Origin: a phage
Strand: one strand, 5' to 3'
Length of the DNA stretch: 64,000 nucleotides
Assembly: GCA_017822615.1 (NCBI GenBank)
Contig: GCA_017822615.1_4530.1
Each line of letters starts with the position of its first letter. The stretch's first letter is position 1. The notes below the pieces were generated by a model. That model saw only the letters and a list, made by a program, of their open reading frames with translations. It did not search any database and was not told where the DNA came from. The position numbers and the translations under genes were made by a program. Positions 1 through 64,000 of this stretch are shown here, one piece after another.

Positions 1-177
1 GCAACACTTAATGGGAATGTTACTGTGGAGACTAAAACCATCTTCAAAGCACCAGAAGATTGCTATAACTCCTTGGTAACTTGGCCTCGTGATGATGATG
101 ATAAGGCAGAGTATCAGTGTTTTTACATTGAGGGTAATCCTGTAGAATTTGAGGTTAAAGTGAAGGAGGAAAAATGA
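1..177 (+). CDS. 3' end of an upstream gene (partial), hypothetical protein
   Basis: Open frame from window edge to TGA at 175-177; stop overlaps next start (ATGA). Confidence 0.4.
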   Translation, partial: ATLNGNVTVETKTIFKAPEDCYNSLVTWPRDDDDKAEYQCFYIEGNPVEFEVKVKEEK

Positions 178-644
178 GAATTAAAGTAACTAAAGCTTAC
201 GATGATAACCCGAAGTTTATCTCTTTGAATAAGAGTTATGGTGTCGAAAACGGCGATGAGTTCGAGGTTATCGATCTTTTTGAGGACCACGGTTATATTG
301 TCAAAGCCCCAATCACAGAGCAGGCTATTATCATCTTACGCACAGAGGCTGTTGAGGTAGGTTCTGATGAGCCTCAATATGACAGCCCATACATGACAGA
401 GTGGATCGTAGCTGTGGATGTTGGAGGTATGGTTTCTGTACTGAAGGCTCCTAATCTCCATCCTAGTTTTACAGAGAACGGTAAGACAGCTTTGGATTAT
501 GGGTTGCCAGAAGATGTTGAGAATACACCGCCAGGTATGTACCGTTGGATTTGCTCTTTCCATGAAGAGAAGGATTGGGAATCAGGGCTTGTTGATGATT
601 GGCATTTTGAAGTGGAAAGTTCTTTTTTAATCATGCCAGCTTAA
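174..644 (+). CDS. hypothetical protein
   Basis: ORF track; RBS aaggagg upstream of ATG 174. Confidence 0.6.
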   Translation: MRIKVTKAYDDNPKFISLNKSYGVENGDEFEVIDLFEDHGYIVKAPITEQAIIILRTEAVEVGSDEPQYDSPYMTEWIVAVDVGGMVSVLKAPNLHPSFTENGKTALDYGLPEDVENTPPGMYRWICSFHEEKDWESGLVDDWHFEVESSFLIMPA

Positions 645-654
645 AGGAGGTTAT

Positions 655-999
655 ATGAAAGTTTGGATAGATGATATGCGGAACCCAGCCGACTATGGAC
701 AGGAGGATGCAATTTGGTTTAAAACGTCACAAGAAGCTATGGCCTTTCTCAACGATCCTGCTAAACTGTATCGAAGAGTAACCGAGTGGTCTTTTGACAA
801 TGATTTAGGTATGGAGTCAGACCAAGATGGGTATGATGTTTTCCTGTACCTGGAAGAACTTCTGGCGTTTGGTAAACCTTGCTTTGGTTCACCCACCATT
901 TTCGTGCATACTTCTAATCCCGCCGCTGGGGATAAATTCATGCTTGCAAAAGAATCCATGCTGCGTTATGGTATTAAAATGATTCGTGTGCACTACTAA
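655..999 (+). CDS. hypothetical protein, possible cyclic-phosphate-processing receiver-like domain
   Basis: N-terminal MKVWIDDMRNP pattern recalled from receiver-like domains found beside RNA-repair genes; RBS aaaggagg; sits next to the RNA-repair cassette. Confidence 0.45.
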   Translation: MKVWIDDMRNPADYGQEDAIWFKTSQEAMAFLNDPAKLYRRVTEWSFDNDLGMESDQDGYDVFLYLEELLAFGKPCFGSPTIFVHTSNPAAGDKFMLAKESMLRYGIKMIRVHY

Positions 1000-1008
1000 G
1001 GAGAGAAC

Positions 1009-1152
1009 ATGCATCATTCGGTTTGGTCGGAACAAGAAGAGGACGAAGGTTACTTTATCTACCGAGAAGAAGAGGATTGGCCCGACACAAGTAATGATCT
1101 TTTACTTCCAGACGCTAGTTTTTTCGAGGATAACTTAAGAGAGGAGGATTAG
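1009..1152 (+). CDS. small acidic protein (47 aa)
   Basis: ATG with RBS aaggagag; not in track (<60 aa); fills intergenic gap. Confidence 0.35.
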   Translation: MHHSVWSEQEEDEGYFIYREEEDWPDTSNDLLLPDASFFEDNLREED

Positions 1153-1158
1153 GAAACA

Positions 1159-1515
1159 ATGAGTGGTATTGAAAACAATATTTGTTACCAACCTCTTACC
1201 TGGATGGGTGAGGGTCATTATGCGCAACGTGTTATCGTCTGTGCTGCAAATAAGTATATTTTGAATAATGGTGAAGAGTTAATTATTCCTTGTGTTCGAC
1301 ATGCAAATCCTGTACTATATGCACAGTTAAACGTGTTGAAAGAAGCAGGTGTAATCAACAAAACTTTGTGCACACCAGATAATCAAGGCTTTATCGATCA
1401 GTATTACAATTGGTGGAGTCGTGCGGATGCTTACATCATCGCGGAAAATGCTGACCAGATCGACCATGAGCGTAATGGTCACGACCATGAATTATTTAGC
1501 GAGGGATTATACTAA
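1159..1515 (+). CDS. hypothetical protein
   Basis: ORF track; RBS agaggagg. Confidence 0.6.
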   Translation: MSGIENNICYQPLTWMGEGHYAQRVIVCAANKYILNNGEELIIPCVRHANPVLYAQLNVLKEAGVINKTLCTPDNQGFIDQYYNWWSRADAYIIAENADQIDHERNGHDHELFSEGLY

Positions 1516-2066
1516 TGTTTATTACAAGTGATTTGCATTTTATGCACAAACGTATACGAGAGTTTGCTCCTGAATATCGACCGTGGGAAGATATGGACCA
1601 CATGACAGAAGCACTGATCGAAGCATGGAATAAATGTGCTACTACTCCTGGTGTTAAGATGTGGCATTTGGGCGACTTCTGTTTCGGAACTGAAGAAGAT
1701 ACCCGTAAAATTGCTTCTCGTCTCCAAGGAGATATCACCTACTGTGTTGGGAACCATGACTACAGCAAACACCGAGAAGTGCTTGCAGAGTATGGTGAAG
1801 TGGTGTATTATGACGAAGTGAAATATCAGAAGCTGTTCTTCGTCTTAAGTCATTACCCTATGGCCTCCTGGAATAAACAAGGTCGTGGATCAATCATGCT
1901 ACACGGGCATTCCCACGGATCTTTCCCTGATGAAGCTTATGGTAAAATGTTAGATGTGGGTTGGGATGCACATGGAAAAATCTTGCATTTTGATGAGATA
2001 ATTTCTATGATGAGTAAACGAGATATCGTGACTGTAGACCATCACAAAATAATCAAAGGAGAGTAA
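1515..2066 (+). CDS. calcineurin-like metallophosphoesterase (candidate RNA 3'-phosphatase / 2',3'-cyclic phosphodiesterase)
   Basis: Motifs SDLHF, GDFCFG, GNHDY, HGHSH typical of metallophosphoesterases; adjacent to RNA ligase and kinase. Confidence 0.7.
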   Translation: MFITSDLHFMHKRIREFAPEYRPWEDMDHMTEALIEAWNKCATTPGVKMWHLGDFCFGTEEDTRKIASRLQGDITYCVGNHDYSKHREVLAEYGEVVYYDEVKYQKLFFVLSHYPMASWNKQGRGSIMLHGHSHGSFPDEAYGKMLDVGWDAHGKILHFDEIISMMSKRDIVTVDHHKIIKGE

Positions 2067-2067
2067 T

Positions 2068-3000
2068 GTGGCTAAATTTAACTGCGACGATTTGGTTGAA
2101 AAAGGTTTAGTTCATAAGAAAACATATAAAGAAGGAGAGTATTCTGGTCTATCTGTTCTTAAGTATAAGAACAAAGTTTTCTGGGATAACTTATGGGGCA
2201 TTGATTCTCGTCTTCTGGAATGTCGCGGAATCGTTGTTGACGCTGATGACAATGTTGTTATTTGGCCTTTCACTAAGATTTTTAATCATTTTGAGAATGG
2301 CACAGATCTACCAGCGGATGAACTTGTAGATGTGGTTCGTAAAGTAAATGGTTTTATGGCCTCTGTGGGTGTATATAAAGGTCAACTTATTGTATCGACA
2401 ACAGGAAGCCTTGAATCAGATTTTGCAAGTATTGCAAAGAATCATATTGTTTCAGAGTGTGATGACATAGAACATTTCATCAAATGGACAGAGAGTGCAA
2501 AAGCAACTTTCCTTTTTGAAATCTGTGATCCTTCTGATCCGCATATTGTCGAAGAAGAACCAGGTGCATACTTAATTGGTGCCAGAATTCAAAACCCTGA
2601 TGGGACAAGTTTTATGTTACCTGAAGGTGCTCTTGATGGAATTGCTTCTGTCACCAAATTTAAGCGTCCTGAAGTTTATCCAATGGTTAAGTTTTCAGAT
2701 GTTGTTGAAATGTCTAAACATTGTAAACACGAAGGGTTTGTAGTTCGTGAAACAAACTATCCGTTCAACTTACTTTTAAAAATTAAATCACCACACTATC
2801 TTACTAAGAAGTTTCTTATGCGCGGTGGAGATAAAAAGTGGGATCTGATTTGGGATAATCCGAAAAATGCCAAACAAATTGTTGACGAAGAATATTACGC
2901 TTTGTTAGAATGGATTCGAAATAATTTTACGAAGACTCAATGGGCTGCTTTAAATCAGCAAGAGCGACGTGAAAAAATCGAAAACTTCTTTGGAGGATAA
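2068..3000 (+). CDS. rnlA: RNA ligase 1 (T4 RnlA-like)
   Basis: LLECRGIVVDADDN matches T4 RnlA ALECRGIMFEMDGE; nucleotidyltransferase motifs IV EGFVVR and V LLLKIKSP; motif I appears as KVNG. Confidence 0.65.
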   Translation: MAKFNCDDLVEKGLVHKKTYKEGEYSGLSVLKYKNKVFWDNLWGIDSRLLECRGIVVDADDNVVIWPFTKIFNHFENGTDLPADELVDVVRKVNGFMASVGVYKGQLIVSTTGSLESDFASIAKNHIVSECDDIEHFIKWTESAKATFLFEICDPSDPHIVEEEPGAYLIGARIQNPDGTSFMLPEGALDGIASVTKFKRPEVYPMVKFSDVVEMSKHCKHEGFVVRETNYPFNLLLKIKSPHYLTKKFLMRGGDKKWDLIWDNPKNAKQIVDEEYYALLEWIRNNFTKTQWAALNQQERREKIENFFGG

Positions 3001-3405
3001 ATGAAACAACTTATCATTTTACGTGGCGTTTCAGGTGCTGGTAAATCTACGGTAGCAGAAATTATTTCTGAAGGTTATTGGCCTATCTGTGAGGCAGATC
3101 AATATCATTACACAGAGAGTGGTGTTTACGATTGGAAGCCAGAAAATGTAGGTAAAGCACACGCATGGTGTCAGGGTATTGTTCGTGATGCTATGGCATC
3201 TAATCTTAACAAGATTATTGTTTCTAATACTTCAACCACAGAGAAAGAACTTAAACCTTATCTAGCTCTTGCTGAAGAGTTTGGTTATCAAGTTATCTCT
3301 TTAATTGTTGAAAATAGGCACGGTAATGATTCAATTCACGAGGTTCCACAATATATCCGTGATCAGCAAGAGAAACGTCTTCGTGGTTCACTTAAACTTC
3401 AATAA
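3001..3405 (+). CDS. P-loop polynucleotide/nucleotide kinase (Pnk kinase-domain-like)
   Basis: Walker A GVSGAGKST; 134 aa kinase-only protein following the RNA ligase. Confidence 0.6.
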   Translation: MKQLIILRGVSGAGKSTVAEIISEGYWPICEADQYHYTESGVYDWKPENVGKAHAWCQGIVRDAMASNLNKIIVSNTSTTEKELKPYLALAEEFGYQVISLIVENRHGNDSIHEVPQYIRDQQEKRLRGSLKLQ

Positions 3406-3414
3406 GGAGAAATA

Positions 3415-3741
3415 ATGCAGATTTATACAGATGATCGTAAATATGAGACAATTTTAGATGAAGATACTGGACGAATTACCGTTCTCCGTCACGGTGAAGA
3501 GTGGCGTGATGAAACGGGAGACAATTATATCTTGTCTCTGATTCATCTTATTGAACAAATGCGTGATGATTACGCTGAACTGCATTATGAAAATGAGGCT
3601 AATAAAGTAAAATTTGAAAATGAATTAGAAGAGAAAGAATCCGAAATGGTATATCTAAAAGAAGAGATCTCCCGTTTGGAGGAAGAGATTGATGCTCTTC
3701 AAGAAGAGATTTACGAACTCAACAACGAACTGAACGCTTAA
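3415..3741 (+). CDS. hypothetical acidic coiled-coil protein
   Basis: ORF track; RBS aaggag; heptad-like EEISRLEEEIDALQEEIYEL. Confidence 0.6.
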   Translation: MQIYTDDRKYETILDEDTGRITVLRHGEEWRDETGDNYILSLIHLIEQMRDDYAELHYENEANKVKFENELEEKESEMVYLKEEISRLEEEIDALQEEIYELNNELNA

Positions 3742-3750
3742 GGAGGGATT

Positions 3751-3939
3751 ATGAAAAAAGATATCGTTGTTGGTTGGCTGACTTGCCCTTGTGGTAGTAA
3801 TGACATAACTGTAAACACAGAGGGTGATAAAAATTATTTATTCTACGGGGATAAAATCACTTGCAATACCTGCGGACGTGTTGGTATTATAGAAACCGAT
3901 GATTGTTGTGCTTTTGAATCTTGGGATGAAGAAGAATGA
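3751..3939 (+). CDS. small zinc-ribbon protein
   Basis: CPCG...CNTCG cysteine pairs; RBS aaggaggg. Confidence 0.55.
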   Translation: MKKDIVVGWLTCPCGSNDITVNTEGDKNYLFYGDKITCNTCGRVGIIETDDCCAFESWDEEE

Positions 3940-4157
3940 GTACTGCATTTTATGTTCGTAGCGGAGACGAGGATTTTCTAGCTACTTTTGATGACGGTGA
4001 TCTTGAAGATATGTATGAAGATATGCTTGACTATGCCAAAGGGCAAGGTTTCACAAGCATTGATTATATGTTGGCAACATCTACAACGTTACTCGACGCA
4101 GATTTGGATGAAGTGTGTAACAGATTGAAAATTTCAGTTTTTAAATGGGAGGACTAA
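3936..4157 (+). CDS. hypothetical protein
   Basis: ORF track; overlapping start/stop with neighbours. Confidence 0.5.
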   Translation: MSTAFYVRSGDEDFLATFDDGDLEDMYEDMLDYAKGQGFTSIDYMLATSTTLLDADLDEVCNRLKISVFKWED

Positions 4158-5272
4158 TGCAACAAACAAATCAAACGCTGTATGGTAAAGATTCAAAAGG
4201 AAAACTTAAACAGTGGACAGTATATACAGATGGTGCAGTTGTTACTGTAGCTCATGGAAGAGTAGGTGGAAAGATCACAGAAAAATCTTATACAGCAGAA
4301 GCAAAAAACATTGGTCGTTCCAATGAAACAACACCGGAAGAACAAGCTGAACTTGAAGCTTTTGCCAAATGGACAAAACAGTTAAAGAATGGCTATTATA
4401 AAACAAAAGAAGAAGCTGAAAACCATGTTCCTTCCACACCAATGAAATGCCAGGATTATAAAGATTATCCTGAAAGGGTTGTGTTCCCTGGTTATGCACA
4501 ATACAAACTGAACGGGTTACGTTCTATGATTAACATGAAAGGGGAGTGTTTATCAAAAGCTGGGGAAGTGTATAACCTGCCACCTCATTGGAAAGGTATT
4601 CCAAACTTTATTAGTGAAGTTGTTGGTCATCCTCTTGATGGTGAAGTGTTTGCTGGGTTAGGTGTCCTTAGTCTGCAACAAATTAACAGTGCTTGGAAGA
4701 AGCATAATGCAAATACACCTTTGCTGAATTATTACGTATACGATATTCCAGTTCCAGGTCTACCGTTTGAAAAACGTGTTGATGCTCTTGCTGCTCTTAA
4801 GGCAGTAGTTGAAGATTATGGTCTTGACGAGCTTATTTGTGTAGTTCATACAGAGTATATTGAAAACCAAGAGCGGTTTGACGCTTTCTATGAAAAAGCT
4901 TTACTTGAGAAAGCTGAAGGTGTAGTATATCGTAATGCTCACGGAGTTTACGAATTTGATAAACGTTCTTATGACGTTATTAAACGTAAGCCTCGCCACA
5001 CCCTTGAAGTTAAAGTAACAAATTCAAAAAGCGATAAAAATGGCGATGGAGTGTTGACAGGTGAGATGGAAAATGGTAAAGTAGTCGAATTCTTAATGCG
5101 TAAAGATGCTCATGAGACTATCAATTATCGTAAAGCAGAGAATGCTTCTACCTTGATTAATCAGTTCGTTGAAATAGAGTATGAAGAATTTTCAGATGAA
5201 GGTATTCCAACAAAACCTGTTGGTGTTCGTATTCGAGAAATGATCCCAGGCACTTGGGAACCAGCAGAGTAA
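4145..5272 (+). CDS. ATP-dependent DNA ligase (T4 gp30-like)
   Basis: PGYAQYKLNGLR resembles T4 PAFAQLKADGAR (motif I); motif III LDGEVF, IV EGVVYR, V DVIKRK. Alternative start ATG 4157. Confidence 0.75.
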   Translation: MGGLMQQTNQTLYGKDSKGKLKQWTVYTDGAVVTVAHGRVGGKITEKSYTAEAKNIGRSNETTPEEQAELEAFAKWTKQLKNGYYKTKEEAENHVPSTPMKCQDYKDYPERVVFPGYAQYKLNGLRSMINMKGECLSKAGEVYNLPPHWKGIPNFISEVVGHPLDGEVFAGLGVLSLQQINSAWKKHNANTPLLNYYVYDIPVPGLPFEKRVDALAALKAVVEDYGLDELICVVHTEYIENQERFDAFYEKALLEKAEGVVYRNAHGVYEFDKRSYDVIKRKPRHTLEVKVTNSKSDKNGDGVLTGEMENGKVVEFLMRKDAHETINYRKAENASTLINQFVEIEYEEFSDEGIPTKPVGVRIREMIPGTWEPAE

Positions 5273-5281
5273 GGAGGAAAA

Positions 5282-5476
5282 ATGTTCTTAGCCATTTTAA
5301 TCGTTTTCAGTGTACTTTCTTTTTATTGTATGAATGCTTCGGAAAACTTTCCTAAGAATTCAAAGAAAAGAACCGTATGTGTTGTGATTGATTCATGTAT
5401 GTCTGGAGTTGGGTATGCGGTAGTTTCTTGTTTCTTAGCTTATCATTGTTCAAAATACCTGGAGGCATTTTTATGA
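5282..5476 (+). CDS. small hydrophobic protein
   Basis: RBS aaggagga; hydrophobic N-terminus. Confidence 0.45.
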   Translation: MFLAILIVFSVLSFYCMNASENFPKNSKKRTVCVVIDSCMSGVGYAVVSCFLAYHCSKYLEAFL

Positions 5477-5655
5477 TAATTTTAGCAACAATTCTTATGA
5501 TGCTGATAGCAATTGCTATTGTAATTCTGGCATCTTTTCCAGCGGATAAATGGTATTTCAATATTCCACGTATGCTTGTTTTCGGTTTCGCAGGAATTTA
5601 CATGGGTGAGACTGTAGTAAATATTAGCAACTTTCTAGAAAGCTATTTTAAATAA
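5473..5655 (+). CDS. small membrane protein (60 aa)
   Basis: ATG 5473 after ctggagg; two hydrophobic helices; track ORF 5395..5655 read as over-extended. Confidence 0.5.
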   Translation: MIILATILMMLIAIAIVILASFPADKWYFNIPRMLVFGFAGIYMGETVVNISNFLESYFK

Positions 5656-5664
5656 GGAGTTATA

Positions 5665-6390
5665 ATGATCGAGAATTTTTTTAAAGATATTAAGTTCGAT
5701 ACTGAATTTTTCAAAAATGCAGCGAAGCACGTGATTGATTGGAATGCTAAAGCACGAGGTGGTGAACAACCTGAATTCACTCAAGAGCTATTTATGTCCC
5801 AAATCGGATTCGTTCGTGAAGAGCTTAAAGAGTATGAAACAGCCGCGAAAGTAAACGATCATGTAGAACTCTTGGATGCAGCAGCGGATATTTTTGTAGT
5901 ATCCAGTTATCTGACCTACATGTTCTTTGGTGAAGAACATACGATGAATTTCTTGGACTATGCTGTAGGCGATGTTTTTACTCCAACTGTGTATACTGAT
6001 TTTGATGCTTTGGAACAAACATTTACAGAGCCAGTTCAAATGGCACTAATGGCTGCTGGTATTATGCGTATGTCTCGTGACACTCTAATCCGTTCAAAAT
6101 ATCCAGAAAAGAAAGTTATTAAAGAGGTATTGAAAAGTAATGATTCCAAGTATCCAACTAAACAACAGTTGCTGAAAACTTGGAAAACTTCGGATATCGA
6201 TTCAGCCATTGCACAAGAATGCGCTGCAATTGAAGAACGAAATGCCAATCGTCCAGAAGGGGCATACACTGGTGTTCATGCTGTTTATAATGAAAAACAG
6301 AAAGTGTATGTGTTCTTTGATGATAAAGGTAAGATCATGAAACCATCGACCTTTGTCAAACCTAATATTGCAGGTATTATTAATAAGTAA
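5665..6390 (+). CDS. hypothetical protein, possible MazG-like nucleotide pyrophosphohydrolase
   Basis: EELKEYETAA...ELLDAAADIF resembles all-alpha NTP-PPase motif; RBS aaggag. Confidence 0.45.
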   Translation: MIENFFKDIKFDTEFFKNAAKHVIDWNAKARGGEQPEFTQELFMSQIGFVREELKEYETAAKVNDHVELLDAAADIFVVSSYLTYMFFGEEHTMNFLDYAVGDVFTPTVYTDFDALEQTFTEPVQMALMAAGIMRMSRDTLIRSKYPEKKVIKEVLKSNDSKYPTKQQLLKTWKTSDIDSAIAQECAAIEERNANRPEGAYTGVHAVYNEKQKVYVFFDDKGKIMKPSTFVKPNIAGIINK

Positions 6391-6446
6391 TGTTGTAAGC
6401 CGCCCTTTATGGGCGGTAATGTGAGATGTATTAAATAGGAGGAAAC

Positions 6447-7325
6447 ATGTTTGTAAAATCTTTTAAATCCGCTCTGCCTATGGTTGTTGGTGACAATGCT
6501 TCTGTAGCATCCCTTAACAGCATTACAGATATTCCTCTGGAATTTGTAACAGCAGAAGGCTCCCAGTCACACACTATCGGTCTTGTTCGTTTCGAAGATG
6601 ACTCTAAATTTGTAAAAGAGTTTTCAGATCTTGAACTGCTTAATGTAGGTCAATCTGTGAAGAAGGTAGATAAAAAGAAAGTTAAACGTATTCTGAATGA
6701 ACGTCTAGAAGAAATGCGTCAGGACATGGAGAGCGAAGGTAAAGAGTTTTATGTCGATAAAGAAGTAGTCAAAGCAATGAAAGAAGATATTGAATTTGCA
6801 CTATTGCCTGAAACAGAACCTGAAGATTTCTTTAACTATGTTGTCTTGGATAAAACTACGAATCTTCTTTATGTTCTTAATGGAAGTAAAAAGGTTGCAG
6901 AAGAGATTACTTCTTTCCTCCGTTCCGTCCTGGGGACTTTCCCTTCGGTAGGTTTTAGTGTGCACGAAGAAGCTATTGTAAAAGGTTTTGGTGAATTGCT
7001 GGAGAATCACGAAGCAGATCGTATTACTCTCGGAAATTATATCAAAATGGAGGATAGCGAGGGCGTTGTTGTTTGGAGTAAAGAATCTCTATACGAGTCT
7101 AAAGCTGTCGAACTAAAAGAAGATGGTAAAGATGTTGTTGCAATCGGTCTTGAATATGACGGTGTTGTAGATTTTGTAGTGGATAAAGAGTTTAAACTTT
7201 CTAAACTACGTTTTCCGAAATATTTTGCAGACGAAGAAGGTAGTATTGAAGCTTCAGTCCTTCTGTGCTTCAATGAGATTCGAGGTCTGATGGAAGATTT
7301 AACCAAAGCAACAATCCTTAAATAA
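6447..7325 (+). CDS. recombination-associated protein RdgC-like
   Basis: LLYVLNGSKKVAEEITSFLRSVLGTFPSVGFS resembles E. coli RdgC [32 protein letters not shown]; about 290 aa. Confidence 0.65.
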   Translation: MFVKSFKSALPMVVGDNASVASLNSITDIPLEFVTAEGSQSHTIGLVRFEDDSKFVKEFSDLELLNVGQSVKKVDKKKVKRILNERLEEMRQDMESEGKEFYVDKEVVKAMKEDIEFALLPETEPEDFFNYVVLDKTTNLLYVLNGSKKVAEEITSFLRSVLGTFPSVGFSVHEEAIVKGFGELLENHEADRITLGNYIKMEDSEGVVVWSKESLYESKAVELKEDGKDVVAIGLEYDGVVDFVVDKEFKLSKLRFPKYFADEEGSIEASVLLCFNEIRGLMEDLTKATILK

Positions 7326-7329
7326 GTTC

Positions 7330-7382
7330 TTGACTTGCGGGATTAGTTATGATATTATGCCTACCTACTTAATGAGGTAGGC
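7330..7382 (+). promoter_or_regulatory. sigma70-type promoter with 5'-UTR hairpin
   Basis: TTGACT 7330-7335, 17-nt spacer, TATTAT 7353-7358; hairpin gcctacc...ggtaggc 7359-7382, then RBS aggagg. Confidence 0.6.
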
Positions 7383-7397
7383 TTTTTAGGAGGCGTT

Positions 7398-7607
7398 ATG
7401 AAAAAGATTCTGACAGTCGTTCTTTTAGCTTTTAGTTTCACAGTAGCAGCAGGTCAAATTACTTTAATCTTGTCTGATTCTGAAGTTAATGGCAACACAA
7501 AATATTGCTACTATTCTAACGCTAACCAAGATGAAGTTATAGCAATCCCGAAAAGTCGTCAATGTCCGTATACTAAAACATTCTCAACAGAGGATGACGA
7601 TGAATAA
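7398..7607 (+). CDS. small secreted protein (signal peptide)
   Basis: MKKILTVVLLAFSFTVAAGQ signal-peptide-like N-terminus; RBS aggagg. Confidence 0.6.
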   Translation: MKKILTVVLLAFSFTVAAGQITLILSDSEVNGNTKYCYYSNANQDEVIAIPKSRQCPYTKTFSTEDDDE

Positions 7608-7619
7608 TTAGGGGGAAAT

Positions 7620-8738
7620 ATTAGCGGTTATATTTTAATTAAACCTGAAGATCTTCATTTATATGTCAACGAAGAAACAATAGCTGCAATTGATTATGAT
7701 CAGATCGCTTTCCAAGCAGCGTCTGCATTAGAGAAAAGAACAATCATTGCGAAGCACATCCCTTCAGGTGCTCAAAAGGAATTTAAAAATAAGACAGAGT
7801 TTTGGGGTAAAAGCAAGACTAAAATTGGAGGTTGGCTAGGAGATACAAATGCAGAAAGAGCCTCCAAAAACAAACGTCCCTTCACAAAGGAAGAGTTCGA
7901 AATCATTGATAAGCAATATCCGCCAGAAGATATCGGACACACCTTCCAAGCAGCTAAAACAAAAGTCTTAGGTATTCTAAAACATCTACGTTTAGAAAAA
8001 TATTGCGGAGTTATTGGCGTAGGAAAAACTTTCAGACACGCCTTCAAAATGCCTGTAGAATATAAATCTGAACGATTAGATATCAAACCACTCCAGCTTT
8101 CAGAAACCAAAGATTATCTTGTGGAGTTCCACAATGGTGATGTTGTTACTGTAATAGAAGCTGATGATGAGTTAGAGAAGTATGGTTTCCAAGGTTATAA
8201 AGATTATAAAAGGACGGGTAAATTTTCTTATATCGTTGTATCTATAGATAAAGATAGTTTACATACTCCTAGTATCCTTTTTAATTTCTACAAAGAGGAT
8301 GGAGTATTTAAAAATCCAGATATAATTCTTATTGACGAGTCTATTGGCGACATATGGATCGTAGATAAAGGTAAAAAGAAAGAAGTTAAAGGTTGGGGCA
8401 GTTACTGGTTAGCATATCAGATGCTAATGGGAGATAAAACAGATAGTATCCGACCTTATCAAGATTTTGATATTAAGTTCGGAGATATTACTTGTTTTAA
8501 TCTTCTTTCAGCTTGTAAAACTCAAGCAGAACTTTTCCAAACAGTTAAAGATACTTACTACTCATGGTTCCCAGATGGTGTTAATTTTACTTCTTGGGAT
8601 GGAGAAGAAGTCCATATGACAACAGATGAATGGATAGAAACAATTTTCCAGTTGGTATACATGAAACGCTGGGATAATGACGATACAACATTTGAGAGTA
8701 TGCTTCAGTCATACATCTCGCAACAGGAGGCAGAGTGA
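7620..8738 (+). CDS. rnh: RNase H / 5'-3' flap endonuclease (T4 rnh-like); start codon non-canonical or missing
   Basis: IAAIDYDQIAF resembles T4 ICLIDFSQIA; IEADDE and MGDKTDSI resemble FEN motifs. Frame is open from 7608 but holds no ATG/GTG/TTG before 8049. Confidence 0.65.
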   Translation: MSGYILIKPEDLHLYVNEETIAAIDYDQIAFQAASALEKRTIIAKHIPSGAQKEFKNKTEFWGKSKTKIGGWLGDTNAERASKNKRPFTKEEFEIIDKQYPPEDIGHTFQAAKTKVLGILKHLRLEKYCGVIGVGKTFRHAFKMPVEYKSERLDIKPLQLSETKDYLVEFHNGDVVTVIEADDELEKYGFQGYKDYKRTGKFSYIVVSIDKDSLHTPSILFNFYKEDGVFKNPDIILIDESIGDIWIVDKGKKKEVKGWGSYWLAYQMLMGDKTDSIRPYQDFDIKFGDITCFNLLSACKTQAELFQTVKDTYYSWFPDGVNFTSWDGEEVHMTTDEWIETIFQLVYMKRWDNDDTTFESMLQSYISQQEAE

Positions 8739-9694
8739 GCAGATTAACAGAAGAGCAGAAAGCAGATATCCTTAGTATGAGTGCAGAGGGTATGTCTTCT
8801 CGCAATATTGCAGCAATTGTTTTAGGTAGTCCAACAAGAAAAAGCACAGTGAACGATTTCCTTGCACGATTCGGAGCAAGTAAACAAGAGCCAGTTAAAA
8901 AGAAACAACCAGTTATTAAAATTATTGATGTTGAAACTGCACCAGAGATTGCATATACTTTCCGTCGATTCAAAGCCTTCATTTCTCCAGATCAAGTAAT
9001 TCGTAGGGGTTATTTGTTATCTTACTCTTCTGCCGACCTGTATACTGGTGAAGTGGAAGGTAAGAACTTGTCTTCTTATCCTCTTTTTGATATTGATCAT
9101 ACAGATGATTGGGAGCTTTGCCAAGATCTTTGGAACCTTCTGAATGAGGCAGATGTAGTTGTGGCACACAACGGATATAAGTTTGACCGTGCATACATTA
9201 ACCAACGATTTGCATATCACGATATGGCTCCTCCTTCTAATTATGTAGTTGTTGATACATTGAAGGCAGCTAAGAAACAATTTGCACTTCCTTCCAACTC
9301 CCTTAAAGAAATGGGAGCATATTTCGAAACAGAAAGTGAAAAACTGGATAACGAGGGGTTCCCTTTATGGAAAGCATGTTGTGAAGGTGATCGTGATGCT
9401 TTTGAACGTATGCAGATTTACAATGATGGTGATGTTGTTTCGCTCCGTGATTTGTATATGAAAATCCTTCCGTGGATTCCACAGCATCCTAACTTATCCG
9501 CTTATTACACAGATGAGAAGGTCCGTTGTTCTCGTTGTGGCAGTGATCACGTTCACGTTGTTACTGGTAAACAATACCACACTGCGGTAAGTTCTTTCGA
9601 TATCATTCGTTGTGAATCTTGTGGAGGTTTGTCACGTAGTAGAGCAAACACCAGATCCAAAGATAAACGAGCAGCAACTATTATTGGAATCTAA
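8735..9694 (+). CDS. DnaQ-like 3'-5' exonuclease with N-terminal HTH and C-terminal Zn-ribbon
   Basis: Exo motifs IIDVETAP, AHNGYKFD, LRDLY; C-terminal CSRCG...CESCG. Confidence 0.6.
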   Translation: MSRLTEEQKADILSMSAEGMSSRNIAAIVLGSPTRKSTVNDFLARFGASKQEPVKKKQPVIKIIDVETAPEIAYTFRRFKAFISPDQVIRRGYLLSYSSADLYTGEVEGKNLSSYPLFDIDHTDDWELCQDLWNLLNEADVVVAHNGYKFDRAYINQRFAYHDMAPPSNYVVVDTLKAAKKQFALPSNSLKEMGAYFETESEKLDNEGFPLWKACCEGDRDAFERMQIYNDGDVVSLRDLYMKILPWIPQHPNLSAYYTDEKVRCSRCGSDHVHVVTGKQYHTAVSSFDIIRCESCGGLSRSRANTRSKDKRAATIIGI

Positions 9695-9700
9695 TAATCA

Positions 9701-9723
9701 GGGAGCTTATTGCTCCCTTTTTT
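9701..9723 (+). terminator. rho-independent terminator
   Basis: Hairpin gggagc-ttatt-gctccc followed by T6. Confidence 0.7.
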
Positions 9724-9724
9724 A

Positions 9725-9753
9725 TTGACAAAAATTTGATATTAGTGTATACT
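9725..9753 (+). promoter_or_regulatory. consensus sigma70 promoter
   Basis: TTGACA 9725-9730, 17-nt spacer, TATACT 9748-9753. Confidence 0.65.
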
Positions 9754-9780
9754 CTGCTAACCACAATAAAAGGAGGAAAT

Positions 9781-10008
9781 ATGAGCATTACATTAACAGG
9801 TAACGAAATTTTCGAACTGTTTGAAATGTTAGGTTTAAACTACACCATCGAGAAAGACCCAGATTTACTTGACGTTAAAATAACAATTCAAGAAGATACA
9901 GCAATCTACAATGATGATGGTGATGTTATCTATCAAGGTAGGGTAGCTTATTATACAGATTACCCAGAAGAAGGCGCAGTAGGAATTCAGGAGGAAAATT
10001 ATGTCTAA
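9781..10008 (+). CDS. hypothetical protein
   Basis: ATG 9781 after aaaggagg; track ORF 9736 overlaps the promoter, so the shorter start is preferred. Confidence 0.6.
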   Translation: MSITLTGNEIFELFEMLGLNYTIEKDPDLLDVKITIQEDTAIYNDDGDVIYQGRVAYYTDYPEEGAVGIQEENYV

Positions 10009-10402
10009 TGCTTTTGATAATCAGGTTGACGGTGATCACTACACAAAAATGGCAATGCAACCTATCGAACTAACTTATTTGGTTGGTGGCACACCTTGTT
10101 TTTGCAAATTGGCAAAATACGCAACACGTATTAAAGGTGAACGTCAGATTAACCTAGATAAAGCTATTCATTGTATCGAACTAGAAAGAACCCTTATGCA
10201 AAATAACACGTATATGGTTCGTGAAAATTATCCATCTATGACAAATGCAGCTAAACATGATCAAGCTATGCTTCTTATTGATTTCTTCACAAAAGATCCT
10301 TTAATCCGAGTGGCACTGAAACACATGTATAACTCTTCTTATGTAGATGCAGTTGAAGCTATTAAACAACTTAAGGAACGTATTAGTGGCGAGCAATACT
10401 AA
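10001..10402 (+). CDS. DUF3310-like protein
   Basis: GDHYTKMAMQPIE matches the G-x-HY...QPIE signature recalled for DUF3310. Confidence 0.55.
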   Translation: MSNAFDNQVDGDHYTKMAMQPIELTYLVGGTPCFCKLAKYATRIKGERQINLDKAIHCIELERTLMQNNTYMVRENYPSMTNAAKHDQAMLLIDFFTKDPLIRVALKHMYNSSYVDAVEAIKQLKERISGEQY

Positions 10403-10491
10403 ACAATATGGAGCAGGAGAAGTTTATAAAATATTCAACCGAAAAGGTGATAAACTTTTACTAACTTTGACTATTCCAGAAACAATGTGCA

Positions 10492-10520
10492 AGGCGGGGT
10501 TAGACCGCCTTTTGTTTTTT
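10492..10520 (+). terminator. rho-independent terminator
   Basis: Hairpin aggcgg...ccgcct followed by tttgtttttt. Confidence 0.65.
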
Positions 10521-10569
10521 AAACACAATATCCCACCAGGGGAATATACAGCTAAAAAGGTGAGCAATA

Positions 10570-11145
10570 TTGGCAGGTGAACCAAAAATAATGTGGGGTG
10601 AAGGAACACCCTGGAAAACACAAGCGGAATTTTATACTTATCTTAGAGGATGTTTTAGAAAAGCATGGATGAGACACCCTAATAAAATTAAGGTTATCAA
10701 TGCAAGGCGTTTTAAAGTTGATCGCGTAGATAAAGACGGCAATGTGATGATAGACAAGAAAACTGGAAAACCAAAACAAGTTTGGAATTGTGAGTGCGAA
10801 ATATGTGGACATAGAGGAGGAATGAAAGACTTCCAAGTGGATCATATTCACGCAGCAAAACAACTTCAATGTTTTGATGATATTCCTCTTTTTGTTTTCC
10901 GTTTAATCTATGTGAAAGAAGAAGATTTGCGAATGGTTTGTAAATTGTGCAACTCTATTCTTGCTTATGCAGACAAGCAAGGCATATCTTTTGAAGAAGC
11001 GAAAGCTGAAAAAGAAGCAATAGCTTTGTGTAGAGCTAAGAAAGATAAAGCTTGGTTGAAGAAGCGTAAAATAGAACCTGAAAGCACAGTAGCGAAACGC
11101 CGCAAACAAATAGTCAAAATCCTATTGCAGGAAATTGAAAGTTAG
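10570..11145 (+). CDS. HNH homing-type endonuclease
   Basis: CECEICGH...QVDHIHAA (Cys pair plus His-x-His); TTG start after aaggtga. Confidence 0.6.
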   Translation: MAGEPKIMWGEGTPWKTQAEFYTYLRGCFRKAWMRHPNKIKVINARRFKVDRVDKDGNVMIDKKTGKPKQVWNCECEICGHRGGMKDFQVDHIHAAKQLQCFDDIPLFVFRLIYVKEEDLRMVCKLCNSILAYADKQGISFEEAKAEKEAIALCRAKKDKAWLKKRKIEPESTVAKRRKQIVKILLQEIES

Positions 11146-11181
11146 TATAAGATAACTATACTAAAAGAGAGAGGAGGTTTT

Positions 11182-11791
11182 ATGCAGATAGTATGTGATT
11201 GGGATTTAGTTGTGGCTCCATTAGATGTTGCTTGGTTAGAATGGTTGAATAAGATTAGTGGACTTGGTGTTAAGATAGACACATTCACAAAAAAATGCAG
11301 ACTATGATCTTACCAACTACTTTCCTGGGTTCAGGGAGGAGTTCAATATAGATCCTTACGGATTTCTGGATAATCCTCATCTCTATGATACAATGGGTTT
11401 TGTTCCAGGTATGCCAGATTTCTTAAAGTATGTTTCAAGGAAAGGTAGCAATCTTTTGATCGCAAGTGTGACAAAAGGTGGTCACTTAAGTTCTAAACAT
11501 AAGCATGTTTTAAGAACGTTAGATACGATTGATTTTAGCAAAGGATCTGGTAACGGCTTTTTTGCTACGAAAGAAAAATACTTATTGCCTTGTGATATAG
11601 CAATAGATGACAGGGCTGATAACCTACTATATTTTCCAGATGAAGTGGTTAAAATATATTTTAATACGCCTTATAAAGATAACCATCTAGAAGAACTAAA
11701 GAAAAAACCAAATGTTGTGATCACAGGTTTAGAAGATCAGTGGCTAACATGTTTGGATGTTTTTAACACTTTGAACAATTTTAAAAACTAA
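11182..11791 (+). pseudogene. HAD-family 5'(3')-deoxyribonucleotidase interrupted by a +1 frameshift at an A7 run
   Basis: N-terminal ORF 11182-11307 carries DWDLV (HAD motif I); C-terminal frame (open from 11279, track ORF 11393..11791) carries IASVTKG and IDD. Frames differ by +1 at A7 11289-11295. Confidence 0.55.
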
Positions 11792-11800
11792 GGAGAAAAA

Positions 11801-12799
11801 ATGACAAAACAGATTTCGGCTAGTATTATTGCGCATTCCATCACTGAAGACGGAAAAGAGATTGTAACTTTTGAACTAGAGTATCCACGTATTATTCATT
11901 CAGAATTGATGACTCACCGCCTGTTCAGTCGTAATGCTGCTTCTAGCCGTGCTATACCTGTTAAAACACTGATTGAAATGGTGCGAAGTCAACCTGCTCG
12001 TCCTTATCGTTTTGGGGCTAACCAACCTGGTATGCAGGATAAAGGTGTTGACCATGATGCTCTTATTGATGCAGGTTATACTGCTCAAGAGTGGTGGGAT
12101 CTTGCCGCGCTTAGTGCAGCACGTTTTGCAGAAGAATTCTCTTTGGCAGGGTACCACAAACAAGTTGCAAACCGTCTTCTGGAACCTTTCCAACGAATTA
12201 AAACAGTTCTGACAGCAACAGAATATGAAAATTTCTGGTGGCTACGTGATGACAAAGAAGCCGATCCTACTATCGAGGCTTTGGCTAAAGAGATGCACAA
12301 AGAGTATGAAGAATCTACACCAGAAGTGCTGAAACCAGGGCAATGGCACACACCTTATGTAGACCATTTCTATGATAGTATTGGCACAGAAGGTGACGAT
12401 CATTTTGTTTTTGGTGGATACTATGTTCAAGATGAATCTGGAGAAGTTGTTGTGCTTACTTTGGAAGAAGCCAAAGCTATTTCAGCTTCGTGTTGTGCAC
12501 AGGTTAGCTATCGTCGTTTGAATGCAACTAAAGATAAAGCTTTAGATATCTATGGTCGTTTGCTAACTGGGCGCAAGGTTCATGCTTCTCCGTTTGAACA
12601 TCAAGCCACCCCAATGCAAGAAACATGCGAACAATACGGAGAGAACTGTTTTGAAGATTTGTTTATCAATGCTCCTTGGGATTTTAACTCTTGGGAACCA
12701 GGTATTACCCATGTAGATCGTAATGGTAAGTTTTGGTCTGGCAATTTCAAAGGCTGGATTCAACATCGTCAACTTTTAACAAATCATACTAAATGGTGA
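11801..12799 (+). CDS. thyX: flavin-dependent thymidylate synthase ThyX
   Basis: RHRLFSRNAASSRAIP matches the ThyX RHRxxSxxxxSxR signature; RBS aaggag. Confidence 0.9.
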   Translation: MTKQISASIIAHSITEDGKEIVTFELEYPRIIHSELMTHRLFSRNAASSRAIPVKTLIEMVRSQPARPYRFGANQPGMQDKGVDHDALIDAGYTAQEWWDLAALSAARFAEEFSLAGYHKQVANRLLEPFQRIKTVLTATEYENFWWLRDDKEADPTIEALAKEMHKEYEESTPEVLKPGQWHTPYVDHFYDSIGTEGDDHFVFGGYYVQDESGEVVVLTLEEAKAISASCCAQVSYRRLNATKDKALDIYGRLLTGRKVHASPFEHQATPMQETCEQYGENCFEDLFINAPWDFNSWEPGITHVDRNGKFWSGNFKGWIQHRQLLTNHTKW

Positions 12800-12815
12800 T
12801 CTGTTTAAATAGTTA

Positions 12816-12876
12816 TTGACTTTAGTATTAGTTTTAGTATAATATAGCACAATACTGGGAGGAGGTGAGTCCTCCC
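12816..12876 (+). promoter_or_regulatory. sigma70-type promoter with 5'-UTR hairpin
   Basis: TTGACT 12816-12821, 16-nt spacer, TATAAT 12838-12843; hairpin gggagga...tcctccc 12857-12876. Confidence 0.6.
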
Positions 12877-12897
12877 ATTCAAAATGAAGGAGAAAAT

Positions 12898-13308
12898 ATG
12901 TCATTAGTAAATACTACAACTTGGGCTACCGTAAGCATGTCTACTGTAATGTCTACCCCTATCTGGAAACTAGAATCAAATAAACACAATGGTAATATCC
13001 CACACGAGAAACAAAATGCTGTTATTAGAGCGTCGCTTGTAATGCTGGGTATGGCTGAAGATTCACACTATTCTGTTGAGCGTAATGTGAATATCCGAAG
13101 CAATAACGATAAGCGAGTAGTGTTTGCAAATACAACGCTTTTCACTTTCCCTGTTTCACCTAATTGTGGTTTTAAACGAATCTATCAAGAAAATGATATT
13201 TTTCATTTTGGTGATGAAGAATTTACAGGTTGGGGTGCGTCACATATTAAGATGGATGATTTCGGTAACTCTTATGATCCTGCGAAAGCAGATGATACTA
13301 ATCAATGA
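12898..13308 (+). CDS. hypothetical protein
   Basis: ATG 12898 after aaggag; track ORF 12865 overlaps the UTR hairpin. Confidence 0.6.
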   Translation: MSLVNTTTWATVSMSTVMSTPIWKLESNKHNGNIPHEKQNAVIRASLVMLGMAEDSHYSVERNVNIRSNNDKRVVFANTTLFTFPVSPNCGFKRIYQENDIFHFGDEEFTGWGASHIKMDDFGNSYDPAKADDTNQ

Positions 13309-13559
13309 GAGGGACAATGACTGATAATAAATATGAAGGCTGTGAAATCGAAGTCTATTTTGATGAAACTGTTGGTTGTAATGTAACTGTAATTCTAGAC
13401 ACTTCAAAACGTTTATCTCCTAAAAGACAAGAAGCAGACCGTCGAGCAAAAGCAAAAGGGTTTGATGACATAACTCATTTTGAAGGTTTTCTATATGCTA
13501 ATGGACTTTTTAATGAAATGAAGTTCGGTTATGATGTAGATGTTTTGAATATGCATTAA
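13305..13559 (+). CDS. hypothetical protein
   Basis: ORF track; ATGA start/stop overlap; alternative ATG 13317. Confidence 0.5.
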   Translation: MRGTMTDNKYEGCEIEVYFDETVGCNVTVILDTSKRLSPKRQEADRRAKAKGFDDITHFEGFLYANGLFNEMKFGYDVDVLNMH

Positions 13560-13575
13560 TAATAGGGAGGAGAAG

Positions 13576-15822
13576 TTGATTCGTTTTGTAACTAAATCTA
13601 ACGGTAAGACAGAGGAGTTTAATCCAGAAAAACTTCGCAAGTGGTCTGAATTTGCAGCAGGTAAACTAAACTGGTCTGAAATTGAATTAGAAGCTGTGAA
13701 GCGGTGTTATGACGGTGTGTCTACACGTGATCTGCATAAAGCAATGATTGCAGCGTGTATTGACAAGAAAACACAAGCTTACAGTGATATGGCAGGAAGA
13801 CTTCTTCTGGGTATGATTTACAAACAGGCTCATGGGGGATACCACAGTATCCCTTCACTGAATACCTTTTATCATGATATGGTAGAACGTGGACATTGGG
13901 CTAAAATGGATTATACTGATGAAGAGATCAAAGAAATCGGTAAGATTGTAAAGCATAATAAAAATCTAACTTATGGTTATTCTGTTTTACGTCAGATGGT
14001 AGATAAATATCTTATTCGAGATGCAGTAAACGATGTGGTGCATGAGTCTCCACAGTTTCTTTTCATTGGTATCGCAATGAAGGTTATGGAGATCCAACCA
14101 AAAGAACGCCGTATAGAAGATATTAAAAAACTTTATACTTATGTTAGCGATCTTAAGATTAATCTGCCATCGCCGTATCTGACAACTCTACGAACTCCAA
14201 TCAAAGGAAGTGCGTCTTGTTGTTTGTTCCGTGCAGACGATACGGCAGAGTCTTTAGCCATTGCTAATTACTTAGCTCATGAGTATACGTTGAATAACGC
14301 AGGTATTGGTGTTAATCTTCAAACTCGTGCCACAGGTCAAGGTGTTAAGAATAATCGTATTATTCATGGTGGTCTTCTTCCATATCTGAAATGGATGGAA
14401 GATAGTGTTGGAGCTTCGAAGCAAGCAAGCCGTGGAGGTAGTGCTACAGTTACCTTTACCATACTTGAACCAGACTTCGACGATCTGATTCGACTGAAGA
14501 ATCCAACAACACCTATAGATAAACGAGTGGATAAACTAGATTATTCTATTGTTGTTAACCGTTCGTTCTTGCGTAGAGCAGCAAAAAACGAAGACTGGAT
14601 GTTAGTTAGTTGTGATGATGCTCCTGAACTTTATGAAGCCTTGTATAAAAGTGAAGAAGAGTTTGATGCAGTTTATGACAAAGTAAGCCGTCGTCGCATT
14701 AAGAAAAAATTTGTTAAGGCTCGTGATCTTCTGACAGAGATTATTGTTCAACGTGCAGAAACAGGACGTATTTACATGTTCTTTGCTGACAACGTTAACA
14801 ACCATACACCTTTCCTGGATACGGTGTATCAATCAAACCTGTGTCAAGAGATCTTCTTACCAACTAAAGCTTTCCACAGTATGCCGGATCTCTTTACTGG
14901 TGAGAATACAGAAGATCAAGAATTGGCTTTATGCTTCTTATCTTCTATTGTCGCTGGTCGTGTCTTACCTGAAGAATATGAGGATGTTGCATACTACACT
15001 GTATTGACAATTGACAACGTTATTGAAACAATGGATTATCCATTTAAACATAACGAAATAACTGCTAAAGCACGTAGATCTATTGGTGTAGGTATTACAA
15101 ACTTAGCGCATTATTTGGCAAGTAATTTTGTAAATTATTCAGATGCTTATGCTAAAAAATTAATGCATGAACTTGCAGAACGTCATTACTTTTGGTTGGC
15201 AAAAGCCTCTCTGCGTCTGGCTAAGGAAAAAGGTAATGCAGAATGGATCGATAAGACCAAATGGCCTCAAGGTTGGCTACCAATTGACACTTATGCTAAA
15301 ACAGTAGATAGTATCGGTAATTTTGATCTTAAAATGGACTGGGAAGGCTTACGTGCTGAAATCATTGAACAAGGTGGTATCCGTAACAGTGTCTTGGCTG
15401 CTATTGCACCTAATGAGTCCAGCAGTTTGGTAAGCAATACTACTAACTCTCTGTACCCTGTTCGTGATACTATTATGTATAAACAAAGTCAGAAAGGTAG
15501 CGTATTATTTATTGTTCCAGATTATGAAAAACTGAAAATGTTCTACCAGTCTGCCTGGGACACTCCGGCTAAAGATCTTGCAGAAATGTATGGTATCTTT
15601 ACCAAGTTTACGGACCAAGGAATTTCTTGTGATTCTTGGCTAGATTATTCTAAATTGGTAGGTGGACGTTTATCAGTGAAAGCTGAGATGCAGTTTATTC
15701 TGAATTTTGCTAGACTGGGTGGCAAGTCATTGTATTACCTTAACAGTAGAACAAAATCAGCAGACTCTTTAGCACAAGAAGATAACTTAAAAGAATCTGG
15801 TTGTGAAGGCTGCTCTATGTGA
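13576..15822 (+). CDS. nrdA: ribonucleotide reductase class Ia alpha subunit
   Basis: 748 aa; ATP-cone-like N-terminus; NLCQEIFL active-site motif; TTG start after gggaggag. Confidence 0.9.
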   Translation: MIRFVTKSNGKTEEFNPEKLRKWSEFAAGKLNWSEIELEAVKRCYDGVSTRDLHKAMIAACIDKKTQAYSDMAGRLLLGMIYKQAHGGYHSIPSLNTFYHDMVERGHWAKMDYTDEEIKEIGKIVKHNKNLTYGYSVLRQMVDKYLIRDAVNDVVHESPQFLFIGIAMKVMEIQPKERRIEDIKKLYTYVSDLKINLPSPYLTTLRTPIKGSASCCLFRADDTAESLAIANYLAHEYTLNNAGIGVNLQTRATGQGVKNNRIIHGGLLPYLKWMEDSVGASKQASRGGSATVTFTILEPDFDDLIRLKNPTTPIDKRVDKLDYSIVVNRSFLRRAAKNEDWMLVSCDDAPELYEALYKSEEEFDAVYDKVSRRRIKKKFVKARDLLTEIIVQRAETGRIYMFFADNVNNHTPFLDTVYQSNLCQEIFLPTKAFHSMPDLFTGENTEDQELALCFLSSIVAGRVLPEEYEDVAYYTVLTIDNVIETMDYPFKHNEITAKARRSIGVGITNLAHYLASNFVNYSDAYAKKLMHELAERHYFWLAKASLRLAKEKGNAEWIDKTKWPQGWLPIDTYAKTVDSIGNFDLKMDWEGLRAEIIEQGGIRNSVLAAIAPNESSSLVSNTTNSLYPVRDTIMYKQSQKGSVLFIVPDYEKLKMFYQSAWDTPAKDLAEMYGIFTKFTDQGISCDSWLDYSKLVGGRLSVKAEMQFILNFARLGGKSLYYLNSRTKSADSLAQEDNLKESGCEGCSM

Positions 15823-15828
15823 TATCAA

Positions 15829-15850
15829 GGGGCTTCGGCCCCTTTATTTT
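15829..15850 (+). terminator. rho-independent terminator (UUCG tetraloop)
   Basis: ggggcttcggcccc followed by tttatttt. Confidence 0.7.
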
Positions 15851-15863
15851 CTAAGGAGAAAAT

Positions 15864-16202
15864 ATGGAAACATTAATAGTGTTACCAGGCGCATCACCTA
15901 TACATAAACGTGATGGAACCGTTATCTTGGTAGATTCCAAAGATTTTACTTTACATTGGTGTTGCAATTATATTGCTGCCTACCAACTTAGGGATATACA
16001 AATATGGGCTTCTGATGATCCTAGTGCAACGGCTTTTGCATTAGGTAGAGCAAGATCAGAAAATAACATAACAATAATCTTAACTAAAAGTGTATGGGAT
16101 GGTCTAGAAGGTGTTTATAAGATAGACGGAGCAAGCGAAGAAGATATTGCAGAACTTAAAAGCATGTGTTATATAGTGGAGGACTTAAATGGCAGCAATT
16201 AA
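15864..16202 (+). CDS. hypothetical protein between nrdA and nrdB
   Basis: ORF track; RBS aaggag. Confidence 0.6.
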   Translation: METLIVLPGASPIHKRDGTVILVDSKDFTLHWCCNYIAAYQLRDIQIWASDDPSATAFALGRARSENNITIILTKSVWDGLEGVYKIDGASEEDIAELKSMCYIVEDLNGSN

Positions 16203-17277
16203 TTTACACAATGAAGTTTACAAAACAGGAAAATATCCAGTATTTTTGGGGGAGCAATTAGGGATCTTTGATTCTGTTAACGTAACTTATCCAGAAATGC
16301 ACAAACTCTACAAACTTCAAAAAGCACAAGATTGGGATGAGAATGAAGTCAATCTGGATCAGACACGTAAAGATTTCGTAGCTTGTTCTAAAAACAACTA
16401 TGATGTTATGATTAAAAACTTATCGTTCCAATGGGAAAATGATTCTCTTGCAAAATCAATCATCACTTTGTTCTCTCCATTTTTGAGTAACAATGAAGCC
16501 TGTGCTATGATGATGAAGCAGAGTGAAATGGAAGTTCTCCATGCGTTAACGTATTCTGAAATAATCCGTCAATGTACTCCAGATCCAATTGAAGTCATCA
16601 ATCAGATTATGATTAATGATAAAATTTTCAATCGTATGGGTATCATTGCTGATATCATGGGTCAGTTGGAAGAAGCTGGTCATAAGTATGCTCTAGGATT
16701 GATTGAAGCTAACGATGAACTTCGACTGCTGATTCTTAAAGGGATGGTAGCCCTGATTGGATTAGAAGGTATTCAGTTTATATCTTCCTTCTCTGCTACT
16801 TTTGCTATGGCAGAACAACAACTGTTTGTTGGGGCTTGTAAACTGATCCAGAAAATTATGCTAGATGAAATCTTGCATGTTAAGATGGATTATGCTGTAA
16901 TTGATGCATTGATGCATGACCCAATTTGGCGTAAAATTTACGAAGACAATATTGAAGAGTTGACTTTGATCCTCGACACTGTTGTTGAACAAGAGGAACA
17001 GTGGTGTGACTACCTGTTTAGTGAAGGTCGTTTTATTGTAGGTCTTAACGCCGAATTGTCTAAACAGTGGGTTTATTTCAATGCTGCTCCTATTTATCGT
17101 CGATTGAAAATGAAAGCCAAGTTTAAAGCACCTAAACATAGCCCTTTAGCTTGGATGGAAAAATGGTTGAATCCTGATTTGATTCAGTCAGCAGCCCAAG
17201 AGATTCAGTTAACTAACTACAAATTGAATTCAGCTAACAAAGATCTCTCTGATGATGAGGAGCTTGACTTCGAATGA
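16189..17277 (+). CDS. nrdB: ribonucleotide reductase class Ia beta subunit
   Basis: 362 aa; E-x-x-H motifs (MEVLHALTYSEII); follows nrdA. Confidence 0.85.
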   Translation: MAAINLHNEVYKTGKYPVFLGEQLGIFDSVNVTYPEMHKLYKLQKAQDWDENEVNLDQTRKDFVACSKNNYDVMIKNLSFQWENDSLAKSIITLFSPFLSNNEACAMMMKQSEMEVLHALTYSEIIRQCTPDPIEVINQIMINDKIFNRMGIIADIMGQLEEAGHKYALGLIEANDELRLLILKGMVALIGLEGIQFISSFSATFAMAEQQLFVGACKLIQKIMLDEILHVKMDYAVIDALMHDPIWRKIYEDNIEELTLILDTVVEQEEQWCDYLFSEGRFIVGLNAELSKQWVYFNAAPIYRRLKMKAKFKAPKHSPLAWMEKWLNPDLIQSAAQEIQLTNYKLNSANKDLSDDEELDFE

Positions 17278-17483
17278 TTTTGAAATGTGTTGGTATAATC
17301 GACACATTCAAAGACGTTTTTGATAAAGGGGCTTCTTATGAAGCCTCTGAAATGAAGAATGGTTTTTGTGATGTATTCGGTAAACGCCTGAAGAAAAACG
17401 GCGATCCTTGGCTAGGAGTTATGTCTTGTGGTCATATTATTGTAAATGGTGTTGCCAAATTTGAAATAATTAAGGAGGAATAG
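17274..17483 (+). CDS. hypothetical protein
   Basis: ORF track; overlapping stop/start. Confidence 0.5.
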   Translation: MILKCVGIIDTFKDVFDKGASYEASEMKNGFCDVFGKRLKKNGDPWLGVMSCGHIIVNGVAKFEIIKEE

Positions 17484-17635
17484 TGGCTGAAAAACTTATT
17501 TTTTGTCCTGTGTGCGGTGGGACGGGACAGATGGAAGTGGAAATTATGGTAACATTTCCTTGCCTGAATTGTCATGGTGAGGGACGAGTAGTAGTCTTTG
17601 AAAAAGAAGGGTTGGAGGTAGAAGATGGAGAGTGA
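17483..17635 (+). CDS. small zinc-ribbon protein (50 aa)
   Basis: GTG after ttaaggagg; CPVCGG...CLNCHG; not in track. Confidence 0.4.
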   Translation: MAEKLIFCPVCGGTGQMEVEIMVTFPCLNCHGEGRVVVFEKEGLEVEDGE

Positions 17636-17789
17636 AAAAGAGTATGTTCGCATTCCACGAGAATTAACAGATCACATTGCAGAAGCAATAGCTTTCGAAG
17701 CTAGATGTTGTGGAGGCATTGCTTACAATATTTATGAAGCAATTATTAAAGCTGCTCAAGAAGAGGAGGAGATGAAAAATGGGTATTGA
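17625..17789 (+). CDS. small hypothetical protein (54 aa)
   Basis: ATG after ggaggtagaag; not in track. Confidence 0.3.
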   Translation: MESEKEYVRIPRELTDHIAEAIAFEARCCGGIAYNIYEAIIKAAQEEEEMKNGY

Positions 17790-18105
17790 TATCGAATGGC
17801 GTATGTTACAGGGTGCACCTTTAAATAAGTGGGAAGAGGCTGTAGGAGAAGATCCTAGAATTGAAGAAGAATTTGACGGAGATTTTAACTGGTTCTTACA
17901 AGAAGGTCTTGACTTAAGCCGCATCTCTCCTTTCTACGATGCGGATGAGTCTTATTGCATATATGGCCTTGATTTAGAAGGCGGAGAAGGAAGCATAGCT
18001 GTAGATCTTGAGCAATTGAATGAGAATGCAAAAGAAGCCTATGCAAAGCTACTTGAAAAATATAACATTAAAACGGAAACTATTATTTCTCAACATGTCT
18101 GGTAA
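17779..18105 (+). CDS. hypothetical acidic protein
   Basis: ORF track. Confidence 0.55.
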   Translation: MGIDIEWRMLQGAPLNKWEEAVGEDPRIEEEFDGDFNWFLQEGLDLSRISPFYDADESYCIYGLDLEGGEGSIAVDLEQLNENAKEAYAKLLEKYNIKTETIISQHVW

Positions 18106-18114
18106 GGAGAACTG

Positions 18115-19107
18115 ATGCGCTATCTGGTAACAGGTGGTCTTGGTTTTATTGGGAGTGCCGTGGTGCGCTCTCTTTGTCAAGATCCCAATAACGAAGTTTT
18201 TGTCGTTGATAAGATGGGCTATGCAGCAGATATTGAGAATGTAGGCGATATCACTCACGTTAAACTGAGCATAACAGATTTGGCAAACGAAACCCAGGTC
18301 AAAAGTTTAGTAGTAGAGTGCAATCCCGATTTCATCATTCACTTAGCGGCAGAGAGTCATGTGGATAATTCTATCAAGAATCCACGAGTTTTCATCGACT
18401 CCAATATTATTGGTACATACAATTTATTGGAAGCTGCAAGGCTCCTCCCAAAAAATAAACTTAAGATGTTCGTACATGTCTCCACAGACGAAGTGTACGG
18501 CGATATGGCAGACTCTGGCGTTCCCTTTACCGAAGAGACAGCTTATGCCCCTTCAAGCCCGTACAGTGCGTCTAAGGCAGCATCTGACCATCTTGTGAAA
18601 GCTTGGTACCGTACCTACGGTTTACCTGTTGTGATAACCAACTGCTCCAATAACTTTGGACCTTATCAACATCCAGAAAAGCTGATCCCAAAAATCATCA
18701 CAAGTATCTTGACGAATAAAGAGATTCCGGTGTATGGTAAAGGCGATCAGGTGCGAGACTGGCTTTTTGTTGAGGATCATGCGCGAGCTATTCTTCAAGT
18801 GGCAACAGGTGGAGAACCAGGTCAAACGTATAATGTTGGAACACGTAATCCCAAAACCAATATGGAGATCATCTATATGGTTTGTGACTACATGGATGCT
18901 GTACATCCAGAAGCAGGAACCTACCCTTCTTCCAACTTGATAACTTTTGTTGAAGATCGTAAAGGACATGACTTGCGTTATGAAATCAATCCTTCTAAAA
19001 TAGAGTCTGAACTGGGTTGGAGTGCAAACTCTACATTTGAACAAGATCTCTACTCAACGATTGAATGGTACTTAAACAACCCTCAATGGTGGAGTGAGAA
19101 GATTTAA
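18115..19107 (+). CDS. rmlB: dTDP-glucose 4,6-dehydratase
   Basis: [15 protein letters not shown]-binding motif; YSASKAASD (YxxxK). Confidence 0.9.
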
Positions 19108-19115
19108 GGAGGGTT

Positions 19116-19994
19116 ATGAAAGGTATTATTTTGGCGGGAGGAAGTGGAACCCGCCTTCATCCGGTAACACGCAGTGTGAGCAAGCAATTGCTCCCTGTGT
19201 ATGACAAACCCATGATCTACTACCCTTTATCGGTATTGATGTTGGCTGACATTAAGGATATCTTAATCATCACCACACCAGGCGATCAGGAAGACTTTGA
19301 GTATCTTCTTGGAGATGGGTCTATGTTTGGGATAAAACTCACTTACGCAATCCAATCCAAGCCACGAGGTCTTGCGGACGCTTTCATCATCGGTAAAGAT
19401 TTTATCGGAGAAGACTCTGTTGCTCTTATTTTAGGTGACAACCTATTCTTCGGACAAAGCTTTGGTAAACTACTGATTGACGCTAGTGAGATGGTAGATG
19501 TTTGGGGCGGAGCTTGTATCTTCGGGTGTTTGGTGAAAGATCCTGAACGATTCGGTGTGGTTGAATTTGGGAGTAATCGTCAAGTTATTTCTATTGAAGA
19601 GAAACCTGAAAATCCTAAATCAGATTATGCTGTCACAGGTTTGTATTTCTATGATAACTCTGTTATTCAACGTGCATTAGAAGTAACCCCTTCCGCGCGT
19701 GGAGAACTGGAGATCACTGATATCAATCGCAGCTACCTCGAAGACAGGAAGTTACAAGTGGAAGTTCTCGGACGAGGATTTACTTGGCTTGACACAGGAA
19801 CACACGCCAGTCTGATGGAAGCTGGTCAATTCGTGCAGACTATTGAGAACTGTCAAGGATTGAAGATTGCGTGCCTGGAAGAAATTGCTTTCAAAAAAGG
19901 GTGGATTTCTTTAGAGACTTTGGTCTACCATGGAAACTCACTGAAGAAAACAGAGTACGGGCAATACCTACTCAAATTAGCGGAGGGAAAATGA
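19116..19994 (+). CDS. rmlA: glucose-1-phosphate thymidylyltransferase
   Basis: [18 protein letters not shown] nucleotidyltransferase signature. Confidence 0.9.
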
Positions 19995-20557
19995 AAGTAG
20001 AAAAAACAAAAATTGAAGGTGCGGTAATTATCAAACCAGACGTTTATAAAGACGACCGTGGTTTCTTTTTAGAAACATATAATGAACAAAAATACGAAGA
20101 TATCATTGGTAGACAAACTTTCGTTCAAGATAACATGTCTAAATCAAACTTCGGTGTTTTGCGAGGAATGCACTTTCAAACAAATAATCCGCAAGGTAAG
20201 CTTGTTCGTTGTGTAAGTGGTGAAGTATTGGATTTCGCTGTAGACTTACGTAAAGATAGTCCTACTTACGGTGCTTGGGACGGTGTTGTTCTTCGTGCAC
20301 GACACCATACGCAGTTTTGGCTTCCACCTGGTTTGGCACATGGTTTTATAGTTTTGAGTATGGATGCTATCTTTGAATACAAATGCACAACTCCATACGA
20401 CCCTTCTAGTGAAGAAAGTTTACGTTGGGATGATCCTGATATAGGGATCGATTGGGGCTTCGATATGATTTTTGATGAAGGTTTTAAACCTATCCTATCA
20501 ACAAAAGATGCAATGGCTAAATCTTTTCAACAGTTACGTAGCGAGGGTGTATGCTAA
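19991..20557 (+). CDS. rmlC: dTDP-4-dehydrorhamnose 3,5-epimerase
   Basis: [10 protein letters not shown] and GVLRGMHFQ cupin motifs; ATG 19991 after ggaggg. Confidence 0.85.
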
Positions 20558-21393
20558 CATATCTGGTATTGGGTGGTAATGGACAACTGGGACAAGCTTT
20601 ACGTAAAGTTGCCCCTGCAAATGTATCTTTAATTTATCCTAAAGAACGTGTAGATATTACAAATTTTGAAGCTGTGCGAAACGCTATTGTTGAAGATTAT
20701 GTAGATGGTGTTATTAATTGCGCCGCTTATACGGCTGTAGATAAAGCCGAACAAGATTTTGCTACTGCTTTGGCTGTTAATGCTTATGGCCCTGCAAATA
20801 TTGCGGCAGTGTGCAGCAAACTTAAAATTGATTTTGTGCATATTTCCACAGACTATATTTTTAATTATTCTCATCCTATTTTTGAAGACACTACACCTAA
20901 CCCAATAAACAATTATGGGTATACGAAAGAACTTGGTGAAAAAATGGTGCGAGGAGTTAACCCAAATGCATATATTATTCGAACAGCCTCGGTATATAGC
21001 GAATTTGGAAATAACTTTCTAAAAACTATGTTGTCTCGCTATAATGATGGACAACGTGATTTTATTATTGTTGCTGATCAGTTCTCTTGTCCAACATATG
21101 CTCCAGATTTAGCAGAAGCTATTTTTGAAGTATTAAAAACAGGTTGGTCAAGGTCTGTTAAGACTTACCATTTTGCAGGAAGCCATCTTATTTCTTGGGC
21201 GGAGTTTGCGGAAAAGATCTTGACACAGATGCCAGAACCTGTTAAGATATCGGCGGTATCAGCTTCAACCTATAATGCTCCAGCAGCACGTCCGGTGAAG
21301 TCACAACTAGTAACCAGTCACTATCTTACAAAATCAGATTTAAATAAAGGTATTGAACAGTCTTTAGCAGTATTACTTAATAAGGAGAGGTAA
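20551..21393 (+). CDS. rmlD: dTDP-4-dehydrorhamnose reductase
   Basis: LVLGGNGQLGQAL Rossmann start; completes the rml gene set. Confidence 0.8.
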   Translation: MLTYLVLGGNGQLGQALRKVAPANVSLIYPKERVDITNFEAVRNAIVEDYVDGVINCAAYTAVDKAEQDFATALAVNAYGPANIAAVCSKLKIDFVHISTDYIFNYSHPIFEDTTPNPINNYGYTKELGEKMVRGVNPNAYIIRTASVYSEFGNNFLKTMLSRYNDGQRDFIIVADQFSCPTYAPDLAEAIFEVLKTGWSRSVKTYHFAGSHLISWAEFAEKILTQMPEPVKISAVSASTYNAPAARPVKSQLVTSHYLTKSDLNKGIEQSLAVLLNKER

Positions 21394-21653
21394 TGGAATT
21401 TGTAATTTTTGGTAAACCTAACTGTCAATTTTGTGAAATGTCAAAACAACTATTGACTATGCGCAATAAACAGTTTGAATATTTAAGTCTTGACCAAGAC
21501 TATGATTTAGAATCAATGACTAAAACAGTTGTTGATCTTACCGGAGTTCCTCCACGCACATTTCCACAAATTCTGTCTGAAGTGAACGGGGAGGTAACAT
21601 ACGTAGGCGGTTTTACCGAACTGCGTGATCTCATGGCTCAAATTGCGGAGTAA
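21393..21653 (+). CDS. glutaredoxin/NrdH-like redoxin
   Basis: 86 aa; CQFC active-site motif near N-terminus. Confidence 0.7.
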   Translation: MEFVIFGKPNCQFCEMSKQLLTMRNKQFEYLSLDQDYDLESMTKTVVDLTGVPPRTFPQILSEVNGEVTYVGGFTELRDLMAQIAE

Positions 21654-21658
21654 CAATT

Positions 21659-21808
21659 ATGAAAAGTAAACAGAAACGTAAGATCTTTTCTCGTGCTTTG
21701 GCAAATGAGCTGAAGTCCAACATAAAGAAAACGAAACCAAAACGTGAAACTTCTCCAGAACATCTGTTGTTTAATGAGTTGGATCACGGAGTAGGAGACG
21801 ACGAATAG
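21659..21808 (+). CDS. small basic protein (49 aa)
   Basis: ATG after gcggag; not in track. Confidence 0.3.
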   Translation: MKSKQKRKIFSRALANELKSNIKKTKPKRETSPEHLLFNELDHGVGDDE

Positions 21809-21815
21809 GAAGTAA

Positions 21816-22316
21816 ATGGCTAAAGTAGTAGATGAGTTTGATATGCTACGAGTCGATGAAGGACTGAAGCTTACTGTTTACCAAGATCATCTTGGTTATT
21901 GGACAGTTGGCATAGGACACCTTCTGACTAAAATAAAAGATAAAGCAAAGGCTATTCAAATCTTAGATAATCTCCTTGGTCGTAAGACCAATGGAGTTAT
22001 CACAGAAAAAGAAGCCCGTCAAATCTTTGCTGACGATGTTGCAAAAGTGAAGAGAGACATAAAAAACAGTGCTATCTTATCACCAATCTATGATAAGGTG
22101 AGTGATACTCGTAAATTGGGAATAATCAACATGGTTTTCCAGTTGGGGTTAAAAGGTGCTGAAGGGTTTAAAAATAGCTTGACTTTAATCAGCAATGCAT
22201 ATTATACTCAAGCAGGTAAAAACATGCGTAAAAGCCGATGGTATAGCCAAACGCCAAACCGTGCTGAACGAGTAATTAAAGTTCTGACTTCTGGAACTTT
22301 AGATGCTTACAACTAA
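21816..22316 (+). CDS. e: T4 e-type lysozyme (GH24 endolysin)
   Basis: LRVDEGLKLTVYQDHLGYWTVGIGHLL and SRWYSQTPNRAERVIKVLTSGTLDAY closely resemble T4 lysozyme. Confidence 0.9.
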   Translation: MAKVVDEFDMLRVDEGLKLTVYQDHLGYWTVGIGHLLTKIKDKAKAIQILDNLLGRKTNGVITEKEARQIFADDVAKVKRDIKNSAILSPIYDKVSDTRKLGIINMVFQLGLKGAEGFKNSLTLISNAYYTQAGKNMRKSRWYSQTPNRAERVIKVLTSGTLDAYN

Positions 22317-22353
22317 TAAAGGGGCTTCGGCCCCTTCTAAAAGGAGTGCTACT

Positions 22354-23112
22354 ATGGGAAATAAAACCGCAGCTAAAACACAACGGCAGAAACTGGCTAA
22401 TTCAGCAAAGATTGAAAGCCGTTATGCAGCAAAAGCGGTAGGTAATGACGATTACCGTTTAGATGAATTTATGCCTGAAGGGGACCAAAATAAGATTGTT
22501 CAAAGCATGATTTGGAATGATCTGACTGTTGTAAATGCTCCGGCAGGGACTGGTAAAACCTCTGTTGCTTTATGGAAAGCTTTGCAGATGCTTCGTTCAG
22601 GAGACTTCCGTAAACTACTTTTTATCAAGAACCCTACTGAAGTCGGAGATGATCAGATTGGTTTCTTGTCTGGAGATAAAACAGATAAACTAGCAGCACA
22701 CTATGAATCTACAAAACGTATTTTCCAGCAATTCATGACAGCCAACAAATTGGAAAACGATATTGGATCAGGTAAGATCGAATTGAATATTCCTAACTAT
22801 TTGTTGGGGGCCACCTTGGATAATACAATCGTCATTATTGACGAAGCACAACTTATGTCAACAGAAACACTTAAACTTCTTATTGAACGTGCAGGTATTA
22901 ATACGCATGTTATTGTATTAGGCGATGTTCGCCAGACATATGCAATTAAAAAACGTAGCAATGGTCTGCATCAAATTTTGGAACTTTTATATCCAGAAAA
23001 TGAAGAAGGTGTTCGTGAGCCAATTGTAGATTTTATTGGATACGTTGAACTGACAACGGACGATAATAAACGTGGACGTTTGTCTAAACTGATTACTGAA
23101 GTGTTTGTTTAA
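22354..23112 (+). CDS. phoH: PhoH-like ATPase
   Basis: Walker A NAPAGTGKT; ATG 22354 after aaaaggag. Confidence 0.85.
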   Translation: MGNKTAAKTQRQKLANSAKIESRYAAKAVGNDDYRLDEFMPEGDQNKIVQSMIWNDLTVVNAPAGTGKTSVALWKALQMLRSGDFRKLLFIKNPTEVGDDQIGFLSGDKTDKLAAHYESTKRIFQQFMTANKLENDIGSGKIELNIPNYLLGATLDNTIVIIDEAQLMSTETLKLLIERAGINTHVIVLGDVRQTYAIKKRSNGLHQILELLYPENEEGVREPIVDFIGYVELTTDDNKRGRLSKLITEVFV

Positions 23113-23147
23113 TAATGTGGCAGGGAAGCCATTTATAAGGAGGATTG

Positions 23148-23648
23148 ATGGGTGTAGCAACAATAGCTATCGGAAGAAGCGGTATAGATGAGTGCTATCA
23201 AACGGGACTCGTAAAACCTAACGAATTTCGTCAAATTTGTGTAAACCATATTGAAAAAGAGATTGCTCTTACTTTAGAGAATATGACCCTCCGAGATAAA
23301 CTGGAAATGTTTAAATGTTGGTGTCTAGGAGAAGATTGGCTTTTAAACCATTTTCAAGAACTTTCTGATAGTAAAGAAAGCTTGTTTGATTGTATAATAG
23401 GAATAGCTGGCTCCGATCCTAGCCTTCTGCACATAACAGAAGAAGAGGCGAAGTTACTGTTCTTAAGTAATTTGTTTAATAAGAAAGCACTGCTTGTTCG
23501 TGATTGTAGTGATCTTCTTAATAACCCGCTCGCAACGTCTGATCAAATTTTTGTTGACAAAGAGACACTACGTGCGATAGAATACATCTGCAAATATGTG
23601 AATGGCGGGAAAGCGGTTCTTAAAACATTAACAGAGGAGGAAGAATAG
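23148..23648 (+). CDS. hypothetical protein
   Basis: ORF track; RBS aggagg. Confidence 0.55.
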   Translation: MGVATIAIGRSGIDECYQTGLVKPNEFRQICVNHIEKEIALTLENMTLRDKLEMFKCWCLGEDWLLNHFQELSDSKESLFDCIIGIAGSDPSLLHITEEEAKLLFLSNLFNKKALLVRDCSDLLNNPLATSDQIFVDKETLRAIEYICKYVNGGKAVLKTLTEEEE

Positions 23649-24340
23649 TGACGACAATTATTGCAACCAAAAATAAGATTTTGAGTGACGGTAAGGTAAC
23701 TTTTGGTGGACGTGTAGATTCTATTAATTTCAAAAAGGTCCGAAAAATTGGAGATTACCTTGTAGGTGGTGCTGGTCGTCTGACCTCCGTGCTTTCTTTC
23801 TTTCAATGGTTTGAACAAAATCTACAGTGCGAAGCAGCACGTGATGCTGTCCCTGGTTTGATGATTCACTCTGATCCAGACAAAGAAGATGAAGAGTTTA
23901 TTGCACTTGTTGTTCATCCAGACGGACGTATTTTCCTGCATGAAGGTAACAACCCAACACGTGCATATCCGATTGATGAAGAATATTATGCAGTAGGAAG
24001 TGGGTCAGATTTTGCTTTAGCTGCTCTTGACGCAGGGGCAACACCAGAACAAGCTATGGAAGTAGCTAAAAAGCGAGATGCTTTTTCTGGTGGTGAAACA
24101 TTTGTTGAAGAACAAGATGAGATTATTGAATTAACAGACGATGATTTAGAAAACTTCTCCAAAGAAGAATTAATCAATCTTTTGAAATTCGGTAATCCCT
24201 ACGGTGAAGAAGAACCTCGTAACGTGGCAGGTAACGAGGCGGATACTGAAGAAAAATCTGTTGCAGAAAACAACTTGACTTCTAAATCTGAAAATATTAA
24301 TCTCGTAAATGTGGCGGATTTCGAAGGAACCGCTATTTAA
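23648..24340 (+). CDS. HslV-like N-terminal-nucleophile peptidase with acidic C-terminal extension
   Basis: MTTIIAT...KKVRKIGDYLVGGAG...AVGSGSDFALAALDAG aligns with E. coli HslV (MTTIVSV...KKVRRL...AGFAGG...AIGSGGPYAQAAA); Thr at position 2. Confidence 0.7.
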   Translation: MTTIIATKNKILSDGKVTFGGRVDSINFKKVRKIGDYLVGGAGRLTSVLSFFQWFEQNLQCEAARDAVPGLMIHSDPDKEDEEFIALVVHPDGRIFLHEGNNPTRAYPIDEEYYAVGSGSDFALAALDAGATPEQAMEVAKKRDAFSGGETFVEEQDEIIELTDDDLENFSKEELINLLKFGNPYGEEEPRNVAGNEADTEEKSVAENNLTSKSENINLVNVADFEGTAI

Positions 24341-24346
24341 CAAACT

Positions 24347-24366
24347 GCCCCTTCGGGGGCATTTCT
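24347..24366 (+). terminator. terminator-like hairpin (UUCG tetraloop)
   Basis: gccccttcgggggc followed by atttctt. Confidence 0.55.
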
Positions 24367-24385
24367 TAAACATAGGAGATTAATA

Positions 24386-24820
24386 ATGTTACAAGTTCCT
24401 GCTAAGTTTGTTGAAGGCGCTATCCACTCTTACCGTCAAACATGTAAGAGGGCAAGAAACTGTTTAGATGGTCTGGTGGCAAAAACCTATACTGTTGAAA
24501 AGAAGAAACGTTGGTTTGGCAAAGATGTTTACGAAGTTAATATTTTTGGTGAACATAAACTAAACCACGATACTCCTGAAAACATGTTAGAAATATTTCT
24601 AAGAGATGACAAAATATCTCCTATGGATTACCAACTTTTAAAATTTTATGATTCTTCTTTGGCTATTGATAAGTTTGTTGAAGATATTCTGTCTAGAAAA
24701 ACAGATAAAAACACTTATCCTCTAGAGGCTGATCAAATAGGATTATTAAACGAGATTTCATCCTTTAAAGAGTTGGATAATATTACAAAAGAGGAGATTT
24801 TAGATGGCATTAGATTATGA
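24386..24820 (+). CDS. hypothetical protein
   Basis: ORF track; RBS aggag. Confidence 0.6.
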   Translation: MLQVPAKFVEGAIHSYRQTCKRARNCLDGLVAKTYTVEKKKRWFGKDVYEVNIFGEHKLNHDTPENMLEIFLRDDKISPMDYQLLKFYDSSLAIDKFVEDILSRKTDKNTYPLEADQIGLLNEISSFKELDNITKEEILDGIRL

Positions 24821-25313
24821 TCGCCCAACAAGCGATTATTATCCGACACCGCAAAAAGCAATCAATAGTTTGTTTAGTGTTATAGATTTCAAAAATCTAA
24901 AGGAAGAAGGTTGGGTTTTTGCAGAACCTTGCAGAGGTGAAGCTGAAGCGATTTATCGCCATTTTCCTGAAGGTTCAGAATATTGCGAACTTGAAGAAGG
25001 TAAAGATTATTTTAGTCACGAATGGGAAAATCGTCCCGACATTATAATCACAAATCCTCCATTTAAGTTAGCAATGGAGTTCTTGGAAAAGAGCTTAAAA
25101 GAGGCGGATGTTTGTATTTATCTTCTTCGGTTGGGCTTCTTGGAGTCAAAGAAACGACGAGAGTTCCATCAAAAGAATCCACCAACAAACCTTATAGTCC
25201 TTTCAGAACGGCCTTCGTTTGTTGCAGGTGGAACAGATAAGACAGCATACGCTTGGTATGTATACGACCCAAAGAATCGTTTGGGCCTCTCTCAACCATT
25301 TTATTTTGTTTAA
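24804..25313 (+). CDS. phage Dam-like DNA N6-adenine methyltransferase (small)
   Basis: IIITNPPF (motif IV NPPF); N-terminal YYPTP and EPC resemble small phage Dam-family proteins. Confidence 0.55.
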   Translation: MALDYDRPTSDYYPTPQKAINSLFSVIDFKNLKEEGWVFAEPCRGEAEAIYRHFPEGSEYCELEEGKDYFSHEWENRPDIIITNPPFKLAMEFLEKSLKEADVCIYLLRLGFLESKKRREFHQKNPPTNLIVLSERPSFVAGGTDKTAYAWYVYDPKNRLGLSQPFYFV

Positions 25314-25325
25314 GGAGTGTGAACT

Positions 25326-25562
25326 ATGGGTAAACTAATTATGACAGTGGCTATTGATTTTGATGAAGTAGATGAAAGCCTCAACCTTTCACTTTCTACT
25401 GACGTAGATGGTGAAATGGATAATATTGAAGCAGCTACTGCTCTTTTCTTCAAAAAAGCCATTGAAGTTTATGCCGAACATGCTGCAAATCAGGCAGTAG
25501 ATTACGGTGGTATCGTGCGAGCTTTAGTTCACTCTACCGAGGGCAATGACTGGGAAGACTAA
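25326..25562 (+). CDS. hypothetical protein
   Basis: ORF track. Confidence 0.55.
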   Translation: MGKLIMTVAIDFDEVDESLNLSLSTDVDGEMDNIEAATALFFKKAIEVYAEHAANQAVDYGGIVRALVHSTEGNDWED

Positions 25563-25834
25563 TGGCTTACAATTATTACTGCATTTATGCACATGAAAAG
25601 AAAAAAGGTGACACTGGGACTAACGTTTATGCGGAGTCCGAATCTCATGCAAAAGAGATTGGTGCTATCCTTTTATCACGCTGGACTGGAAATAATTACA
25701 GTGCAGAAGATATGTTTGCAGAAGTGGATTCTAGAATCCAAGAAGACAACATAACAACTACGGATATACTTATACTCCCTTTTCGGAGGGAGTATTTTAA
25801 GGAGGGATTATGCAGAGCGGAGAAGAACTTTTAG
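25562..25834 (+). CDS. hypothetical protein
   Basis: ORF track. Confidence 0.55.
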   Translation: MAYNYYCIYAHEKKKGDTGTNVYAESESHAKEIGAILLSRWTGNNYSAEDMFAEVDSRIQEDNITTTDILILPFRREYFKEGLCRAEKNF

Positions 25835-26004
25835 AGAAACAATTCTCAACGCGTCAACAAGCTTTAAGTTATATGGTTTTTCTAAGCAATCTTGATGTGA
25901 ATGAGATACTTTTACGGCGCGAAGGTAATTTCTGGAGCGTTAAATATCATGCAACAAGGTCTGTAATCTACCTGGAAGAGGCGGAATTCTCTTTGGTAGA
26001 ATGA
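25810..26004 (+). CDS. hypothetical protein
   Basis: ORF track. Confidence 0.5.
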   Translation: MQSGEELLEKQFSTRQQALSYMVFLSNLDVNEILLRREGNFWSVKYHATRSVIYLEEAEFSLVE

Positions 26005-26018
26005 TCCGAGGAGTAGTT

Positions 26019-26591
26019 ATGCGTTCAACTTTCACTGGCAAAATAAATGCTGGTTTGATTTTTACAGCAGTAAGCATTCTTAGCAAAAAGTTTAAAGTTG
26101 TTAACTTACCTGTGTGTGTCGATTTCGATCATGTTTTTGATCCTTCGAACCCCACTCGTTGCATAGTAAGGAGTAATGTTGAAAACCCAACAGAAAATCT
26201 TTTTTATGTAACAAAACCATCTCAAAGCATACTTAACCAGGTTGAGGCGAAATTGATACCTAACGGTAAATATTACTCCTTTTTACCTTGTAAGTCGGTT
26301 GAAGTAGAGAATAGCAATACTTTCGCTAATAACTTGTCTGTATTCGTTTTCTTTGTTTCACAGGAAGACGAAACAGATGAAATGGTAGCAACAGTGAGAT
26401 CACTTTATGACTCTTTAGGGGTTGTTTATAGTCAACAAGTGTGCGAAAATAATAAAGCCTGTGTAGATTTCATTATCAACGGTATTTGTGTTTGTAGAGT
26501 AGAATCTTTTTGGCTGCACGATACATATGTGACTGTAGCAGAGGTTATATCTGAACCAAGATTTAGTCATGCGGTTTCGTTAATAATTTGA
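26019..26591 (+). CDS. hypothetical protein
   Basis: ATG 26019 after gaggag (track start 26001). Confidence 0.55.
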   Translation: MRSTFTGKINAGLIFTAVSILSKKFKVVNLPVCVDFDHVFDPSNPTRCIVRSNVENPTENLFYVTKPSQSILNQVEAKLIPNGKYYSFLPCKSVEVENSNTFANNLSVFVFFVSQEDETDEMVATVRSLYDSLGVVYSQQVCENNKACVDFIINGICVCRVESFWLHDTYVTVAEVISEPRFSHAVSLII

Positions 26592-26601
26592 GGAGGAAGG
26601 A

Positions 26602-26931
26602 ATGGAAATTACTACAGAACAAGCCCTTATCGACGAGGGTCGTAAAATCTTAGAAAAGTATTTAGGGGAGATTCATAAAACCCCTGGCTATTTGGGTTGG
26701 AGAATTGTTGAAGCTGTAGATTTCCTTCCTCGTAACAGTAAAAACGTCGAAATGCGATCTCTTTTCTTATTAGTAAAGGTGGATGGGGATACGCCTTTTA
26801 AAGATGCCGCAGAACATATTGAAAAAGTTGAAGAGAAAGCTTATGCAGAATTTGCCGATCTTGTTTTAGAACAAGAGATTGAAGGAAAGGTGAATATTTT
26901 TATTTTCTTAGATTTTGAGGAGGATAAGTGA
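26602..26931 (+). CDS. hypothetical protein
   Basis: ORF track; RBS gaggagg. Confidence 0.55.
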   Translation: MEITTEQALIDEGRKILEKYLGEIHKTPGYLGWRIVEAVDFLPRNSKNVEMRSLFLLVKVDGDTPFKDAAEHIEKVEEKAYAEFADLVLEQEIEGKVNIFIFLDFEEDK

Positions 26932-27671
26932 TCATACACAGAGAAATTACTGTTAAAAGCGATCAAGATCTTTTTATAATTGGAGATCTACACGGTTGTT
27001 ATAATTTGTATGAAAAAGGAAAGGCAAAGTTAGGTATCCGAGATACAGATGTGGTTGTATCTCTAGGAGATCTTACTGACCGTGGAAAGCAAAACTTTCG
27101 TTGTGTTTTAGAATTTACTCGTAAACACAATCGCTACGCTATTCGTGGCAATCATGAAGACATGATGATTAAAGGTATGCTGGAAGGAGATCGTAGCTAC
27201 TACGAGTGTTGGTATCAAAATGGAGGATATACGGTCTTTGAAGAATGTGGTGAAGAAGGAGCTACAGCCTTAGCAATGATGACAGAAGATTTACCTGTTG
27301 TTCTCATTGTTAACTACAGAGGCATGAAACTTGCGTTTATTCATGGTGGGTATCCATCTTCTTTGGAATATCTCCCTGTAACAGATATTCCAGAATACAT
27401 TTCGAAGATGACAAAAACACAGGAAAACCGTTTTGCTGAAGCACTTATGTGGGACAGAGATATGGTAGACTGTGCTAAAGAGGGAATGAAACTTCCTGTT
27501 GTGATGGGTGTGGATTATGTGTTTCATGGACACTCTTATGTAAAAACACCTATTATCAATGCGAATCGTGTTTATATGGATACTGGATCTGTGTTCAATA
27601 ATAACTTAACATTTGCTTATTTCGATATGGACGGTGGTCTTCAATTTTATTCAACTCTTGAGGAGGATTAA
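26928..27671 (+). CDS. Ser/Thr protein phosphatase (lambda-PPase-like metallophosphatase)
   Basis: GDLHG, GDLTDRG, GNHE motifs. Confidence 0.8.
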   Translation: MIIHREITVKSDQDLFIIGDLHGCYNLYEKGKAKLGIRDTDVVVSLGDLTDRGKQNFRCVLEFTRKHNRYAIRGNHEDMMIKGMLEGDRSYYECWYQNGGYTVFEECGEEGATALAMMTEDLPVVLIVNYRGMKLAFIHGGYPSSLEYLPVTDIPEYISKMTKTQENRFAEALMWDRDMVDCAKEGMKLPVVMGVDYVFHGHSYVKTPIINANRVYMDTGSVFNNNLTFAYFDMDGGLQFYSTLEED

Positions 27672-27979
27672 TGTATAAGATTACAATTATTCAAAGTGTA
27701 GGTAATATCCGTAAAGAAGTTATCTTAGAAACAGAAGATGTTAATCTTGTTCGTGAGATTGTTCTTAAGGAAGATAACCTGCAAGCTGTAGAATCAGATG
27801 CACCGAATCTTATGGTGGATCAAGAATATTCTGAACTTCGTCGTATTTTTGAAGAGATTCAGAAGAAAGAAACACAACCGACCATAAAACCTTTTGGTCC
27901 TTATGATCCGAGCAATCCTAGCAGTCCTTGGATCATGAGAAATACGGAACCGTATACACCTTTTGAAATTACTTGTTGA
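27671..27979 (+). CDS. hypothetical protein
   Basis: ORF track. Confidence 0.55.
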   Translation: MYKITIIQSVGNIRKEVILETEDVNLVREIVLKEDNLQAVESDAPNLMVDQEYSELRRIFEEIQKKETQPTIKPFGPYDPSNPSSPWIMRNTEPYTPFEITC

Positions 27980-27986
27980 GGTGATT

Positions 27987-28568
27987 ATGGCAGAACTGTT
28001 CTATACGGGAGTTGGAAGTAGAGACATATCCGAAGAAGAGTGGGCTTTGATGGTAGGCATAGGGAAATGGCTTTCAAACCTTGGGTTTAAATTAAGGTCT
28101 GGGAAGGCAGAGGGTAGTGATTCTGCTTTTGAAACAGGTGTCCAAGAGTCTGAAAATCCTACTAACAAGGAGATTTATGTTCCTTGGGAAAATTTCAAAG
28201 GTAATCAGATTCCAGGGGATGTTATTGTTCTTGCAAAACCAGATACAATGAACTATGCTATCTCTGTGCAATGGATCAAAGATGTTCACCCAGCTTATGA
28301 AAAGCTTAAGCAGGGTGCTAGAAAATTGCACCAACGTAATGTGCATCAAGTGTTAGGTAGAGATTTGGAAAATCCTGCTCCATCCTGTTTCTTGTTGGCT
28401 TGTGCTAATACTGATAAACATGGAGATGCAAAAGGTGGAACAGCTACGGCTTGGAAGATAGCTAAAGCCAATAATGTTCCTTGTTTAAACATTCGTGGGA
28501 AAACAAAACAAGAGATTTACGATTTTCTACGACCTTTGGTAATGAGGGCAATAACAAGTGATTCCTAA
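27987..28568 (+). CDS. SLOG-superfamily (DprA/Smf- or LOG-like) Rossmann protein
   Basis: GVGSRDIS...IGKWLSNLGFKLRSGKAEGSDSAFETGV follows the GSR...SG-A-G-D-A pattern of DprA/SLOG domains. Confidence 0.45.
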   Translation: MAELFYTGVGSRDISEEEWALMVGIGKWLSNLGFKLRSGKAEGSDSAFETGVQESENPTNKEIYVPWENFKGNQIPGDVIVLAKPDTMNYAISVQWIKDVHPAYEKLKQGARKLHQRNVHQVLGRDLENPAPSCFLLACANTDKHGDAKGGTATAWKIAKANNVPCLNIRGKTKQEIYDFLRPLVMRAITSDS

Positions 28569-29070
28569 ACGTAAACGTGGTGAACAAAGAACAAACTTGG
28601 CAGAAATCTTAGATTACAACATGGTTAATGATGTGACAAAAGAAATTCTCCCTGTTGTAGAAGATATTCTTCATAGAGGGTTACGATTCTGCTCTGATCG
28701 GGTGCATTTCATGTGGACACATAAAAGTGACTCCGCTTTGAATTTCTATCCTTTGGACTATACTCTGAACAATACGGAGATGAAAGATATCAACAAATAC
28801 TTAATGGGATATAAAGATATAACAGAAACTGTTCTTGGAGAATTGGCAGAAATCTTGGCTAACGATATCCTTAGAAATATTAATAAGGCTCTTGACAGAA
28901 GCCCAGCAGGAGTAGTAGTATCTTTTGCTGTGCCAGATATGGTTAAATATGAGTCTACAATACCTAATAAAGCTTATGCCTTTCTTCGGAGAGACGTTCG
29001 TGGAAATGTGTTGGAGATGGAGTCAAACTACAAGATTGAGGAGGTTTTATGGCAGAGTTCGGATCAGTAA
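28558..29070 (+). CDS. hypothetical protein
   Basis: ORF track. Confidence 0.55.
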   Translation: MIPKRKRGEQRTNLAEILDYNMVNDVTKEILPVVEDILHRGLRFCSDRVHFMWTHKSDSALNFYPLDYTLNNTEMKDINKYLMGYKDITETVLGELAEILANDILRNINKALDRSPAGVVVSFAVPDMVKYESTIPNKAYAFLRRDVRGNVLEMESNYKIEEVLWQSSDQ

Positions 29071-29339
29071 CAAGTTTTGAAAGTAACTTCGTTACCGCTT
29101 GGGAAGCTTGGGATGAAATGGGTGTTGGGGAACTTTATTTTTACAATGTAACACTACGTCCAGAGTATGCTTACCTGGTACCAGAAGGAACAGTTCAAAT
29201 TGGCATGTATTTGTCTTCTCAAGACGGTGTTGTTCAATTTGAGTTTTATTCTAACACAACGGACAACGAATTTACATACCGCGCATTTCATGTCAACATG
29301 TCTTTAGGAGAGGAGAAATTTTATGACGACCAAGTTTAA
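29049..29339 (+). CDS. hypothetical protein
   Basis: ORF track. Confidence 0.5.
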   Translation: MAEFGSVTSFESNFVTAWEAWDEMGVGELYFYNVTLRPEYAYLVPEGTVQIGMYLSSQDGVVQFEFYSNTTDNEFTYRAFHVNMSLGEEKFYDDQV

Positions 29340-29520
29340 AACAGTAGAAGAAGCCGTAAAAGCAGCTTATGAGGCTTTAGCGGAAGCAGAGCAGTTAGCA
29401 GATGAGACTGGTAAAGGTTTCCGTTTCTCCCCTGAGTATGGGATGGGTGGTTATTATGATCCAGAAGACGAAAATGAGAACACTGGAACAAATTGGCATC
29501 CATCTTCTTTAAGTTGTTAA
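29323..29520 (+). CDS. small acidic protein, W-x-SSS-C C-terminal family member 1
   Basis: C-terminus ...TNWHPSSLSC. Confidence 0.5.
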   Translation: MTTKFKTVEEAVKAAYEALAEAEQLADETGKGFRFSPEYGMGGYYDPEDENENTGTNWHPSSLSC

Positions 29521-29531
29521 TAGGAGGTAAA

Positions 29532-29801
29532 GTGGGAATCGAAGATATCAAAGGTTATAAACCGCATACCGATGACAAAATTGGTAAAGTGAATGCTATT
29601 AAAGATGCTGAAGTTCGATTAGGATTAATCTTTGATGCTCTAATGTCTGAATTGTGGGCTGAACTGGATGATTGTGAAGATTTGGAAGAGTCTACCAATA
29701 TATCCACCCGCCTTGACCAAATTTCAATAGCAAAGACTAAGTTGAAAGAAGCTTCTATGTGGGCCTGTCGTTCCGTTTTCCAACCAGAGGAGAAATACTA
29801 A
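29532..29801 (+). CDS. hypothetical protein
   Basis: GTG 29532 after taggagg (track start 29493). Confidence 0.5.
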   Translation: MGIEDIKGYKPHTDDKIGKVNAIKDAEVRLGLIFDALMSELWAELDDCEDLEESTNISTRLDQISIAKTKLKEASMWACRSVFQPEEKY

Positions 29802-30019
29802 TGAGTGATCGTAATGTTGAAGAATTAACTGAAAAAGCCCAAGCTATTATGGCTTTAGTGGACGAACTTACAAAAGAAGCTGAAGATGCTGGTTTTGGTC
29901 TTAGTTTAGAAAATGACGCAATCTGTTTTGAAGATTGGCAATCCTCTTCTTGTTATGGTGAAGGTGATGATGGTTTCGTCGTTAATTCTCAAGGCGTTTG
30001 GCACAGTAGTAGCTGTTAA
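29801..30019 (+). CDS. small acidic protein, W-x-SSS-C C-terminal family member 2
   Basis: C-terminus ...GVWHSSSC; internal DWQSSSC; ATG 29801 after agaggag. Confidence 0.55.
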   Translation: MSDRNVEELTEKAQAIMALVDELTKEAEDAGFGLSLENDAICFEDWQSSSCYGEGDDGFVVNSQGVWHSSSC

Positions 30020-30028
30020 GGAGAGATT

Positions 30029-30301
30029 GTGGAGTCTGAAGGCGAACTGCTGATAAAAAAGAAAGTTAAAGAGATGGAACAAGCACAAAGAAAGTTTCGT
30101 AAGGAGATTGAAGAACTTTGTGAACAGTTTCAGGAACAAGCTTGGATAGGTGACTACGGTAACGGAGAAACTTATTACCCTACAGGAACGCCAGCCGCAG
30201 ATCACTATATTGATTTCATTTGTGAAGATTATGGTGTAGAGTTGGATGAAAATGGTTTAACCACAAGAGGTGTTTGGATCTCTTCTTCCTCAATGTGTTA
30301 G
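30029..30301 (+). CDS. small acidic protein, W-x-SSS-C C-terminal family member 3
   Basis: C-terminus ...GVWISSSSMC; GTG start after aaggagag. Confidence 0.55.
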   Translation: MESEGELLIKKKVKEMEQAQRKFRKEIEELCEQFQEQAWIGDYGNGETYYPTGTPAADHYIDFICEDYGVELDENGLTTRGVWISSSSMC

Positions 30302-30311
30302 TAAATAATAA

Positions 30312-30331
30312 CCCGCTTCGGCGGGTTTTTT
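30312..30331 (+). terminator. rho-independent terminator (UUCG tetraloop)
   Basis: cccgcttcggcggg followed by T6. Confidence 0.7.
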
Positions 30332-30332
30332 A

Positions 30333-30361
30333 TTGACAGGAATCTGGAAGCTTGATAAACT
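30333..30361 (+). promoter_or_regulatory. sigma70-type promoter
   Basis: TTGACA 30333-30338, 17-nt spacer, TAAACT 30356-30361. Confidence 0.6.
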
Positions 30362-30391
30362 TAACCTATCAACCAATAGAGGAGAAATATT

Positions 30392-31333
30392 ATGGTGTTA
30401 ATTGGTAGCCGTGCATTGCAAATTCATGCTATGGACATGGGAAAAGACTTGTATCGCCCTTGTGTAGATTTAGATTACCTGTGTACAGAACAAGAGTGGG
30501 AAGAATTATCAAAAATGTTCTCTCAAGAGGAGTTTGTTGAACTTGTAGAACGTAAAGGAAACAAAGGCCATGTCAAAATGATAGCTGGTGCACATTTGGA
30601 ATACGATATTGCTTCTCAAGGAGATAGCACAGAAGCTTTGATTAGTTATTGTGAAGATTCTGATGATGTTCGTCGAACTTACGCTGGACATGTTGTTGCT
30701 CCTTTAGATGTGCTCTACCTTCTTAAAATGAGTCATCGTTTTAAAAAGGATAGTCCTCACTTCTTTAAAACTATGAAAGATATTCATTTCATGCGGTCAC
30801 TGGGCGCAAAGATCCCAGAAAATCTTAAGAGTATTTATGAGTTGCGTGAGAAAGAAACATACACTTACTCTCATCCGAACTTAAACGTAAAAAGTAAAGA
30901 CTTTTTTAAAGGTGATGAGGTTCCGTATGTTTATGATCATGATTCTATCCATGAAGCAATCGCGGTAATGGATGCTCCGGCATATAAATCTTATATGAAA
31001 GATGGAAGTGAAGTTATGACCAGCAAAGAAAAGTTTTTTGCTCAACCAAAACATGTGCGCCTGTTAGGTGTTTATGAAGAAGCGTGTGTTTTGGCTTTGG
31101 AACGTTCACAAATTCCTTTCGGTGGAGAGATCGGAGGTCCAACCCCTAAGCAAAGTTTTATAATGGCTTTATCTAAAGTCTGCACATCCATCACTAGTGG
31201 TTGGTTTAGGGAATATGCTTGGGAAAACTTTTATGTTGTTATTAAGCTATATGAAAACATGGGCGAAAACGACTATGTTGAACGTTTTAAAGCTAATCAA
31301 CATGTAGTAAAGCCTTTTGAAGGAGGTTATTAA
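30392..31333 (+). CDS. hypothetical protein, possible Pol-beta-type nucleotidyltransferase fold
   Basis: N-terminal LIGSRALQ...VDLDYL loosely fits the GS...DxD nucleotidyltransferase signature (spacing atypical). Confidence 0.4.
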   Translation: MVLIGSRALQIHAMDMGKDLYRPCVDLDYLCTEQEWEELSKMFSQEEFVELVERKGNKGHVKMIAGAHLEYDIASQGDSTEALISYCEDSDDVRRTYAGHVVAPLDVLYLLKMSHRFKKDSPHFFKTMKDIHFMRSLGAKIPENLKSIYELREKETYTYSHPNLNVKSKDFFKGDEVPYVYDHDSIHEAIAVMDAPAYKSYMKDGSEVMTSKEKFFAQPKHVRLLGVYEEACVLALERSQIPFGGEIGGPTPKQSFIMALSKVCTSITSGWFREYAWENFYVVIKLYENMGENDYVERFKANQHVVKPFEGGY

Positions 31334-31334
31334 T

Positions 31335-31730
31335 ATGTGTGGATATCTTTCAGAAAGTTATTTCAAAGTGACGCATGAGGATTTAGAAAAAGCACGATTG
31401 AAACTGACAGCTATTATTGAATACTCTAATACTGTTGATCACAGATTAAAGACTACTAAAGTATCTGTTCCTTGTTGGTTAGGTTTACGGCATAAAATAA
31501 TGTCTCAACATGACCATGTTGTTCGAGAGATGCATGGTTGGTGTTGGTTTCACGATGTGGCTCTGCATTTTGGTTATATTACAGAAGAAGAGCATAGATT
31601 CTGTGAACTAACATATCGTATTCCAACCCTTCACGATTTAGATTTGTGGAAGAAAGCAAACGAGATTTTTCTTACAGAAAGTGATTGGCGTAAAGTTATG
31701 GCTTGTCTTGAATGGAGGGGTAATGAGTAA
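31335..31730 (+). CDS. hypothetical protein
   Basis: ATG 31335 after aggagg (track start 31317). Confidence 0.55.
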   Translation: MCGYLSESYFKVTHEDLEKARLKLTAIIEYSNTVDHRLKTTKVSVPCWLGLRHKIMSQHDHVVREMHGWCWFHDVALHFGYITEEEHRFCELTYRIPTLHDLDLWKKANEIFLTESDWRKVMACLEWRGNE

Positions 31731-32406
31731 AACAGTTTTGTCTATGTTTGACGGATCTGGGATCATGGTGTTACGTTATGCCGAAGCAGGTCACAAGTGT
31801 TTTTGTGTAAACGCTGATGAAGGGGATCACGGTAAATACGAGGTTAGGATGGAGCACCCAAACATAACCTATGTGAATGCCTGGATAGATTCTACATTCA
31901 ACCCTGAAGATCATGGGATACCTAAACCCGATATTATTTTTGGATTTCCACCTTGCACTATGTTAGCAGGTAGTGGTAGCAAACACGAACGCAGCACAGA
32001 GGAATTGGATGAAGCTTTAGCTAATATTCGTGTAGTGGAAGCTTTGGGTAACAAATATAATGTTCCTTGGATGATTGAGAACCCAGTAGGTAAACTTTCA
32101 ACCTTATGGCGTAAACCCGATTTTTACTTTGATCCTTATGAGTATGGTGGGTATTTGTTTGAAGAGGAAGGAAGCTTTCATCCTAAAATGCCTACCCGTG
32201 ATGGGTATACAAAGAAAACTTGTATTTGGCACGGCAATGGTTTTGTTCAACCAGTGAAGAAACCAGTAGATCATATAGGCTGCTTCTGGGGTTGGAAAAG
32301 CTTAGGTGGAGCTAGTGCAAAAACAAAACAACTTAGATCACTAACCGCACGTGGTTTTGCTCGTGCAGTGTTTTTGTCTAACAATCTTCTAGATAAGGAG
32401 AAATAA
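31723..32406 (+). CDS. small C5-cytosine methyltransferase-like protein (227 aa)
   Basis: Motif I LSMFDGSG, motif IV GFPPCT (Pro-Cys), motif VI ENPVG; no obvious target-recognition domain. Confidence 0.5.
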   Translation: MSKTVLSMFDGSGIMVLRYAEAGHKCFCVNADEGDHGKYEVRMEHPNITYVNAWIDSTFNPEDHGIPKPDIIFGFPPCTMLAGSGSKHERSTEELDEALANIRVVEALGNKYNVPWMIENPVGKLSTLWRKPDFYFDPYEYGGYLFEEEGSFHPKMPTRDGYTKKTCIWHGNGFVQPVKKPVDHIGCFWGWKSLGGASAKTKQLRSLTARGFARAVFLSNNLLDKEK

Positions 32407-33059
32407 TGTCAAATTCAAAACCAGTGGTTGCTTATCAAGTAGATCGTAATGATGGTGAAGGAAGTGTTGTTATTTTCAGTACACACGGTCTTGAGGCTCG
32501 TCGGAAAGGTGCATATCGTTTAGAATGTGAGTTTGAAGACTGCACAAGCCACCGTGTCAAACAATTCGATCAATATGCTGATAAAGGCTTCGTCCCTATC
32601 AAAGCGTTACTGGAAGATGGTTGGTGGGTATATTCTGCTTTTGATTACTCAAAACTGGAGGAGTCAGCTTCGTGCGCCTCCGAGATCGAATATGATGATT
32701 ACTATGACACTCTCTACCTTCCAGAATGGCTTGTCTTTTCCCCTGATGAGAGAAGCGTCTGGAAAACTTGGGAAGAAATGGAGAGACATGCGTATAGCAT
32801 CAATGAAGCCTTAGATCGTAAAGCTTGGTTTATTGAGGCAGTAAAGGCGGCATACCCTCAATTTTCATTCTGTGATTTCACTGGTGGCCCAGGGTACATT
32901 ACACATACAGCCTCTTTTGAGTTCCCTGGCTCACGTTATAAAGGTAATGTTTATTGGGATTGGGATGAAAATAAACAACCTTCGGCTCAAGACTTCCGTT
33001 GCTATGTTTGTCAAGGTGATCAAGAAGCCCTTGACAAATACCTTCAAAGTCTGGTATAG
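32406..33059 (+). CDS. hypothetical protein
   Basis: ORF track. Confidence 0.6.
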   Translation: MSNSKPVVAYQVDRNDGEGSVVIFSTHGLEARRKGAYRLECEFEDCTSHRVKQFDQYADKGFVPIKALLEDGWWVYSAFDYSKLEESASCASEIEYDDYYDTLYLPEWLVFSPDERSVWKTWEEMERHAYSINEALDRKAWFIEAVKAAYPQFSFCDFTGGPGYITHTASFEFPGSRYKGNVYWDWDENKQPSAQDFRCYVCQGDQEALDKYLQSLV

Positions 33060-33076
33060 TGCCGATATCTGAACAA

Positions 33077-33105
33077 AGCCTCCTGTTTCAGGGGGCTTTT
33101 CTTTT
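33077..33105 (+). terminator. rho-independent terminator
   Basis: Hairpin agcctcc...gggggct followed by tttcttttat. Confidence 0.6.
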
Positions 33106-33117
33106 ATAGGAGGGAAT

Positions 33118-33591
33118 ATGTTTCAAGTAAATGTCAATGTGCATAATAGTTACTCTGATTGTGAAACGTGTGGCTATAATTCATCTAATGTTGTTCGTAT
33201 TAGTGGCGATTTAGGAGAAGCTTCTTTTGGAGAAGAAGCAAGTTGCTTTAGTGGTATGGATGCAGAATGGAATGATATTGCACATTGGTTGGTGAGCAAA
33301 CTAAAAGAAAAAGAGAAACCATTTCCTACCCTGCTTGATCGTTCTCTTGTGGAAGATGCAGGTAAAGCATATGCAGACTATGCGTATGCAGACGGGAAAT
33401 ATTTGGAAGATGATAAGGCTAACCATTTGCTTTATGTTTACTATGAAGCTGAATCTGCCTACGATAATTATTATAGCATGTCTAACATCCTCCGTCTATT
33501 TGCAGAGTTTGATATTTATTTCGAAGTAGAATTTTCAGAAGATGATACTTACGAATATGATTCTTATGATCCATTTGAGGAGGATGAATAA
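33118..33591 (+). CDS. hypothetical acidic protein
   Basis: ORF track; RBS aggaggg. Confidence 0.6.
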   Translation: MFQVNVNVHNSYSDCETCGYNSSNVVRISGDLGEASFGEEASCFSGMDAEWNDIAHWLVSKLKEKEKPFPTLLDRSLVEDAGKAYADYAYADGKYLEDDKANHLLYVYYEAESAYDNYYSMSNILRLFAEFDIYFEVEFSEDDTYEYDSYDPFEEDE

Positions 33592-34391
33592 TGCCAAGAC
33601 GTGTATATTTTATTAGTGGTGCGGGACTAAGTGCTGACAGCGGAATCCAAACATTTCGCACAGAAACAGATTCTGGAAAGGCATTATGGGATGAATATGA
33701 TTTAACAGAAGTCTGTGACATTTTCAACTTCCGTGACGGTTATCAGCAAGAACAGGGTATTCCTGATGCTATGGGTGGCTTAGATGTGGAAGGATATAAC
33801 CTCTACCGTAAAACTCACGACTTCTACAATAAACGTCGCGTGGAATTAGAGAAAGTTGACCCGAATCCAGCACATCTTCAGATTGGAGAATGGTTCGAAA
33901 AATACGGTGCAGAAAGGATTATTAACATCACTACTAACGTTGACGATCTATTAGAACGCGCTGGAATCGATAGAGAAGAAATATTGCACGTTCATGGTTT
34001 CTTGCCAGAAGTTGTTGTTGATAACAAAATTATCAAAGATGTGGGTTACGCAGCTATTGATGTAGACGATTACAAATATGTGAAGCCTAATGTGGTGTTT
34101 TTTGGTGAGAATGCACCACTCTACACAGACATGTATCACAAACTGGATCAACTAACATCACAAGATATGGTTATCGTTGTAGGCTGCTCTAACCAAGTAA
34201 TCAACTTCAACTGGGAACTCTTCCCTGCCCTGAATATTGGGGTTAAGATGGTTGTAGTTAACCCAGGTTTGAATTTTGTAGAACAAACTCTCTACGAAGA
34301 ACGTGGAGTGCTTGTCTACCGAGAGAAAGCAGGAACAGTCTTCAGTGATGAAGGCTTTATCAAAATGGTTGAAGACCATTTAAACAAATAA
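33591..34391 (+). CDS. Sir2-family (sirtuin-like) protein lacking the zinc-ribbon cysteines
   Basis: ISGAGLSADSGIQTFR, ITTNVDDLLERAG, HVHG, VVFFGE, IVVGCSN match sirtuin motifs; no CxxC pairs between HG and VVFFGE. Confidence 0.75.
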   Translation: MPRRVYFISGAGLSADSGIQTFRTETDSGKALWDEYDLTEVCDIFNFRDGYQQEQGIPDAMGGLDVEGYNLYRKTHDFYNKRRVELEKVDPNPAHLQIGEWFEKYGAERIINITTNVDDLLERAGIDREEILHVHGFLPEVVVDNKIIKDVGYAAIDVDDYKYVKPNVVFFGENAPLYTDMYHKLDQLTSQDMVIVVGCSNQVINFNWELFPALNIGVKMVVVNPGLNFVEQTLYEERGVLVYREKAGTVFSDEGFIKMVEDHLNK

Positions 34392-34400
34392 ACCACTCAA

Positions 34401-34420
34401 GGGGCTTCGGCCCCTTTCTT
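34401..34420 (+). terminator. rho-independent terminator (UUCG tetraloop)
   Basis: ggggcttcggcccc followed by tttctt. Confidence 0.65.
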
Positions 34421-34434
34421 ATTAGGAGAACAAA

Positions 34435-34707
34435 ATGACTGAAGAAATCCGTGATTACTACCTTGCACATTACGTTTACTACTTTGCTAATGCTACACAA
34501 AAAGGGGAAGGTAATCTTTACTTGGCAACAGGGCATGGAACAGGTGTTAGGAAATCAAATATTGATAATGCCTTGGCTCAAGTGGCTGCTGGGCTAGAAG
34601 ATAAACTTCAAACACCTGTAGTTGTAGTGATGCAAAACATAAGTTACCTAGCAAGTTGTACTGAAACCGAATTTAACGCGTCTGAAACGCAATCTAACGA
34701 AGAATAA
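34435..34707 (+). CDS. hypothetical protein
   Basis: ORF track; RBS aggag. Confidence 0.55.
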   Translation: MTEEIRDYYLAHYVYYFANATQKGEGNLYLATGHGTGVRKSNIDNALAQVAAGLEDKLQTPVVVVMQNISYLASCTETEFNASETQSNEE

Positions 34708-34711
34708 AATA

Positions 34712-34745
34712 AAGGCACCCACTTGGGTGCCTTTTCTATTTTAGA
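34712..34745. terminator. bidirectional terminator at the convergent junction
   Basis: Hairpin aaggcaccc-actt-gggtgcctt with T-runs on both sides; plus genes end at 34707, minus genes at 34777. Confidence 0.65.
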
Positions 34746-34776
34746 GCGTCTCTGTTCGATTTAGGTGGGTTCTAGC

Positions 34777-35007
34777 TTACTTGTGTAGTGCTCTCTCGTA
34801 TAACTCAATGATCAATTCATCCTCTACTGTAATACGCGCCATTTGATCCGTCTTAAGTATTGTTGGTTGGTAGTGGTGCATTTCACTATTGATACTACAA
34901 TCCCATTCGTCATAACCTAAATACTCTCCTACATGGACCTTAACCATAAAGGGAAACGGGTTATCTACCAAAAATGCCATACAACCTTCTTCGATTTTAT
35001 TTAACAC
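34777..35007 (-). CDS. hypothetical protein
   Basis: ORF track. Confidence 0.55.
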   Translation of the reverse strand: MLNKIEEGCMAFLVDNPFPFMVKVHVGEYLGYDEWDCSINSEMHHYQPTILKTDQMARITVEDELIIELYERALHK

Positions 35008-35032
35008 ACGACCTCCTATTGCTATAGATATG

Positions 35033-35052
35033 AAAAAACCCGCCGAAGCGGG
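35033..35052 (-). terminator. rho-independent terminator (UUCG tetraloop)
   Basis: Reverse strand reads cccgcttcggcggg followed by T6. Confidence 0.6.
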
Positions 35053-35098
35053 TTCTATTGCTACGATAGGATCACTATCCTATAGTATTGTTTCTGTG

Positions 35099-35380
35099 TC
35101 AAGCCTTAGCGTAGAAAAACTTCTCATATTCAGATTTTGTTACGATTGTGGGGCAACCTTTTGTTCCATCCTCGATAACAGGGGCTTCTACCATTCTGGT
35201 GTTGAATAAGCAATAAGTTCCACGCATGTAAATACCCAGTTTTGTTTCTACGATGTGCTCTTTACTTACGCTTGAAAACTTAATCTCACCATCGGAGTCT
35301 CTTATAGCAATAAGTGCATGTTCGGGCCAATCTTTTCCTTTTGCTCCTAAAGCATTATACAATTCTTGAACGAGTTCCAT
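35099..35380 (-). CDS. hypothetical protein
   Basis: ORF track. Confidence 0.55.
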   Translation of the reverse strand: MELVQELYNALGAKGKDWPEHALIAIRDSDGEIKFSSVSKEHIVETKLGIYMRGTYCLFNTRMVEAPVIEDGTKGCPTIVTKSEYEKFFYAKA

Positions 35381-35392
35381 ATGACCTCCTTA

Positions 35393-35593
35393 TTAAATAA
35401 CAAATTTTTCTTCTTCTGGCTTATCGTAATCTGGAGAATAAACATGTGCGGGATTAAAACCTTTAAAATTTCCGCGACCTTTACGTGGACAGTTGAATGT
35501 GCGAGCTTGATGATCCCCAAAAGATTTCCCACAATGCATACATTTAAAATCAGTGCGTTTAGTCATGCCATATCTCCTTTTAAAAGGCTGCAC
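35393..35593 (-). CDS. small zinc-finger protein
   Basis: CMHCG...NCPRKG cysteine pairs. Confidence 0.5.
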   Translation of the reverse strand: MQPFKRRYGMTKRTDFKCMHCGKSFGDHQARTFNCPRKGRGNFKGFNPAHVYSPDYDKPEEEKFVI

Positions 35594-35729
35594 CTATTGA
35601 AGATGCAGCTTTGATAGATTATTTAGATGAGTCTAAAATGTCTTTTACTTTTGCCGTGATAACGTCTTGATATTTGTTAATAAGATAGCCTACAACTACA
35701 CCTACGATAAATGAAACCATTATTTCTCC

Positions 35730-36338
35730 TTATTTAAGTGGTGAGAGAACAATCTCTCGGTTTTTTAAGAACCAAAGCATGTCATCTTGATCATAGTCTG
35801 ATCCCTCTGTAGTAGAATTTTTGATAGAATCAAAAAACCAACGAGGTATACCAAAACAACTTCCAGATGACTGTATGTCTTTCTGCGACATTTTAAATGT
35901 GATTGGAAAATCACAATTATCAATCTCTCGGATATCTGCTGAAGATAAGATTGTAACTTCAACCAGTTCGTCGTTAGATGTAGTATCGTTGTCTTCCTGA
36001 ATAATGTCAAATGCTTTTTGCACATCTTTTGCATCTAATGTTAAACCTGTGGCTTTCTGAAAAGCCGAAACAAAAATTAGAGCTTCTTCAGAGCAAGGGG
36101 CTTCCAGCAAATGAGCCATAATAGGTGACAAGCAAATGTTAAGATCTTTGTCATACCAACGAACAATCCATACAGGCGTTGCTCCGTTTTGTTTGTCACG
36201 AGCCAAAATTGTAACGTGCTGACCTTCTTCTGGTATATGATACAAACCAGAAAAACCAGGGCCTGTAGTAGATTTTTTGACACGTGCTACGTGTCCAACT
36301 TCTAAAGGATCTTTACCATCCCAAATCTTCTCTTCCAT
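35730..36338 (-). CDS. hypothetical protein
   Basis: ORF track. Confidence 0.6.
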   Translation of the reverse strand: MEEKIWDGKDPLEVGHVARVKKSTTGPGFSGLYHIPEEGQHVTILARDKQNGATPVWIVRWYDKDLNICLSPIMAHLLEAPCSEEALIFVSAFQKATGLTLDAKDVQKAFDIIQEDNDTTSNDELVEVTILSSADIREIDNCDFPITFKMSQKDIQSSGSCFGIPRWFFDSIKNSTTEGSDYDQDDMLWFLKNREIVLSPLK

Positions 36339-36346
36339 ATAACCTC

Positions 36347-36610
36347 CTAAATAACATCTTTGAAATAGTGAATCACTTCAATATTATGGTACAAAGTGCT
36401 TCGCTCTTTTGTGTACTCTGTTTTAGTAACAAACACTTTTGCAATACCGTACTTATGTGCTGGTAGGTTTGGATTGGTTTGCATAATTTCTTTCACTACA
36501 CTTATAGTTTCGTGCTCGGATTCCCAATAAGTGAAGTAACCCTCACTATCAACGATTAAAGACTCGTTTTCAAGATCTACAAAACAGAAAAATATTGACG
36601 GATGGCTCAT
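36347..36610 (-). CDS. hypothetical protein
   Basis: ORF track. Confidence 0.55.
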   Translation of the reverse strand: MSHPSIFFCFVDLENESLIVDSEGYFTYWESEHETISVVKEIMQTNPNLPAHKYGIAKVFVTKTEYTKERSTLYHNIEVIHYFKDVI

Positions 36611-36774
36611 TCTTTTTCTTCAACCTTCCTCAAAGCTTTTTGATCGAATATGGCGTGTTGCAATTCCCCGTTTTCATCGAACCAAGTTACTTTACAAGAT
36701 TCACCATAACTTTCTATTACTGTCATTTGTTTGTTTGCACCTTTAAGGCAAACCACATCACCTACTTGCATCAT
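36607..36774 (-). CDS. small hypothetical protein (55 aa)
   Basis: Reverse-strand ATG with ATGA overlaps to both neighbours; not in track. Confidence 0.4.
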   Translation of the reverse strand: MMQVGDVVCLKGANKQMTVIESYGESCKVTWFDENGELQHAIFDQKALRKVEEKE

Positions 36775-37220
36775 GATTGAGTTCCTTTTTGTTTTTCAAT
36801 AGCTGCACGAATTTCTGCTAAAGGTTCTGCTACCAAGTCTTCAACTTCTTGGATTTGTTCATTCATCACATCACGAACCATTTGAATCCGCTCTTCAAGG
36901 GAAACAGCAAGTTCATCTGCATAAGCCATATTAAGAACGTGGTAGAAATTTTCTTGTGCACTTAAAGCACCAGATAACAAATAATCCTGATCTTCCTCTG
37001 GTAAAAGCATGTGTTGCTCATATTCGGCAAAAGTGTTTTTGTTAATCTCAAGTAAAGCACCCATCATAACATCATACTGATAATCTTTATGATCAGGATT
37101 GTTTAAAATAACATCTTCAAAGATATTAAGAAGAATCTTAGTAACAAAAGCATTGTTTTCGGCACCTTCCATCTGACGGATTACCGTGATTACTTCTTTT
37201 TCTTTAGCGTTTTGGCTCAT
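36771..37220 (-). CDS. hypothetical protein
   Basis: ORF track. Confidence 0.6.
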   Translation of the reverse strand: MSQNAKEKEVITVIRQMEGAENNAFVTKILLNIFEDVILNNPDHKDYQYDVMMGALLEINKNTFAEYEQHMLLPEEDQDYLLSGALSAQENFYHVLNMAYADELAVSLEERIQMVRDVMNEQIQEVEDLVAEPLAEIRAAIEKQKGTQS

Positions 37221-37410
37221 AGTATTTCTCCTCTGACTCTGCTTGGATATAACCCGTGGTTTTGCACGGATTACACTCGTAGATTTGACCTACATCCGCC
37301 ATAACATACCCTGCACCACCACAATAGGGGCAAGACATAGGAGGACAAGGTATGGACGTAGTAATTGTTACAACATCATCAATTGCTAACATTTTCGCCA
37401 TTATTACCAC
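37204..37410 (-). CDS. small zinc-binding protein
   Basis: CPYCGGAGY...CNPCKTTGY, DnaJ-type CxxCxGxG repeats. Confidence 0.55.
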   Translation of the reverse strand: MVIMAKMLAIDDVVTITTSIPCPPMSCPYCGGAGYVMADVGQIYECNPCKTTGYIQAESEEKYYEPKR

Positions 37411-37652
37411 TCCGCTATTAATGTCAGACCAAGTGCATCGTTAAAACGTTCAACATTTGAATATAGGTATGGAGGGGTTATTTGCTCTAAAATTTGTGCT
37501 GCTTCCACTTGGTGCTCTATGTTTTGAGAAGTTCGGGCATAAACTAAGACACCCATTTTATTCAAAATAAAAACAGAATCAGACCCATCCAGCTTATCAA
37601 CGGCTGCATACATTTTAGTCATATTTTCTCCTGGATTACCATTCAGCAACAA
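37404..37652 (-). CDS. hypothetical protein
   Basis: ORF track. Confidence 0.55.
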   Translation of the reverse strand: MLLNGNPGENMTKMYAAVDKLDGSDSVFILNKMGVLVYARTSQNIEHQVEAAQILEQITPPYLYSNVERFNDALGLTLIAEW

Positions 37653-37851
37653 GACTAGGATTCATAGCAAAAGCTTTGAAAGTTGTTATGTCATGACTAA
37701 CATTAAAACTAACACCTTTTACTTTCTCTAGTATTTGAACTTTCGTCTCTCCGTCCCACGGTAGGATGATAACACCATCTTCTGTGATCAACCACCAATG
37801 GTTCTCTCCATCTCGTGAATCTTTTGCTTTGTATAGAAAATTGGAACTCAT
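37636..37851 (-). CDS. hypothetical protein
   Basis: ORF track; RBS aggaggaag on reverse strand. Confidence 0.55.
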   Translation of the reverse strand: MSSNFLYKAKDSRDGENHWWLITEDGVIILPWDGETKVQILEKVKGVSFNVSHDITTFKAFAMNPSLVAEW

Positions 37852-38212
37852 TCTTCCTCCTGTTCGGTATTATTCACCTGTGAGACACAATGTAACACAA
37901 GCTTTGTGAGTTTGTCAAGGATCTAATTACATTCTACACAAGAAGAGGGGTTAATAACTATAGGAATAGTCTTACTATAGGTGCAATACAAGTTAAGAGT
38001 TAGATTGATAGGTAAGACTTATCTTAAACACATAATTGATAGGTGAACCAGCATTGACTTTTTCAAAAAAATATGGTACCCTAAACATATGTTTACGAGC
38101 GATAGCGAGTAGTAGATTTCTATATAATAATGTTTCATGTTACTCACGATAGTGAGGTATGAAACGTAAGTGAAGGTAGATAAACTATGATCATCTATCT
38201 ACCATCTATTAA

Positions 38213-38422
38213 TCAATATAGATCTAATGTTAGACTAACAGTTATCCAACAAACAATAGCAGTCCATATAACAAGTAATGATCTACAAACTACATTCCAT
38301 TCAAATACATTGTATGTTAACCATTCTCCCATCACAACACAAGAACCTAACCAACATCCGACAATAACTATAATCCAATAAAAGAATCCTACAGTAGAGT
38401 ATACAGCAAAAGCTTTTAACAT
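38213..38422 (-). CDS. small membrane protein
   Basis: Two hydrophobic segments; RBS ggaggaaag on reverse strand. Confidence 0.5.
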   Translation of the reverse strand: MLKAFAVYSTVGFFYWIIVIVGCWLGSCVVMGEWLTYNVFEWNVVCRSLLVIWTAIVCWITVSLTLDLY

Positions 38423-38835
38423 CTTTCCTCCAGAAGTTGTTCAACAGTTTGACGAGTATGATTGTCCCAGTAAACCTTAGTGAAGTCAAGAGTTCCTTGT
38501 TCGTTTCTCTTAGTTTCGAAGAAGTATCCGCCTTCTCTTTCTACTCTGTCTCTAATGTGCTCTATGAGGTGCTTTTTACAAGATGCTGATAAACAATAGT
38601 CATACTCCCCACGAAGCAATACTATAGCTGCAAGTCTGTTATCACCAACTTGGGATATTGTCCAAGAAAGCATACTACCTTTTATACCTAAAGGTGTTTG
38701 TCGAATGGAATATCCACCATGCCGACTGATAGAAATTATGGCAAGCTGTTCTCCTGTTAGAGATCTTCCTAATGCACCTTCTGTTGGACTTCCTTCAATA
38801 ATACTTTTGAAAAAAGCTTTGATCTTACCTAACAT
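38416..38835 (-). CDS. hypothetical protein
   Basis: ORF track. Confidence 0.55.
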   Translation of the reverse strand: MLGKIKAFFKSIIEGSPTEGALGRSLTGEQLAIISISRHGGYSIRQTPLGIKGSMLSWTISQVGDNRLAAIVLLRGEYDYCLSASCKKHLIEHIRDRVEREGGYFFETKRNEQGTLDFTKVYWDNHTRQTVEQLLEERC

Positions 38836-38853
38836 AAGTCCCCCCTTAAAAAT

Positions 38854-38988
38854 TTACTTGTTTAAAGTATCTCTTACTTGTTCTGCTTGACGTTTAGTAA
38901 TAAAAGTCCCAACCGAAACGTTAAACTCATTGACTACAGAGAACGATCCATCACGGTTCTCACGAATATTAAACAATTTCTTACTCAT
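38854..38988 (-). CDS. small hypothetical protein (44 aa)
   Basis: Reverse-strand ATG after gaaggaggtaga; not in track. Confidence 0.4.
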   Translation of the reverse strand: MSKKLFNIRENRDGSFSVVNEFNVSVGTFITKRQAEQVRDTLNK

Positions 38989-39184
38989 TTCTACCTCCTT
39001 CAATGCTTTGTGCCGTACCATCCCAAGCCATTAGAATGTTTTCCAATAGTTCACGAGGCTCTTTAAACCAAACTTCCATTTCATCAAGAATCTCGTCCGT
39101 GTCGTAAGTATAGCCTGGAACACCAAGTTCACATTTCTTAATATAACTTTCTAACCAACGATGATAAGTCTTAGCCCCATTCAT
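38981..39184 (-). CDS. hypothetical protein
   Basis: ORF track. Confidence 0.5.
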   Translation of the reverse strand: MNGAKTYHRWLESYIKKCELGVPGYTYDTDEILDEMEVWFKEPRELLENILMAWDGTAQSIEGGRNE

Positions 39185-39461
39185 ACTGTGCTACCTTTTC
39201 TTTTACCCAATCTACGCGATCTTTGTCATAATGTTGAGTGCCAAGAAAAAGACCATTGTGGAAGCTTTCAGCACCGAAAGGATAAATCGGATCTAAACCA
39301 TCTTCTTCAAATAACATTTTTAGTCTCTTTGATGTAGATTTCTTAGTCTCTGAATTGTAGCTTGTGGTTATAAGCCAGTCTTCCAAACAACGACACAAAC
39401 CTTGACGAGAGTCCCAAGGAAAAACACAATCTCCAACAGGAGCTTTTTCCGCCCATTCCAA
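39171..39461 (-). CDS. GLC/WVK paralog family member (N-terminal region in another frame)
   Basis: Carries GLCRCL, PFG and RVDWVKEK; the family N-terminal helix is encoded in the -1 frame upstream (ORF 39368..39508). Confidence 0.5.
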   Translation of the reverse strand: MEWAEKAPVGDCVFPWDSRQGLCRCLEDWLITTSYNSETKKSTSKRLKMLFEEDGLDPIYPFGAESFHNGLFLGTQHYDKDRVDWVKEKVAQYEWG

Positions 39462-39508
39462 CCAGCCTTTAAAAAGTTATACAATATGTAGTCTTCAGTG
39501 TAATACAT
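39368..39508 (-). CDS. small ORF with strong RBS; candidate frameshift partner of 39171..39461
   Basis: Reverse-strand AAGGAGG 5 nt before ATG at 39508; encodes MYYTEDYILYNFLKAGW...; track lists it from an upstream start. Confidence 0.4.
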   Translation of the reverse strand: MYYTEDYILYNFLKAGWNGRKKLLLEIVFFLGTLVKVCVVVWKTGL

Positions 39509-39559
39509 TAGCGCCTCCTTTACGTATACAATAACACCCCGCAGAACGGGGTGCAACTA

Positions 39560-40171
39560 TTATTTAATCTGTTTAAAAATTTCGTTTGGAACGGTACCGT
39601 TTAAAATACCTTCTACGATCTCTTGTGCAGATGTGTAAGAGAGTCCAAAAGAAGCTACGCCTAAAATTGCCTCCTTCAAAGGATCTGGCAGGGGTTCAAA
39701 ATTACCTGCAACAAAGCCACCTGCACAAGCAGCGCCTTCATCATCCCAGAAAACAACTGCTACATCGTTACCATGCGAAGTTGTGCGATGTGCAATAACT
39801 TCAACTTCGGTGCCTTCTTTAGGAACAGAATAAGAACTGTCCCAAGAATATCTTTCCAAATCAGGAACAAAGATAACCTTTTCACCTACTGGCGGCAGTT
39901 CACAACGATAATACCAAGAATTTTTTTCGTTCATTGCTTTATTTTCCTCCACGTCTTCAAAAGTAACGATCCAATCGTAGCCGTAAGAAAACGGATATTT
40001 TAGATCTAAAGAATAAGTTTGACCTAAATCGTCCTCAACAAGAACCATCCTGTCAAAGTTTGCGATGTTAGGATTATGTTTAATGACAGGGTATGTTTCC
40101 CCTACAGTAAATTGTCCTAAATGGTAAAGTTCATCTCTCCAAGTAATTTGGATATGAGTGCATTGAATCAT
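39560..40171 (-). CDS. hypothetical protein
   Basis: ORF track. Confidence 0.6.
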   Translation of the reverse strand: MIQCTHIQITWRDELYHLGQFTVGETYPVIKHNPNIANFDRMVLVEDDLGQTYSLDLKYPFSYGYDWIVTFEDVEENKAMNEKNSWYYRCELPPVGEKVIFVPDLERYSWDSSYSVPKEGTEVEVIAHRTTSHGNDVAVVFWDDEGAACAGGFVAGNFEPLPDPLKEAILGVASFGLSYTSAQEIVEGILNGTVPNEIFKQIK

Positions 40172-40175
40172 AAAA

Positions 40176-40448
40176 TCACCCCCAAGAAATATTTATATAT
40201 CTTACAATGTTTGCACTGTCTAAAGCCATGTTTGCACCACACCCACGCTCGCGCCAATAACTAACAATACCTTCACAGATACTCTCTTGTATCTTCTTAT
40301 CACTTGGCATTTCTAGTATAAGACTTGGGTTGTGGATGTTTATGTTATAATATCCTTCCTCTGCGGCTTGAGCTACCAATTTACTTACTTTTTCAAAGTA
40401 CGGGGAATTAGTGGCATCTGCCATTGTTTTTAAGGTTTGTCTATCCAT
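40176..40448 (-). CDS. hypothetical protein
   Basis: ORF track. Confidence 0.55.
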   Translation of the reverse strand: MDRQTLKTMADATNSPYFEKVSKLVAQAAEEGYYNINIHNPSLILEMPSDKKIQESICEGIVSYWRERGCGANMALDSANIVRYINISWG

Positions 40449-40846
40449 TATTCTGCCTCATCATAGAAGAAATCCAACTCTTGTTCCAGTTGTTTAACTC
40501 GCTCCTTAACCCACTGTACACGTTTTTCATTAAACATGCAACGTTTTTCCTTACACTCTTGCTCAAAAGATTTTGCTGTGTTAAACGGGAAAGTTGTATC
40601 TAAACCAGCATTTTCAAAACTGGCTAATTGCATACCATAAACAGAATATGCTAAAGAATGATCGGCTCGAAATTCATCACTTATATACATACGTAGACCT
40701 CGACATAAGCCAACATCAGCGTAACCACTTTCTCGTGGAAAGAGACGGAGGTGTTCTAACCAATTATTATAGAAATCTAAAAGAATCCTCTTACACTTCA
40801 AATCAATTGTCATAAAAAGTTTCTCCTTCATCGAACAAGTTGGCAA
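40448..40846 (-). CDS. GLC/WVK paralog family member
   Basis: LLDFYNNWL...GLCRGL...FPFN...RVQWVKERV. Confidence 0.6.
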   Translation of the reverse strand: MPTCSMKEKLFMTIDLKCKRILLDFYNNWLEHLRLFPRESGYADVGLCRGLRMYISDEFRADHSLAYSVYGMQLASFENAGLDTTFPFNTAKSFEQECKEKRCMFNEKRVQWVKERVKQLEQELDFFYDEAE

Positions 40847-41213
40847 GATTGTTCACCGCAATTTGGGTGGAAAGAAGACAACTGTTTGCAGACACATAAG
40901 CACGGGCTATTTTGTAAACATAAGCTTTCGTATTGCAATCTTCTAAAATCGGAAGACTTTCATCGATAGCATCTATAACACTAAACATCACATCTAAAAC
41001 TTTAATTGTAAGTATTGTATCTATATCTTCGTAACCTTTTTCAATCCGACCTGAATAGAAAGTATAGTCCTCAACAGTTCGTCGTTTAAATTGGCGCATA
41101 AAATCAGAACCATCTGTAGCAGAATTGAACAAATTTTCAAAAAATACCTCCCATCCGGCAAAAAGGGCTGACAGCATGATTAAGTGATCTACAGATTCAT
41201 TTTCTTGTTTCAT
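40803..41213 (-). CDS. hypothetical protein
   Basis: ORF track. Confidence 0.55.
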   Translation of the reverse strand: MKQENESVDHLIMLSALFAGWEVFFENLFNSATDGSDFMRQFKRRTVEDYTFYSGRIEKGYEDIDTILTIKVLDVMFSVIDAIDESLPILEDCNTKAYVYKIARAYVSANSCLLSTQIAVNNLANLFDEGETFYDN

Positions 41214-41221
41214 ATCCTCTC

Positions 41222-41899
41222 CTATTTAATGTTCAATCTAGCACACAAGCGAGAAACAGTTTTAGCATCCCACTTACCACCACGTGCTGTTGCGATTTTC
41301 TTACTATTGAATTTTTCAGCAATAGTTTTGTAAGGTGTATTTAAATCTCTAAGGATCTCCAAGCGTTCACGGAATGTCTCTGCAAAAGCGTCTGCTTTAA
41401 CAGAATTGTATTCCATTTTTCCTTTTCTACGTGCAGCGGCAGTTTTAGGATTAGCACTGCCTAATAAAACACCTTTGCTTTTTGCTACAGCAAGACCCTT
41501 TTTAATACGATCAGCAATACCTCTGACTTCTTGTTCAGCCAGAACAGACAGAAGCTGTATAACCATTTTATCTGCATCTGGCATGATGGCTATCTTAACA
41601 TCGATCATTTCTAGAAGAGTTGCTACGGAGGCGTTGTTACGACCCAAGCGGTCAACTTTAGCTACCAATAAAGTTGCTCCGGTAGCTTTACACATTTCAA
41701 CCGCTTTGACCAGTTCCTTACGTTGCTTCCAATCGCCCTTACCCGAATAGTATTCAGAAAATTGACCAATAACTTCAGCATCAGGCACAGAGTCTAAGAA
41801 GTAACGGATATCGTTCTCTTGGCTCTCCATACCATATTGTGCCTCACCTTTTTTCTGTTTAGAAAGACGACTGTAAACAACAAACTTTTTCATAACCAC
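41222..41899 (-). CDS. serine recombinase (resolvase/invertase family)
   Basis: YSRLS catalytic region, YYSGKG, LLVAKVDRLGRN, EQEVRGIADRIKKG; C-terminal HTH; reverse-strand TTGACA-17-TAAAGT upstream. Confidence 0.8.
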   Translation of the reverse strand: MVMKKFVVYSRLSKQKKGEAQYGMESQENDIRYFLDSVPDAEVIGQFSEYYSGKGDWKQRKELVKAVEMCKATGATLLVAKVDRLGRNNASVATLLEMIDVKIAIMPDADKMVIQLLSVLAEQEVRGIADRIKKGLAVAKSKGVLLGSANPKTAAARRKGKMEYNSVKADAFAETFRERLEILRDLNTPYKTIAEKFNSKKIATARGGKWDAKTVSRLCARLNIK

Positions 41900-41963
41900 T
41901 CCTAAACCATTGCTGTATTCTCACTTTACAAAACGAATAAACACTTGTCAAGGTATTTATTAT

Positions 41964-42176
41964 TTACAGCCATTCTACTTTTAAGCAGTATTCTTCGACA
42001 TGTTGTTTACGCTTGTTTTTGTCTATGTAAGTGTATTCAACAAATGTCCCAAGATAATCCTTGTCCACATTGTGTTGGCTATTAATTGGACATTTAGTAC
42101 GACAAACCCGTTGCCACTGACGAAGAATTACGGCTTTGTTTTTAGGATCAAAGGGATGAGGGTAATGTGCCTTCAT
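41964..42176 (-). CDS. hypothetical protein
   Basis: ORF track. Confidence 0.5.
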   Translation of the reverse strand: MKAHYPHPFDPKNKAVILRQWQRVCRTKCPINSQHNVDKDYLGTFVEYTYIDKNKRKQHVEEYCLKVEWL

Positions 42177-42500
42177 TCACGCCTCCTGTTTTAGTCGAAA
42201 AATATTTTGAATAACGAGAGATGTATAGTTATCACTTAGTCCCATAAGTTCTACTTCCAAGTTTCGAATATCTTCCACCGTAGGAGGATATGTTGGTAAA
42301 AATGCTTGAGCATTACCAGATCCAACCTCATTGCTGTAAGCAGTTGTAAAATTGTAAGATACAAAACATGAAACACCTTTTTGTCGGTACCCGATTAATC
42401 GACGAATACACCAGATAAGAGCCAAACCTATGAGAACACCTCCTAAACCAGCTAACAAGAAAGATAAGTTCATAATAGCTTCGTTAACAACTGCTTGCAT
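42177..42500 (-). CDS. membrane protein
   Basis: Hydrophobic LSFLLAGLGGVLIGLALIWCI. Confidence 0.55.
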   Translation of the reverse strand: MQAVVNEAIMNLSFLLAGLGGVLIGLALIWCIRRLIGYRQKGVSCFVSYNFTTAYSNEVGSGNAQAFLPTYPPTVEDIRNLEVELMGLSDNYTSLVIQNIFRLKQEA

Positions 42501-42510
42501 TCTTTTCTCC

Positions 42511-42858
42511 TTAGTTATGTAAACCCAAATGTGCTACAACTTCTCTACGATAAGATAACTGCATAGCGATTTTATAGCCAGGATGAAAACCATTTACATC
42601 AATGTCATCAAACCAAACCTCAAATGAACCGTGTTTAAGAGTCATTAAGTTAATATACCATTCAATAGTATAATGATCGTTAGCAATACCTTCGATGTAA
42701 AATTCTCGACAACAGTGAGATAAATCTTCACTTGTTTCACGTTTCCAGTCTTTGATAGCACCCTTCTCTTTGGCTTTATTCAGAATGTGGATCAGGTCTT
42801 CAACTTGCATATTCTCTCCTTTAGTTCCAACTAATAATGATGTGTTTGATAATCCCAA
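42511..42858 (-). CDS. hypothetical protein
   Basis: ORF track. Confidence 0.55.
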   Translation of the reverse strand: MGLSNTSLLVGTKGENMQVEDLIHILNKAKEKGAIKDWKRETSEDLSHCCREFYIEGIANDHYTIEWYINLMTLKHGSFEVWFDDIDVNGFHPGYKIAMQLSYRREVVAHLGLHN

Positions 42859-43375
42859 AAATACTGTGCTCTGCGGTTGCCAATGTTACATCCAAACCTT
42901 TTGCACGTAGTATTGTAGCTACAACATTTGCCCCTCTTTTCTGTTCACTTATCTGTTCATAAGAAGAAGGGTTATTGCACAAACCAAAACTGGAAGGTTC
43001 AAAGTATTTTTCAAACTTCCCTTGTTCCGCACAATCTTCAATCTCTAATAGAACGGCGTCTACCATTTCAGTAAAATGGGAATTTGCTTGCAGTGCTTTA
43101 TTACGCAGTTTATCACGTAAACTTCCCGTAGATTCTTCCTGCTCTTCTGTCTGTCCATCTTCACAGAAAGGATGAAGTTCAGCCCAGTCCCAAGCATCTC
43201 CTTCTAAAGCAAATGGAGTGTTGTAATTGAAGAAAGTGCAGCGCGGATATTCCCCGTTGAAAGAATCTTTCAGCAGGATATATTTCTTACCGTTTGCATG
43301 GAAGAGTTCTCCTTTGATAACCTTACCTACAAGGATATCACTGTTAGTGGAACGGGTGCAAATAAACTTTTTCAT
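42821..43375 (-). CDS. hypothetical protein
   Basis: ORF track. Confidence 0.6.
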   Translation of the reverse strand: MKKFICTRSTNSDILVGKVIKGELFHANGKKYILLKDSFNGEYPRCTFFNYNTPFALEGDAWDWAELHPFCEDGQTEEQEESTGSLRDKLRNKALQANSHFTEMVDAVLLEIEDCAEQGKFEKYFEPSSFGLCNNPSSYEQISEQKRGANVVATILRAKGLDVTLATAEHSIFGIIKHIIISWN

Positions 43376-43429
43376 GATTTTCTCCTCTCTGTTTCGATGA
43401 GATGATTATGACAAAGACAGATCCTTCTG

Positions 43430-43756
43430 TCAACCAATTATTTCTTCTGCTACACGTTCTTTTACCCAGTTCACACGATCCATATTCAAATGACAGCGGC
43501 TTTTTTCCGCTTCTAAGGTGTACTTTCCAAAATTACTGTTGAAAGGCAACACCATAACCAAATCTTTGCGGTAGAACTGCTCATGCATTTCATCCAGTAC
43601 AGGTTCGTATCGTTCGCTTTCCCCCATATCGTAAAAATCATAGAGGTTAGAGCACAAACCTGTGCAACGGGTGAACGGTTCACCTTCAGGAGCACCAGCT
43701 TCCAACCATGCCAAATACGTGCGGTAAAATGTTAATAGTTCTTCGCTCATTTCCAC
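43430..43756 (-). CDS. GLC/WVK paralog family member
   Basis: LTFYRTYLAWLEAGAPEG...GLCSNL...LPFN...RVNWVKERV. Confidence 0.65.
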   Translation of the reverse strand: MEMSEELLTFYRTYLAWLEAGAPEGEPFTRCTGLCSNLYDFYDMGESERYEPVLDEMHEQFYRKDLVMVLPFNSNFGKYTLEAEKSRCHLNMDRVNWVKERVAEEIIG

Positions 43757-43962
43757 TCTCCTTCATGTTTTTTAATATCATAGGAGTAGTATTCAAACAT
43801 ACTCATGCTCACCACACCTGCCATCTCTAAACAAAGAGGTTTGTCATTATAGAAGGCACTTACTGCTCTTCCTGCTTTGTGTGCTGCTTCTTCGGAATCG
43901 CAACCACAAACATTATGCACCCAAGAACCTGGACCATCATATTTAAGACGGACAATCCACAT
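43747..43962 (-). CDS. hypothetical protein
   Basis: ORF track. Confidence 0.55.
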   Translation of the reverse strand: MWIVRLKYDGPGSWVHNVCGCDSEEAAHKAGRAVSAFYNDKPLCLEMAGVVSMSMFEYYSYDIKKHEGEWK

Positions 43963-43964
43963 GG

Positions 43965-44192
43965 TTATTCCTCCATCTCAAACCATTCAGGGAACACTTT
44001 GCGGAAGACCCGCGTGTTTTCTAAGAGAAATGCCAACTCTTTTTCCAAATCTGCGTTCCAACCGTTTATTTTAACACGGATTGCCAATGCACTTGCACGG
44101 CGACTTAATTCTTGACAGATTGGATCACGCAGAACTATTGAATCATAAAACTGACAAACAGCTTCAAGTTCATACCAGTTATAATCCGACAT
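43965..44192 (-). CDS. hypothetical protein
   Basis: ORF track. Confidence 0.55.
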   Translation of the reverse strand: MSDYNWYELEAVCQFYDSIVLRDPICQELSRRASALAIRVKINGWNADLEKELAFLLENTRVFRKVFPEWFEMEE

Positions 44193-44518
44193 TATTCATC
44201 CTCCTCTGCAATACGATTTCTTACCCAATTAATTCTGTCCACGTTCAGGTGACAGGCATCTGCATCTGACTCTAAGACATATGCATCGTAGTTCTCATTG
44301 AAAGGGAGTTCTTGATTCAACCCTTTATGGTAAAACTGTGCGTGCATTTCATCTGACAAGGTTGTTATAATGGGGTTGTAATTACCTCTGTGCACATAAT
44401 CGAACAAGTTGGCACACAAACCACAATCCCGCCGAAAAGGTTTACCATCAGGAGCACCAACATCAATCCATGCTAGATAAATTTTATAAAACTCCATCAA
44501 CCTTGCGCTTGTTTTCAT
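44192..44518 (-). CDS. GLC/WVK paralog family member
   Basis: MEFYKIYLAWIDVGAPDG...GLCANL...LPFN...RINWVRNRI. Confidence 0.65.
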   Translation of the reverse strand: MKTSARLMEFYKIYLAWIDVGAPDGKPFRRDCGLCANLFDYVHRGNYNPIITTLSDEMHAQFYHKGLNQELPFNENYDAYVLESDADACHLNVDRINWVRNRIAEEDE

Positions 44519-44756
44519 TTAGCCACCTCGTTAGTTTTTCTTGCTCTTTGTTTGCGCGTTCTAAGCTTCTGAACTTTAAACAGAGGGAACGAGAATCCCT
44601 ACCCATGCACAAGCTTTCATCTAAGCTGTGCTCCCCAACCAACCAAAGAGAGTATGTTTGAACATCTAACCCATAGTTTCTGTCTTTCCATAATCTCACC
44701 CCAAGAACATCAAAAGGAGCTTCCGCGACTAAAGAAAGAAACCGATCTTTATTCAT
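44484..44756 (-). CDS. hypothetical protein
   Basis: ORF track. Confidence 0.5.
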   Translation of the reverse strand: MNKDRFLSLVAEAPFDVLGVRLWKDRNYGLDVQTYSLWLVGEHSLDESLCMGRDSRSLCLKFRSLERANKEQEKLTRWLNENKRKVDGVL

Positions 44757-44818
44757 ATTACACCACCTTGCTCACGTTGATAATGTATGTATACCATACA
44801 TAAAATAAATGTCAAGGC

Positions 44819-45019
44819 TTATCGACACAGATAGTTGTAACGATCTGCTTTATCCTCGGCTTCAGCAAAGTCAGCAATCAAGGAAGTTTTGAGTTCTTCC
44901 AACTCTTTCACCCAAGAGTCGTAATCGTTCTGTGTTTCTCCAATAGTTTGGAGAAAACAATCGTCGTAGCCAATAGACATGGCTAACTCGATAATACGTT
45001 CCAGTTTTTCTTCCATCAC
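44819..45019 (-). CDS. hypothetical protein
   Basis: ORF track. Confidence 0.5.
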   Translation of the reverse strand: MMEEKLERIIELAMSIGYDDCFLQTIGETQNDYDSWVKELEELKTSLIADFAEAEDKADRYNYLCR

Positions 45020-45498
45020 TTCTCTCCTTCTACAGACTTCTGTTTAACATAAAAGTAAGCACCACGAGCAAGATACAAATCATGTTCAATATCGCTCACA
45101 GGAAAACCATCTGGATTTTTAAAACCATCTTCTACAGCCAAAATGAGAGATCGTAAACTGATAGCTAACAACTCCATTTGATCTTGTAGTTTTCTATTTT
45201 CTGCGTAAAGGTTTTTGCATTTTTGTTCTGCATTTTTCCATTGTTCTAATGCATGATCATAGCGGTGCATAAGAATAGCTTTTTCTTGTTCACGCTTAAA
45301 AGTTTCTTCGCAAATGAAACCTGTGCCTAAACCAGTTTCTTCGTCTTTGACAAACACTTCAACAAAATCTTTAGACATATTATCTCCTATTTGCTTTCGG
45401 ATACTCCCAACCCTCTGGGAGATCTTCTTTACACATCCACTCAAAAGGCCAGCGACAATAACTGTGCCACTTTCCATTGAGATACAAACAATCTTCAT
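45016..45498 (-). CDS. hypothetical coiled-coil protein
   Basis: ORF track. Confidence 0.6.
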   Translation of the reverse strand: MKIVCISMESGTVIVAGLLSGCVKKISQRVGSIRKQIGDNMSKDFVEVFVKDEETGLGTGFICEETFKREQEKAILMHRYDHALEQWKNAEQKCKNLYAENRKLQDQMELLAISLRSLILAVEDGFKNPDGFPVSDIEHDLYLARGAYFYVKQKSVEGEK

Positions 45499-45643
45499 CT
45501 ACTGGTCCACAAGGGTTGATAACTACAACACACCCTTTTGCTCGCCAATATTGAACTATTTCAGGGTAAAAACAAGAAACGTCGGTCCACTCCCAAATAC
45601 GCTCATCATTCAAACGATATGCTGCTGGTAATGTTTCTTCCAT
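45380..45643 (-). CDS. hypothetical protein
   Basis: ATG at 45643 chosen so it does not overlap 45648..46103; track start 45670. Confidence 0.5.
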   Translation of the reverse strand: MEETLPAAYRLNDERIWEWTDVSCFYPEIVQYWRAKGCVVVINPCGPVDEDCLYLNGKWHSYCRWPFEWMCKEDLPEGWEYPKANRR

Positions 45644-45647
45644 ATTG

Positions 45648-46103
45648 TTAAACCTGAACCAAGGAGTCACGCCAATTAAGGTTGTTTCCTTCTCCTAAAT
45701 ACCAGCAATCTGCAACATTAAAAACTTCATAAGGAATACGCCACGCATAAGCGAAATCTGGAATCTCCGGTTTATGAGTGTAACCATAACGCTCGCCACT
45801 CGAATCTGTTGCAATATAATTAACAAATTCAGGAACATCTAAAGTTTCACCTTGATACTCTACACGCTTGAAGCCATCTTCCACTTCTTTCTCACCTTCA
45901 ACCAGACAAGCAAGAAGTTTGATGTGAGGGCAAGTGAAATCTTGTCCTGGATAACGTGAACGGATATCAGTTAACAATGCGATCACAGCATCCGATAACT
46001 CTTTATAATCCTCATATTTTACAAATGTGCCTTCTGTCGGATCATCAGGACACAAACGCCAAACATCGTTGCAGTTTACAGCATAATGTCTTATTTTAGT
46101 CAT
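45648..46103 (-). CDS. hypothetical protein
   Basis: ORF track. Confidence 0.6.
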   Translation of the reverse strand: MTKIRHYAVNCNDVWRLCPDDPTEGTFVKYEDYKELSDAVIALLTDIRSRYPGQDFTCPHIKLLACLVEGEKEVEDGFKRVEYQGETLDVPEFVNYIATDSSGERYGYTHKPEIPDFAYAWRIPYEVFNVADCWYLGEGNNLNWRDSLVQV

Positions 46104-46175
46104 AAATACCTCTATTCATATATTAAGAAACCCAAAATAATAACCAGAACAACGAAAATGATAGTCTCTATCATA

Positions 46176-46424
46176 TTACCAAGCTGCCACTACCCCAGTG
46201 CGTAGGGTTTCTTCATACCCCCAAATATCTGCACTAAGAGCAACAGCGGTCCATTCTGGGGACCAAGTAAAACCCAACAGGTCTGTCATCTTTTCAGCAT
46301 CTTTTTTAATGCTTTCTTCATCAGAGAAAACACGGTAAAGATCTTCCAACTCTTTTGTAATCTCTACACGTTCTTCTTCGGTAATCGGTGTTCCTACACG
46401 ATCAGTAGTAAAAACATTCAGCAT
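46176..46424 (-). CDS. hypothetical protein
   Basis: ORF track. Confidence 0.55.
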   Translation of the reverse strand: MLNVFTTDRVGTPITEEERVEITKELEDLYRVFSDEESIKKDAEKMTDLLGFTWSPEWTAVALSADIWGYEETLRTGVVAAW

Positions 46425-46433
46425 AATATCCCC

Positions 46434-46832
46434 TTATCGTTGCGTACAATCAGCTTCTAGAGTAAGAACATTCGTTATTGTTTTATCATTTTTTAGAAAT
46501 GCAAACCAAGCCAAAGTGTCTCGATACTCTGTGCGCATCATCACAACTTCAGTAGTGCCAATAAACTGCTGTGAACCGTACATAGAACTTCCATCTTTAC
46601 TCTTTCCTCCTGTGTTTTGAAGAATACCGCTCATCAAAGCACCACCCGAATTTTTAAGGATAAAAGAGTTATCTTTATTAATGACAACAGAAGCCATTTT
46701 CTTAGGACCAGAAATCACTTCACCTTTCAGATTTTTAACAACTACATCTGATACACACTCATAAACTTGAGACGCACTTGCTGTTCCAAGTGATGCAATG
46801 AGTAACAAGAAACCTACGATGATCTTTTTCAT
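46434..46832 (-). CDS. secreted protein with signal peptide
   Basis: Internal start MKKIIVGFLLLIASLGTASASQ is signal-peptide-like; track start 46907. Confidence 0.55.
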   Translation of the reverse strand: MKKIIVGFLLLIASLGTASASQVYECVSDVVVKNLKGEVISGPKKMASVVINKDNSFILKNSGGALMSGILQNTGGKSKDGSSMYGSQQFIGTTEVVMMRTEYRDTLAWFAFLKNDKTITNVLTLEADCTQR

Positions 46833-46927
46833 ATAAACTCTCCTCTTTATTTGCCCGACGCGCCCCTGTTGGGCGGAAAGGGTTGTACGCAAAATTTTTA
46901 GCTCCAATCGTCGGGTGTCCCGACTCC

Positions 46928-47134
46928 TTACGCTTTTAATGTTTTAACAGAATGACAAGCTTTGCAAACAATAACCGGAACAAGTTCATCTCCATTATCC
47001 GCATAAATCACTGTTTTCTTCATTCTGCCACCGCATGAACAATACTCTGTATGATCCGCAGGAATATTAAATATTCCGTAATCACTTTCATACTGTTTCT
47101 TACATATGGACACTGCTTTCGTAAAACAAGACAT
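46928..47134 (-). CDS. small zinc-ribbon protein
   Basis: CSCGG...CKAC cysteine pairs. Confidence 0.5.
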   Translation of the reverse strand: MSCFTKAVSICKKQYESDYGIFNIPADHTEYCSCGGRMKKTVIYADNGDELVPVIVCKACHSVKTLKA

Positions 47135-47136
47135 GC

Positions 47137-47358
47137 CTACTCCGCAAGAACCTTCACTTCGTCAGAGAAGAATACGTAATCACAACCTTCCCAAACATCT
47201 TCTTCAAACCACTCCCATCCCTCGACTTTGGACATTTCTTCTATCGTAACAAAGAATGTTGTCATATCATCGCTAACAAGATGTGCTTCAACAACAAAAG
47301 GAATCTGAACATTCTCAAAACCAACATAACCCAATACATCACAAACTCTAATTTTCAT
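47137..47358 (-). CDS. hypothetical protein (MKIRV/DYVFF pair, member 1)
   Basis: Shares MKIR..., EGWEWFEED..., DYVFF with 50650..50880. Confidence 0.55.
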   Translation of the reverse strand: MKIRVCDVLGYVGFENVQIPFVVEAHLVSDDMTTFFVTIEEMSKVEGWEWFEEDVWEGCDYVFFSDEVKVLAE

Positions 47359-47359
47359 A

Positions 47360-47560
47360 TTATGCTCCTTTGTAGATTATGTTGGTGCGTTCACACTCTG
47401 CCACCAGCAAGCGATTAGCAATGTTGTCCATAGGAACATCAATCTCTACGCTCCAAGCGTTGATATACACTTCTTCAATCTTTGCTCCAAGCATTTGTGC
47501 GATCAGAGCAACAGCGCCAGCATACTCAAGTTTAATCTCAATTACCATTTTGCACCTCAA
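47360..47560 (-). CDS. hypothetical protein
   Basis: ORF track. Confidence 0.5.
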   Translation of the reverse strand: MRCKMVIEIKLEYAGAVALIAQMLGAKIEEVYINAWSVEIDVPMDNIANRLLVAECERTNIIYKGA

Positions 47561-47562
47561 GG

Positions 47563-47799
47563 TTATTTGTCTTGCTTGTATCTTACAAGGCGATCACACT
47601 CCAGGTCAAGAAATTTCTCCGCATTTCGTTCATGTTTGAGCACAATACATTGTTCTTTCCAGTCTGTAGCTCTTTGCTGCGCTGCTCCTGGGTCAAAATC
47701 CCAAAGCCATGCCGCGAAAAGAACAACCATAACAATTACCAAGAAACTAAACACTATTGGCATTGCACATCCTCCTGTGTAGCATGATCTTTTACCCAT
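47563..47799 (-). CDS. hypothetical membrane-anchored protein
   Basis: Hydrophobic IVFSFLVIVMVVLFAAWL. Confidence 0.5.
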   Translation of the reverse strand: MGKRSCYTGGCAMPIVFSFLVIVMVVLFAAWLWDFDPGAAQQRATDWKEQCIVLKHERNAEKFLDLECDRLVRYKQDK

Positions 47800-48068
47800 T
47801 TTATACGGGCAGCATTCAAATGCAATAGCCCGTTTCTTTGTGCAAAATCATATTTAAACCAATCTCCGTCATCAAACGGGTATTCTTCAGACAACCCTGC
47901 TTCGTGGAATTGCATTTGCATTTCATAATTTAGATCATCATAGCCACCAGACCAAAGATAGAGGCAACTGCACAAACCTTTATCATGCCAGAAAGGATTA
48001 TTATCTGGAGCACCAGCTAACAGCCAATTATGATAGGTTTGATAAAATTCTTTAAGTTCCTCTGACAT
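47754..48068 (-). CDS. GLC/WVK paralog family member
   Basis: KEFYQTYHNWLLAGAPDN...GLCSCL...YPFD...RIKWVKDH. Confidence 0.65.
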   Translation of the reverse strand: MSEELKEFYQTYHNWLLAGAPDNNPFWHDKGLCSCLYLWSGGYDDLNYEMQMQFHEAGLSEEYPFDDGDWFKYDFAQRNGLLHLNAARIKWVKDHATQEDVQCQ

Positions 48069-48266
48069 TTAGCCTCCCGTATGCAGTGTTGAAAGATACA
48101 CAGCAAAAGCATTCTCGGCTGTTTTAACCTCCTCTTCAAGATCTTCACGCTCTGCTGGCGTTAGCGCATTTCGCACAGCAGCGTCTGCTTCTCGGATTTT
48201 TCTTACTAAACGTGAAACATCTTTCAATTGTTGAAAAGTAGCCATAATCTTCCTCCTTTTAGTCAA
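48069..48266 (-). CDS. hypothetical protein
   Basis: ORF track. Confidence 0.5.
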   Translation of the reverse strand: MTKRRKIMATFQQLKDVSRLVRKIREADAAVRNALTPAEREDLEEEVKTAENAFAVYLSTLHTGG

Positions 48267-48558
48267 ACCAGTTGTATTCAGAAGGGTAACGAGCGTAGTT
48301 TGGCTTATACCCCAGCCTTTTCATCTTAACAGACATACGAGTGAAGCCAAAGGTTGTTTTGCCCTTAGACATAAACTTCTTCCCGCTCTTCATTGGCTTC
48401 TTAGGGTTTTTGATCGTCTGGTGTAACGCTCGCGCAAGCCACAAAGTGTATGCGCTCGGCACTTGATTAACTTTCATCTTGTTACCTTTCATCGAAACCT
48501 CCTCAGTGAACTTCGTGCCAAGTGCCAAACTCTTCTGCTGATACTTTAGGAACGGCAT
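48259..48558 (-). CDS. hypothetical basic protein
   Basis: ORF track. Confidence 0.5.
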   Translation of the reverse strand: MPFLKYQQKSLALGTKFTEEVSMKGNKMKVNQVPSAYTLWLARALHQTIKNPKKPMKSGKKFMSKGKTTFGFTRMSVKMKRLGYKPNYARYPSEYNWFD

Positions 48559-48730
48559 GAGTTTCTCGGTATTTGTTTAAAGCTTTCTCAATGGCTGTAG
48601 CAAAAACATCTTGTGATTTATAAGGCATATAATAAGAGCGTCCCATGTATGCCACTGCATCACGTAATTCTTCTGCTTGCTCTTGTGTAACTGTCAATGT
48701 GATAGTAACCATTATTTCACCTCCGACCAA
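48503..48730 (-). CDS. hypothetical protein
   Basis: ORF track. Confidence 0.5.
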   Translation of the reverse strand: MVGGEIMVTITLTVTQEQAEELRDAVAYMGRSYYMPYKSQDVFATAIEKALNKYRETHAVPKVSAEEFGTWHEVH

Positions 48731-49011
48731 TCAATAGTGATCCACTCGTATGCCCCGTTCAGATCCATTTCTTTATAAACAATAAGCCCACGCTCACGAA
48801 GAATTGCTACTGCTTCATCCATCCACTTCACCTGATTGTAGATCTCCCCTGGGTGGGTAGGGGAATTATCCAGACCAAAATCAGATGGCGTGAAATTTCT
48901 TGAAGAGTTTCCCGCTCGTGCTTCAGCAAAACATGTCTCGATCACTTCTTCAACAGGGAAGTTGAAGGAAGCTTCTTTTGCAATACGGCGTAACTGTTCG
49001 GTCAGATTCAT
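48712..49011 (-). CDS. hypothetical protein
   Basis: ORF track. Confidence 0.55.
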   Translation of the reverse strand: MNLTEQLRRIAKEASFNFPVEEVIETCFAEARAGNSSRNFTPSDFGLDNSPTHPGEIYNQVKWMDEAVAILRERGLIVYKEMDLNGAYEWITIDWSEVK

Positions 49012-49038
49012 TTTATTCTCCTTTCGTTGTGCGAAACA

Positions 49039-49476
49039 TTACAGCAGATCTAATGCTTTCAACTCTTCTTTCAATGATTCAGGCAGGTCACATTCAATGT
49101 CAATCAGAGATAACAAGTGACCAACAATGCCTTCCAGATGTTGATACTCACTATAACTTATAAATTCAGAATTGTAAACAGAAACATCCTTAGTTTCTTT
49201 CACAACTTCCCCCGCAGACACGCACATAAAAAAGTTACGCTCTCCGCGAGCTAACAATATCTCCCAACTTCTGAACGGATACTGTCCAGCTTCAATAATA
49301 TCTCCGCTGTCCAATAAAGTCAATGAGCAAACAGACCCTGATTCACTAACATCTTCGACGCGGAAACAAGACCCTTCAATCAAAGCTGCCATTTTGAAAT
49401 TTTCATCAGAGATCATAGAGAAAGCTTCACATGCAGCTTTGCTTTTGAAACAGTAAACAGCATTAATTTTAAACAT
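49039..49476 (-). CDS. hypothetical protein
   Basis: ORF track. Confidence 0.6.
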   Translation of the reverse strand: MFKINAVYCFKSKAACEAFSMISDENFKMAALIEGSCFRVEDVSESGSVCSLTLLDSGDIIEAGQYPFRSWEILLARGERNFFMCVSAGEVVKETKDVSVYNSEFISYSEYQHLEGIVGHLLSLIDIECDLPESLKEELKALDLL

Positions 49477-49488
49477 AACATTCTCCTT

Positions 49489-49947
49489 TTAAACAAAAGA
49501 TACGCCGATGGTAGCAACAACCAAACGTTTATAAACTTCAACCTCTTCTGTAGGATTAGCCATTTTATGCTCCGCTGCTTCTTTCAAAGCTTCTTCATAA
49601 TTTTGAGATCCAGAAATACAGGTGTCACCAGTCATTACAACATACCACTCTTCTTTTGTTGTATCAACAGGTTCTTCTTGGGGTTTTCCACGACCACCAC
49701 GAACACCACCGTCAACAAAATAATCTATATGAGCAGAATTGATTATGTAACGATCCCCATCACCAGCAGTGATAATACCATCTCTCATACCTATTACAAC
49801 CATTGACAAGATATTACCATTTGCATCAGTGCTCAACACCTCGAAAAAATTCTCTCCAATGATAGCCGCAATACTGTTATCAAAGGTAGAATATAGTCGC
49901 ATATAATCCTCATCCTGGAAACGGTAGACATGACCTTCTTTAAACAT
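49489..49947 (-). CDS. hypothetical protein
   Basis: ORF track. Confidence 0.6.
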   Translation of the reverse strand: MFKEGHVYRFQDEDYMRLYSTFDNSIAAIIGENFFEVLSTDANGNILSMVVIGMRDGIITAGDGDRYIINSAHIDYFVDGGVRGGRGKPQEEPVDTTKEEWYVVMTGDTCISGSQNYEEALKEAAEHKMANPTEEVEVYKRLVVATIGVSFV

Positions 49948-50401
49948 TGCTCTCTCCTCCTAGTTCATCATACCATTTCAAAGCGTCTTTTGGAAGCATA
50001 CCAAAATCTTCTTTCAATTCTTTTTCAATCTCTTCTTGCATTTCCATCAGCATTTTCAGTTGGCGTATTTTCTTCCGTAACAAAGCTTCCCGTTCACTGT
50101 TGCTTGGTGTTACTTCGTTTGCTGTTACCATTACATATCCTGTCGGAGAGCAAGGAAGATAATCATCAATATTTTCTAAAGCATAACGATAATTGGAGTC
50201 CAGGAAGTTTACATGCACTCGATCACATCCAAACAACGTGGCACGAAATACTTCATAACGAGTTTCAGATAAGATATGTTGCACACAGACAATGCCTACA
50301 TCATTTTGCACTGCACAGGTTACATTTAATAAACTTGAGTGTTCTTTGACATAATCTACAACACATTGCACATGCGCTTCCAGTATAGATGGTTGTCTCA
50401 T
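49940..50401 (-). CDS. hypothetical protein
   Basis: ORF track. Confidence 0.6.
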   Translation of the reverse strand: MRQPSILEAHVQCVVDYVKEHSSLLNVTCAVQNDVGIVCVQHILSETRYEVFRATLFGCDRVHVNFLDSNYRYALENIDDYLPCSPTGYVMVTANEVTPSNSEREALLRKKIRQLKMLMEMQEEIEKELKEDFGMLPKDALKWYDELGGESNV

Positions 50402-50646
50402 TTTCTACCTCCCCATAATGCTAACATTTTATTGAAAATGGAAACGCGTCGTGCGCGAGATGCCATATCATAATTCATTCTTTCCGTCTCTGCAAGAAAT
50501 TGATCTACTGTAATCAACGCTTCTGTCTTCTCTTTCAGAGTTTGCATATTCATCCATTCACATTCAGAGTACCAATTATCGAAATACAAACTATCGAGAA
50601 GATCCATTGCTGCTTCATTCTGTTGTGGTGTGATCATTGCACACAA
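50398..50646 (-). CDS. hypothetical protein
   Basis: ORF track. Confidence 0.55.
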   Translation of the reverse strand: MCAMITPQQNEAAMDLLDSLYFDNWYSECEWMNMQTLKEKTEALITVDQFLAETERMNYDMASRARRVSIFNKMLALWGGRK

Positions 50647-50649
50647 CCT

Positions 50650-50880
50650 TTAATAGACAATTTCATATTCGTGAGGAAAGAAAACATAATCTTCCCCTTC
50701 TCGTGCATCTATCTCGTCCCAAAACCATTCCTGCACTTCCATCATCTTCGAGAATCGCACATGAGCAAGCCCACTGTATTCCACTGTAGCTTCCAACACA
50801 AGTGGAAATTTTGCATGTGCCAATCCTTTATAACCACCATCATTCTCAATACGAATTTTCATGCGTTTCATGTTATGCAT
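50650..50880 (-). CDS. hypothetical protein (MKIRV/DYVFF pair, member 2)
   Basis: MKIRIENDGG...WFWDEIDAREGEDYVFF parallels 47137..47358. Confidence 0.55.
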   Translation of the reverse strand: MHNMKRMKIRIENDGGYKGLAHAKFPLVLEATVEYSGLAHVRFSKMMEVQEWFWDEIDAREGEDYVFFPHEYEIVY

Positions 50881-51082
50881 CCTTCAGACCCTTAATAAAG
50901 TAACGACCAACCGGATTCCCTCGGAAGTATTCGTTAATGAAATCGATAACACACGTTTCACTGCCTGTCACAACGGACGGCTTAAAGTTTTGGAATTCTA
51001 CAACTACACGGCTGGCTTTAGCCAGTGCTTGCACACGTGTAGGATCAGTCAAGAACATTGTGACAGTTTTCAAATTCTTCAT
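50873..51082 (-). CDS. hypothetical protein
   Basis: ORF track. Confidence 0.5.
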   Translation of the reverse strand: MKNLKTVTMFLTDPTRVQALAKASRVVVEFQNFKPSVVTGSETCVIDFINEYFRGNPVGRYFIKGLKDA

Positions 51083-51131
51083 TTCATCTCCTCATTGGCT
51101 ATCTGTTATGTCATCCATTATACAAACATCT

Positions 51132-51515
51132 TTATTCAATGCAAGCATTATTTGCATCTTCAATCCGATCTTTCACCCACTGAAGACGTAACGTGTTGGT
51201 ATGACACGCCAAGTTTATACACTCTGAAAGGTAATCCATGCAATCCACATTGAACGGAAGATTGTAGTCCAGCCCTGCACATGTAAATTGTTTCCTCATT
51301 TCATATTTCAAACGGTCCAACAAATGATCACGCCATTTTCTATCTTCTTCTCTAGGTGTATCACCAACAAAATCATCTACATAATCTACCAGACAACCAC
51401 ATAAGCCACTCGTTGTGCGATTCATTGCAGGATAGTTGGCAATCCATGCTTTATAGAAGCGAAGCAATGTTGCACTGCTCAATGGAATACTATTTGTCAT
51501 CTTTCTCTCCTTCAT
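51132..51515 (-). CDS. GLC/WVK paralog family member
   Basis: LLRFYKAWIA...SGLCGCL...LPFN...RLQWVKDRI. Confidence 0.65.
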   Translation of the reverse strand: MKERKMTNSIPLSSATLLRFYKAWIANYPAMNRTTSGLCGCLVDYVDDFVGDTPREEDRKWRDHLLDRLKYEMRKQFTCAGLDYNLPFNVDCMDYLSECINLACHTNTLRLQWVKDRIEDANNACIE

Positions 51516-51834
51516 AATCTTGAATTCTATCTAGCACCCATTGTATACGATGTTTGTTTTTATGGCAAATATGTTTTTTATGTTCAAAGGTGTATTCCTC
51601 ATAACCACCTTCATTAAACGGGAAATTGTAATCCAATCCTGCACCAATAAACTGTGATTTCATCTCTTGTTGTAGACGAGGTAACAGTTCATCAGGGTAT
51701 GTTCCCTCTACATACTTAATCAAACATATGCACAAACCACTCGTTGTGTGACCTTCTACCTCACCAGCAAGCCAAGCTTTGTAAAACTTCATTAGACGTA
51801 AACTACTTAACGGAACATTTTTACTCTCTTGCAT
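51490..51834 (-). CDS. GLC/WVK paralog family member
   Basis: LMKFYKAWLA...SGLCICL...FPFN...RIQWVLDRI; RBS gagaggag on reverse strand. Confidence 0.65.
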   Translation of the reverse strand: MQESKNVPLSSLRLMKFYKAWLAGEVEGHTTSGLCICLIKYVEGTYPDELLPRLQQEMKSQFIGAGLDYNFPFNEGGYEEYTFEHKKHICHKNKHRIQWVLDRIQDYEGEKDDK

Positions 51835-52173
51835 GACAATCTCCTCTCATCGTTAGCCATCTTTCATGGCAATCATCAATCACCAACATCATACGATCAA
51901 TCTTAAGGAATTACAATCGATTTATCATAGGGGATTCCTATCAATTATCCCATATATACCGATTATTTTTGACACCCCGCTCTTGTATAAAAAGTAACCC
52001 AAAATATCTACGGGGAGAGATTATTTCGGGACACCCTGTTTCATGGCAATCATGGCAAGAATATCTAATAGAATCAATATCATATGGCAAAAATCATGGC
52101 GCATACGTAAGAAGTGCTTAACGCGAATTTTCGGGCCGTCAGGTCCACGCAGCGACAATTCCCAAATATCATG

Positions 52174-52196
52174 CGAATGAGAATAATTATCATTCG
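52174..52196. promoter_or_regulatory. 23-bp near-perfect palindrome, Fur-box-like operator
   Basis: cgaatgagaataattatcattcg; resembles the GATAATGATAATCATTATC-type AT-rich dyad. Confidence 0.4.
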
Positions 52197-52353
52197 TATT
52201 CAATGACTTATGCAAGGCTCATGCCAACATAGCGACAAGGTGGGCCACCTGATTATAAATCACACAAACACTTATTTATCAATGGCTTGGCAACTTCATC
52301 ATATGACGGAACAATGTCAACTAATCCCGCTCATGACAGACGGACTATTATTT

Positions 52354-52374
52354 ATATGAGAATGATTATTATTT
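52354..52374. promoter_or_regulatory. iteron-like site (ATGAGAATGATT motif)
   Basis: atatgagaatgattattattt shares the ATGAGAATGATT core with the iterons at 63829-63944. Confidence 0.35.
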
Positions 52375-53089
52375 AAACGTTTATTAACATATAAACTAAA
52401 ATAAATCAAGAATTTTCTGATTTTATTTACGTTTAAGAGAACTTGCTCAACATATCGCTACGCGATAGTATTCGCCCCCAAAAGATTAGCCTTTATTTTC
52501 TTGTATGTTTATACACTATGTGCACACTATGCAACCTGTCGCTATTCGCTCATGTTGCTACGTGCAATTATTCATCTTGCTAATGATCTCATCTTGTAAT
52601 TACCACAATGATTATTGTTATTGCGCTAATGTTATGATCTTGGTAATTACATATAATGCTAATAATAAGCCAGCGCAATAAGTGTAAGCGTCATTACGCT
52701 TGCAATTATTGCAAGCTACGCAGTAACAAGAAATAACCGTCACCGATGGTTATGATTGTTGGGGTGTAGTTGGCTTATTATTAGCTCGCTATGTGTCCGG
52801 CATAGCGTGCTAATGATGACTCTGTGAATGATTCGTTTTGTAATGATTTCATTCATGCACTATTTTGCTAATAGTTATTATTTTAATGGTTTCGTTTGTT
52901 ATTGTTCGTTAGTTGGTTGTTTTGTCGTGTTATCGTTATCTTGCTTAGTATTCATCATGGTTTGATTGTTTGTCGTTATCAATCATCTTGCTATTATTCC
53001 TTTGATTATGATTAGTTTGCTTATTGTTTTAGGTTGTTGGTTAGTTAGTTGTTGCGAACTATTATCAACATTATAATTATGCGCTTATA

Positions 53090-53130
53090 TTGCATAGATA
53101 ATCATGGGTAGATGATAATGGTTATCATTG
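53090..53130 (+). promoter_or_regulatory. promoter-like element overlapped by a Fur-box-like site
   Basis: TTGCAT 53090-53095, about 17 nt, GATAAT; gatgataatggttatcattg 53111-53130 matches about 14/19 of the Fur consensus. Confidence 0.35.
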
Positions 53131-53151
53131 CACTAGAAAGGAGGTAAAAGG

Positions 53152-53250
53152 GTGTTTTTGATGGTTTGTTGTTGGTTGTTGATCGATTTTAACCGCTATA
53201 AATGGCTCTCTAACAGCCTGTTACCCTGGGAGGTATGGTTATTCGTTTAA
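53152..53250 (+). CDS. candidate small hydrophobic Trp/Cys-rich peptide (32 aa)
   Basis: AAGGAGG 53138-53144 placed 7 nt before GTG 53152; peptide MFLMVCCWLLIDFNRYKWLSNSLLPWEVWLFV; not in track. Confidence 0.25.
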   Translation: MFLMVCCWLLIDFNRYKWLSNSLLPWEVWLFV

Positions 53251-53333
53251 TGGTTGATTAGCTCGATACCGCGATTTATTCAATTTTGTTCTGTGTCGGT
53301 TTTTCATAGGCGAAAGCTATCAACATTGTTCGG

Positions 53334-53364
53334 GCAAAAAGAAAGGGCGCTTGGTGCGCCCCTT
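53334..53364 (-). terminator. rho-independent terminator (aagggcgc hairpin family)
   Basis: Hairpin aagggcgc-ttggt-gcgcccctt; reverse strand followed by ctttcttttt; ends the early block. Confidence 0.65.
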
Positions 53365-53377
53365 GTTTTGTTGTCAA

Positions 53378-53797
53378 TTATAACGCTTCATAGATTGAGT
53401 AGATCCGGTTTGCCAGGTCATTACGAAAGCGGAATTTTTCATCACGTTTGATCATCAGATCCTTAAAACCGCATTCTTTCAGTGCTTCATTAACTTTATG
53501 GCGGCAAACGTTCATATTATCCTGCGCGTCACCAATAAACTTATTACTGTGATGCATTGCTTTGATCTCTTCCTCTAATACCAGGGCAACTACACGGATC
53601 GGATCAAGCTGATATGCGGTAACATCCATGCGGCATTGTAAACGGCTTTTAACATCGTTTACCGGATACACTGCAACCTCTTCCCCGTCAACGTTCACGA
53701 TAACCAATTTACCATCGATTTCGAAGCCTTTGGCGGCGCTACCGTGACAAAAAGCGTTATCGAAGGAGTAAGCTGGATTATTTGATTTAATGTTCAT
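53378..53797 (-). CDS. hypothetical early protein
   Basis: ORF track; RBS aaggataa on reverse strand. Confidence 0.6.
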   Translation of the reverse strand: MNIKSNNPAYSFDNAFCHGSAAKGFEIDGKLVIVNVDGEEVAVYPVNDVKSRLQCRMDVTAYQLDPIRVVALVLEEEIKAMHHSNKFIGDAQDNMNVCRHKVNEALKECGFKDLMIKRDEKFRFRNDLANRIYSIYEAL

Positions 53798-53842
53798 AGT
53801 GTTATCCTTTGTTTCGTTTCGTTGTTTGCTGCCAGTGAGTTA

Positions 53843-53877
53843 AATATAATATAACGCCGATCCCCTGTCAATAGGGG
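53843..53877 (-). promoter_or_regulatory. sigma70-type promoter with palindrome around -35
   Basis: Reverse strand TTGACA (53866-53871), 17 nt, TATATT (53843-53848); palindrome cccctgtcaatagggg 53862-53877. Confidence 0.55.
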
Positions 53878-53907
53878 ATAGCGCATTATTTACATTTCTT
53901 TACGTTA

Positions 53908-53929
53908 AAGGGCGCTTAGTGCGCCCCTT
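53908..53929 (-). terminator. terminator-like hairpin (aagggcgc family)
   Basis: aagggcgc-ttagt-gcgcccctt just downstream of 53938..54306; weak T-run. Confidence 0.4.
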
Positions 53930-53937
53930 GTATAATC

Positions 53938-54306
53938 TTACTTTGTGCGGTTGTGAACGTTATCGCGTTCAACCATCAGGGCAAGGCGGATCAGTTGATC
54001 AGTTGTATCGCGTAAATTGTCGGGCCATGTTTTACTGTTCCAGCTATCTAAATTTGATTGAATATAGGTTTCAATGGCTTGATCCATATTATCAAACAAG
54101 TTTTCCTCCAGGCTCTCGGCTGTTTCACACTGGAAAGCATTAGCGACACTATTAATCAATAAGCAAGCCAGTAAATCAGCATTACGCCAATTTTTACGGA
54201 TAGTTTCATCTGTCAGATAACCAACGAGATTAACCTTTGCGCCAGTAGTTGACGTTGCGATCACTTCTTGTGCTTTTTCAAGTGCTTTAATTGCTGATTT
54301 GCTCAT
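53938..54306 (-). CDS. hypothetical early protein
   Basis: ORF track. Confidence 0.6.
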   Translation of the reverse strand: MSKSAIKALEKAQEVIATSTTGAKVNLVGYLTDETIRKNWRNADLLACLLINSVANAFQCETAESLEENLFDNMDQAIETYIQSNLDSWNSKTWPDNLRDTTDQLIRLALMVERDNVHNRTK

Positions 54307-54323
54307 TTTATTTTCCTCTTTGT

Positions 54324-54383
54324 GGGCTTGCTGTATTGCTCGCCCTACGCAATAACTATAAGTTAACAGGAGCTATAAAGCAA
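54324..54383 (-). promoter_or_regulatory. early promoter + 5' GC-hairpin cassette (degenerate hairpin)
   Basis: Reverse strand TTGCTT (54378-54383), 17 nt, TATAGT (54355-54360), then TAGGGCG and weak hairpin 54324-54345. Confidence 0.55.
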
Positions 54384-54384
54384 G

Positions 54385-54618
54385 TTATTTTTTATAAAAT
54401 TTTTCTGCTGTGATATTCTTCCCAGTAGGCTTAACCACTTGCAAGATCTTATCATGTGCCGAACGTCCAAAAGAGTAAGATCCGTACACGGTAAACCAAT
54501 AATCCCCGTTAGGTTGAACGGTTACGGCGGCGTACGGTGTACCTCTTTCATTATCCCCGATAAAGTGAGAAACATTACCGTTAACATTTGGTGTAGTGCT
54601 TTTAATTTGTTCGATCAT
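54385..54618 (-). CDS. hypothetical early protein
   Basis: ORF track. Confidence 0.6.
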   Translation of the reverse strand: MIEQIKSTTPNVNGNVSHFIGDNERGTPYAAVTVQPNGDYWFTVYGSYSFGRSAHDKILQVVKPTGKNITAEKFYKK

Positions 54619-54639
54619 GATATGACTCCTAAATCAGAT

Positions 54640-54695
54640 GGGAAACATTCCCGCCCTACGTGATAAATAATAATGTAAGCGTGATCCGGTGTCAA
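54640..54695 (-). promoter_or_regulatory. early promoter + 5' GC-hairpin cassette
   Basis: Reverse strand TTGACA (54690-54695), 17 nt, TATTAT (54667-54672), TAGGGCGG, hairpin gggaa-aca-ttccc 54640-54652. Confidence 0.6.
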
Positions 54696-55007
54696 TAGGT
54701 GGGATTGTAAAGATTTGATAGTTTATCTCTTTGATGTTTTGTTGTTTGATAGGTGTTAGCTATCAATATATAGCGGGGTCTTCCGGTGATTATCTTCCCC
54801 TGCTCCCAGGTGCCGCCCGTTCAATAAGTATAACAAAAAACAGGACTATTGCAAGCCCTGTTTATTTATCTTAAAACCAGTTGCCAACCGTTTCTAATAG
54901 GTCGCTGACTACCAGGACAACATTGATCAGCACATGTTCAACCATGAAGGGAATAAGCGCCAGCGTTGCTACTACGATCCCCATTGTGATGATTACCTTT
55001 CTCATGG

Positions 55008-55292
55008 TTAGCGGCTTACGTAAGCTTTACCGTTTACGGTCATCGGTATGGCCTCAAGGTCTGGATCTTCCTTAAGGTCGCGTGCAAGCTCACCGCACCG
55101 GATACCCTCGAATCCGTAGTACTCTGTTGTGCCATCCTGGAAAGTTTTAGCGGCAAGGCATAGGCGATAATTAACACCGATCCGGTTCACTGCGTTGATA
55201 TCGGTTAACGTGATGGATTCAGGCAACTCATTAGCCAGTACAGGCGCGTTAATACCAACAACCAGGGCAACTACTGCGATCATCTTTTTCAT
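55008..55292 (-). CDS. secreted early protein (signal peptide)
   Basis: MKKMIAVVALVVGINAPVLA signal-peptide-like N-terminus. Confidence 0.6.
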   Translation of the reverse strand: MKKMIAVVALVVGINAPVLANELPESITLTDINAVNRIGVNYRLCLAAKTFQDGTTEYYGFEGIRCGELARDLKEDPDLEAIPMTVNGKAYVSR

Positions 55293-55322
55293 GCTTTCTA
55301 GCCTCTTCCTATTGCGTTTAAT

Positions 55323-55338
55323 GGGGCGTTACCGCCCC
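55323..55338 (-). promoter_or_regulatory. intercistronic GC hairpin (no promoter)
   Basis: ggggcg-ttac-cgcccc between the stop at 55348 and the next RBS. Confidence 0.5.
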
Positions 55339-55347
55339 GCTTATGGT

Positions 55348-55584
55348 TTATTGATTGATGTTATAATGAAAGTTATTTTCTTCAATAGCTTTTAAAATAA
55401 AAGCTGTGATCGCTTTCGTGTCTACTTGTTCGAACGTATCAGAATAGCACCAATAATGATCATCCCCTACTTTCGGCGGGTAAACCTGGACAAGGAGATC
55501 GCCACCTGGTTGATCTATAAGCTCAACATGCAAGCCGGATGATTCAGCGGTTTTAACGGCGTTTAATACTGTTGCAATACTCAT
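55348..55584 (-). CDS. hypothetical early protein
   Basis: ORF track. Confidence 0.6.
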   Translation of the reverse strand: MSIATVLNAVKTAESSGLHVELIDQPGGDLLVQVYPPKVGDDHYWCYSDTFEQVDTKAITAFILKAIEENNFHYNINQ

Positions 55585-55604
55585 AATCTTTTCCTTTCTG
55601 ATGT

Positions 55605-55620
55605 GGGGCGTTGCCGCCCC
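55605..55620 (-). promoter_or_regulatory. intercistronic GC hairpin (no promoter)
   Basis: ggggcg-ttgc-cgcccc, 8 nt after the upstream stop and about 20 nt before the next RBS. Confidence 0.5.
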
Positions 55621-55628
55621 TTTGTTGA

Positions 55629-55928
55629 TTAGATCGCTGTTTCCAGTAGTTCGGCTAACGTCTTACCGCCTGATAGTTGGTCTAACGTTTGCTCTTCTGG
55701 CAAGAAATTAGCTGATATTAAACCGACTTGATTCCCTTTGTGCCAGTTAGCCTGGCGGATGATTCCATCCTTTAAAGATTTTACCGCCATTGTGCAACCG
55801 TCGCCAAATGATTCATTTTTATGATCCATTACTTCATAAGCGCCCAGCTTGCTGCTGTTAGGCACCATTAACGCGAATACATCACCAACAACCAGTTTTT
55901 CTACGGTAACAATAGCGATAGTTTCCAT
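55629..55928 (-). CDS. hypothetical early protein
   Basis: ORF track. Confidence 0.6.
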   Translation of the reverse strand: METIAIVTVEKLVVGDVFALMVPNSSKLGAYEVMDHKNESFGDGCTMAVKSLKDGIIRQANWHKGNQVGLISANFLPEEQTLDQLSGGKTLAELLETAI

Positions 55929-55947
55929 TTTACTTTCCTCATTATCG

Positions 55948-56003
55948 GCGGCACCATTGCCGCCCTACGTGGTAAATATTAGCACACTGGCGATCTGTGT
56001 CAA
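55948..56003 (-). promoter_or_regulatory. early promoter + 5' GC-hairpin cassette
   Basis: Reverse strand TTGACA (55998-56003); hairpin gcggca-ccat-tgccgc 55948-55963; 35-nt segment identical to 61609-61642. Confidence 0.6.
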
Positions 56004-56009
56004 TACTTT

Positions 56010-56396
56010 TTATTCAATATAAATCAAATTATCTTCACCAATGTAAGCCGACACGTCCGGCATGAATTTAGCGGCATTTGTTAGGCGGTTCGCCGTGTTA
56101 GTGGTGTATATTTCAGGGCGATCCCAAAAGCCTACGCCGTGACTGTTACGGGTAAAATGTAAATCATTCCCGATCTGGTTGGCTGTTGCGCCGTCGCTCA
56201 TTGCCTCAGAGATAGCGGCAAGATTAGCATTAATAAAGGCTGTTACATCCTGGGCGATCCGTTGATCCGCGCTAGGAGAAAAATCATAATCGTCTAAGTT
56301 ATCAATAAAATTACCTTCATGATCCCTTGCTGATTCAGCAAAAATAAAGGCTTCTTTATAGCCGTTGATGATTTCGTTAATGATTTCTGTTTTCAT
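56010..56396 (-). CDS. hypothetical early protein
   Basis: ORF track. Confidence 0.6.
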   Translation of the reverse strand: MKTEIINEIINGYKEAFIFAESARDHEGNFIDNLDDYDFSPSADQRIAQDVTAFINANLAAISEAMSDGATANQIGNDLHFTRNSHGVGFWDRPEIYTTNTANRLTNAAKFMPDVSAYIGEDNLIYIE

Positions 56397-56608
56397 GCTG
56401 TACGCTCGACAATAATAATAGTTTGCGGGATCTCGTTTTCTACTACTAACAAGGCTTTTTTCTGTGTGATAGATATTTTAACACGTTGTAAAGTAGCGGT
56501 GAAATCTTTCATTTCATTATGCGCGGACTTCGTGCAATGCCAGATCTCAGGCTTACCAACTTGTAAGCCGCGTAAAAATTCCGTTTTGCCTGTTTTGTTC
56601 GTGATCAT
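56393..56608 (-). CDS. hypothetical early protein
   Basis: ATG at 56608 after aaggtga; track GTG start 56617. Confidence 0.55.
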   Translation of the reverse strand: MITNKTGKTEFLRGLQVGKPEIWHCTKSAHNEMKDFTATLQRVKISITQKKALLVVENEIPQTIIIVERTA

Positions 56609-56618
56609 TTGTTTCACC

Positions 56619-56723
56619 TTAACCGATACCGTGGGAAGATAGGATCATGTTAGCCATAGTTGCAACCACTCCAACCGATAACGCCAGGCCCACTATTACA
56701 ACCGTGAAAATTTTCTCTAACAT
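56619..56723 (-). CDS. small membrane peptide (34 aa)
   Basis: Reverse-strand ATG after gagggtag; hydrophobic MLEKIFTVVIVGLALSVGVVA; not in track. Confidence 0.4.
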   Translation of the reverse strand: MLEKIFTVVIVGLALSVGVVATMANMILSSHGIG

Positions 56724-56741
56724 GATTCTACCCTCATTAAT

Positions 56742-56803
56742 GGGCGTTGCACCATTGCCCCGCCCTACGAAATACATTCTATCAGATAACAAATTATCGT
56801 CAA
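56742..56803 (-). promoter_or_regulatory. early promoter + 5' GC-hairpin cassette
   Basis: Reverse strand TTGACG (56798-56803), 16 nt, TAGAAT (56776-56781), TAGGGCGG, hairpin region 56742-56765. Confidence 0.55.
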
Positions 56804-56946
56804 GATTTATTTTTTACTTCCCAAACGGAAAATTCACTGCCTATCGGGATCATTCTTTTAATCTTGTTTGCTGCTGCTACCAGATCCACGGCTTGCACTG
56901 TAATAATATAACCAATTGTCGGGGCTGTTGCGTTGAAAGTTTTCAT
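56800..56946 (-). CDS. small hypothetical protein (48 aa)
   Basis: Reverse-strand ATG after aaggataat; stop overlaps the next -35; not in track. Confidence 0.4.
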   Translation of the reverse strand: MKTFNATAPTIGYIITVQAVDLVAAANKIKRMIPIGSEFSVWEVKNKS

Positions 56947-56990
56947 TATATTATCCTTTAATACAGGCGGGATTAATCCCGCCTTATTAA

Positions 56991-57161
56991 TTACTCTTCA
57001 TCGTCGCCGTTATAGTATTCAATGCCGTTTTCATCGGTTACAGTGATGTTAACGCCACCGATAGCGACACGATCACGGGCAAACGTCATAGCTTCATTTA
57101 AATCTTCGGACCAAAAAATATTGTGACCTTTGCGCGATACATAAAACATAGTCGGGGTCAT
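56991..57161 (-). CDS. hypothetical early protein
   Basis: ATG at 57161 (MTPTMFYV...); track TTG start 57245 lies inside the promoter. Confidence 0.55.
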   Translation of the reverse strand: MTPTMFYVSRKGHNIFWSEDLNEAMTFARDRVAIGGVNITVTDENGIEYYNGDDEE

Positions 57162-57184
57162 GATTTGTTTCTCTTCTGTTTTGA

Positions 57185-57245
57185 GCGGTGGACCATTCCG
57201 CCGCCCTATGTGATAAACTTTACTACGTTGTTTGCCTACTGTCAA
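57185..57245 (-). promoter_or_regulatory. early promoter + 5' GC-hairpin cassette
   Basis: Reverse strand TTGACA (57240-57245), 17 nt, TAAAGT (57217-57222), TAGGGCGG, hairpin 57185-57204 with one mismatch. Confidence 0.6.
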
Positions 57246-57246
57246 A

Positions 57247-57531
57247 TTATTTTTTAATGTTTTGCCCTACAAAATTGATCACTTCCTTAAGCTGTTTCTC
57301 TGTCATGATCGTACCTGGTAATTCCTCTTTAATTTCTTCCGGTAAATAAATATTACCGCGCCAGGTTAACAAACAACCGTTTTGATCTTCGCAGATAGAA
57401 TAAGAGAAGATCCACTCATTATCATTTTCAAGCTCCCAAAAACACAAAAAGTCTTCTTTCCCTAAGTTTTCAACGGTTAAGCATAATCCGCGACGTGCTG
57501 CATAATTAGTTAGGCTTTTTGTGATTTTCAT
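57247..57531 (-). CDS. hypothetical early protein
   Basis: ORF track. Confidence 0.6.
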   Translation of the reverse strand: MKITKSLTNYAARRGLCLTVENLGKEDFLCFWELENDNEWIFSYSICEDQNGCLLTWRGNIYLPEEIKEELPGTIMTEKQLKEVINFVGQNIKK

Positions 57532-57552
57532 GATTTTTCTCTCTTCTTGTGA

Positions 57553-57607
57553 GCGGCATCATTGCCGCCCTACGCAATAACTATAACACAATATAAAACC
57601 GGATCAA
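57553..57607 (-). promoter_or_regulatory. early promoter + 5' GC-hairpin cassette
   Basis: Reverse strand TTGATC (57602-57607), 16 nt, TATAGT (57580-57585), hairpin gcggca-tcat-tgccgc 57553-57568. Confidence 0.6.
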
Positions 57608-57816
57608 CCTTTATTTTTCCACGGTGTCAGCTTGTTAATCATTGGTGATAAATAACGTTTACCAACGTAAAACAGTACGCCAACTGATGCAACGGCGGCG
57701 ATCTCATGTAAGGAGGAAGGCCGCGCGGTGTCATAATAGGTACCAATAATAGCAATAGCGGCGACGGCGGTGATGTCAATAATGATTTTTTCTTGTTTTG
57801 CTGTGATAGTGGTCAT
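57604..57816 (-). CDS. small membrane protein
   Basis: Hydrophobic ITAVAAIAIIGTYY and AAVASVGVLFYV. Confidence 0.55.
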   Translation of the reverse strand: MTTITAKQEKIIIDITAVAAIAIIGTYYDTARPSSLHEIAAVASVGVLFYVGKRYLSPMINKLTPWKNKG

Positions 57817-57838
57817 AATGTTTTCTCTTCTGTGTGGT

Positions 57839-57894
57839 CGGGAACTATTCCCGCCCTATGTGATACATCTTAGTAAATCTGGTTATAATGTCAA
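57839..57894 (-). promoter_or_regulatory. early promoter + 5' GC-hairpin cassette
   Basis: Reverse strand TTGACA (57889-57894), 16 nt, TAAGAT (57867-57872), hairpin cgggaa-cta-ttcccg 57839-57853. Confidence 0.65.
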
Positions 57895-57900
57895 CCATTT

Positions 57901-58086
57901 TTAAAGATATTTTATACTGATAACATTTTCAGGTTTTACCTTATTATGCTGTGCATCTATATAGATTAAACCATCCTCAGAAAAGCCCAGGATCACGCCC
58001 TGCGCAATAAAACCGTATTGGTCACGGTAACGCACGGCTATTTTTAATGTTGCATTGTAGGCTGTTTTAAGCTCATTTAAAGTCAT
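57901..58086 (-). CDS. hypothetical early protein
   Basis: ORF track; RBS gaggataaa on reverse strand. Confidence 0.55.
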   Translation of the reverse strand: MTLNELKTAYNATLKIAVRYRDQYGFIAQGVILGFSEDGLIYIDAQHNKVKPENVISIKYL

Positions 58087-58105
58087 TTGTGTTTATCCTC
58101 TAGAT

Positions 58106-58136
58106 ATAAAAAGAAAGGGCGCTTGATGCGCCCTTG
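58106..58136 (-). terminator. rho-independent terminator (aagggcgc family)
   Basis: aagggcgc-ttgat-gcgccctt; reverse strand followed by tttcttttta. Confidence 0.65.
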
Positions 58137-58141
58137 TTATG

Positions 58142-58287
58142 TTAATCCTCTAAATCCATCCAATTATATTTATCACTCTTCCCGCGCTTTGTTTTATTGC
58201 GTTTATCACCTTTGCGGATCACTTCTTCATTCCATGCCTTGCGGATCTTGGAAGATTGAATTTTTTCTGCGCGATTAGATGTATTCA
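58142..58287 (-). CDS. small basic early protein
   Basis: ATG at 58287 (MNTSNRAEK...) after aagaggaaac; track start 58327 lies inside the hairpin element. Confidence 0.5.
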
Positions 58288-58308
58288 TTTTGTTTCCTCT
58301 TTGTATGA

Positions 58309-58361
58309 GCGGCATCATTGCCGCCATGTGGTTAATCTAAACTATTTTGTAAAATTGTCAA
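58309..58361 (-). promoter_or_regulatory. early promoter + 5' GC-hairpin cassette
   Basis: Reverse strand TTGACA (58356-58361), 16 nt, TAGATT (58334-58339), hairpin gcggca-tcat-tgccgc 58309-58324. Confidence 0.6.
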
Positions 58362-58367
58362 GGTTTA

Positions 58368-58721
58368 TCATTCATAAGAGCAAGCAAGGATCACGCCTGC
58401 AATATAAAGCCAATAATTTTCCCTTTCTCGTTGGATTTTATCATCGTTGCTATTCTCTTTAATGTATCCCCAGGATGTTAACAAGCGATCAATTTCCCAA
58501 TATTCGAAAGCGATATTGATATCTGATGGCAAACCTTGTAACCATGATGCAAGTGCTTTAACAATACTATAATTAAAACGTGATTGGTTATCAGGGTACC
58601 AGTACTCGGAATTAAAACGGCGCATCAATTCCGCGATCTTCTCTTTTTCGGTTGTAATACCGTAATCATTAAAATCGATAGCGGCAAGTATGTACTCTTT
58701 AATTGCATTTTGTGCTTTCAT
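58368..58721 (-). CDS. hypothetical early protein
   Basis: ORF track. Confidence 0.6.
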   Translation of the reverse strand: MKAQNAIKEYILAAIDFNDYGITTEKEKIAELMRRFNSEYWYPDNQSRFNYSIVKALASWLQGLPSDINIAFEYWEIDRLLTSWGYIKENSNDDKIQRERENYWLYIAGVILACSYE

Positions 58722-58740
58722 GGTCTTTCTCTCTTTTTGA

Positions 58741-58797
58741 GCGGGAACTATTCCCGCCCTACGTGTAACAGTTTACTAAAAATTAAATCGGTGTCAA
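58741..58797 (-). promoter_or_regulatory. early promoter + 5' GC-hairpin cassette
   Basis: Reverse strand TTGACA (58792-58797), 16 nt, TAAACT (58770-58775), hairpin gcgggaa-cta-ttcccgc 58741-58757. Confidence 0.65.
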
Positions 58798-58800
58798 GCT

Positions 58801-59022
58801 TTATTTTGTTACTACCATTTGGTACCCTGTTTCAATGTTAGTAAATACTGTTATTCCGTCCTGGCGTTCACTCATTAGCATACAAGGCGCTAACATCCTT
58901 TCTACTGCCTTGCACTCATTGTAAACGGCGGTTATGTCTCCTGCGGCCTTGTCTTCTGTGGTGAATGTATCGTTTATGTAAACCTGACCAGCGACAACGG
59001 CGACAATAGCGAAAGTGATCAT
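58801..59022 (-). CDS. hypothetical early protein (MITFA N-terminus)
   Basis: ORF track; first 15 nt of the CDS identical to 59097..59264. Confidence 0.55.
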   Translation of the reverse strand: MITFAIVAVVAGQVYINDTFTTEDKAAGDITAVYNECKAVERMLAPCMLMSERQDGITVFTNIETGYQMVVTK

Positions 59023-59055
59023 GATGTTTCCTTGTTAGTAGTGGTTTCTCTTCTC

Positions 59056-59093
59056 TATAGCGCCCATTATAAGGCGCTATAACGAAAAGTCAA
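59056..59093 (-). promoter_or_regulatory. promoter with palindrome spanning the -10
   Basis: Reverse strand TTGACT (59088-59093), 16 nt, TATAAT (59066-59071) inside inverted repeat tatagcgcc...ggcgctata 59056-59081. Confidence 0.5.
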
Positions 59094-59096
59094 CGA

Positions 59097-59264
59097 TTAT
59101 TTTTTAAGGCTTAAAGTACCTAACTTGTCAGCATGACGCAGACCAGGGAAGATCCATTTTCCTGATTCATCTTTTACAGGGGCTTTAAGCGTAGCGCCCA
59201 GGTTGGCGGCGTTAACTTTACGGGCAACGTTGCGAGCGGCTTCACGGGTAGCGAAAGTGATCAT
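59097..59264 (-). CDS. small early protein (55 aa, MITFA N-terminus)
   Basis: Reverse-strand ATG with the same initiation region as 58801..59022; not in track. Confidence 0.45.
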   Translation of the reverse strand: MITFATREAARNVARKVNAANLGATLKAPVKDESGKWIFPGLRHADKLGTLSLKK

Positions 59265-59288
59265 GATGTTTTCCTCTTCTCTTTGTTA

Positions 59289-59350
59289 GGCGGTGGACCA
59301 TTCCGCCGCCTTGATGTAATACAGTTTACTTTATTTTATTAAGATTGCAA
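59289..59350 (-). promoter_or_regulatory. early promoter + 5' GC-hairpin cassette
   Basis: Reverse strand TTGCAA (59345-59350), 16 nt, TAAACT (59323-59328), hairpin ggcggtgga-cca-ttccgccgcc 59289-59310. Confidence 0.55.
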
Positions 59351-59356
59351 GCGGTT

Positions 59357-59572
59357 TTATGAAATAATTGTCAAAGTAAAATCATAAGACTGATTTAATT
59401 TATATTGTACTTTATTGCCGTAGTAGTCACCTTTACGTAAAGATCCTCGAATACCTATTACATCCTTAACGTCTTTTAAATTTTTCACGCCTGTAATGTC
59501 TTTATTGAAATACTCGTCATCTGAAAATAAAACTTGACTTGCATTTTTTAACAGTGTGCGGATATTAGCCAT
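59357..59572 (-). CDS. hypothetical early protein
   Basis: ATG at 59572 (MANIRTLL...); track start 59620 lies inside the hairpin element. Confidence 0.5.
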   Translation of the reverse strand: MANIRTLLKNASQVLFSDDEYFNKDITGVKNLKDVKDVIGIRGSLRKGDYYGNKVQYKLNQSYDFTLTIIS

Positions 59573-59595
59573 TTTGATAATCCCTCTTACTATGA

Positions 59596-59651
59596 GCGGC
59601 ACTATTGCCGCCCTATGCATTACATTTTACTGATTTTAGTTATCTTGTCAA
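59596..59651 (-). promoter_or_regulatory. early promoter + 5' GC-hairpin cassette
   Basis: Reverse strand TTGACA (59646-59651), 16 nt, TAAAAT (59624-59629), hairpin gcggca-ctat-tgccgc 59596-59611. Confidence 0.65.
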
Positions 59652-59658
59652 TATTATT

Positions 59659-59886
59659 TTAGTTTAATTCATCCAGGCATAACAGGCGATCAACGTTGAG
59701 ATCGGTTAGGCTGATGGTCGGCACCTGGTAGGATTCGATGTACTCGACGCTTGCATATTCTCCAAAATTAGCAATAGCCCACTTATTCAAGATCTCACAT
59801 ACATCATTAATCTTTTTGTTTGTTACAACTGCTACAACCTGGGAATAGCCAACGGTGCCGGATACGCGAACAATATTGATAGCCAT
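59659..59886 (-). CDS. hypothetical early protein
   Basis: ORF track. Confidence 0.6.
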   Translation of the reverse strand: MAINIVRVSGTVGYSQVVAVVTNKKINDVCEILNKWAIANFGEYASVEYIESYQVPTISLTDLNVDRLLCLDELN

Positions 59887-59909
59887 AATCTTTAATCTCT
59901 CTGTTGTGA

Positions 59910-59968
59910 GCGGGAAACCATTTCCCGCCCTATGTGATACATCTTACACTAATTTTAAACGTTGTCAA
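59910..59968 (-). promoter_or_regulatory. early promoter + 5' GC-hairpin cassette
   Basis: Reverse strand TTGACA (59963-59968), 16 nt, TAAGAT (59941-59946), hairpin gcgggaaa-cca-tttcccgc 59910-59928. Confidence 0.65.
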
Positions 59969-59977
59969 CTGTTTTTA

Positions 59978-60217
59978 TTACATTCCAACCATCGCGGCAC
60001 GGATTGCAGTTTTACTATACTTGAAACCGTCTGGAGTTTTATCTTGTCCAGTTTGTTCCAGGAATAACATCATATCACGGGCAGCATCATTACGATTAGT
60101 ATTAGCGGCGATAAATTCTTTCGCCAACCGATATAATGATTCGTCGTTATTAATCCAAAGGCTTACATTCCAATGAGTTTTATTTTTGTGACCTAAGAAC
60201 ATTTTTGATTTAGCCAT
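59978..60217 (-). CDS. hypothetical early protein
   Basis: ORF track. Confidence 0.6.
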   Translation of the reverse strand: MAKSKMFLGHKNKTHWNVSLWINNDESLYRLAKEFIAANTNRNDAARDMMLFLEQTGQDKTPDGFKYSKTAIRAAMVGM

Positions 60218-60241
60218 GATGTTAATCTCTTTTTCAGTGAG

Positions 60242-60300
60242 GCGGGAAGTGTTCCCGCTCTCTATGTAATACAGTTTACTCTTTTTATTCGTGCTGTCAA
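60242..60300 (-). promoter_or_regulatory. early promoter + 5' GC-hairpin cassette
   Basis: Reverse strand TTGACA (60295-60300), 16 nt, TAAACT (60273-60278), hairpin gcgggaa-gtg-ttcccgc 60242-60258. Confidence 0.65.
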
Positions 60301-60306
60301 TGCTTT

Positions 60307-60672
60307 TTATAAATCTTTTTTACGTTTAACATCGCTTGCATGACTGTATACAGTGATCCCATTGTCACGGCAAAAACGGGAAAGATACGCGCCGCGTGAA
60401 AACTCTTTACCTTCCATATTAATAACCTTGCTAAATTCTTCCAGGGCGACGGTATCAAAATGATCACCATAACCATATTGAAACGGAACGTTAACCACCT
60501 CGATCAGTTTACCGCCGATCTCAACGTCAACCATTAAAGAAAAATATGTGTTACCGTAGGACTGTTGAAACCAACGACGGGCGCTAATATGCACCGCCTC
60601 AATGCTGGATAATTCAATTTTAGCCGTGTCAGCCAGGGTAGCATAAGAGGAAACATTGATATTAATAGCCAT
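60307..60672 (-). CDS. hypothetical early protein
   Basis: ORF track. Confidence 0.6.
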   Translation of the reverse strand: MAININVSSYATLADTAKIELSSIEAVHISARRWFQQSYGNTYFSLMVDVEIGGKLIEVVNVPFQYGYGDHFDTVALEEFSKVINMEGKEFSRGAYLSRFCRDNGITVYSHASDVKRKKDL

Positions 60673-60698
60673 GATATTACTCTCTTTTTTTGGTTAGT

Positions 60699-60750
60699 GG
60701 GAAGTATTCCCGATAAAAGTTATTATGCTTATACTATCACTCATTGTCAA
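60699..60750 (-). promoter_or_regulatory. early promoter + 5' GC-hairpin cassette (short hairpin)
   Basis: Reverse strand TTGACA (60745-60750); hairpin gggaa-gta-ttccc 60699-60711. Confidence 0.55.
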
Positions 60751-60769
60751 TAGTATAAGATTAAAACTT

Positions 60770-60949
60770 TTAACGATAATCGTTATAGGCTTTATTGACC
60801 TGGCGAATGTAACATTCGAAAGCAAGATCAATGTATTCGTATTCACGCACATAATCACCATAGGTCACTACATACATTTTTAAAGTTTCCTCATAAGCCA
60901 GGAGGATCGAATCTAAACCTATAATCTCAGTTTTTGCAATGATAGTCAT
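60770..60949 (-). CDS. small early protein (59 aa)
   Basis: Reverse-strand ATG; fills the gap between cassettes; not in track. Confidence 0.45.
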   Translation of the reverse strand: MTIIAKTEIIGLDSILLAYEETLKMYVVTYGDYVREYEYIDLAFECYIRQVNKAYNDYR

Positions 60950-60970
60950 GATGTTAACCTTTTATTGTTG

Positions 60971-61026
60971 GCGGCACCATTGCCGCCCTACGTGATAAAC
61001 TACACCAGAATTTTAAACAGTGTCAA
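60971..61026 (-). promoter_or_regulatory. early promoter + 5' GC-hairpin cassette
   Basis: Reverse strand TTGACA (61021-61026); hairpin gcggca-ccat-tgccgc 60971-60986, then TAGGGCGG. Confidence 0.6.
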
Positions 61027-61031
61027 CCGTT

Positions 61032-61394
61032 TTATTCGTAAATTTTACCGCTTTCGGCCCATACCATAACGCGGCGCATACTATCCCAAGTGTTCTGATC
61101 CAGGTTTAAGCCGTGCAACTCTTCGGTACTTCCCAGACCAGGTACCGCCTTGTTGTAAGTAGCATATAAGCGCCCTTGATACTCATACGCCAGGATGAGA
61201 TCCGTTTGAATCATCTTTTTAAGCATAGCATTAAGCATCATGTTAGCGGCATGTTGATCACGTTTTAGCGGTAACATGTCAATAAGGGCGCGATAAGCTG
61301 AAACATGAATATCAACCGTTTCACGTGGTAAATTTTTCATATCATCGCGGAAGGATACCAGGTTTAACATGATAGTATTGATTTGCTTGCTCAT
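61032..61394 (-). CDS. hypothetical early protein
   Basis: ORF track. Confidence 0.6.
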   Translation of the reverse strand: MSKQINTIMLNLVSFRDDMKNLPRETVDIHVSAYRALIDMLPLKRDQHAANMMLNAMLKKMIQTDLILAYEYQGRLYATYNKAVPGLGSTEELHGLNLDQNTWDSMRRVMVWAESGKIYE

Positions 61395-61416
61395 TGTGTT
61401 ACCCTTTTTTGTTTTG

Positions 61417-61476
61417 GCGGGGAAGTATTCCGCCGCCCTATGTGATACATCTTATCAGATTAAAAAACGTTGTCAA
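61417..61476 (-). promoter_or_regulatory. early promoter + 5' GC-hairpin cassette
   Basis: Reverse strand TTGACA (61471-61476), 16 nt, TAAGAT (61449-61454); imperfect hairpin 61417-61436. Confidence 0.6.
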
Positions 61477-61484
61477 GAATATTT

Positions 61485-61580
61485 TTAGAAAATAATAGCC
61501 GCTACTACAATCCAAAATGGAACGGCTAGAATGATAGCGTTAATCGTTCCAACCGTCAAGCTATTTTCTTTATTAATCAT
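61485..61580 (-). CDS. small membrane peptide (31 aa)
   Basis: Reverse-strand ATG; hydrophobic GTINAIILAVPFWIVVAAIIF; not in track. Confidence 0.35.
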   Translation of the reverse strand: MINKENSLTVGTINAIILAVPFWIVVAAIIF

Positions 61581-61609
61581 TGTAAGCCTCTTGCATAATT
61601 TCACTATGA

Positions 61610-61666
61610 GCGGCACCATTGCCGCCCTACGTGGTAAATATTATGCCAGTGGCGGCGATATGTCAA
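61610..61666 (-). promoter_or_regulatory. early promoter + 5' GC-hairpin cassette
   Basis: Reverse strand TTGACA (61661-61666), 17 nt, TAATAT (61638-61643), hairpin gcggca-ccat-tgccgc 61610-61625. Confidence 0.65.
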
Positions 61667-62220
61667 AGACTATTTTCAAAGTTTTCTAGTGCGATCCTTT
61701 TTTCTTCCTCTGTCGGCTGATAATCAGGAAAAGCATCAACACACAACAACGGCGGGATCTCTTCGTACTCTTCCTCTTCCGTTGTCTCCTCGTCTTCCTC
61801 CTGGGCTATGGCTGCAATTTTGGCTAATTTTCTTTCAGCTTGAATCAATTTACCATCAAGTACGTTTTTTGCCATGTTGTAAGCGGTCCAGGTGATGCGC
61901 TTACTTTCCAGGGCCTGATCGAGCGCCGCTATCTTGCTGGGGTATTCATCCAGGACACGAAAAGCCGGATCAACTTTGTACAAAGGATTATCTTTCGCGC
62001 CGTCGCTCGCATCTTCCGCACTGGATAAATCAGCGTTACCATTTGCCAGCCAGCCAGGGCGCACATAACGCGCTTTTACGTTGCCGTTACTACGTGCTAA
62101 TCTGTTACCTATTTGCTCACCGCTATATCCCGTGGATTCATCGATAAGATGATCGGGAATGATGCGCGGATCATCTGCTTCATGTTTTACCCAAGACTGG
62201 ATCACATATTCGCGGCCCAT
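61663..62220 (-). CDS. hypothetical early protein with acidic C-terminus
   Basis: ATG at 62220 (MGREYV...); track GTG start 62229 overlaps the upstream gene. Confidence 0.6.
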   Translation of the reverse strand: MGREYVIQSWVKHEADDPRIIPDHLIDESTGYSGEQIGNRLARSNGNVKARYVRPGWLANGNADLSSAEDASDGAKDNPLYKVDPAFRVLDEYPSKIAALDQALESKRITWTAYNMAKNVLDGKLIQAERKLAKIAAIAQEEDEETTEEEEYEEIPPLLCVDAFPDYQPTEEEKRIALENFENSL

Positions 62221-62221
62221 A

Positions 62222-62479
62222 TTAACCACCTTTTTTCAACAATTGGCATACTTTAAAAAGACTTGCTGAATCCTTGCAAGGGTAGAAAGATGTACGATAA
62301 TCACGTACGCCAACCTTGCGGATCTCGATGTTCTCGCATGTTGTTTGATCAAAGATATTTATTTCATCACGCCCCCTTATATAAACATAGTGGGGATGTA
62401 TTAACGCATATTTTGCTAATCTGTAAAAAGCGTTATCTTTGAACGCGATCACGTGACCTTTTAATTTGATGTAAAACAT
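62222..62479 (-). CDS. hypothetical early protein
   Basis: ORF track. Confidence 0.6.
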   Translation of the reverse strand: MFYIKLKGHVIAFKDNAFYRLAKYALIHPHYVYIRGRDEINIFDQTTCENIEIRKVGVRDYRTSFYPCKDSASLFKVCQLLKKGG

Positions 62480-62497
62480 TCTACCACCTTACAAATA

Positions 62498-62552
62498 GCG
62501 GGAACTATTCCCGCTTTATGTAACATATTAACAAATTATTCGTTAATGTCAA
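62498..62552 (-). promoter_or_regulatory. early promoter + 5' GC-hairpin cassette
   Basis: Reverse strand TTGACA (62547-62552), 16 nt, TAATAT (62525-62530), hairpin gcgggaa-cta-ttcccgc 62498-62514. Confidence 0.65.
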
Positions 62553-62555
62553 GCC

Positions 62556-62828
62556 TTAAAGCAAAAACGCTACATCTTGCGCTTTTAGTGTAGTATCAAC
62601 CATTTTCGGGCTTTTATAATCAACAAAGCGCGCGGTTTTTTCAATAGCGAAACCGAGATAATCTTGCTTGTTGAAATTACATTCTTTCTTAAATGTTTCC
62701 CGTGCAATAGCGATCGCTGCGTCCAGGGATAAACGCCCGTCAATATTGATATTAGCGAAAGATCCGCCACCGCTCATAGGTTTACCAGTTGTGCCAGCTA
62801 CGATCATTGTTGCGCTATATGATGCCAT
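62556..62828 (-). CDS. hypothetical early protein
   Basis: ORF track. Confidence 0.6.
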   Translation of the reverse strand: MASYSATMIVAGTTGKPMSGGGSFANINIDGRLSLDAAIAIARETFKKECNFNKQDYLGFAIEKTARFVDYKSPKMVDTTLKAQDVAFLL

Positions 62829-62853
62829 GATGATAATCTCTCTTCTGTTACGA

Positions 62854-62912
62854 GCGGGAAACCACTTCCCGCCCTATGTGATACATCTTATCAGGTTGTT
62901 GTTTGTTGTCAA
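62854..62912 (-). promoter_or_regulatory. early promoter + 5' GC-hairpin cassette
   Basis: Reverse strand TTGACA (62907-62912), 16 nt, TAAGAT (62885-62890), hairpin gcgggaa-accac-ttcccgc 62854-62872. Confidence 0.65.
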
Positions 62913-62918
62913 TAGTTT

Positions 62919-63117
62919 TTATTCTATTCCTGCGATTTGATTAACGCGCTTGCATTTTGTAGCGTGCTGGTCTTCTGTAATGACTCCCATTTCTAACAGG
63001 GAATCAATGAAAGATAAAACCGTTTCATGATCATCCTGGGGGTGACTGAACTCAGTAAAACCGTTTACCACTACGTTGATTTGTCCAGCTTTCGCCACAA
63101 TGTGCAATGTTGCCATG
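62919..63117 (-). CDS. hypothetical early protein
   Basis: ATG at 63117 (MATLHIV...); track TTG start 63194 lies inside the promoter -35. Confidence 0.55.
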
Positions 63118-63137
63118 ATCTTAACTCCAAATAGTGA

Positions 63138-63194
63138 GCGGCACCATTGCCGCCCTACAAGATGAATACTACGCCGCCGCCTGGTTAACGTCAA
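63138..63194 (-). promoter_or_regulatory. early promoter + 5' GC-hairpin cassette
   Basis: Reverse strand TTGACG (63189-63194), 17 nt, TAGTAT (63166-63171), hairpin gcggca-ccat-tgccgc 63138-63153. Confidence 0.6.
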
Positions 63195-63302
63195 CCATTT
63201 TTCAATCTTTTTTATTTTCTTTTTGCTTGCTATATATAAAGAAAAGGGCTATTATCTTTCTACCGCGCCAACCAGGGCGCACAACAAAGAAAGGGCGATA
63301 TC

Positions 63303-63569
63303 ATGACAAATACTACATTACACCTTATGCACTCATTGGGCTGGCAAGGCGGCACGGTGCACCAGGTAGCAAGCGCAACGGGCTTAAAGGTTGAAACCGT
63401 TCTCAACCTGGGCGATCATAAGGTGGAAGAGATAGATCATTTTGATACGTTCGCAAATGGTTATCTATGGGCTTGCAGTGGCGGCGGGGAAAGCAAGATA
63501 CCACCAGGGGCGCGGGGCGATATGTATTTTTGGTTAGGTGTCCTATCCTGGCAAGAAAACAAAAAATAA
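63303..63569 (+). CDS. hypothetical protein
   Basis: ORF track; RBS aagggcg; only plus-strand gene in this segment. Confidence 0.5.
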   Translation: MTNTTLHLMHSLGWQGGTVHQVASATGLKVETVLNLGDHKVEEIDHFDTFANGYLWACSGGGESKIPPGARGDMYFWLGVLSWQENKK

Positions 63570-63571
63570 TC

Positions 63572-63600
63572 TTGACAAGCCCAGGGATCGGGCTTATACT
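63572..63600 (+). promoter_or_regulatory. sigma70-type promoter with palindromic spacer
   Basis: TTGACA 63572-63577, 17-nt spacer agcccagggatcgggct (dyad agccc/gggct), TATACT 63595-63600. Confidence 0.5.
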
Positions 63601-63828
63601 GTTTTACATACAGAAGAGGAAGCGCCACCCCACGGCGTAAAGGCGGGGCTAACATACCAGGGGGCACTGGTTGGAAGGTTGATCGCCGGTAGGCTGGGTG
63701 CTATATATTTGTAAAGAAATGCAAAGATAAAATAATCGCTTGCTTTCCTGGCTGGATCTGTTATTCTTATTACATGGCGAGGGGACACGGGAGCGCGAGA
63801 CAAACACCGCCCCTGCGCGTCATTCTCT

Positions 63829-63944
63829 AAATGAGAATGATTGTCATTTACCTTATTAAATAAGAATCAATCTCATTTATAAACTTAAATGCGAATCATT
63901 ATCATTTGCATTTCCATATGAGAACTCTTCTCATTTTCACCTGC
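63829..63944. repeat. four tandem 29-bp iterons, each an imperfect dyad (ATGAGAA...TTCTCAT)
   Basis: Repeat units start at 63829, 63858, 63887, 63916 with consensus aAtgaGAAtcatTcTCATTT; followed by AT-rich tract 63945-64000. Confidence 0.6.
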
Positions 63945-64000
63945 ATAAAAATTTTTGTAAACTTTAAATTTTGCTTTTGTACTTTCATTTTTGTAAAAGC

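What the first reader, a model, noticed from the sequence alone, without database searches (positions are those of the whole stretch)
11182..11791. HAD 5'-deoxyribonucleotidase gene split by a +1 frameshift at an A7 homopolymer
The N-terminal 38 codons (ATG 11182, HAD motif I DWDLV) end at TGA 11305-11307, while the rest of the enzyme (motifs II-IV) continues in the +1 frame, which is open from 11279. Removing one A from the A7 run at 11289-11295 restores a single ORF of about 203 aa. This is either a homopolymer sequencing error, a recent inactivating mutation, or expression by transcriptional or ribosomal slippage. An HNH endonuclease gene lies immediately upstream (10570-11145).
Basis: seen in the sequence. 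Interest (0 to 1): 0.5.

Follow-up and report, generated by a model that had tools for sequence, protein, structure and literature searches.

The report
One-base frameshift in phage deoxyribonucleotidase gene
One extra A in a run of A's breaks a small nucleotide-metabolism gene in this copy of a well-known E. coli phage; the gene is intact in every deposited relative listed, so this is an ordinary strain-level mutation or read error, not a special way of expressing the gene.

Summary
ATG 11182 opens a 41-codon ORF that stops at TGA 11305-11307. The rest of the gene continues in the +1 frame to TAA 11789-11791. Removing one A from the A7 run (11289-11295) gives a 202-aa protein.

The window is a Phapecoctavirus (phAPEC8/ESCO13-like E. 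coli myovirus). The repaired protein is letter-for-letter a protein found on 293 public contigs. All 60 listed of 65 closely related deposited phage genomes span 609 nt against the window's 610, and all seven fetched relatives without the frameshift read A6. The nearest contig (99.94% over 9 kb) also has A6. Eight gene haplotypes differ at up to 17 nucleotides but at no amino acid, so the intact gene is under strong purifying selection. Pfam NT5C, conserved HAD-type motif residues and a confident model whose top 16 PDB matches are 5'(3')-deoxyribonucleotidases or designs derived from one support the enzyme assignment.

A conserved programmed frameshift is rejected. A7 also occurs in two other independent assemblies, one on a different haplotype, so the A6 run has slipped more than once. 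I favour a genuine recent loss-of-function insertion (about 0.6) over a sequencing or assembly error (about 0.3). Only reads can decide. Interest is low.

The parts
11182..11307 (+). N-terminal fragment ORF of the deoxyribonucleotidase gene (41 codons plus TGA). It carries HAD motif I (D6-W-D8-L-V); the last 4 codons (KCRL) are out-of-frame junk.
   Evidence: D6 and D8 are invariant in 23 homologue clusters. The exact 41-aa product is on only 2 public contigs.
11289..11295 (+). A7 homopolymer, the lesion. Relatives have A6 here (codons ACA AAA AAT = T-K-N).
   Evidence: All 60 listed relatives span 609 nt against the window's 610.
11279..11791 (+). Remainder of the gene in the +1 frame, open from 11279 to TAA 11789-11791. 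It holds motif II (IASVTKGGH), motif III (GNGFFATKEKY) and motif IV (IDDRADN). The first in-frame start is ATG 11393 (132 aa), which has no Shine-Dalgarno sequence.
   Evidence: The 132-aa fragment is annotated in NCBI as HBB2900444.1.
11173..11177 (+). Shine-Dalgarno GGAGG, 4 nt upstream of ATG 11182.
   Evidence: Read directly.
11135..11162 (+). Sigma-70-like promoter match (TTGAAA-16-TATACT, 10 of 12) just upstream of the gene. This is a consensus match only.
   Evidence: The number of such sites in the region equals the shuffle expectation, so this is weak.
10570..11145 (+). Upstream HNH endonuclease gene (191 aa from TTG 10570; gene callers also use ATG 10591). It is present in all relatives.
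   Evidence: PHROG 1985 'HNH endonuclease', E=8.5e-66. The Pfam HNH match is below threshold. Annotated in relatives.
11801..12799 (+). Downstream flavin-dependent thymidylate synthase (ThyX). Its Shine-Dalgarno sequence overlaps the deoxyribonucleotidase stop (TAAGGAGAAAAAATG).
   Evidence: Pfam Thy1, 34.8 bits. Annotated in relatives.

Best explanation
The window comes from a Phapecoctavirus (phAPEC8/ESCO13-like E. coli myovirus). Its 202-aa NT5C-type HAD 5'(3')-deoxyribonucleotidase gene sits in a nucleotide-metabolism block (exonuclease, HNH, dNMPase, ThyX, ribonucleotide reductase). The gene has gained one A in an A6 run through slipped-strand mispairing during replication, turning ACA AAA AAT into ACA AAA AAA T. 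Translation from ATG 11182 now ends after 41 codons, leaving a peptide with only the motif I nucleophile. The part carrying motifs II-IV has no ribosome-binding site of its own and lacks the nucleophile. The allele is therefore effectively null. It is a recent, non-programmed, strain-level lesion in a dispensable accessory gene. The same run has slipped independently in at least one other lineage, so it is a minor mutational hot spot. Shown here: the lesion, the A6 state of relatives, purifying selection on the intact gene, the fold and family, and the recurrence. Inferred: that the extra A is in the phage DNA rather than only in the assembly, that the allele is null, and that the gene is dispensable.
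For: (1) A6 and an intact 609-nt CDS occur in all 60 listed of 65 phage records at 95% identity or more. Read directly, the same holds in L001, L002, L003, L009, L010 and L011. (2) The nearest contig, L013, differs from window 4735-13695 by 4 substitutions plus this single A. (3) The repaired protein is an exact sequence on 293 contigs, whereas the 41-aa fragment is on 2. (4) Eight haplotypes show up to 17 nt differences and 0 amino-acid differences on both sides of the run, so the full-length protein is what selection maintains. (5) All 23 homologue clusters are single ORFs of 195-205 aa. (6) A7 is also present in Logan contigs from SRR25429215 and SRR22287330. The SRR22287330 contig differs at 17 sites in the gene, including sites 12 nt upstream and 7 nt downstream of the run, which points to independent origin. 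Neither contig has any other indel against the window over 6.1 kb. (7) The assembly is not prone to homopolymer errors. Over 33.7 kb aligned to ESCO13 this is the only homopolymer length difference. The window's other private indel, at 25763, is reproduced exactly by an independent Logan assembly. (8) Family: Pfam NT5C scores 26.1 bits against a 24.8 cut-off, and 20 of 23 homologues match. The AF2 model has pLDDT 87.5. The top 16 Foldseek PDB hits are 5'(3')-deoxyribonucleotidases or designs derived from one. (9) Rescue by slippage is unlikely. E. coli RNA polymerase showed no detectable slippage on fewer than eight A's and no deletion slippage on poly(A) (PMC6260861). Selection against slippery runs appears at about 9 nt (PMC1088944).
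Against: No reads were available, so the extra A in this particular genome is not independently confirmed. The Logan assembly of the probable source run (SRR12605489) has no record of either the 41-aa or the 132-aa product. That could mean a contig break at a polymorphic site, or that assembly reading A6. The link between the window, SRR12605489 and the NCBI TPA record is itself an inference from one exact 2.75-kb match. Homopolymers are the classic site of sequencing error. Dispensability and enzyme activity have not been tested.
Confidence: 0.6

Rival explanations
1. Sequencing or assembly error. The phage DNA has A6 and an intact gene, and the extra A was introduced by base-calling or consensus at the homopolymer.
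For: The lesion lies exactly in a homopolymer. All listed relatives, and the 99.94%-identical contig L013, have A6. Apart from the extra A, the gene differs from its closest relatives at only one synonymous site, with no amino-acid change. The Logan assembly of the probable source run lists neither split product.
Against: Of the 28 A6, 34 T6 and 5 A7/T7 runs in the window, this is the only one inside a gene that differs from relatives over about 34 kb, which is unlike an error-prone platform. The same A7 appears in two other independent k-mer assemblies that have no other indels over 6.1 kb. The window's other private indel is reproduced by a second assembler. A control look-up found +1 homopolymer alleles only in small accessory genes (1 of 9 other runs) and none in the ligase, lysozyme or Rml genes. 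Uniform error would not be expected to give that pattern, though the sample is small.
Confidence: 0.3
2. Programmed recoding. The A7 allele is expressed as the full-length enzyme by +1 ribosomal frameshifting at A-AAA-AAA, or by RNA polymerase slippage that deletes one A or adds two.
For: A +1 slip of tRNA-Lys from AAA (11290-11292) to AAA (11291-11293) would re-pair perfectly and give the wild-type T-K-N sequence (read). A-runs are known slippery sites.
Against: The arrangement is not conserved: about 99% of public copies encode the protein in one frame. There is no stimulator. No Shine-Dalgarno-like element precedes the run, and the 0-frame A-site codon is the common AAA. E. coli RNA polymerase shows no detectable slippage on fewer than 8 A's and no deletion slippage on poly(A). 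Run lengths used for slippage are about 9.
Confidence: 0.03
3. Contingency (phase-variable) locus. The A6/A7 run acts as a reversible on/off switch for the deoxyribonucleotidase, kept because each state is favoured on different hosts or in different nucleotide-pool conditions.
For: A7 arose at least twice on different haplotypes. The A6 run is retained in all haplotypes despite nearby synonymous changes. The Logan contigs of the probable source run are fragmented, which would fit a mixed population.
Against: Six A's is short for a contingency tract. AAA is simply the preferred Lys codon in a 39% GC genome that has 62 A6/T6 runs in 64 kb. A7 is found in only about 3 of several hundred assemblies. 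Another A6 run in an unrelated small gene shows the same low-frequency A7 alleles, so the behaviour is generic. The A5 allele was not found.
Confidence: 0.05

Closest known systems
Intact orthologue in Phapecoctavirus genomes (e.g. ESCO13_00113 AOQ27232.1; Ro121lw AXA27911.1; phAPEC8_00114 AFU62687.1; phAPEC8_ev052 VUF54337.1 'deoxyribonucleotidase')
   Same: Once one A is removed the amino-acid sequence is 100% identical. The position is the same, between the HNH endonuclease and ThyX, with the same RBS and stop.
   Different: The window has A7 instead of A6, which splits the gene into a 41-codon ORF and an out-of-frame remainder.
5'(3')-deoxyribonucleotidases of the NT5C family (Pfam PF06941; human mdN/cdN, PDB 1mh9, 4l6a, 2i7d; S. 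epidermidis 3bwv)
   Same: The fold is HAD Rossmannoid with a small helical cap (TM 0.65-0.79, E down to 9e-8). Conserved motif-type residues are DxDxV (motif I), S/T (II), K (III) and DD (IV). The Pfam score is above the gathering threshold.
   Different: Sequence identity is only 13-17%, and no PDB match is found by sequence. PHROG 420 is labelled 'unknown function'. Substrate and activity are untested.
Phage T5 dmp (5'-deoxyribonucleotidase)
   Same: From my own knowledge: a phage-encoded dNMP phosphatase that acts on the nucleotide pool.
   Different: Not compared here. Homology to T5 Dmp was neither tested nor claimed.
Programmed frameshifts and transcriptional slippage at A-runs (dnaX A-AAA-AAG; Thermus dnaX A9; IS elements A9; Citrobacter tssM)
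   Same: A homopolymeric A run lies at the junction of two frames.
   Different: Those sites are conserved in their lineages, are 8-9 nt or longer or carry stimulators, and give two functional products. This site is A6 and in frame in nearly all relatives.

Membership tests
NT5C / 5'(3')-deoxyribonucleotidase (HAD superfamily), for the repaired 202-aa product | Pfam PF06941 score above the gathering threshold | tested here: met
   26.1 bits against a 24.8 cut-off, E=9.4e-6, residues 4-172. 20 of 23 homologue clusters match, best E 4.4e-8. The margin is narrow.
NT5C / 5'(3')-deoxyribonucleotidase (HAD superfamily), for the repaired 202-aa product | HAD catalytic motifs I-IV (DxDx[T/V]; S/T; K; DD) | tested here: met
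   D6, D8, S95/T97, K130/K132 and D142-D143 are invariant in 23 clusters. Assigning these residues to the motifs is my reading of the alignment.
NT5C / 5'(3')-deoxyribonucleotidase (HAD superfamily), for the repaired 202-aa product | Fold closest to solved deoxyribonucleotidases rather than to other HAD phosphatases | tested here: met
   The AF2 model has pLDDT 87.5 and pTM 0.85. Foldseek PDB ranks 1-16 are all mdN, cdN, 3bwv or mdN-derived designs. Other HADs start at rank 17 with E at least 2e-4 and TM about 0.4-0.5.
NT5C / 5'(3')-deoxyribonucleotidase (HAD superfamily), for the repaired 202-aa product | Mg-dependent dephosphorylation of deoxyribonucleoside monophosphates | not testable with these tools
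   This needs an enzyme assay.
Programmed ribosomal frameshift / transcriptional slippage gene | Two-frame arrangement and slippery site conserved among orthologues | tested here: not met
   All 60 listed of 65 relatives, 23 homologue clusters and 293 or more contigs encode a single ORF. A7 is found in about 3 assemblies.
Programmed ribosomal frameshift / transcriptional slippage gene | Slippery run long enough, or a stimulatory element present (SD-like sequence, rare or stop A-site codon, downstream structure) | tested here: not met
   A7 is below the 8-A limit of detection for E. coli RNA polymerase and below the roughly 9-nt length used for slippage. No SD-like sequence precedes the run and the A-site codon is AAA. 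Downstream RNA structure was not examined.
Programmed ribosomal frameshift / transcriptional slippage gene | Full-length product made from the shifted template | not testable with these tools
   This needs mass spectrometry, a reporter assay or RNA-seq.
Phase-variable contingency locus | Both tract lengths common and interconverting within populations | tested here: inconclusive
   A7 occurs on at least 2 haplotypes but in under about 1% of assemblies. No read-level data were available. Another A6 run behaves in the same way.
HNH endonuclease (upstream gene 10570-11145) | Profile match to an HNH family | tested here: met
   PHROG 1985 'HNH endonuclease', E=8.5e-66. The Pfam HNH (E=0.031) and Endonuclease_7 (E=0.036) matches are both below threshold.

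The most novel reading that the evidence does not exclude
The A6 run at codons 36-38 of the Phapecoctavirus deoxyribonucleotidase gene is a recurrently slipping, reversible on/off switch. Phage populations would carry A6 and A7 subpopulations, and loss of the dNMP phosphatase would be favoured on some hosts or in some nucleotide-pool states. This would make it a contingency locus in a lytic phage metabolic gene.
Probability: 0.05. Interest if true: 0.45.

Novelty: already known. Interest (0 to 1): 0.12.

Why it matters
It matters little beyond annotation. The two ORFs (one already deposited as 'hypothetical protein' HBB2900444.1) should be annotated as one frameshifted or pseudogenised deoxyribonucleotidase gene, or corrected if reads show A6. 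Two modest points follow. First, this phage group's dNMPase, labelled 'hypothetical' in most records, is a well-supported NT5C-fold enzyme under strong purifying selection (no amino-acid change across 8 haplotypes). Second, natural A7 null alleles exist on at least two backgrounds, so ready-made knockouts are available to test what the enzyme does for the phage.

Tried and rejected
1. IMG/VR pattern scan for the A6/A7 junction found no hits, so it was uninformative.
2. The complete E. coli genomes collection gave no match to the gene.
3. The JGI metagenome scan gave a single contig, with A6.
4. Sequence searches of the PDB with the protein and with a 23-sequence profile found nothing significant. 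The fold search was needed instead.
5. NCBIfam had no family for the protein.
6. I tried to recover the source sample's own Logan contig across the A-run through a window-specific exonuclease variant (P259T). That variant is on 9 contigs, none of the four shown is from SRR12605489, and every shown contig that reaches the gene has A6. The window's A7 therefore remains unconfirmed by a second assembler.
7. The two phage records with two features under the match (dw-ec, BI-EHEC) looked like possible further split alleles. The extra feature is a spurious antisense ORF and the gene is intact.
8. A link between the frameshift and the adjacent HNH endonuclease was rejected. The HNH gene and its junctions are the same in relatives with the intact gene.
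9. A literature search for 'Phapecoctavirus' plus 'frameshift' returned nothing relevant.

Full report
**Observation**

ATG 11182 is preceded by GGAGG at 11173-11177 and opens an ORF that reads MQIVCDWDLV...TFTKKCRL. That ORF stops at TGA 11305-11307. The run at 11289-11295 is A7. The +1 frame is open from 11279 and runs to TAA 11789-11791. Deleting one A gives a 609-nt ORF of 202 aa. A7/T7 runs are rare in the window, with five in 64 kb, against 62 A6/T6 runs.

**What the window is**

Megablast places the window in the genus Phapecoctavirus (phAPEC8/ESCO13-like E. coli myoviruses, Stephanstirmvirinae). ESCO13 is 99.4% identical over 25 kb. Ro121lw and Schickermooser are 99.9% identical over the 2.4 kb around the gene. 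The local gene order is 3'-5' exonuclease, three small ORFs, HNH endonuclease, the gene in question, ThyX, two small ORFs, then ribonucleotide reductase.

**A-run length in relatives**

- All 60 listed of the 65 deposited phage genomes with at least 95% identity span 609 nt against the window's 610 nt.
- Reading the DNA directly shows CACAAAAAATG (A6) in phAPEC8_ev052, Ro121lw, ESCO13, dw-ec, BI-EHEC and a 150-kb metagenome contig.
- These records annotate a single 609-nt CDS. One (LR597654) calls it 'deoxyribonucleotidase' and one (PQ433349) calls it "5'-3' deoxyribonucleotidase".
- The repaired window protein is an exact sequence present on 293 public contigs, in a 90%-identity cluster of 69 members. 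The 41-aa N-terminal fragment is on two contigs. The 132-aa C-terminal fragment is on record for one contig and carries an NCBI TPA annotation, HBB2900444.1.
- A Logan contig (SRR10098752, L013) is 99.944% identical to window 4735-13695. It differs by four substitutions and this one A, and it has A6.
- All 23 more distant homologue clusters (50-81% identity) are single ORFs of 195-205 aa.

The two-frame arrangement is therefore not a property of the gene family or of this phage lineage.

**Selection on the gene**

I compared eight gene haplotypes: the window, two Logan A7 contigs, Ro121lw, ESCO13, dw-ec, BI-EHEC and the metagenome contig. They differ at up to 17 of 609 nucleotides. After normalising the run they differ at no amino acid, on either side of the run. 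Selection therefore maintains the full-length 202-aa protein. The A7 alleles are too young to have accumulated any further damage.

**What the gene encodes**

- Pfam NT5C (PF06941) matches at 26.1 bits, just above its 24.8 cut-off. It matches 20 of 23 homologues.
- PHROG 420 matches at 2e-34 but has no assigned function. NCBIfam and sequence searches of the PDB found nothing.
- The alignment shows invariant D6-x-D8, S95/T97, K130/K132 and D142-D143. I read these as HAD motifs I-IV.
- An AlphaFold2 model built from the alignment is confident (pLDDT 87.5, pTM 0.85).
- The 16 best Foldseek PDB matches are all 5'(3')-deoxyribonucleotidases or designs built on one: S. epidermidis 3bwv, human and mouse mdN and cdN, and the ECH13 design. 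E-values run from 9e-8 to 9e-6 and TM-scores from 0.65 to 0.79. Generic HAD phosphatases follow with much weaker scores.

The enzyme assignment is well supported at the level of fold and motifs. Activity and substrate remain untested.

**Consequence of the extra A**

The 41-aa product retains only motif I. The remainder has no Shine-Dalgarno sequence before its first in-frame ATG (11393) and lacks the nucleophile. Neither piece should be active; this is an inference.

Rescue by recoding is unlikely, for these reasons.
- A +1 slip of tRNA-Lys on A-AAA-AAA would re-pair perfectly. However, there is no stimulatory element, and the competing A-site codon is the common AAA.
- In a systematic reporter study, E. 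coli RNA polymerase showed no detectable slippage on fewer than eight A's and no deletion slippage on poly(A) (PMC6260861).
- Genome-wide selection against slippery runs becomes evident at about nine nucleotides (PMC1088944).
- I did not test whether this phage uses only the host polymerase.

The ThyX Shine-Dalgarno sequence overlaps the normal stop codon. Premature termination about 480 nt upstream could therefore reduce coupling or cause polarity; this too is an inference.

**Recurrence of A7**

The 41-aa fragment led to two Logan assemblies from different sequencing runs, SRR25429215 (79-kb contig) and SRR22287330 (57-kb contig). Both have A7.
- Neither is the window: they differ from it at 46 and 56 sites over 6.1 kb.
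- Neither has any other indel against the window over that stretch.
- The SRR22287330 gene differs from the window's at 17 sites, including sites 12 nt upstream and 7 nt downstream of the run. Its closest A6 relative is ESCO13, with 8 differences.

The insertion has therefore arisen at least twice.

As a control I simulated the +1 product at nine other A6/T6 runs in window genes and looked each one up exactly.
- One of the nine is in the public collection. It comes from the 78-aa gene at 25326-25562 (run at 25452) and is on three contigs.
- None was found for the ligase, lysozyme, RmlB or RmlD genes, or for the other four small genes tested.
- The A5 allele of the deoxyribonucleotidase gene is also absent.

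Low-frequency homopolymer frameshift alleles are thus a general feature of small accessory genes in these phages, not a peculiarity of this gene.

**Real mutation or error?**

In favour of a real mutation:
- The window is not a noisy homopolymer assembly. Over 33.7 kb aligned to ESCO13, the A-run is the only homopolymer length difference. Further on, the only window-private homopolymer differences are two intergenic ones, at 37947 and 39471.
- The window's other private single-base indel removes the T of a TGA stop at 25763. A 2,752-bp Logan contig from SRR12605489 reproduces it exactly and is an exact substring of the window.
- A7 recurs in two clean short-read-style assemblies.

In favour of an error:
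- The lesion is in a homopolymer.
- The Logan assembly of the probable source run lists neither split product.
- My attempt to reach that contig through a neighbouring variant protein failed.

I put a genuine recent insertion at about 0.6, error at about 0.3, and a functional reading (recoding or phase variation) at under 0.1 combined.

**Comparison with known systems, and verdict**

The gene is a known, if poorly annotated, member of the NT5C/HAD deoxyribonucleotidases, and it is already present in dozens of deposited genomes. The lesion is a textbook slipped-strand frameshift. It fails the defining test of programmed frameshifting, which is conservation of the two-frame arrangement, and it lacks a sufficient slippery site. 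It is ordinary and rates low interest.

The practical outcome is an annotation fix. The two ORFs should become one frameshifted gene or pseudogene. The intact orthologues, mostly labelled 'hypothetical protein', can be named NT5C-family 5'(3')-deoxyribonucleotidase-like.

Noticed in passing
window 25562-25834 (indel at 25763): Compared with ESCO13 and Ro121lw, the window lacks the T of the TGA stop of a conserved 67-aa gene (CTACG-GATATAC against CTACGTGATATAC). The result is a 90-aa product whose tail overlaps the start of the next gene (25810). The site is not a homopolymer. A 2,752-bp Logan contig from SRR12605489 is an exact substring of window 25255-28006 and includes this deletion, which probably identifies the source sample. 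The 90-aa protein is on that one contig only, whereas the 67-aa form is on hundreds.
   Followed up: yes
window 25326-25562 (A6 run at 25452): The simulated A7 frameshift product of this 78-aa gene (46 aa) exists on 3 public Logan/ENA contigs, although the window itself has A6. This is a second example of a low-frequency homopolymer frameshift allele in a small accessory gene of these phages.
   Followed up: partly
window 1009-1152 (T run at 1119): The run is T6 in the window and ESCO13 but T5 in Ro121lw. This changes the C-terminus of a 47-aa gene, which Ro121lw annotates at 42 aa. It is another homopolymer length polymorphism among deposited genomes.
   Followed up: no
window 11182-11791 and relatives (L002, L003, L005, L006, L009-L011): Across eight haplotypes, all of the up to 17 nucleotide differences in the deoxyribonucleotidase gene are synonymous. 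This is unusually strict conservation for a gene labelled 'hypothetical' in most records.
   Followed up: yes
window 1-25000 compared with 10500-12900: The window is mosaic. Overall it is closest to ESCO13 (99.4% over 25 kb), but in the dNMPase gene it has 1 difference from Ro121lw against 13 from ESCO13. This is consistent with recombination among co-circulating Phapecoctaviruses.
   Followed up: partly
phage records MG065650.1, OP562383.1, MH252123.1 (matches to window 10500-12900): Records named Campylobacter phage B15, Acinetobacter phage vB_AbaM_ABPW7 and Klebsiella phage ZCKP1 are about 99% identical to E. coli Phapecoctaviruses in this region. Their host labels look doubtful.
   Followed up: no
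window 90 and 3766: In-frame 3-nt repeat-unit differences from relatives occur at these two sites (one more TGA unit at 90, one fewer GTT unit at 3766). These are trinucleotide repeat slippage in coding regions.
   Followed up: no
window 37947 and 39471: Window-specific homopolymer length differences (G4 against G3; A5 against A6) lie between ORFs, in the more divergent minus-strand early region.
   Followed up: partly

Follow-up and report, generated by a model that had tools for sequence, protein, structure and literature searches.

In bacteria, the four enzymes of dTDP-L-rhamnose synthesis are encoded by rmlBACD (rfbBDAC) operons in O-antigen or capsule loci. A phage rmlBACD cluster is already known, because it is annotated in public genomes (more than 100) and discussed by Olsen et al. 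2020 (PMC7552041) and Maffei et al. 2021 (PMC8594841). The DNA analysed here, a stretch of 64,000 nucleotides referred to as the window, belongs to a Phapecoctavirus (Stephanstirmvirinae) and is 99.8% identical to Escherichia phage ESCO13. Many Phapecoctavirus records match the DNA of its cluster at 98-99.8% identity, and phAPEC8, ESCO13, phi92 and other Stephanstirmvirinae carry essentially the same cluster without substantive difference; the phi92 record (NC_023693.1) annotates it in the same layout. Within this phage group, annotating the cluster is routine. What is added here is its explicit pairing with a module of four glycosyltransferases (GTs), a presence/absence polymorphism of rmlBA and a set of arguments against DNA as the acceptor.

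The gtrABC-type systems of temperate phages change host surface glycans by means of phage genes; they comprise membrane proteins, use undecaprenyl-phosphate-glucose and act in the periplasm. In Mimivirus (UDP-L-rhamnose) and the chloroviruses (GDP-sugars, with A64R), a virus-encoded donor pathway and GTs act on the virus's own particle proteins. These giant viruses offer an analogy of mechanism only, with eukaryotic hosts, UDP- or GDP-linked donors and unrelated enzymes. Che8-type mycobacteriophages employ phage-encoded soluble GTs and, to our knowledge, do not encode a sugar-nucleotide pathway. According to a passage in PMC11256854 that cites Freeman et al. 2023, the capsid protein of the F1 phages Che8 and Rita carries glycans. 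DNA is the acceptor in T4, which places glucose on 5-hydroxymethylcytosine (5hmC), and in RB69, which places arabinose on 5-hydroxycytosine (5hoC) (PMC13326640). In T4 and RB69/DLP3, too, GTs of a lytic phage (several in RB69 and DLP3) decorate a macromolecule during infection, and RB69-type phages possess UDP-arabinose genes.

The dTDP-L-rhamnose genes and their neighbours

The genes rmlB, rmlA, rmlC and rmlD occupy window positions 18115-21393, all on the plus strand in the order B-A-C-D, and are packed tightly or overlap: an 8-nt gap separates rmlB from rmlA, while rmlA/rmlC, rmlC/rmlD and rmlD/glutaredoxin overlap by 4, 7 and 1 nt, respectively. Enzymes were assigned by the curated equivalog cut-offs of NCBIfam, with Pfam as a second set of profiles. 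RmlB, the dTDP-D-glucose 4,6-dehydratase (18115..19107, +, 330 aa), scores 429.8 bits with TIGR01181 (cut-off 365.1), matches Pfam GDP_Man_Dehyd and Epimerase, and contains GxxGxxG (GGLGFIGS), VSTDE and Tyr-x3-Lys (YSASK); a ribosome-binding site, AAGGAG, lies 7 nt upstream of its gene. The glucose-1-phosphate thymidylyltransferase RmlA (19116..19994, +, 292 aa) scores 459.5 bits with TIGR01207 (cut-off 360.65), matches Pfam NTP_transferase (7.5e-73) and contains GGSGTRL.

The dTDP-4-dehydrorhamnose 3,5-epimerase RmlC (19991..20557, +, 188 aa) scores 223.5 bits with TIGR01221 (cut-off 155.75). Its true start is the ATG at 19991 and not the GTG at 19871: the TIGR01221 match begins only at residue 42 of the longer open reading frame (19871-20557), and the ATG overlaps the rmlA stop codon as ATGA, with a GGAGGG ribosome-binding site just upstream. 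Aligned with Salmonella RmlC (1dzr, E = 4e-56), the phage protein retains RGMHFQ (RGLHFQ in 1dzr), QGKLVRC, EYK (LYK in 1dzr) and KDA, which we take to be the sites of the catalytic His, Lys, Tyr and Asp. Finally, the dTDP-4-dehydrorhamnose reductase RmlD (20551..21393, +, 280 aa) scores 238 bits with TIGR01214 (cut-off 224.05), matches Pfam RmlD_sub_bind (1.2e-73) and, aligned with 3sc6 (E = 3e-44), conserves GxxGxxG, ISTDY and the Tyr-x3-Lys motif YGYTK. All four families thus exceed their curated equivalog cut-offs with catalytic and cofactor motifs intact, residue roles being assumed from solved enzymes. Four neighbours from the same pathway that match with E-values between 1e-66 and 1e-138 are not explained by chance. 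Judged from these sequences, the dTDP-L-rhamnose pathway is very probably functional, and the phage RmlBACD enzymes are predicted to be active.

Upstream of the cluster lie NrdA (13576-15822) and NrdB (16189-17277), the latter separated from rml by four small open reading frames. Downstream follow a glutaredoxin-like protein of 86 aa (21393..21653, +; Pfam Glutaredoxin, 38.1 bits, cut-off 22.9) and a T4-type lysozyme (21816-22316). An earlier note on this DNA had identified a phage-borne set of all four rml genes, flanked by nrdB and by glutaredoxin/lysozyme, and both the equivalog scores and the neighbouring genes bear this out. The interval given in that note extends to 21653 and includes the glutaredoxin, a neighbour outside the rhamnose pathway. 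According to the phi92 annotation notes, the PVP-SE1 ortholog of this glutaredoxin is encoded next but one to NrdB, which makes it part of the ribonucleotide-reductase backbone. No strong plus-strand terminator was found between 15845 and 24346. It is therefore reasonable to regard rml and the nucleotide-metabolism genes as a single co-directional unit, in line with the earlier placement of rml inside a nucleotide-metabolism operon.

The phage cluster shares its four enzyme families, conserved catalytic motifs and operon arrangement with bacterial rmlBACD. It differs by its position in the ribonucleotide-reductase/glutaredoxin block of a lytic phage instead of an O-antigen or capsule locus, by its 41-69% identity to the best bacterial copies and by the lack of Wzx/Wzy-type partners.

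Evolution of the cluster and its link to a glycosyltransferase module

In each of the four genes, identity between the Phapecoctavirus and phi92 copies (54-72%) exceeds identity to the best bacterial copy (41-69%) in a comparison set chosen by RmlA similarity, a pattern that fits one old acquisition. The nearest bacterial RmlA proteins share no more than 60-68% identity with the phage protein and come from scattered taxa. Where dS is not saturated, rmlD shows a dN/dS of 0.28, i.e., purifying selection.

All relatives inspected have rmlC and rmlD, whereas a clean loss or lack of rmlB and rmlA is seen in some Phapecoctavirus genomes and in one Klebsiella relative, the latter carrying rmlCD only. 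In a blastn comparison of window positions 16000-23000 with phage nepoznato, 16185-18110 and 19982-23000 align contiguously; this defines a presence/absence cassette of ~1.87 kb (18111..19981), with the indel junction in nepoznato located between the two ribosome-binding sites. At an identity of at least 95%, 48 records were retrieved with RmlA and 65 with RmlC. All Enterobacterales produce dTDP-4-keto-6-deoxy-glucose for the enterobacterial common antigen (ECA), and supply by this host route would explain why rmlCD is constant and rmlBA sometimes missing. On this view, rmlCD would constitute the core.

The earlier note saw no GT within the window, and this holds: tblastn with four Phapecoctavirus GTs yielded a best E of 1.1. 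It had also proposed that a genome without a GT partner would refute its reading, which does not apply here, as related genomes (~92-99% identity to the window over aligned parts) carry four adjacent GT genes outside the window, ~70 kb away. In OR062524.1 and phi92 these lie between endolysin and primase/helicase. All four are members of PHROG glycosyltransferase families, and no other gene of the genome is annotated as a glycosyltransferase. Both clusters, rml and GT, are found among early/middle replication and nucleotide genes and not among late structural genes.

AF2 models show a minimal GT-A fold (pLDDT 87) and a GT4-type GT-B fold (pLDDT 94), and the module consists of two small GT-A and two GT4-type GT-B enzymes, soluble and of generic fold. 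No transmembrane-type hydrophobic segment was detected in the four proteins (19-residue window, maximal Kyte-Doolittle average 1.65). GT1 structurally resembles PglA, BshA, MshA, GtfC and SdgB; GT3 contains an invariant DDD motif, and its best match among solved structures is the viral GT A197 of STIV. Donor specificity is not readable from these folds.

The subfamily distribution of the GT module closely matches that of rml. Among records named Escherichia phage, queries with RmlC, GT1 and GT3 each retrieved 106-107. At an identity of at least 95%, RmlC and GT1 both matched 65 records; at 60-80% they matched 65 and 57, respectively. Vequintavirus genomes, although present in the collection, were not among the matches listed for RmlC, GT1 or GT3. 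The phi92 annotation notes equate NrdB and thioredoxin with PVP-SE1 gp139 and gp141, and the proteins flanking the GTs with gp006 and gp008. On the basis of these flanks, both modules represent insertions into a shared backbone. The distance of ~70 kb between the clusters speaks against a link, and since their shared presence lies within one subfamily, the association counts as one evolutionary event. Small temperate phages that have no rml genes nearby carry the GT module as well, and a phage-made donor is therefore not intrinsically needed. Taken together, it is reasonably probable that the pathway feeds the phage GT module, whose enzymes would use dTDP-rhamnose as donor.

Candidate acceptors of the rhamnose

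As a tentative reading of the whole, the phage would itself make the rhamnose donor that its GT module consumes, and the module would act on a non-DNA acceptor, for which virion protein is favoured. A working rmlBACD operon, co-transcribed with the nucleotide-metabolism genes, would convert glucose-1-phosphate and dTTP to dTDP-L-rhamnose in the infected cell, giving the phage independent access to an activated sugar that is lacking in many E. coli hosts. Most likely, this donor would be used by the four soluble GTs to build a rhamnose-containing glycan, with virion protein as the favoured acceptor and a lipid-linked glycan of the host envelope as a close second. The identity of the acceptor is deduced indirectly, and an acceptor other than bulk DNA is quite probable.

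Virion protein is a possible acceptor, and the evidence bearing on it comes mainly from the relatives of the GTs. Outside their own family, the only sequence relatives of GT3 are GTs in ~254 mycobacteriophage records, which include cluster F1. The similarity (26-29% identity over ~130 aa, residues 26-156, E ~1e-7) covers only the nucleotide-binding half of the GT-A fold. In small temperate phages, homologs of the GT3+GT2 pair adjoin lysis, terminase or portal genes. These neighbours, the GT3 relatives and the match to STIV A197 lend weak support to a protein acceptor. Both Stephanstirmvirinae and Che8-type phages encode soluble GTs, but the GT3 similarity to the group including F1 is remote and partial, and virion glycosylation is not reported for Stephanstirmvirinae, whereas glycans are attached to capsid protein in Che8 and Rita. 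A Ser/Thr-rich tail, which would suggest an acceptor site, is present in none of the major capsid, decoration, tube and sheath proteins. That a lytic coliphage lineage decorates virion proteins with a glycan containing rhamnose, using its own donor and a four-enzyme module, is put forward with considerable doubt.

Remodelling of the host envelope is an unlikely but serious alternative to a virion acceptor. At the membrane's inner face, the GTs would transfer rhamnose from its dTDP donor to an acceptor that is lipid-linked or belongs to the LPS core, and thereby alter or block O-antigen, ECA or core glycans, resulting, for example, in superinfection exclusion or in less sticking of progeny to debris. 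GT1 is a GT4-type GT-B enzyme like PglA and PimA, which are not membrane-anchored themselves but act on lipid-linked acceptors. The GT3+GT2 pair is found between antiterminator and lysis genes in lambdoid contigs and, in a Serratia prophage, beside the lysis cassette; both are typical positions for conversion genes, and the lambdoid one favours a role at the host surface. Adsorption of these phages depends on surface glycans (PMC8594841, PMC11990801), and the rmlCD-only variants must draw on the host pool of dTDP-4-keto-6-deoxy-glucose. RmlC and RmlD might even merely drain this ECA precursor, but a pure drain would not account for the retention of rmlB and rmlA in most genomes, since both add to the pool. 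More generally, the GTs are not accompanied by a flippase, polymerase, ligase or membrane protein, and it is not obvious what a strictly lytic phage would gain within its short cycle. Known modification of O-antigen by phages is a temperate-phage trait, carried out by membrane Gtr proteins or acetyltransferases. Unlike the Gtr systems, the phage module consists entirely of soluble GTs without a membrane partner: the genome contains no annotated GtrA/GtrB/GtrC-like membrane protein, and the four GTs are devoid of transmembrane-type segments.

The earlier note had offered DNA, virion protein and host polysaccharide as sinks without choosing among them. Virion protein and host glycan remain from this list, while DNA is disfavoured, because relatives are restriction-sensitive, no base-hydroxylating enzyme was found among the proteins scanned and the GT folds are unlike those of T4-type DNA glucosyltransferases. 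Glycosylation of DNA, proposed by Olsen et al. 2020 (PMC7552041), would here place rhamnose on a hydroxylated base of the phage genome. It has a precedent in RB69-type phages, in which a sugar-nucleotide pathway is combined with several GTs acting on DNA (PMC13326640), and it would suit the location of both clusters among nucleotide-metabolism and replication genes. GT3 reaches 19.2 bits on the TET-associated GT family PF20691, below the cut-off of 27.5, and weakly matches, again sub-threshold, the PHROG of the beta-glucosyl-HMC alpha-glucosyltransferase. Its R...DDD...ED pattern is that of phage DNA GT-A enzymes but is common to GT-A enzymes generally, and in a viral fold search TAGT-domain proteins appear only at ranks 23-24. 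The window further contains a C5-cytosine-methyltransferase-like open reading frame (31723-32406), and no HxD motif was found in its neighbours.

Against this stands the report that Vequintavirinae and phi92-like phages are "exceptionally susceptible" to restriction-modification "despite a putative dTDP glycosylation machinery" (PMC8594841). For the phi92-like phages, which share the rml and GT genes, this sensitivity extends to restriction systems of types I, II and III; some Stephanstirmvirinae are likewise restriction-sensitive (PMC10844046). T4 and RB69/DLP3 require a phage ThyA homolog for 5hmC/5hoC and have restriction-resistant DNA, whereas a scan of proteins from the window and the genome, which covered small open reading frames in part, revealed neither a ThyA-type hydroxymethylase/hydroxylase nor a TET/JBP oxygenase. 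The only thymidylate-synthase-like gene encodes a generic ThyX that is present in >1000 phage records from many unrelated groups. The T4 alpha- and beta-GTs are absent from the best 50 structural matches of GT1, whose GT-B fold is not T4-like, and the fold neighbours of GT3 are generic GT-A enzymes. Moreover, the GT module is also found in small lambdoid and P22-like phages, with no base-hydroxylating gene in the contig parts examined. Rhamnose on phage DNA is therefore improbable, and sparse or sequence-specific DNA rhamnosylation that has so far escaped restriction assays is considered less likely than a virion glycan.

That the phage has no dedicated sink, and rml is an auxiliary metabolic cassette for host dTDP-sugar pools with distant, unrelated GTs using other donors, would agree with the separation of the clusters, with GT modules that function without rml in other phages and with rml genes in the unrelated phages Synechococcus S-B05 and Sphingomonas PAU, which were not matched by the GT1 query, but it is very improbable: the genes are kept with intact motifs across the subfamily down to about 55-72% identity, which implies a selected function, the four GTs are the only ones annotated in the genome, and we know of no role for dTDP-rhamnose except as a glycosyl donor.

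Implications for Stephanstirmvirinae

The puzzle behind this locus is that a subfamily of broad-host-range coliphages, many of them candidates for phage therapy, retains ~6.5 kb for a sugar donor and four GTs. The natural rmlBA-minus variants, together with the defined GT module, provide a clean genetic handle on this question. If the target is the virion, this would be, as far as we know, the first described glycosylated virion of a phage with a Gram-negative host, and its glycan might influence mucus binding, antibody recognition and the pharmacology of phage therapy; immune recognition of these phages and their behaviour in the gut would be affected. If the target is the host envelope, this would be a novel form of receptor manipulation for a lytic phage.

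The rhamnose operon and its age

The window carries four plus-strand genes whose products all exceed the curated NCBIfam equivalog thresholds for the enzymes of dTDP-L-rhamnose synthesis: rmlB (18115-19107; TIGR01181, 429.8 bits against a cut-off of 365.1), rmlA (19116-19994; TIGR01207, 459.5 against 360.65), rmlC (TIGR01221, 223.5 against 155.75) and rmlD (20551-21393; TIGR01214, 238 against 224.05). Pfam assignments for the four ORFs agree with NCBIfam. The mechanical ORF of rmlC spans 19871-20557, and the real gene can be placed at 19991-20557 because the profile match starts at residue 42 of that ORF and an ATG at 19991, preceded by a GGAGGG ribosome-binding site, overlaps the stop codon of rmlA (ATGA); the corresponding site of rmlB is AAGGAG, 7 nt upstream. 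The motifs GxxGxxG, VSTDE and YSASK of RmlB and GGSGTRL of RmlA are intact, and RmlD retains GxxGxxG, ISTDY and YGYTK in its alignment to 3sc6. An alignment with Salmonella RmlC (1dzr) shows identical residues in the segments that contain the His, Lys, Tyr and Asp of the active site.

Adjacent rml genes are separated by an 8-nt gap or overlap by 1-7 nt, and no strong plus-strand terminator-like site was found between the ones at 15827-15844, after nrdA, and at 24346-24361. NrdA and NrdB are encoded upstream, and a glutaredoxin (21393-21653) and a T4-type lysozyme downstream. The gene at 23648-24340 (+) encodes a protein that the ESCO13 and phi92 annotations assign to the HslV peptidase family. 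The scores, motifs and neighbours confirm the earlier note, which had reported a complete rmlBACD pathway between nrdB and glutaredoxin/lysozyme; the genes are there, and their identification was right. Its interval of 18115-21653 contains the pathway genes, but the last 260 bases are glutaredoxin and fall outside the pathway.

Window positions 17000-23000 show 99.8% identity with Escherichia phage ESCO13 and 98-99% with dozens more Phapecoctavirus genomes (Stephanstirmvirinae), and the four rml genes already carry name annotations in ESCO13 and other Phapecoctavirus records. In the record of phi92 (Justusliebigvirus) the same rmlB-A-C-D block is annotated, flanked by nrdB and a thioredoxin-like gene. 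The cluster, discussed by Olsen et al. (PMC7552041) and Maffei et al. (PMC8594841), is known and is annotated as a matter of routine in phages of Phapecoctavirus and Justusliebigvirus; no literature on an established function was found. Six records are named as Campylobacter, Acinetobacter or Pseudomonas phages (MG065650.1, MG065645.1, MG065656.1, MG065689.1, OP562383.1 and OR584014.1). MG065650.1 and OP562383.1 are up to 99-100% identical to the window, and the other records with such names group with E. coli Stephanstirmvirinae of the phi92 type (about 62-81%). Such host names look questionable, unless the phages infect an unusually broad range of hosts.

The Rml proteins of the window and of phi92 share 55-72% identity, compared with 84% for NrdB and 76-78% for lysozyme and PhoH. 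Compared with 80 bacterial loci, all four Rml proteins of the two phages are nearer to each other than to any bacterial copy in the set: RmlB 62.5% between phages versus 53-55% for the best bacterial copy, RmlA 71.5% versus 68-69%, RmlC 62.4% versus 55-61% and RmlD 54% versus 41%. The dN/dS of rmlD is 0.28, while rmlB, rmlA and rmlC are saturated at synonymous sites. These values fit a single old acquisition of the block and fairly rapid, constrained evolution since then. A recent pick-up from the host was rejected: the copies in phages form a group of their own, distant from the subfamily models for enterobacteria (PRK10084, score 400 bits, cut-off 649). No recent bacterial donor can be named either, since RmlA has its best bacterial matches, at only 60-68% identity, in scattered phyla (Marinomonas, Raoultella, Thauera, Acinetobacter, Streptococcus and others). 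The G+C content is 42.4% over 18001-20000, covering rmlB and rmlA, versus 37-38% in the flanking 2-kb bins, which fits a foreign origin of this segment whose composition may not have fully reached that of the phage.

Further along the plus strand of the window, a 102-aa ORF (29493-29801) contains an Acb2/Tad1 hairpin domain (PF24729, 70 bits) and likely sequesters cyclic-nucleotide immune signals (anti-CBASS or anti-Thoeris), and a Sir2-family protein (PF02146, 74.5 bits) is encoded at 33591-34391. GC skew changes sign at about 34000-35000, where gene orientation switches from plus to minus, and again near 52 kb; these changes are probably boundaries of divergent transcription blocks.

A glycosyltransferase module outside the window

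As the earlier note had stated, no glycosyltransferase is evident in the window: tblastn of four candidates from relatives gave a best E value of 1.1. The window, however, represents only about 43% of the genome by mapping, and a candidate partner, whose absence from the genome was to speak against rhamnose transfer, is present beyond it in relatives. The fully annotated OR062524.1 contains four adjacent annotated glycosyltransferase genes, flanked by an endolysin gene on one side and primase/helicase genes on the other, at a distance of about 70 kb from the rml genes and on the strand of the replication genes. In transcription order they encode GT4 (187 aa), GT3 (227 aa), GT2 (315 aa) and GT1 (314 aa); the genome has no other annotated glycosyltransferase. 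Just past the endolysin lies a Ter-type cluster (OR062524.1 109205-119702; 9205-19702 of the compared locus L003), with TerD, a vWA-TerF-like protein, an annotated TerC, a ComF-like PRTase, Macro and SprT-like proteins and, below the Pfam cut-off, a HAD-like hydrolase.

All four proteins match PHROG glycosyltransferase families strongly and Pfam only below threshold, none contains a transmembrane-like segment, and no sequence relatives were found among solved structures. GT1 and GT2 are paralogs (42% identity), and GT3 carries two motifs, an invariant FIFDDD and YGxED. Confident AlphaFold models of GT3 and GT1 were obtained from alignments of database homologs. The GT3 model (pLDDT 87) adopts a minimal GT-A fold, with the viral glycosyltransferase A197 of STIV as its top match among solved structures, followed by collagen, mucin and teichoic-acid glycosyltransferases; among viral models it groups with generic GT2- and GT25-like proteins, and TET-associated glycosyltransferases appear only at ranks 23-24. 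The GT1 model (pLDDT 94) is a GT4-type GT-B fold resembling PglA, GlgM, BshA, MshA, GtfC/Gtf3 and SdgB; T4 DNA glucosyltransferases are absent from its top 50 structural matches.

The distribution of the module follows that of rml. In the phage collection, RmlC matched 169 records (65 at ≥95% identity, 65 at 60-80% and 39 below 60%) and GT1 138 (65 at ≥95%, 6 at 80-90%, 57 at 60-80% and 10 below 60%); GT3 matched the same Stephanstirmvirinae set plus distant mycobacteriophage sequences. Records named Escherichia phage number 106-107 for each of the three. Vequintavirus genomes are present in the collection (FV3 and APECc02 were matched by the ThyX query), and none is among the matches listed for RmlC, GT1 or GT3. 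Annotation notes of phi92 equate NrdB and thioredoxin with PVP-SE1 gp139 and gp141, and the genes flanking the GT block with gp006 and gp008, indicating that both blocks are subfamily-specific insertions on a shared backbone. This shared distribution is consistent with a functional pair; because it amounts to essentially one evolutionary event, it is suggestive rather than conclusive. Single rml genes or pairs also occur in unrelated phages, namely rmlC and rmlB in Synechococcus phages S-B05 and S-B43, rmlA and rmlC in Sphingomonas phage PAU and rmlA in Citrobacter phage Tr1 (MK799832.1, MN018232.1, JQ362498.1, OR515479.1), none of which is among the GT1 matches listed.

Candidate acceptors

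The earlier note had named DNA, virion proteins and host polysaccharide as possible sinks. A virion protein is the preferred pick, held tentatively. The only sequence relatives of GT3 outside its own family are glycosyltransferases of about 254 mycobacteriophage records, a group that includes cluster F1, whose members Che8 and Rita carry glycans on the capsid protein (PMC11256854). The best structural match of GT3 is likewise a viral enzyme, and the modelled GT1 resembles, among others, enzymes that glycosylate proteins or protein-glycan precursors. The GT3+GT2 pair, once as GT4+GT3+GT2, recurs elsewhere at 34-51% identity (L005 5589-7670, L006 10001-12019, L007 9394-10969 and L008 6636-8211, in local coordinates of these compared loci); the module appears to move between phages. 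In P22-like and lambdoid contigs the homologs adjoin lysis, terminase or portal genes, and in a Serratia sp. M24T3 prophage the trio lies between a lysis cassette and terminase/capsid genes; no rml genes were found near these homologs in the small temperate-type phages. Giant viruses offer a precedent, as their own sugar-nucleotide pathway feeds particle glycans. Against a virion acceptor, no Ser/Thr-rich acceptor-like tail was found in the capsid, decoration, tube or sheath proteins, the GT genes lie among early/middle genes, and no report of glycosylated virions in this phage group was found. Negative glycoprotein staining is reported for JEP7, an E. coli myovirus of uncertain genus (PMC12894461), and was left out of the assessment.

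Transfer to a host envelope glycan is somewhat less likely and is the main alternative. Lipid-linked acceptors are frequent for GT4-type enzymes, phage adsorption depends on surface glycans (PMC8594841, PMC11990801), and in lambdoid contigs the module occupies a typical conversion-gene position between an antiterminator gene and the lysis genes. However, no membrane or export partner accompanies the glycosyltransferases, and a benefit for a lytic phage is hard to see.

Rhamnosylation of phage DNA, a published suggestion, is improbable. Vequintavirinae and phi92-like phages are "exceptionally susceptible" to restriction-modification and without effective protection (Maffei et al., PMC8594841), and restriction sensitivity is repeated for some Stephanstirmvirinae (PMC10844046). 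Known DNA glycosylation needs a base hydroxyl supplied by a ThyA-type hydroxymethylase/hydroxylase or a TET-type dioxygenase (PMC13326640), neither of which was found among the proteins scanned. The thymidylate-synthase-like gene is ThyX, which was rejected as such a route because it is generic: more than 1000 phage records have it, those of Vequintavirus, ICP1 and N4-like phages among them. A 227-aa ORF at 31723-32406 (+) has the motif series of C5-cytosine DNA methyltransferases (FDGSG, PPC, ENPVG) and belongs to PHROG 757 'DNA methyltransferase', with no Pfam match. It was also rejected as a hydroxylation route: its neighbours, of no known function (30392-31333, DUF7275/DUF7277; 31317-31730; 32406-33059; 33118-33591), lack an HxD motif and none is dioxygenase-like. 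Near the GT block, too, no oxygenase was found, the enzymes there being Ter-type, PRTase, Macro and HAD proteins. In favour of DNA, GT3 shows weak, sub-threshold matches of about 40 residues to TAGT and beta-glucosyl-HMC-alpha-GT families, and an R...DDD...ED pattern that is weak evidence, as it is common to GT-A enzymes. Sparse or site-specific DNA modification may occur. These phages go unmentioned in three recent DNA-modification papers (PMC13390438, PMC13326640 and bioRxiv 2023.12.21.572611, supplement included).

Variation of the rmlBA half

Within the genus, rmlB and rmlA form a clean presence/absence cassette of roughly 1.87 kb (window 18111-19981). In the Phapecoctavirus phage nepoznato, RmlC is 98.9% identical, but rmlC directly follows a p108 homolog: window positions 16185-18110 and 19982-23000 align contiguously at the DNA level, and the junction (3990-4001 of its locus, L094) lies exactly between the two ribosome-binding sites. 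At ≥95% identity, RmlA was found in 48 records versus 65 for RmlC, so roughly a quarter of Phapecoctavirus records contain rmlCD only. The subfamily member Klebsiella phage phi1_175008 also has only rmlC and rmlD between nrdB and the thioredoxin-like gene (L010 22307-23715 in local coordinates); its GT locus (L013 4409-5951) has only a GT4-like and one GT2-like gene, and a GT3-like gene has relocated to the early region of small genes (L010 5063-5695). An incomplete pathway in some relatives is absent from the literature found on the cluster.

Enterobacterales make dTDP-4-keto-6-deoxy-glucose via RffH and RffG for enterobacterial common antigen (ECA). That RmlC and RmlD purely drain this ECA precursor would leave the retention of rmlBA in most genomes unexplained. 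No genome with rmlBA but without rmlCD was seen among the relatives inspected, and rmlC and rmlD, the last two steps, are kept in every one of them, which argues that the selected product is really dTDP-L-rhamnose. Host supply appears unreliable only for these two steps. The rml operon would make the phage self-sufficient in rhamnose donor, and its own four-gene GT module would use that donor on an acceptor other than DNA. Taken as a whole, a self-made donor serving the phage's own glycosyltransferases on a non-DNA acceptor is a plausible reading, although somewhat short of an even chance.
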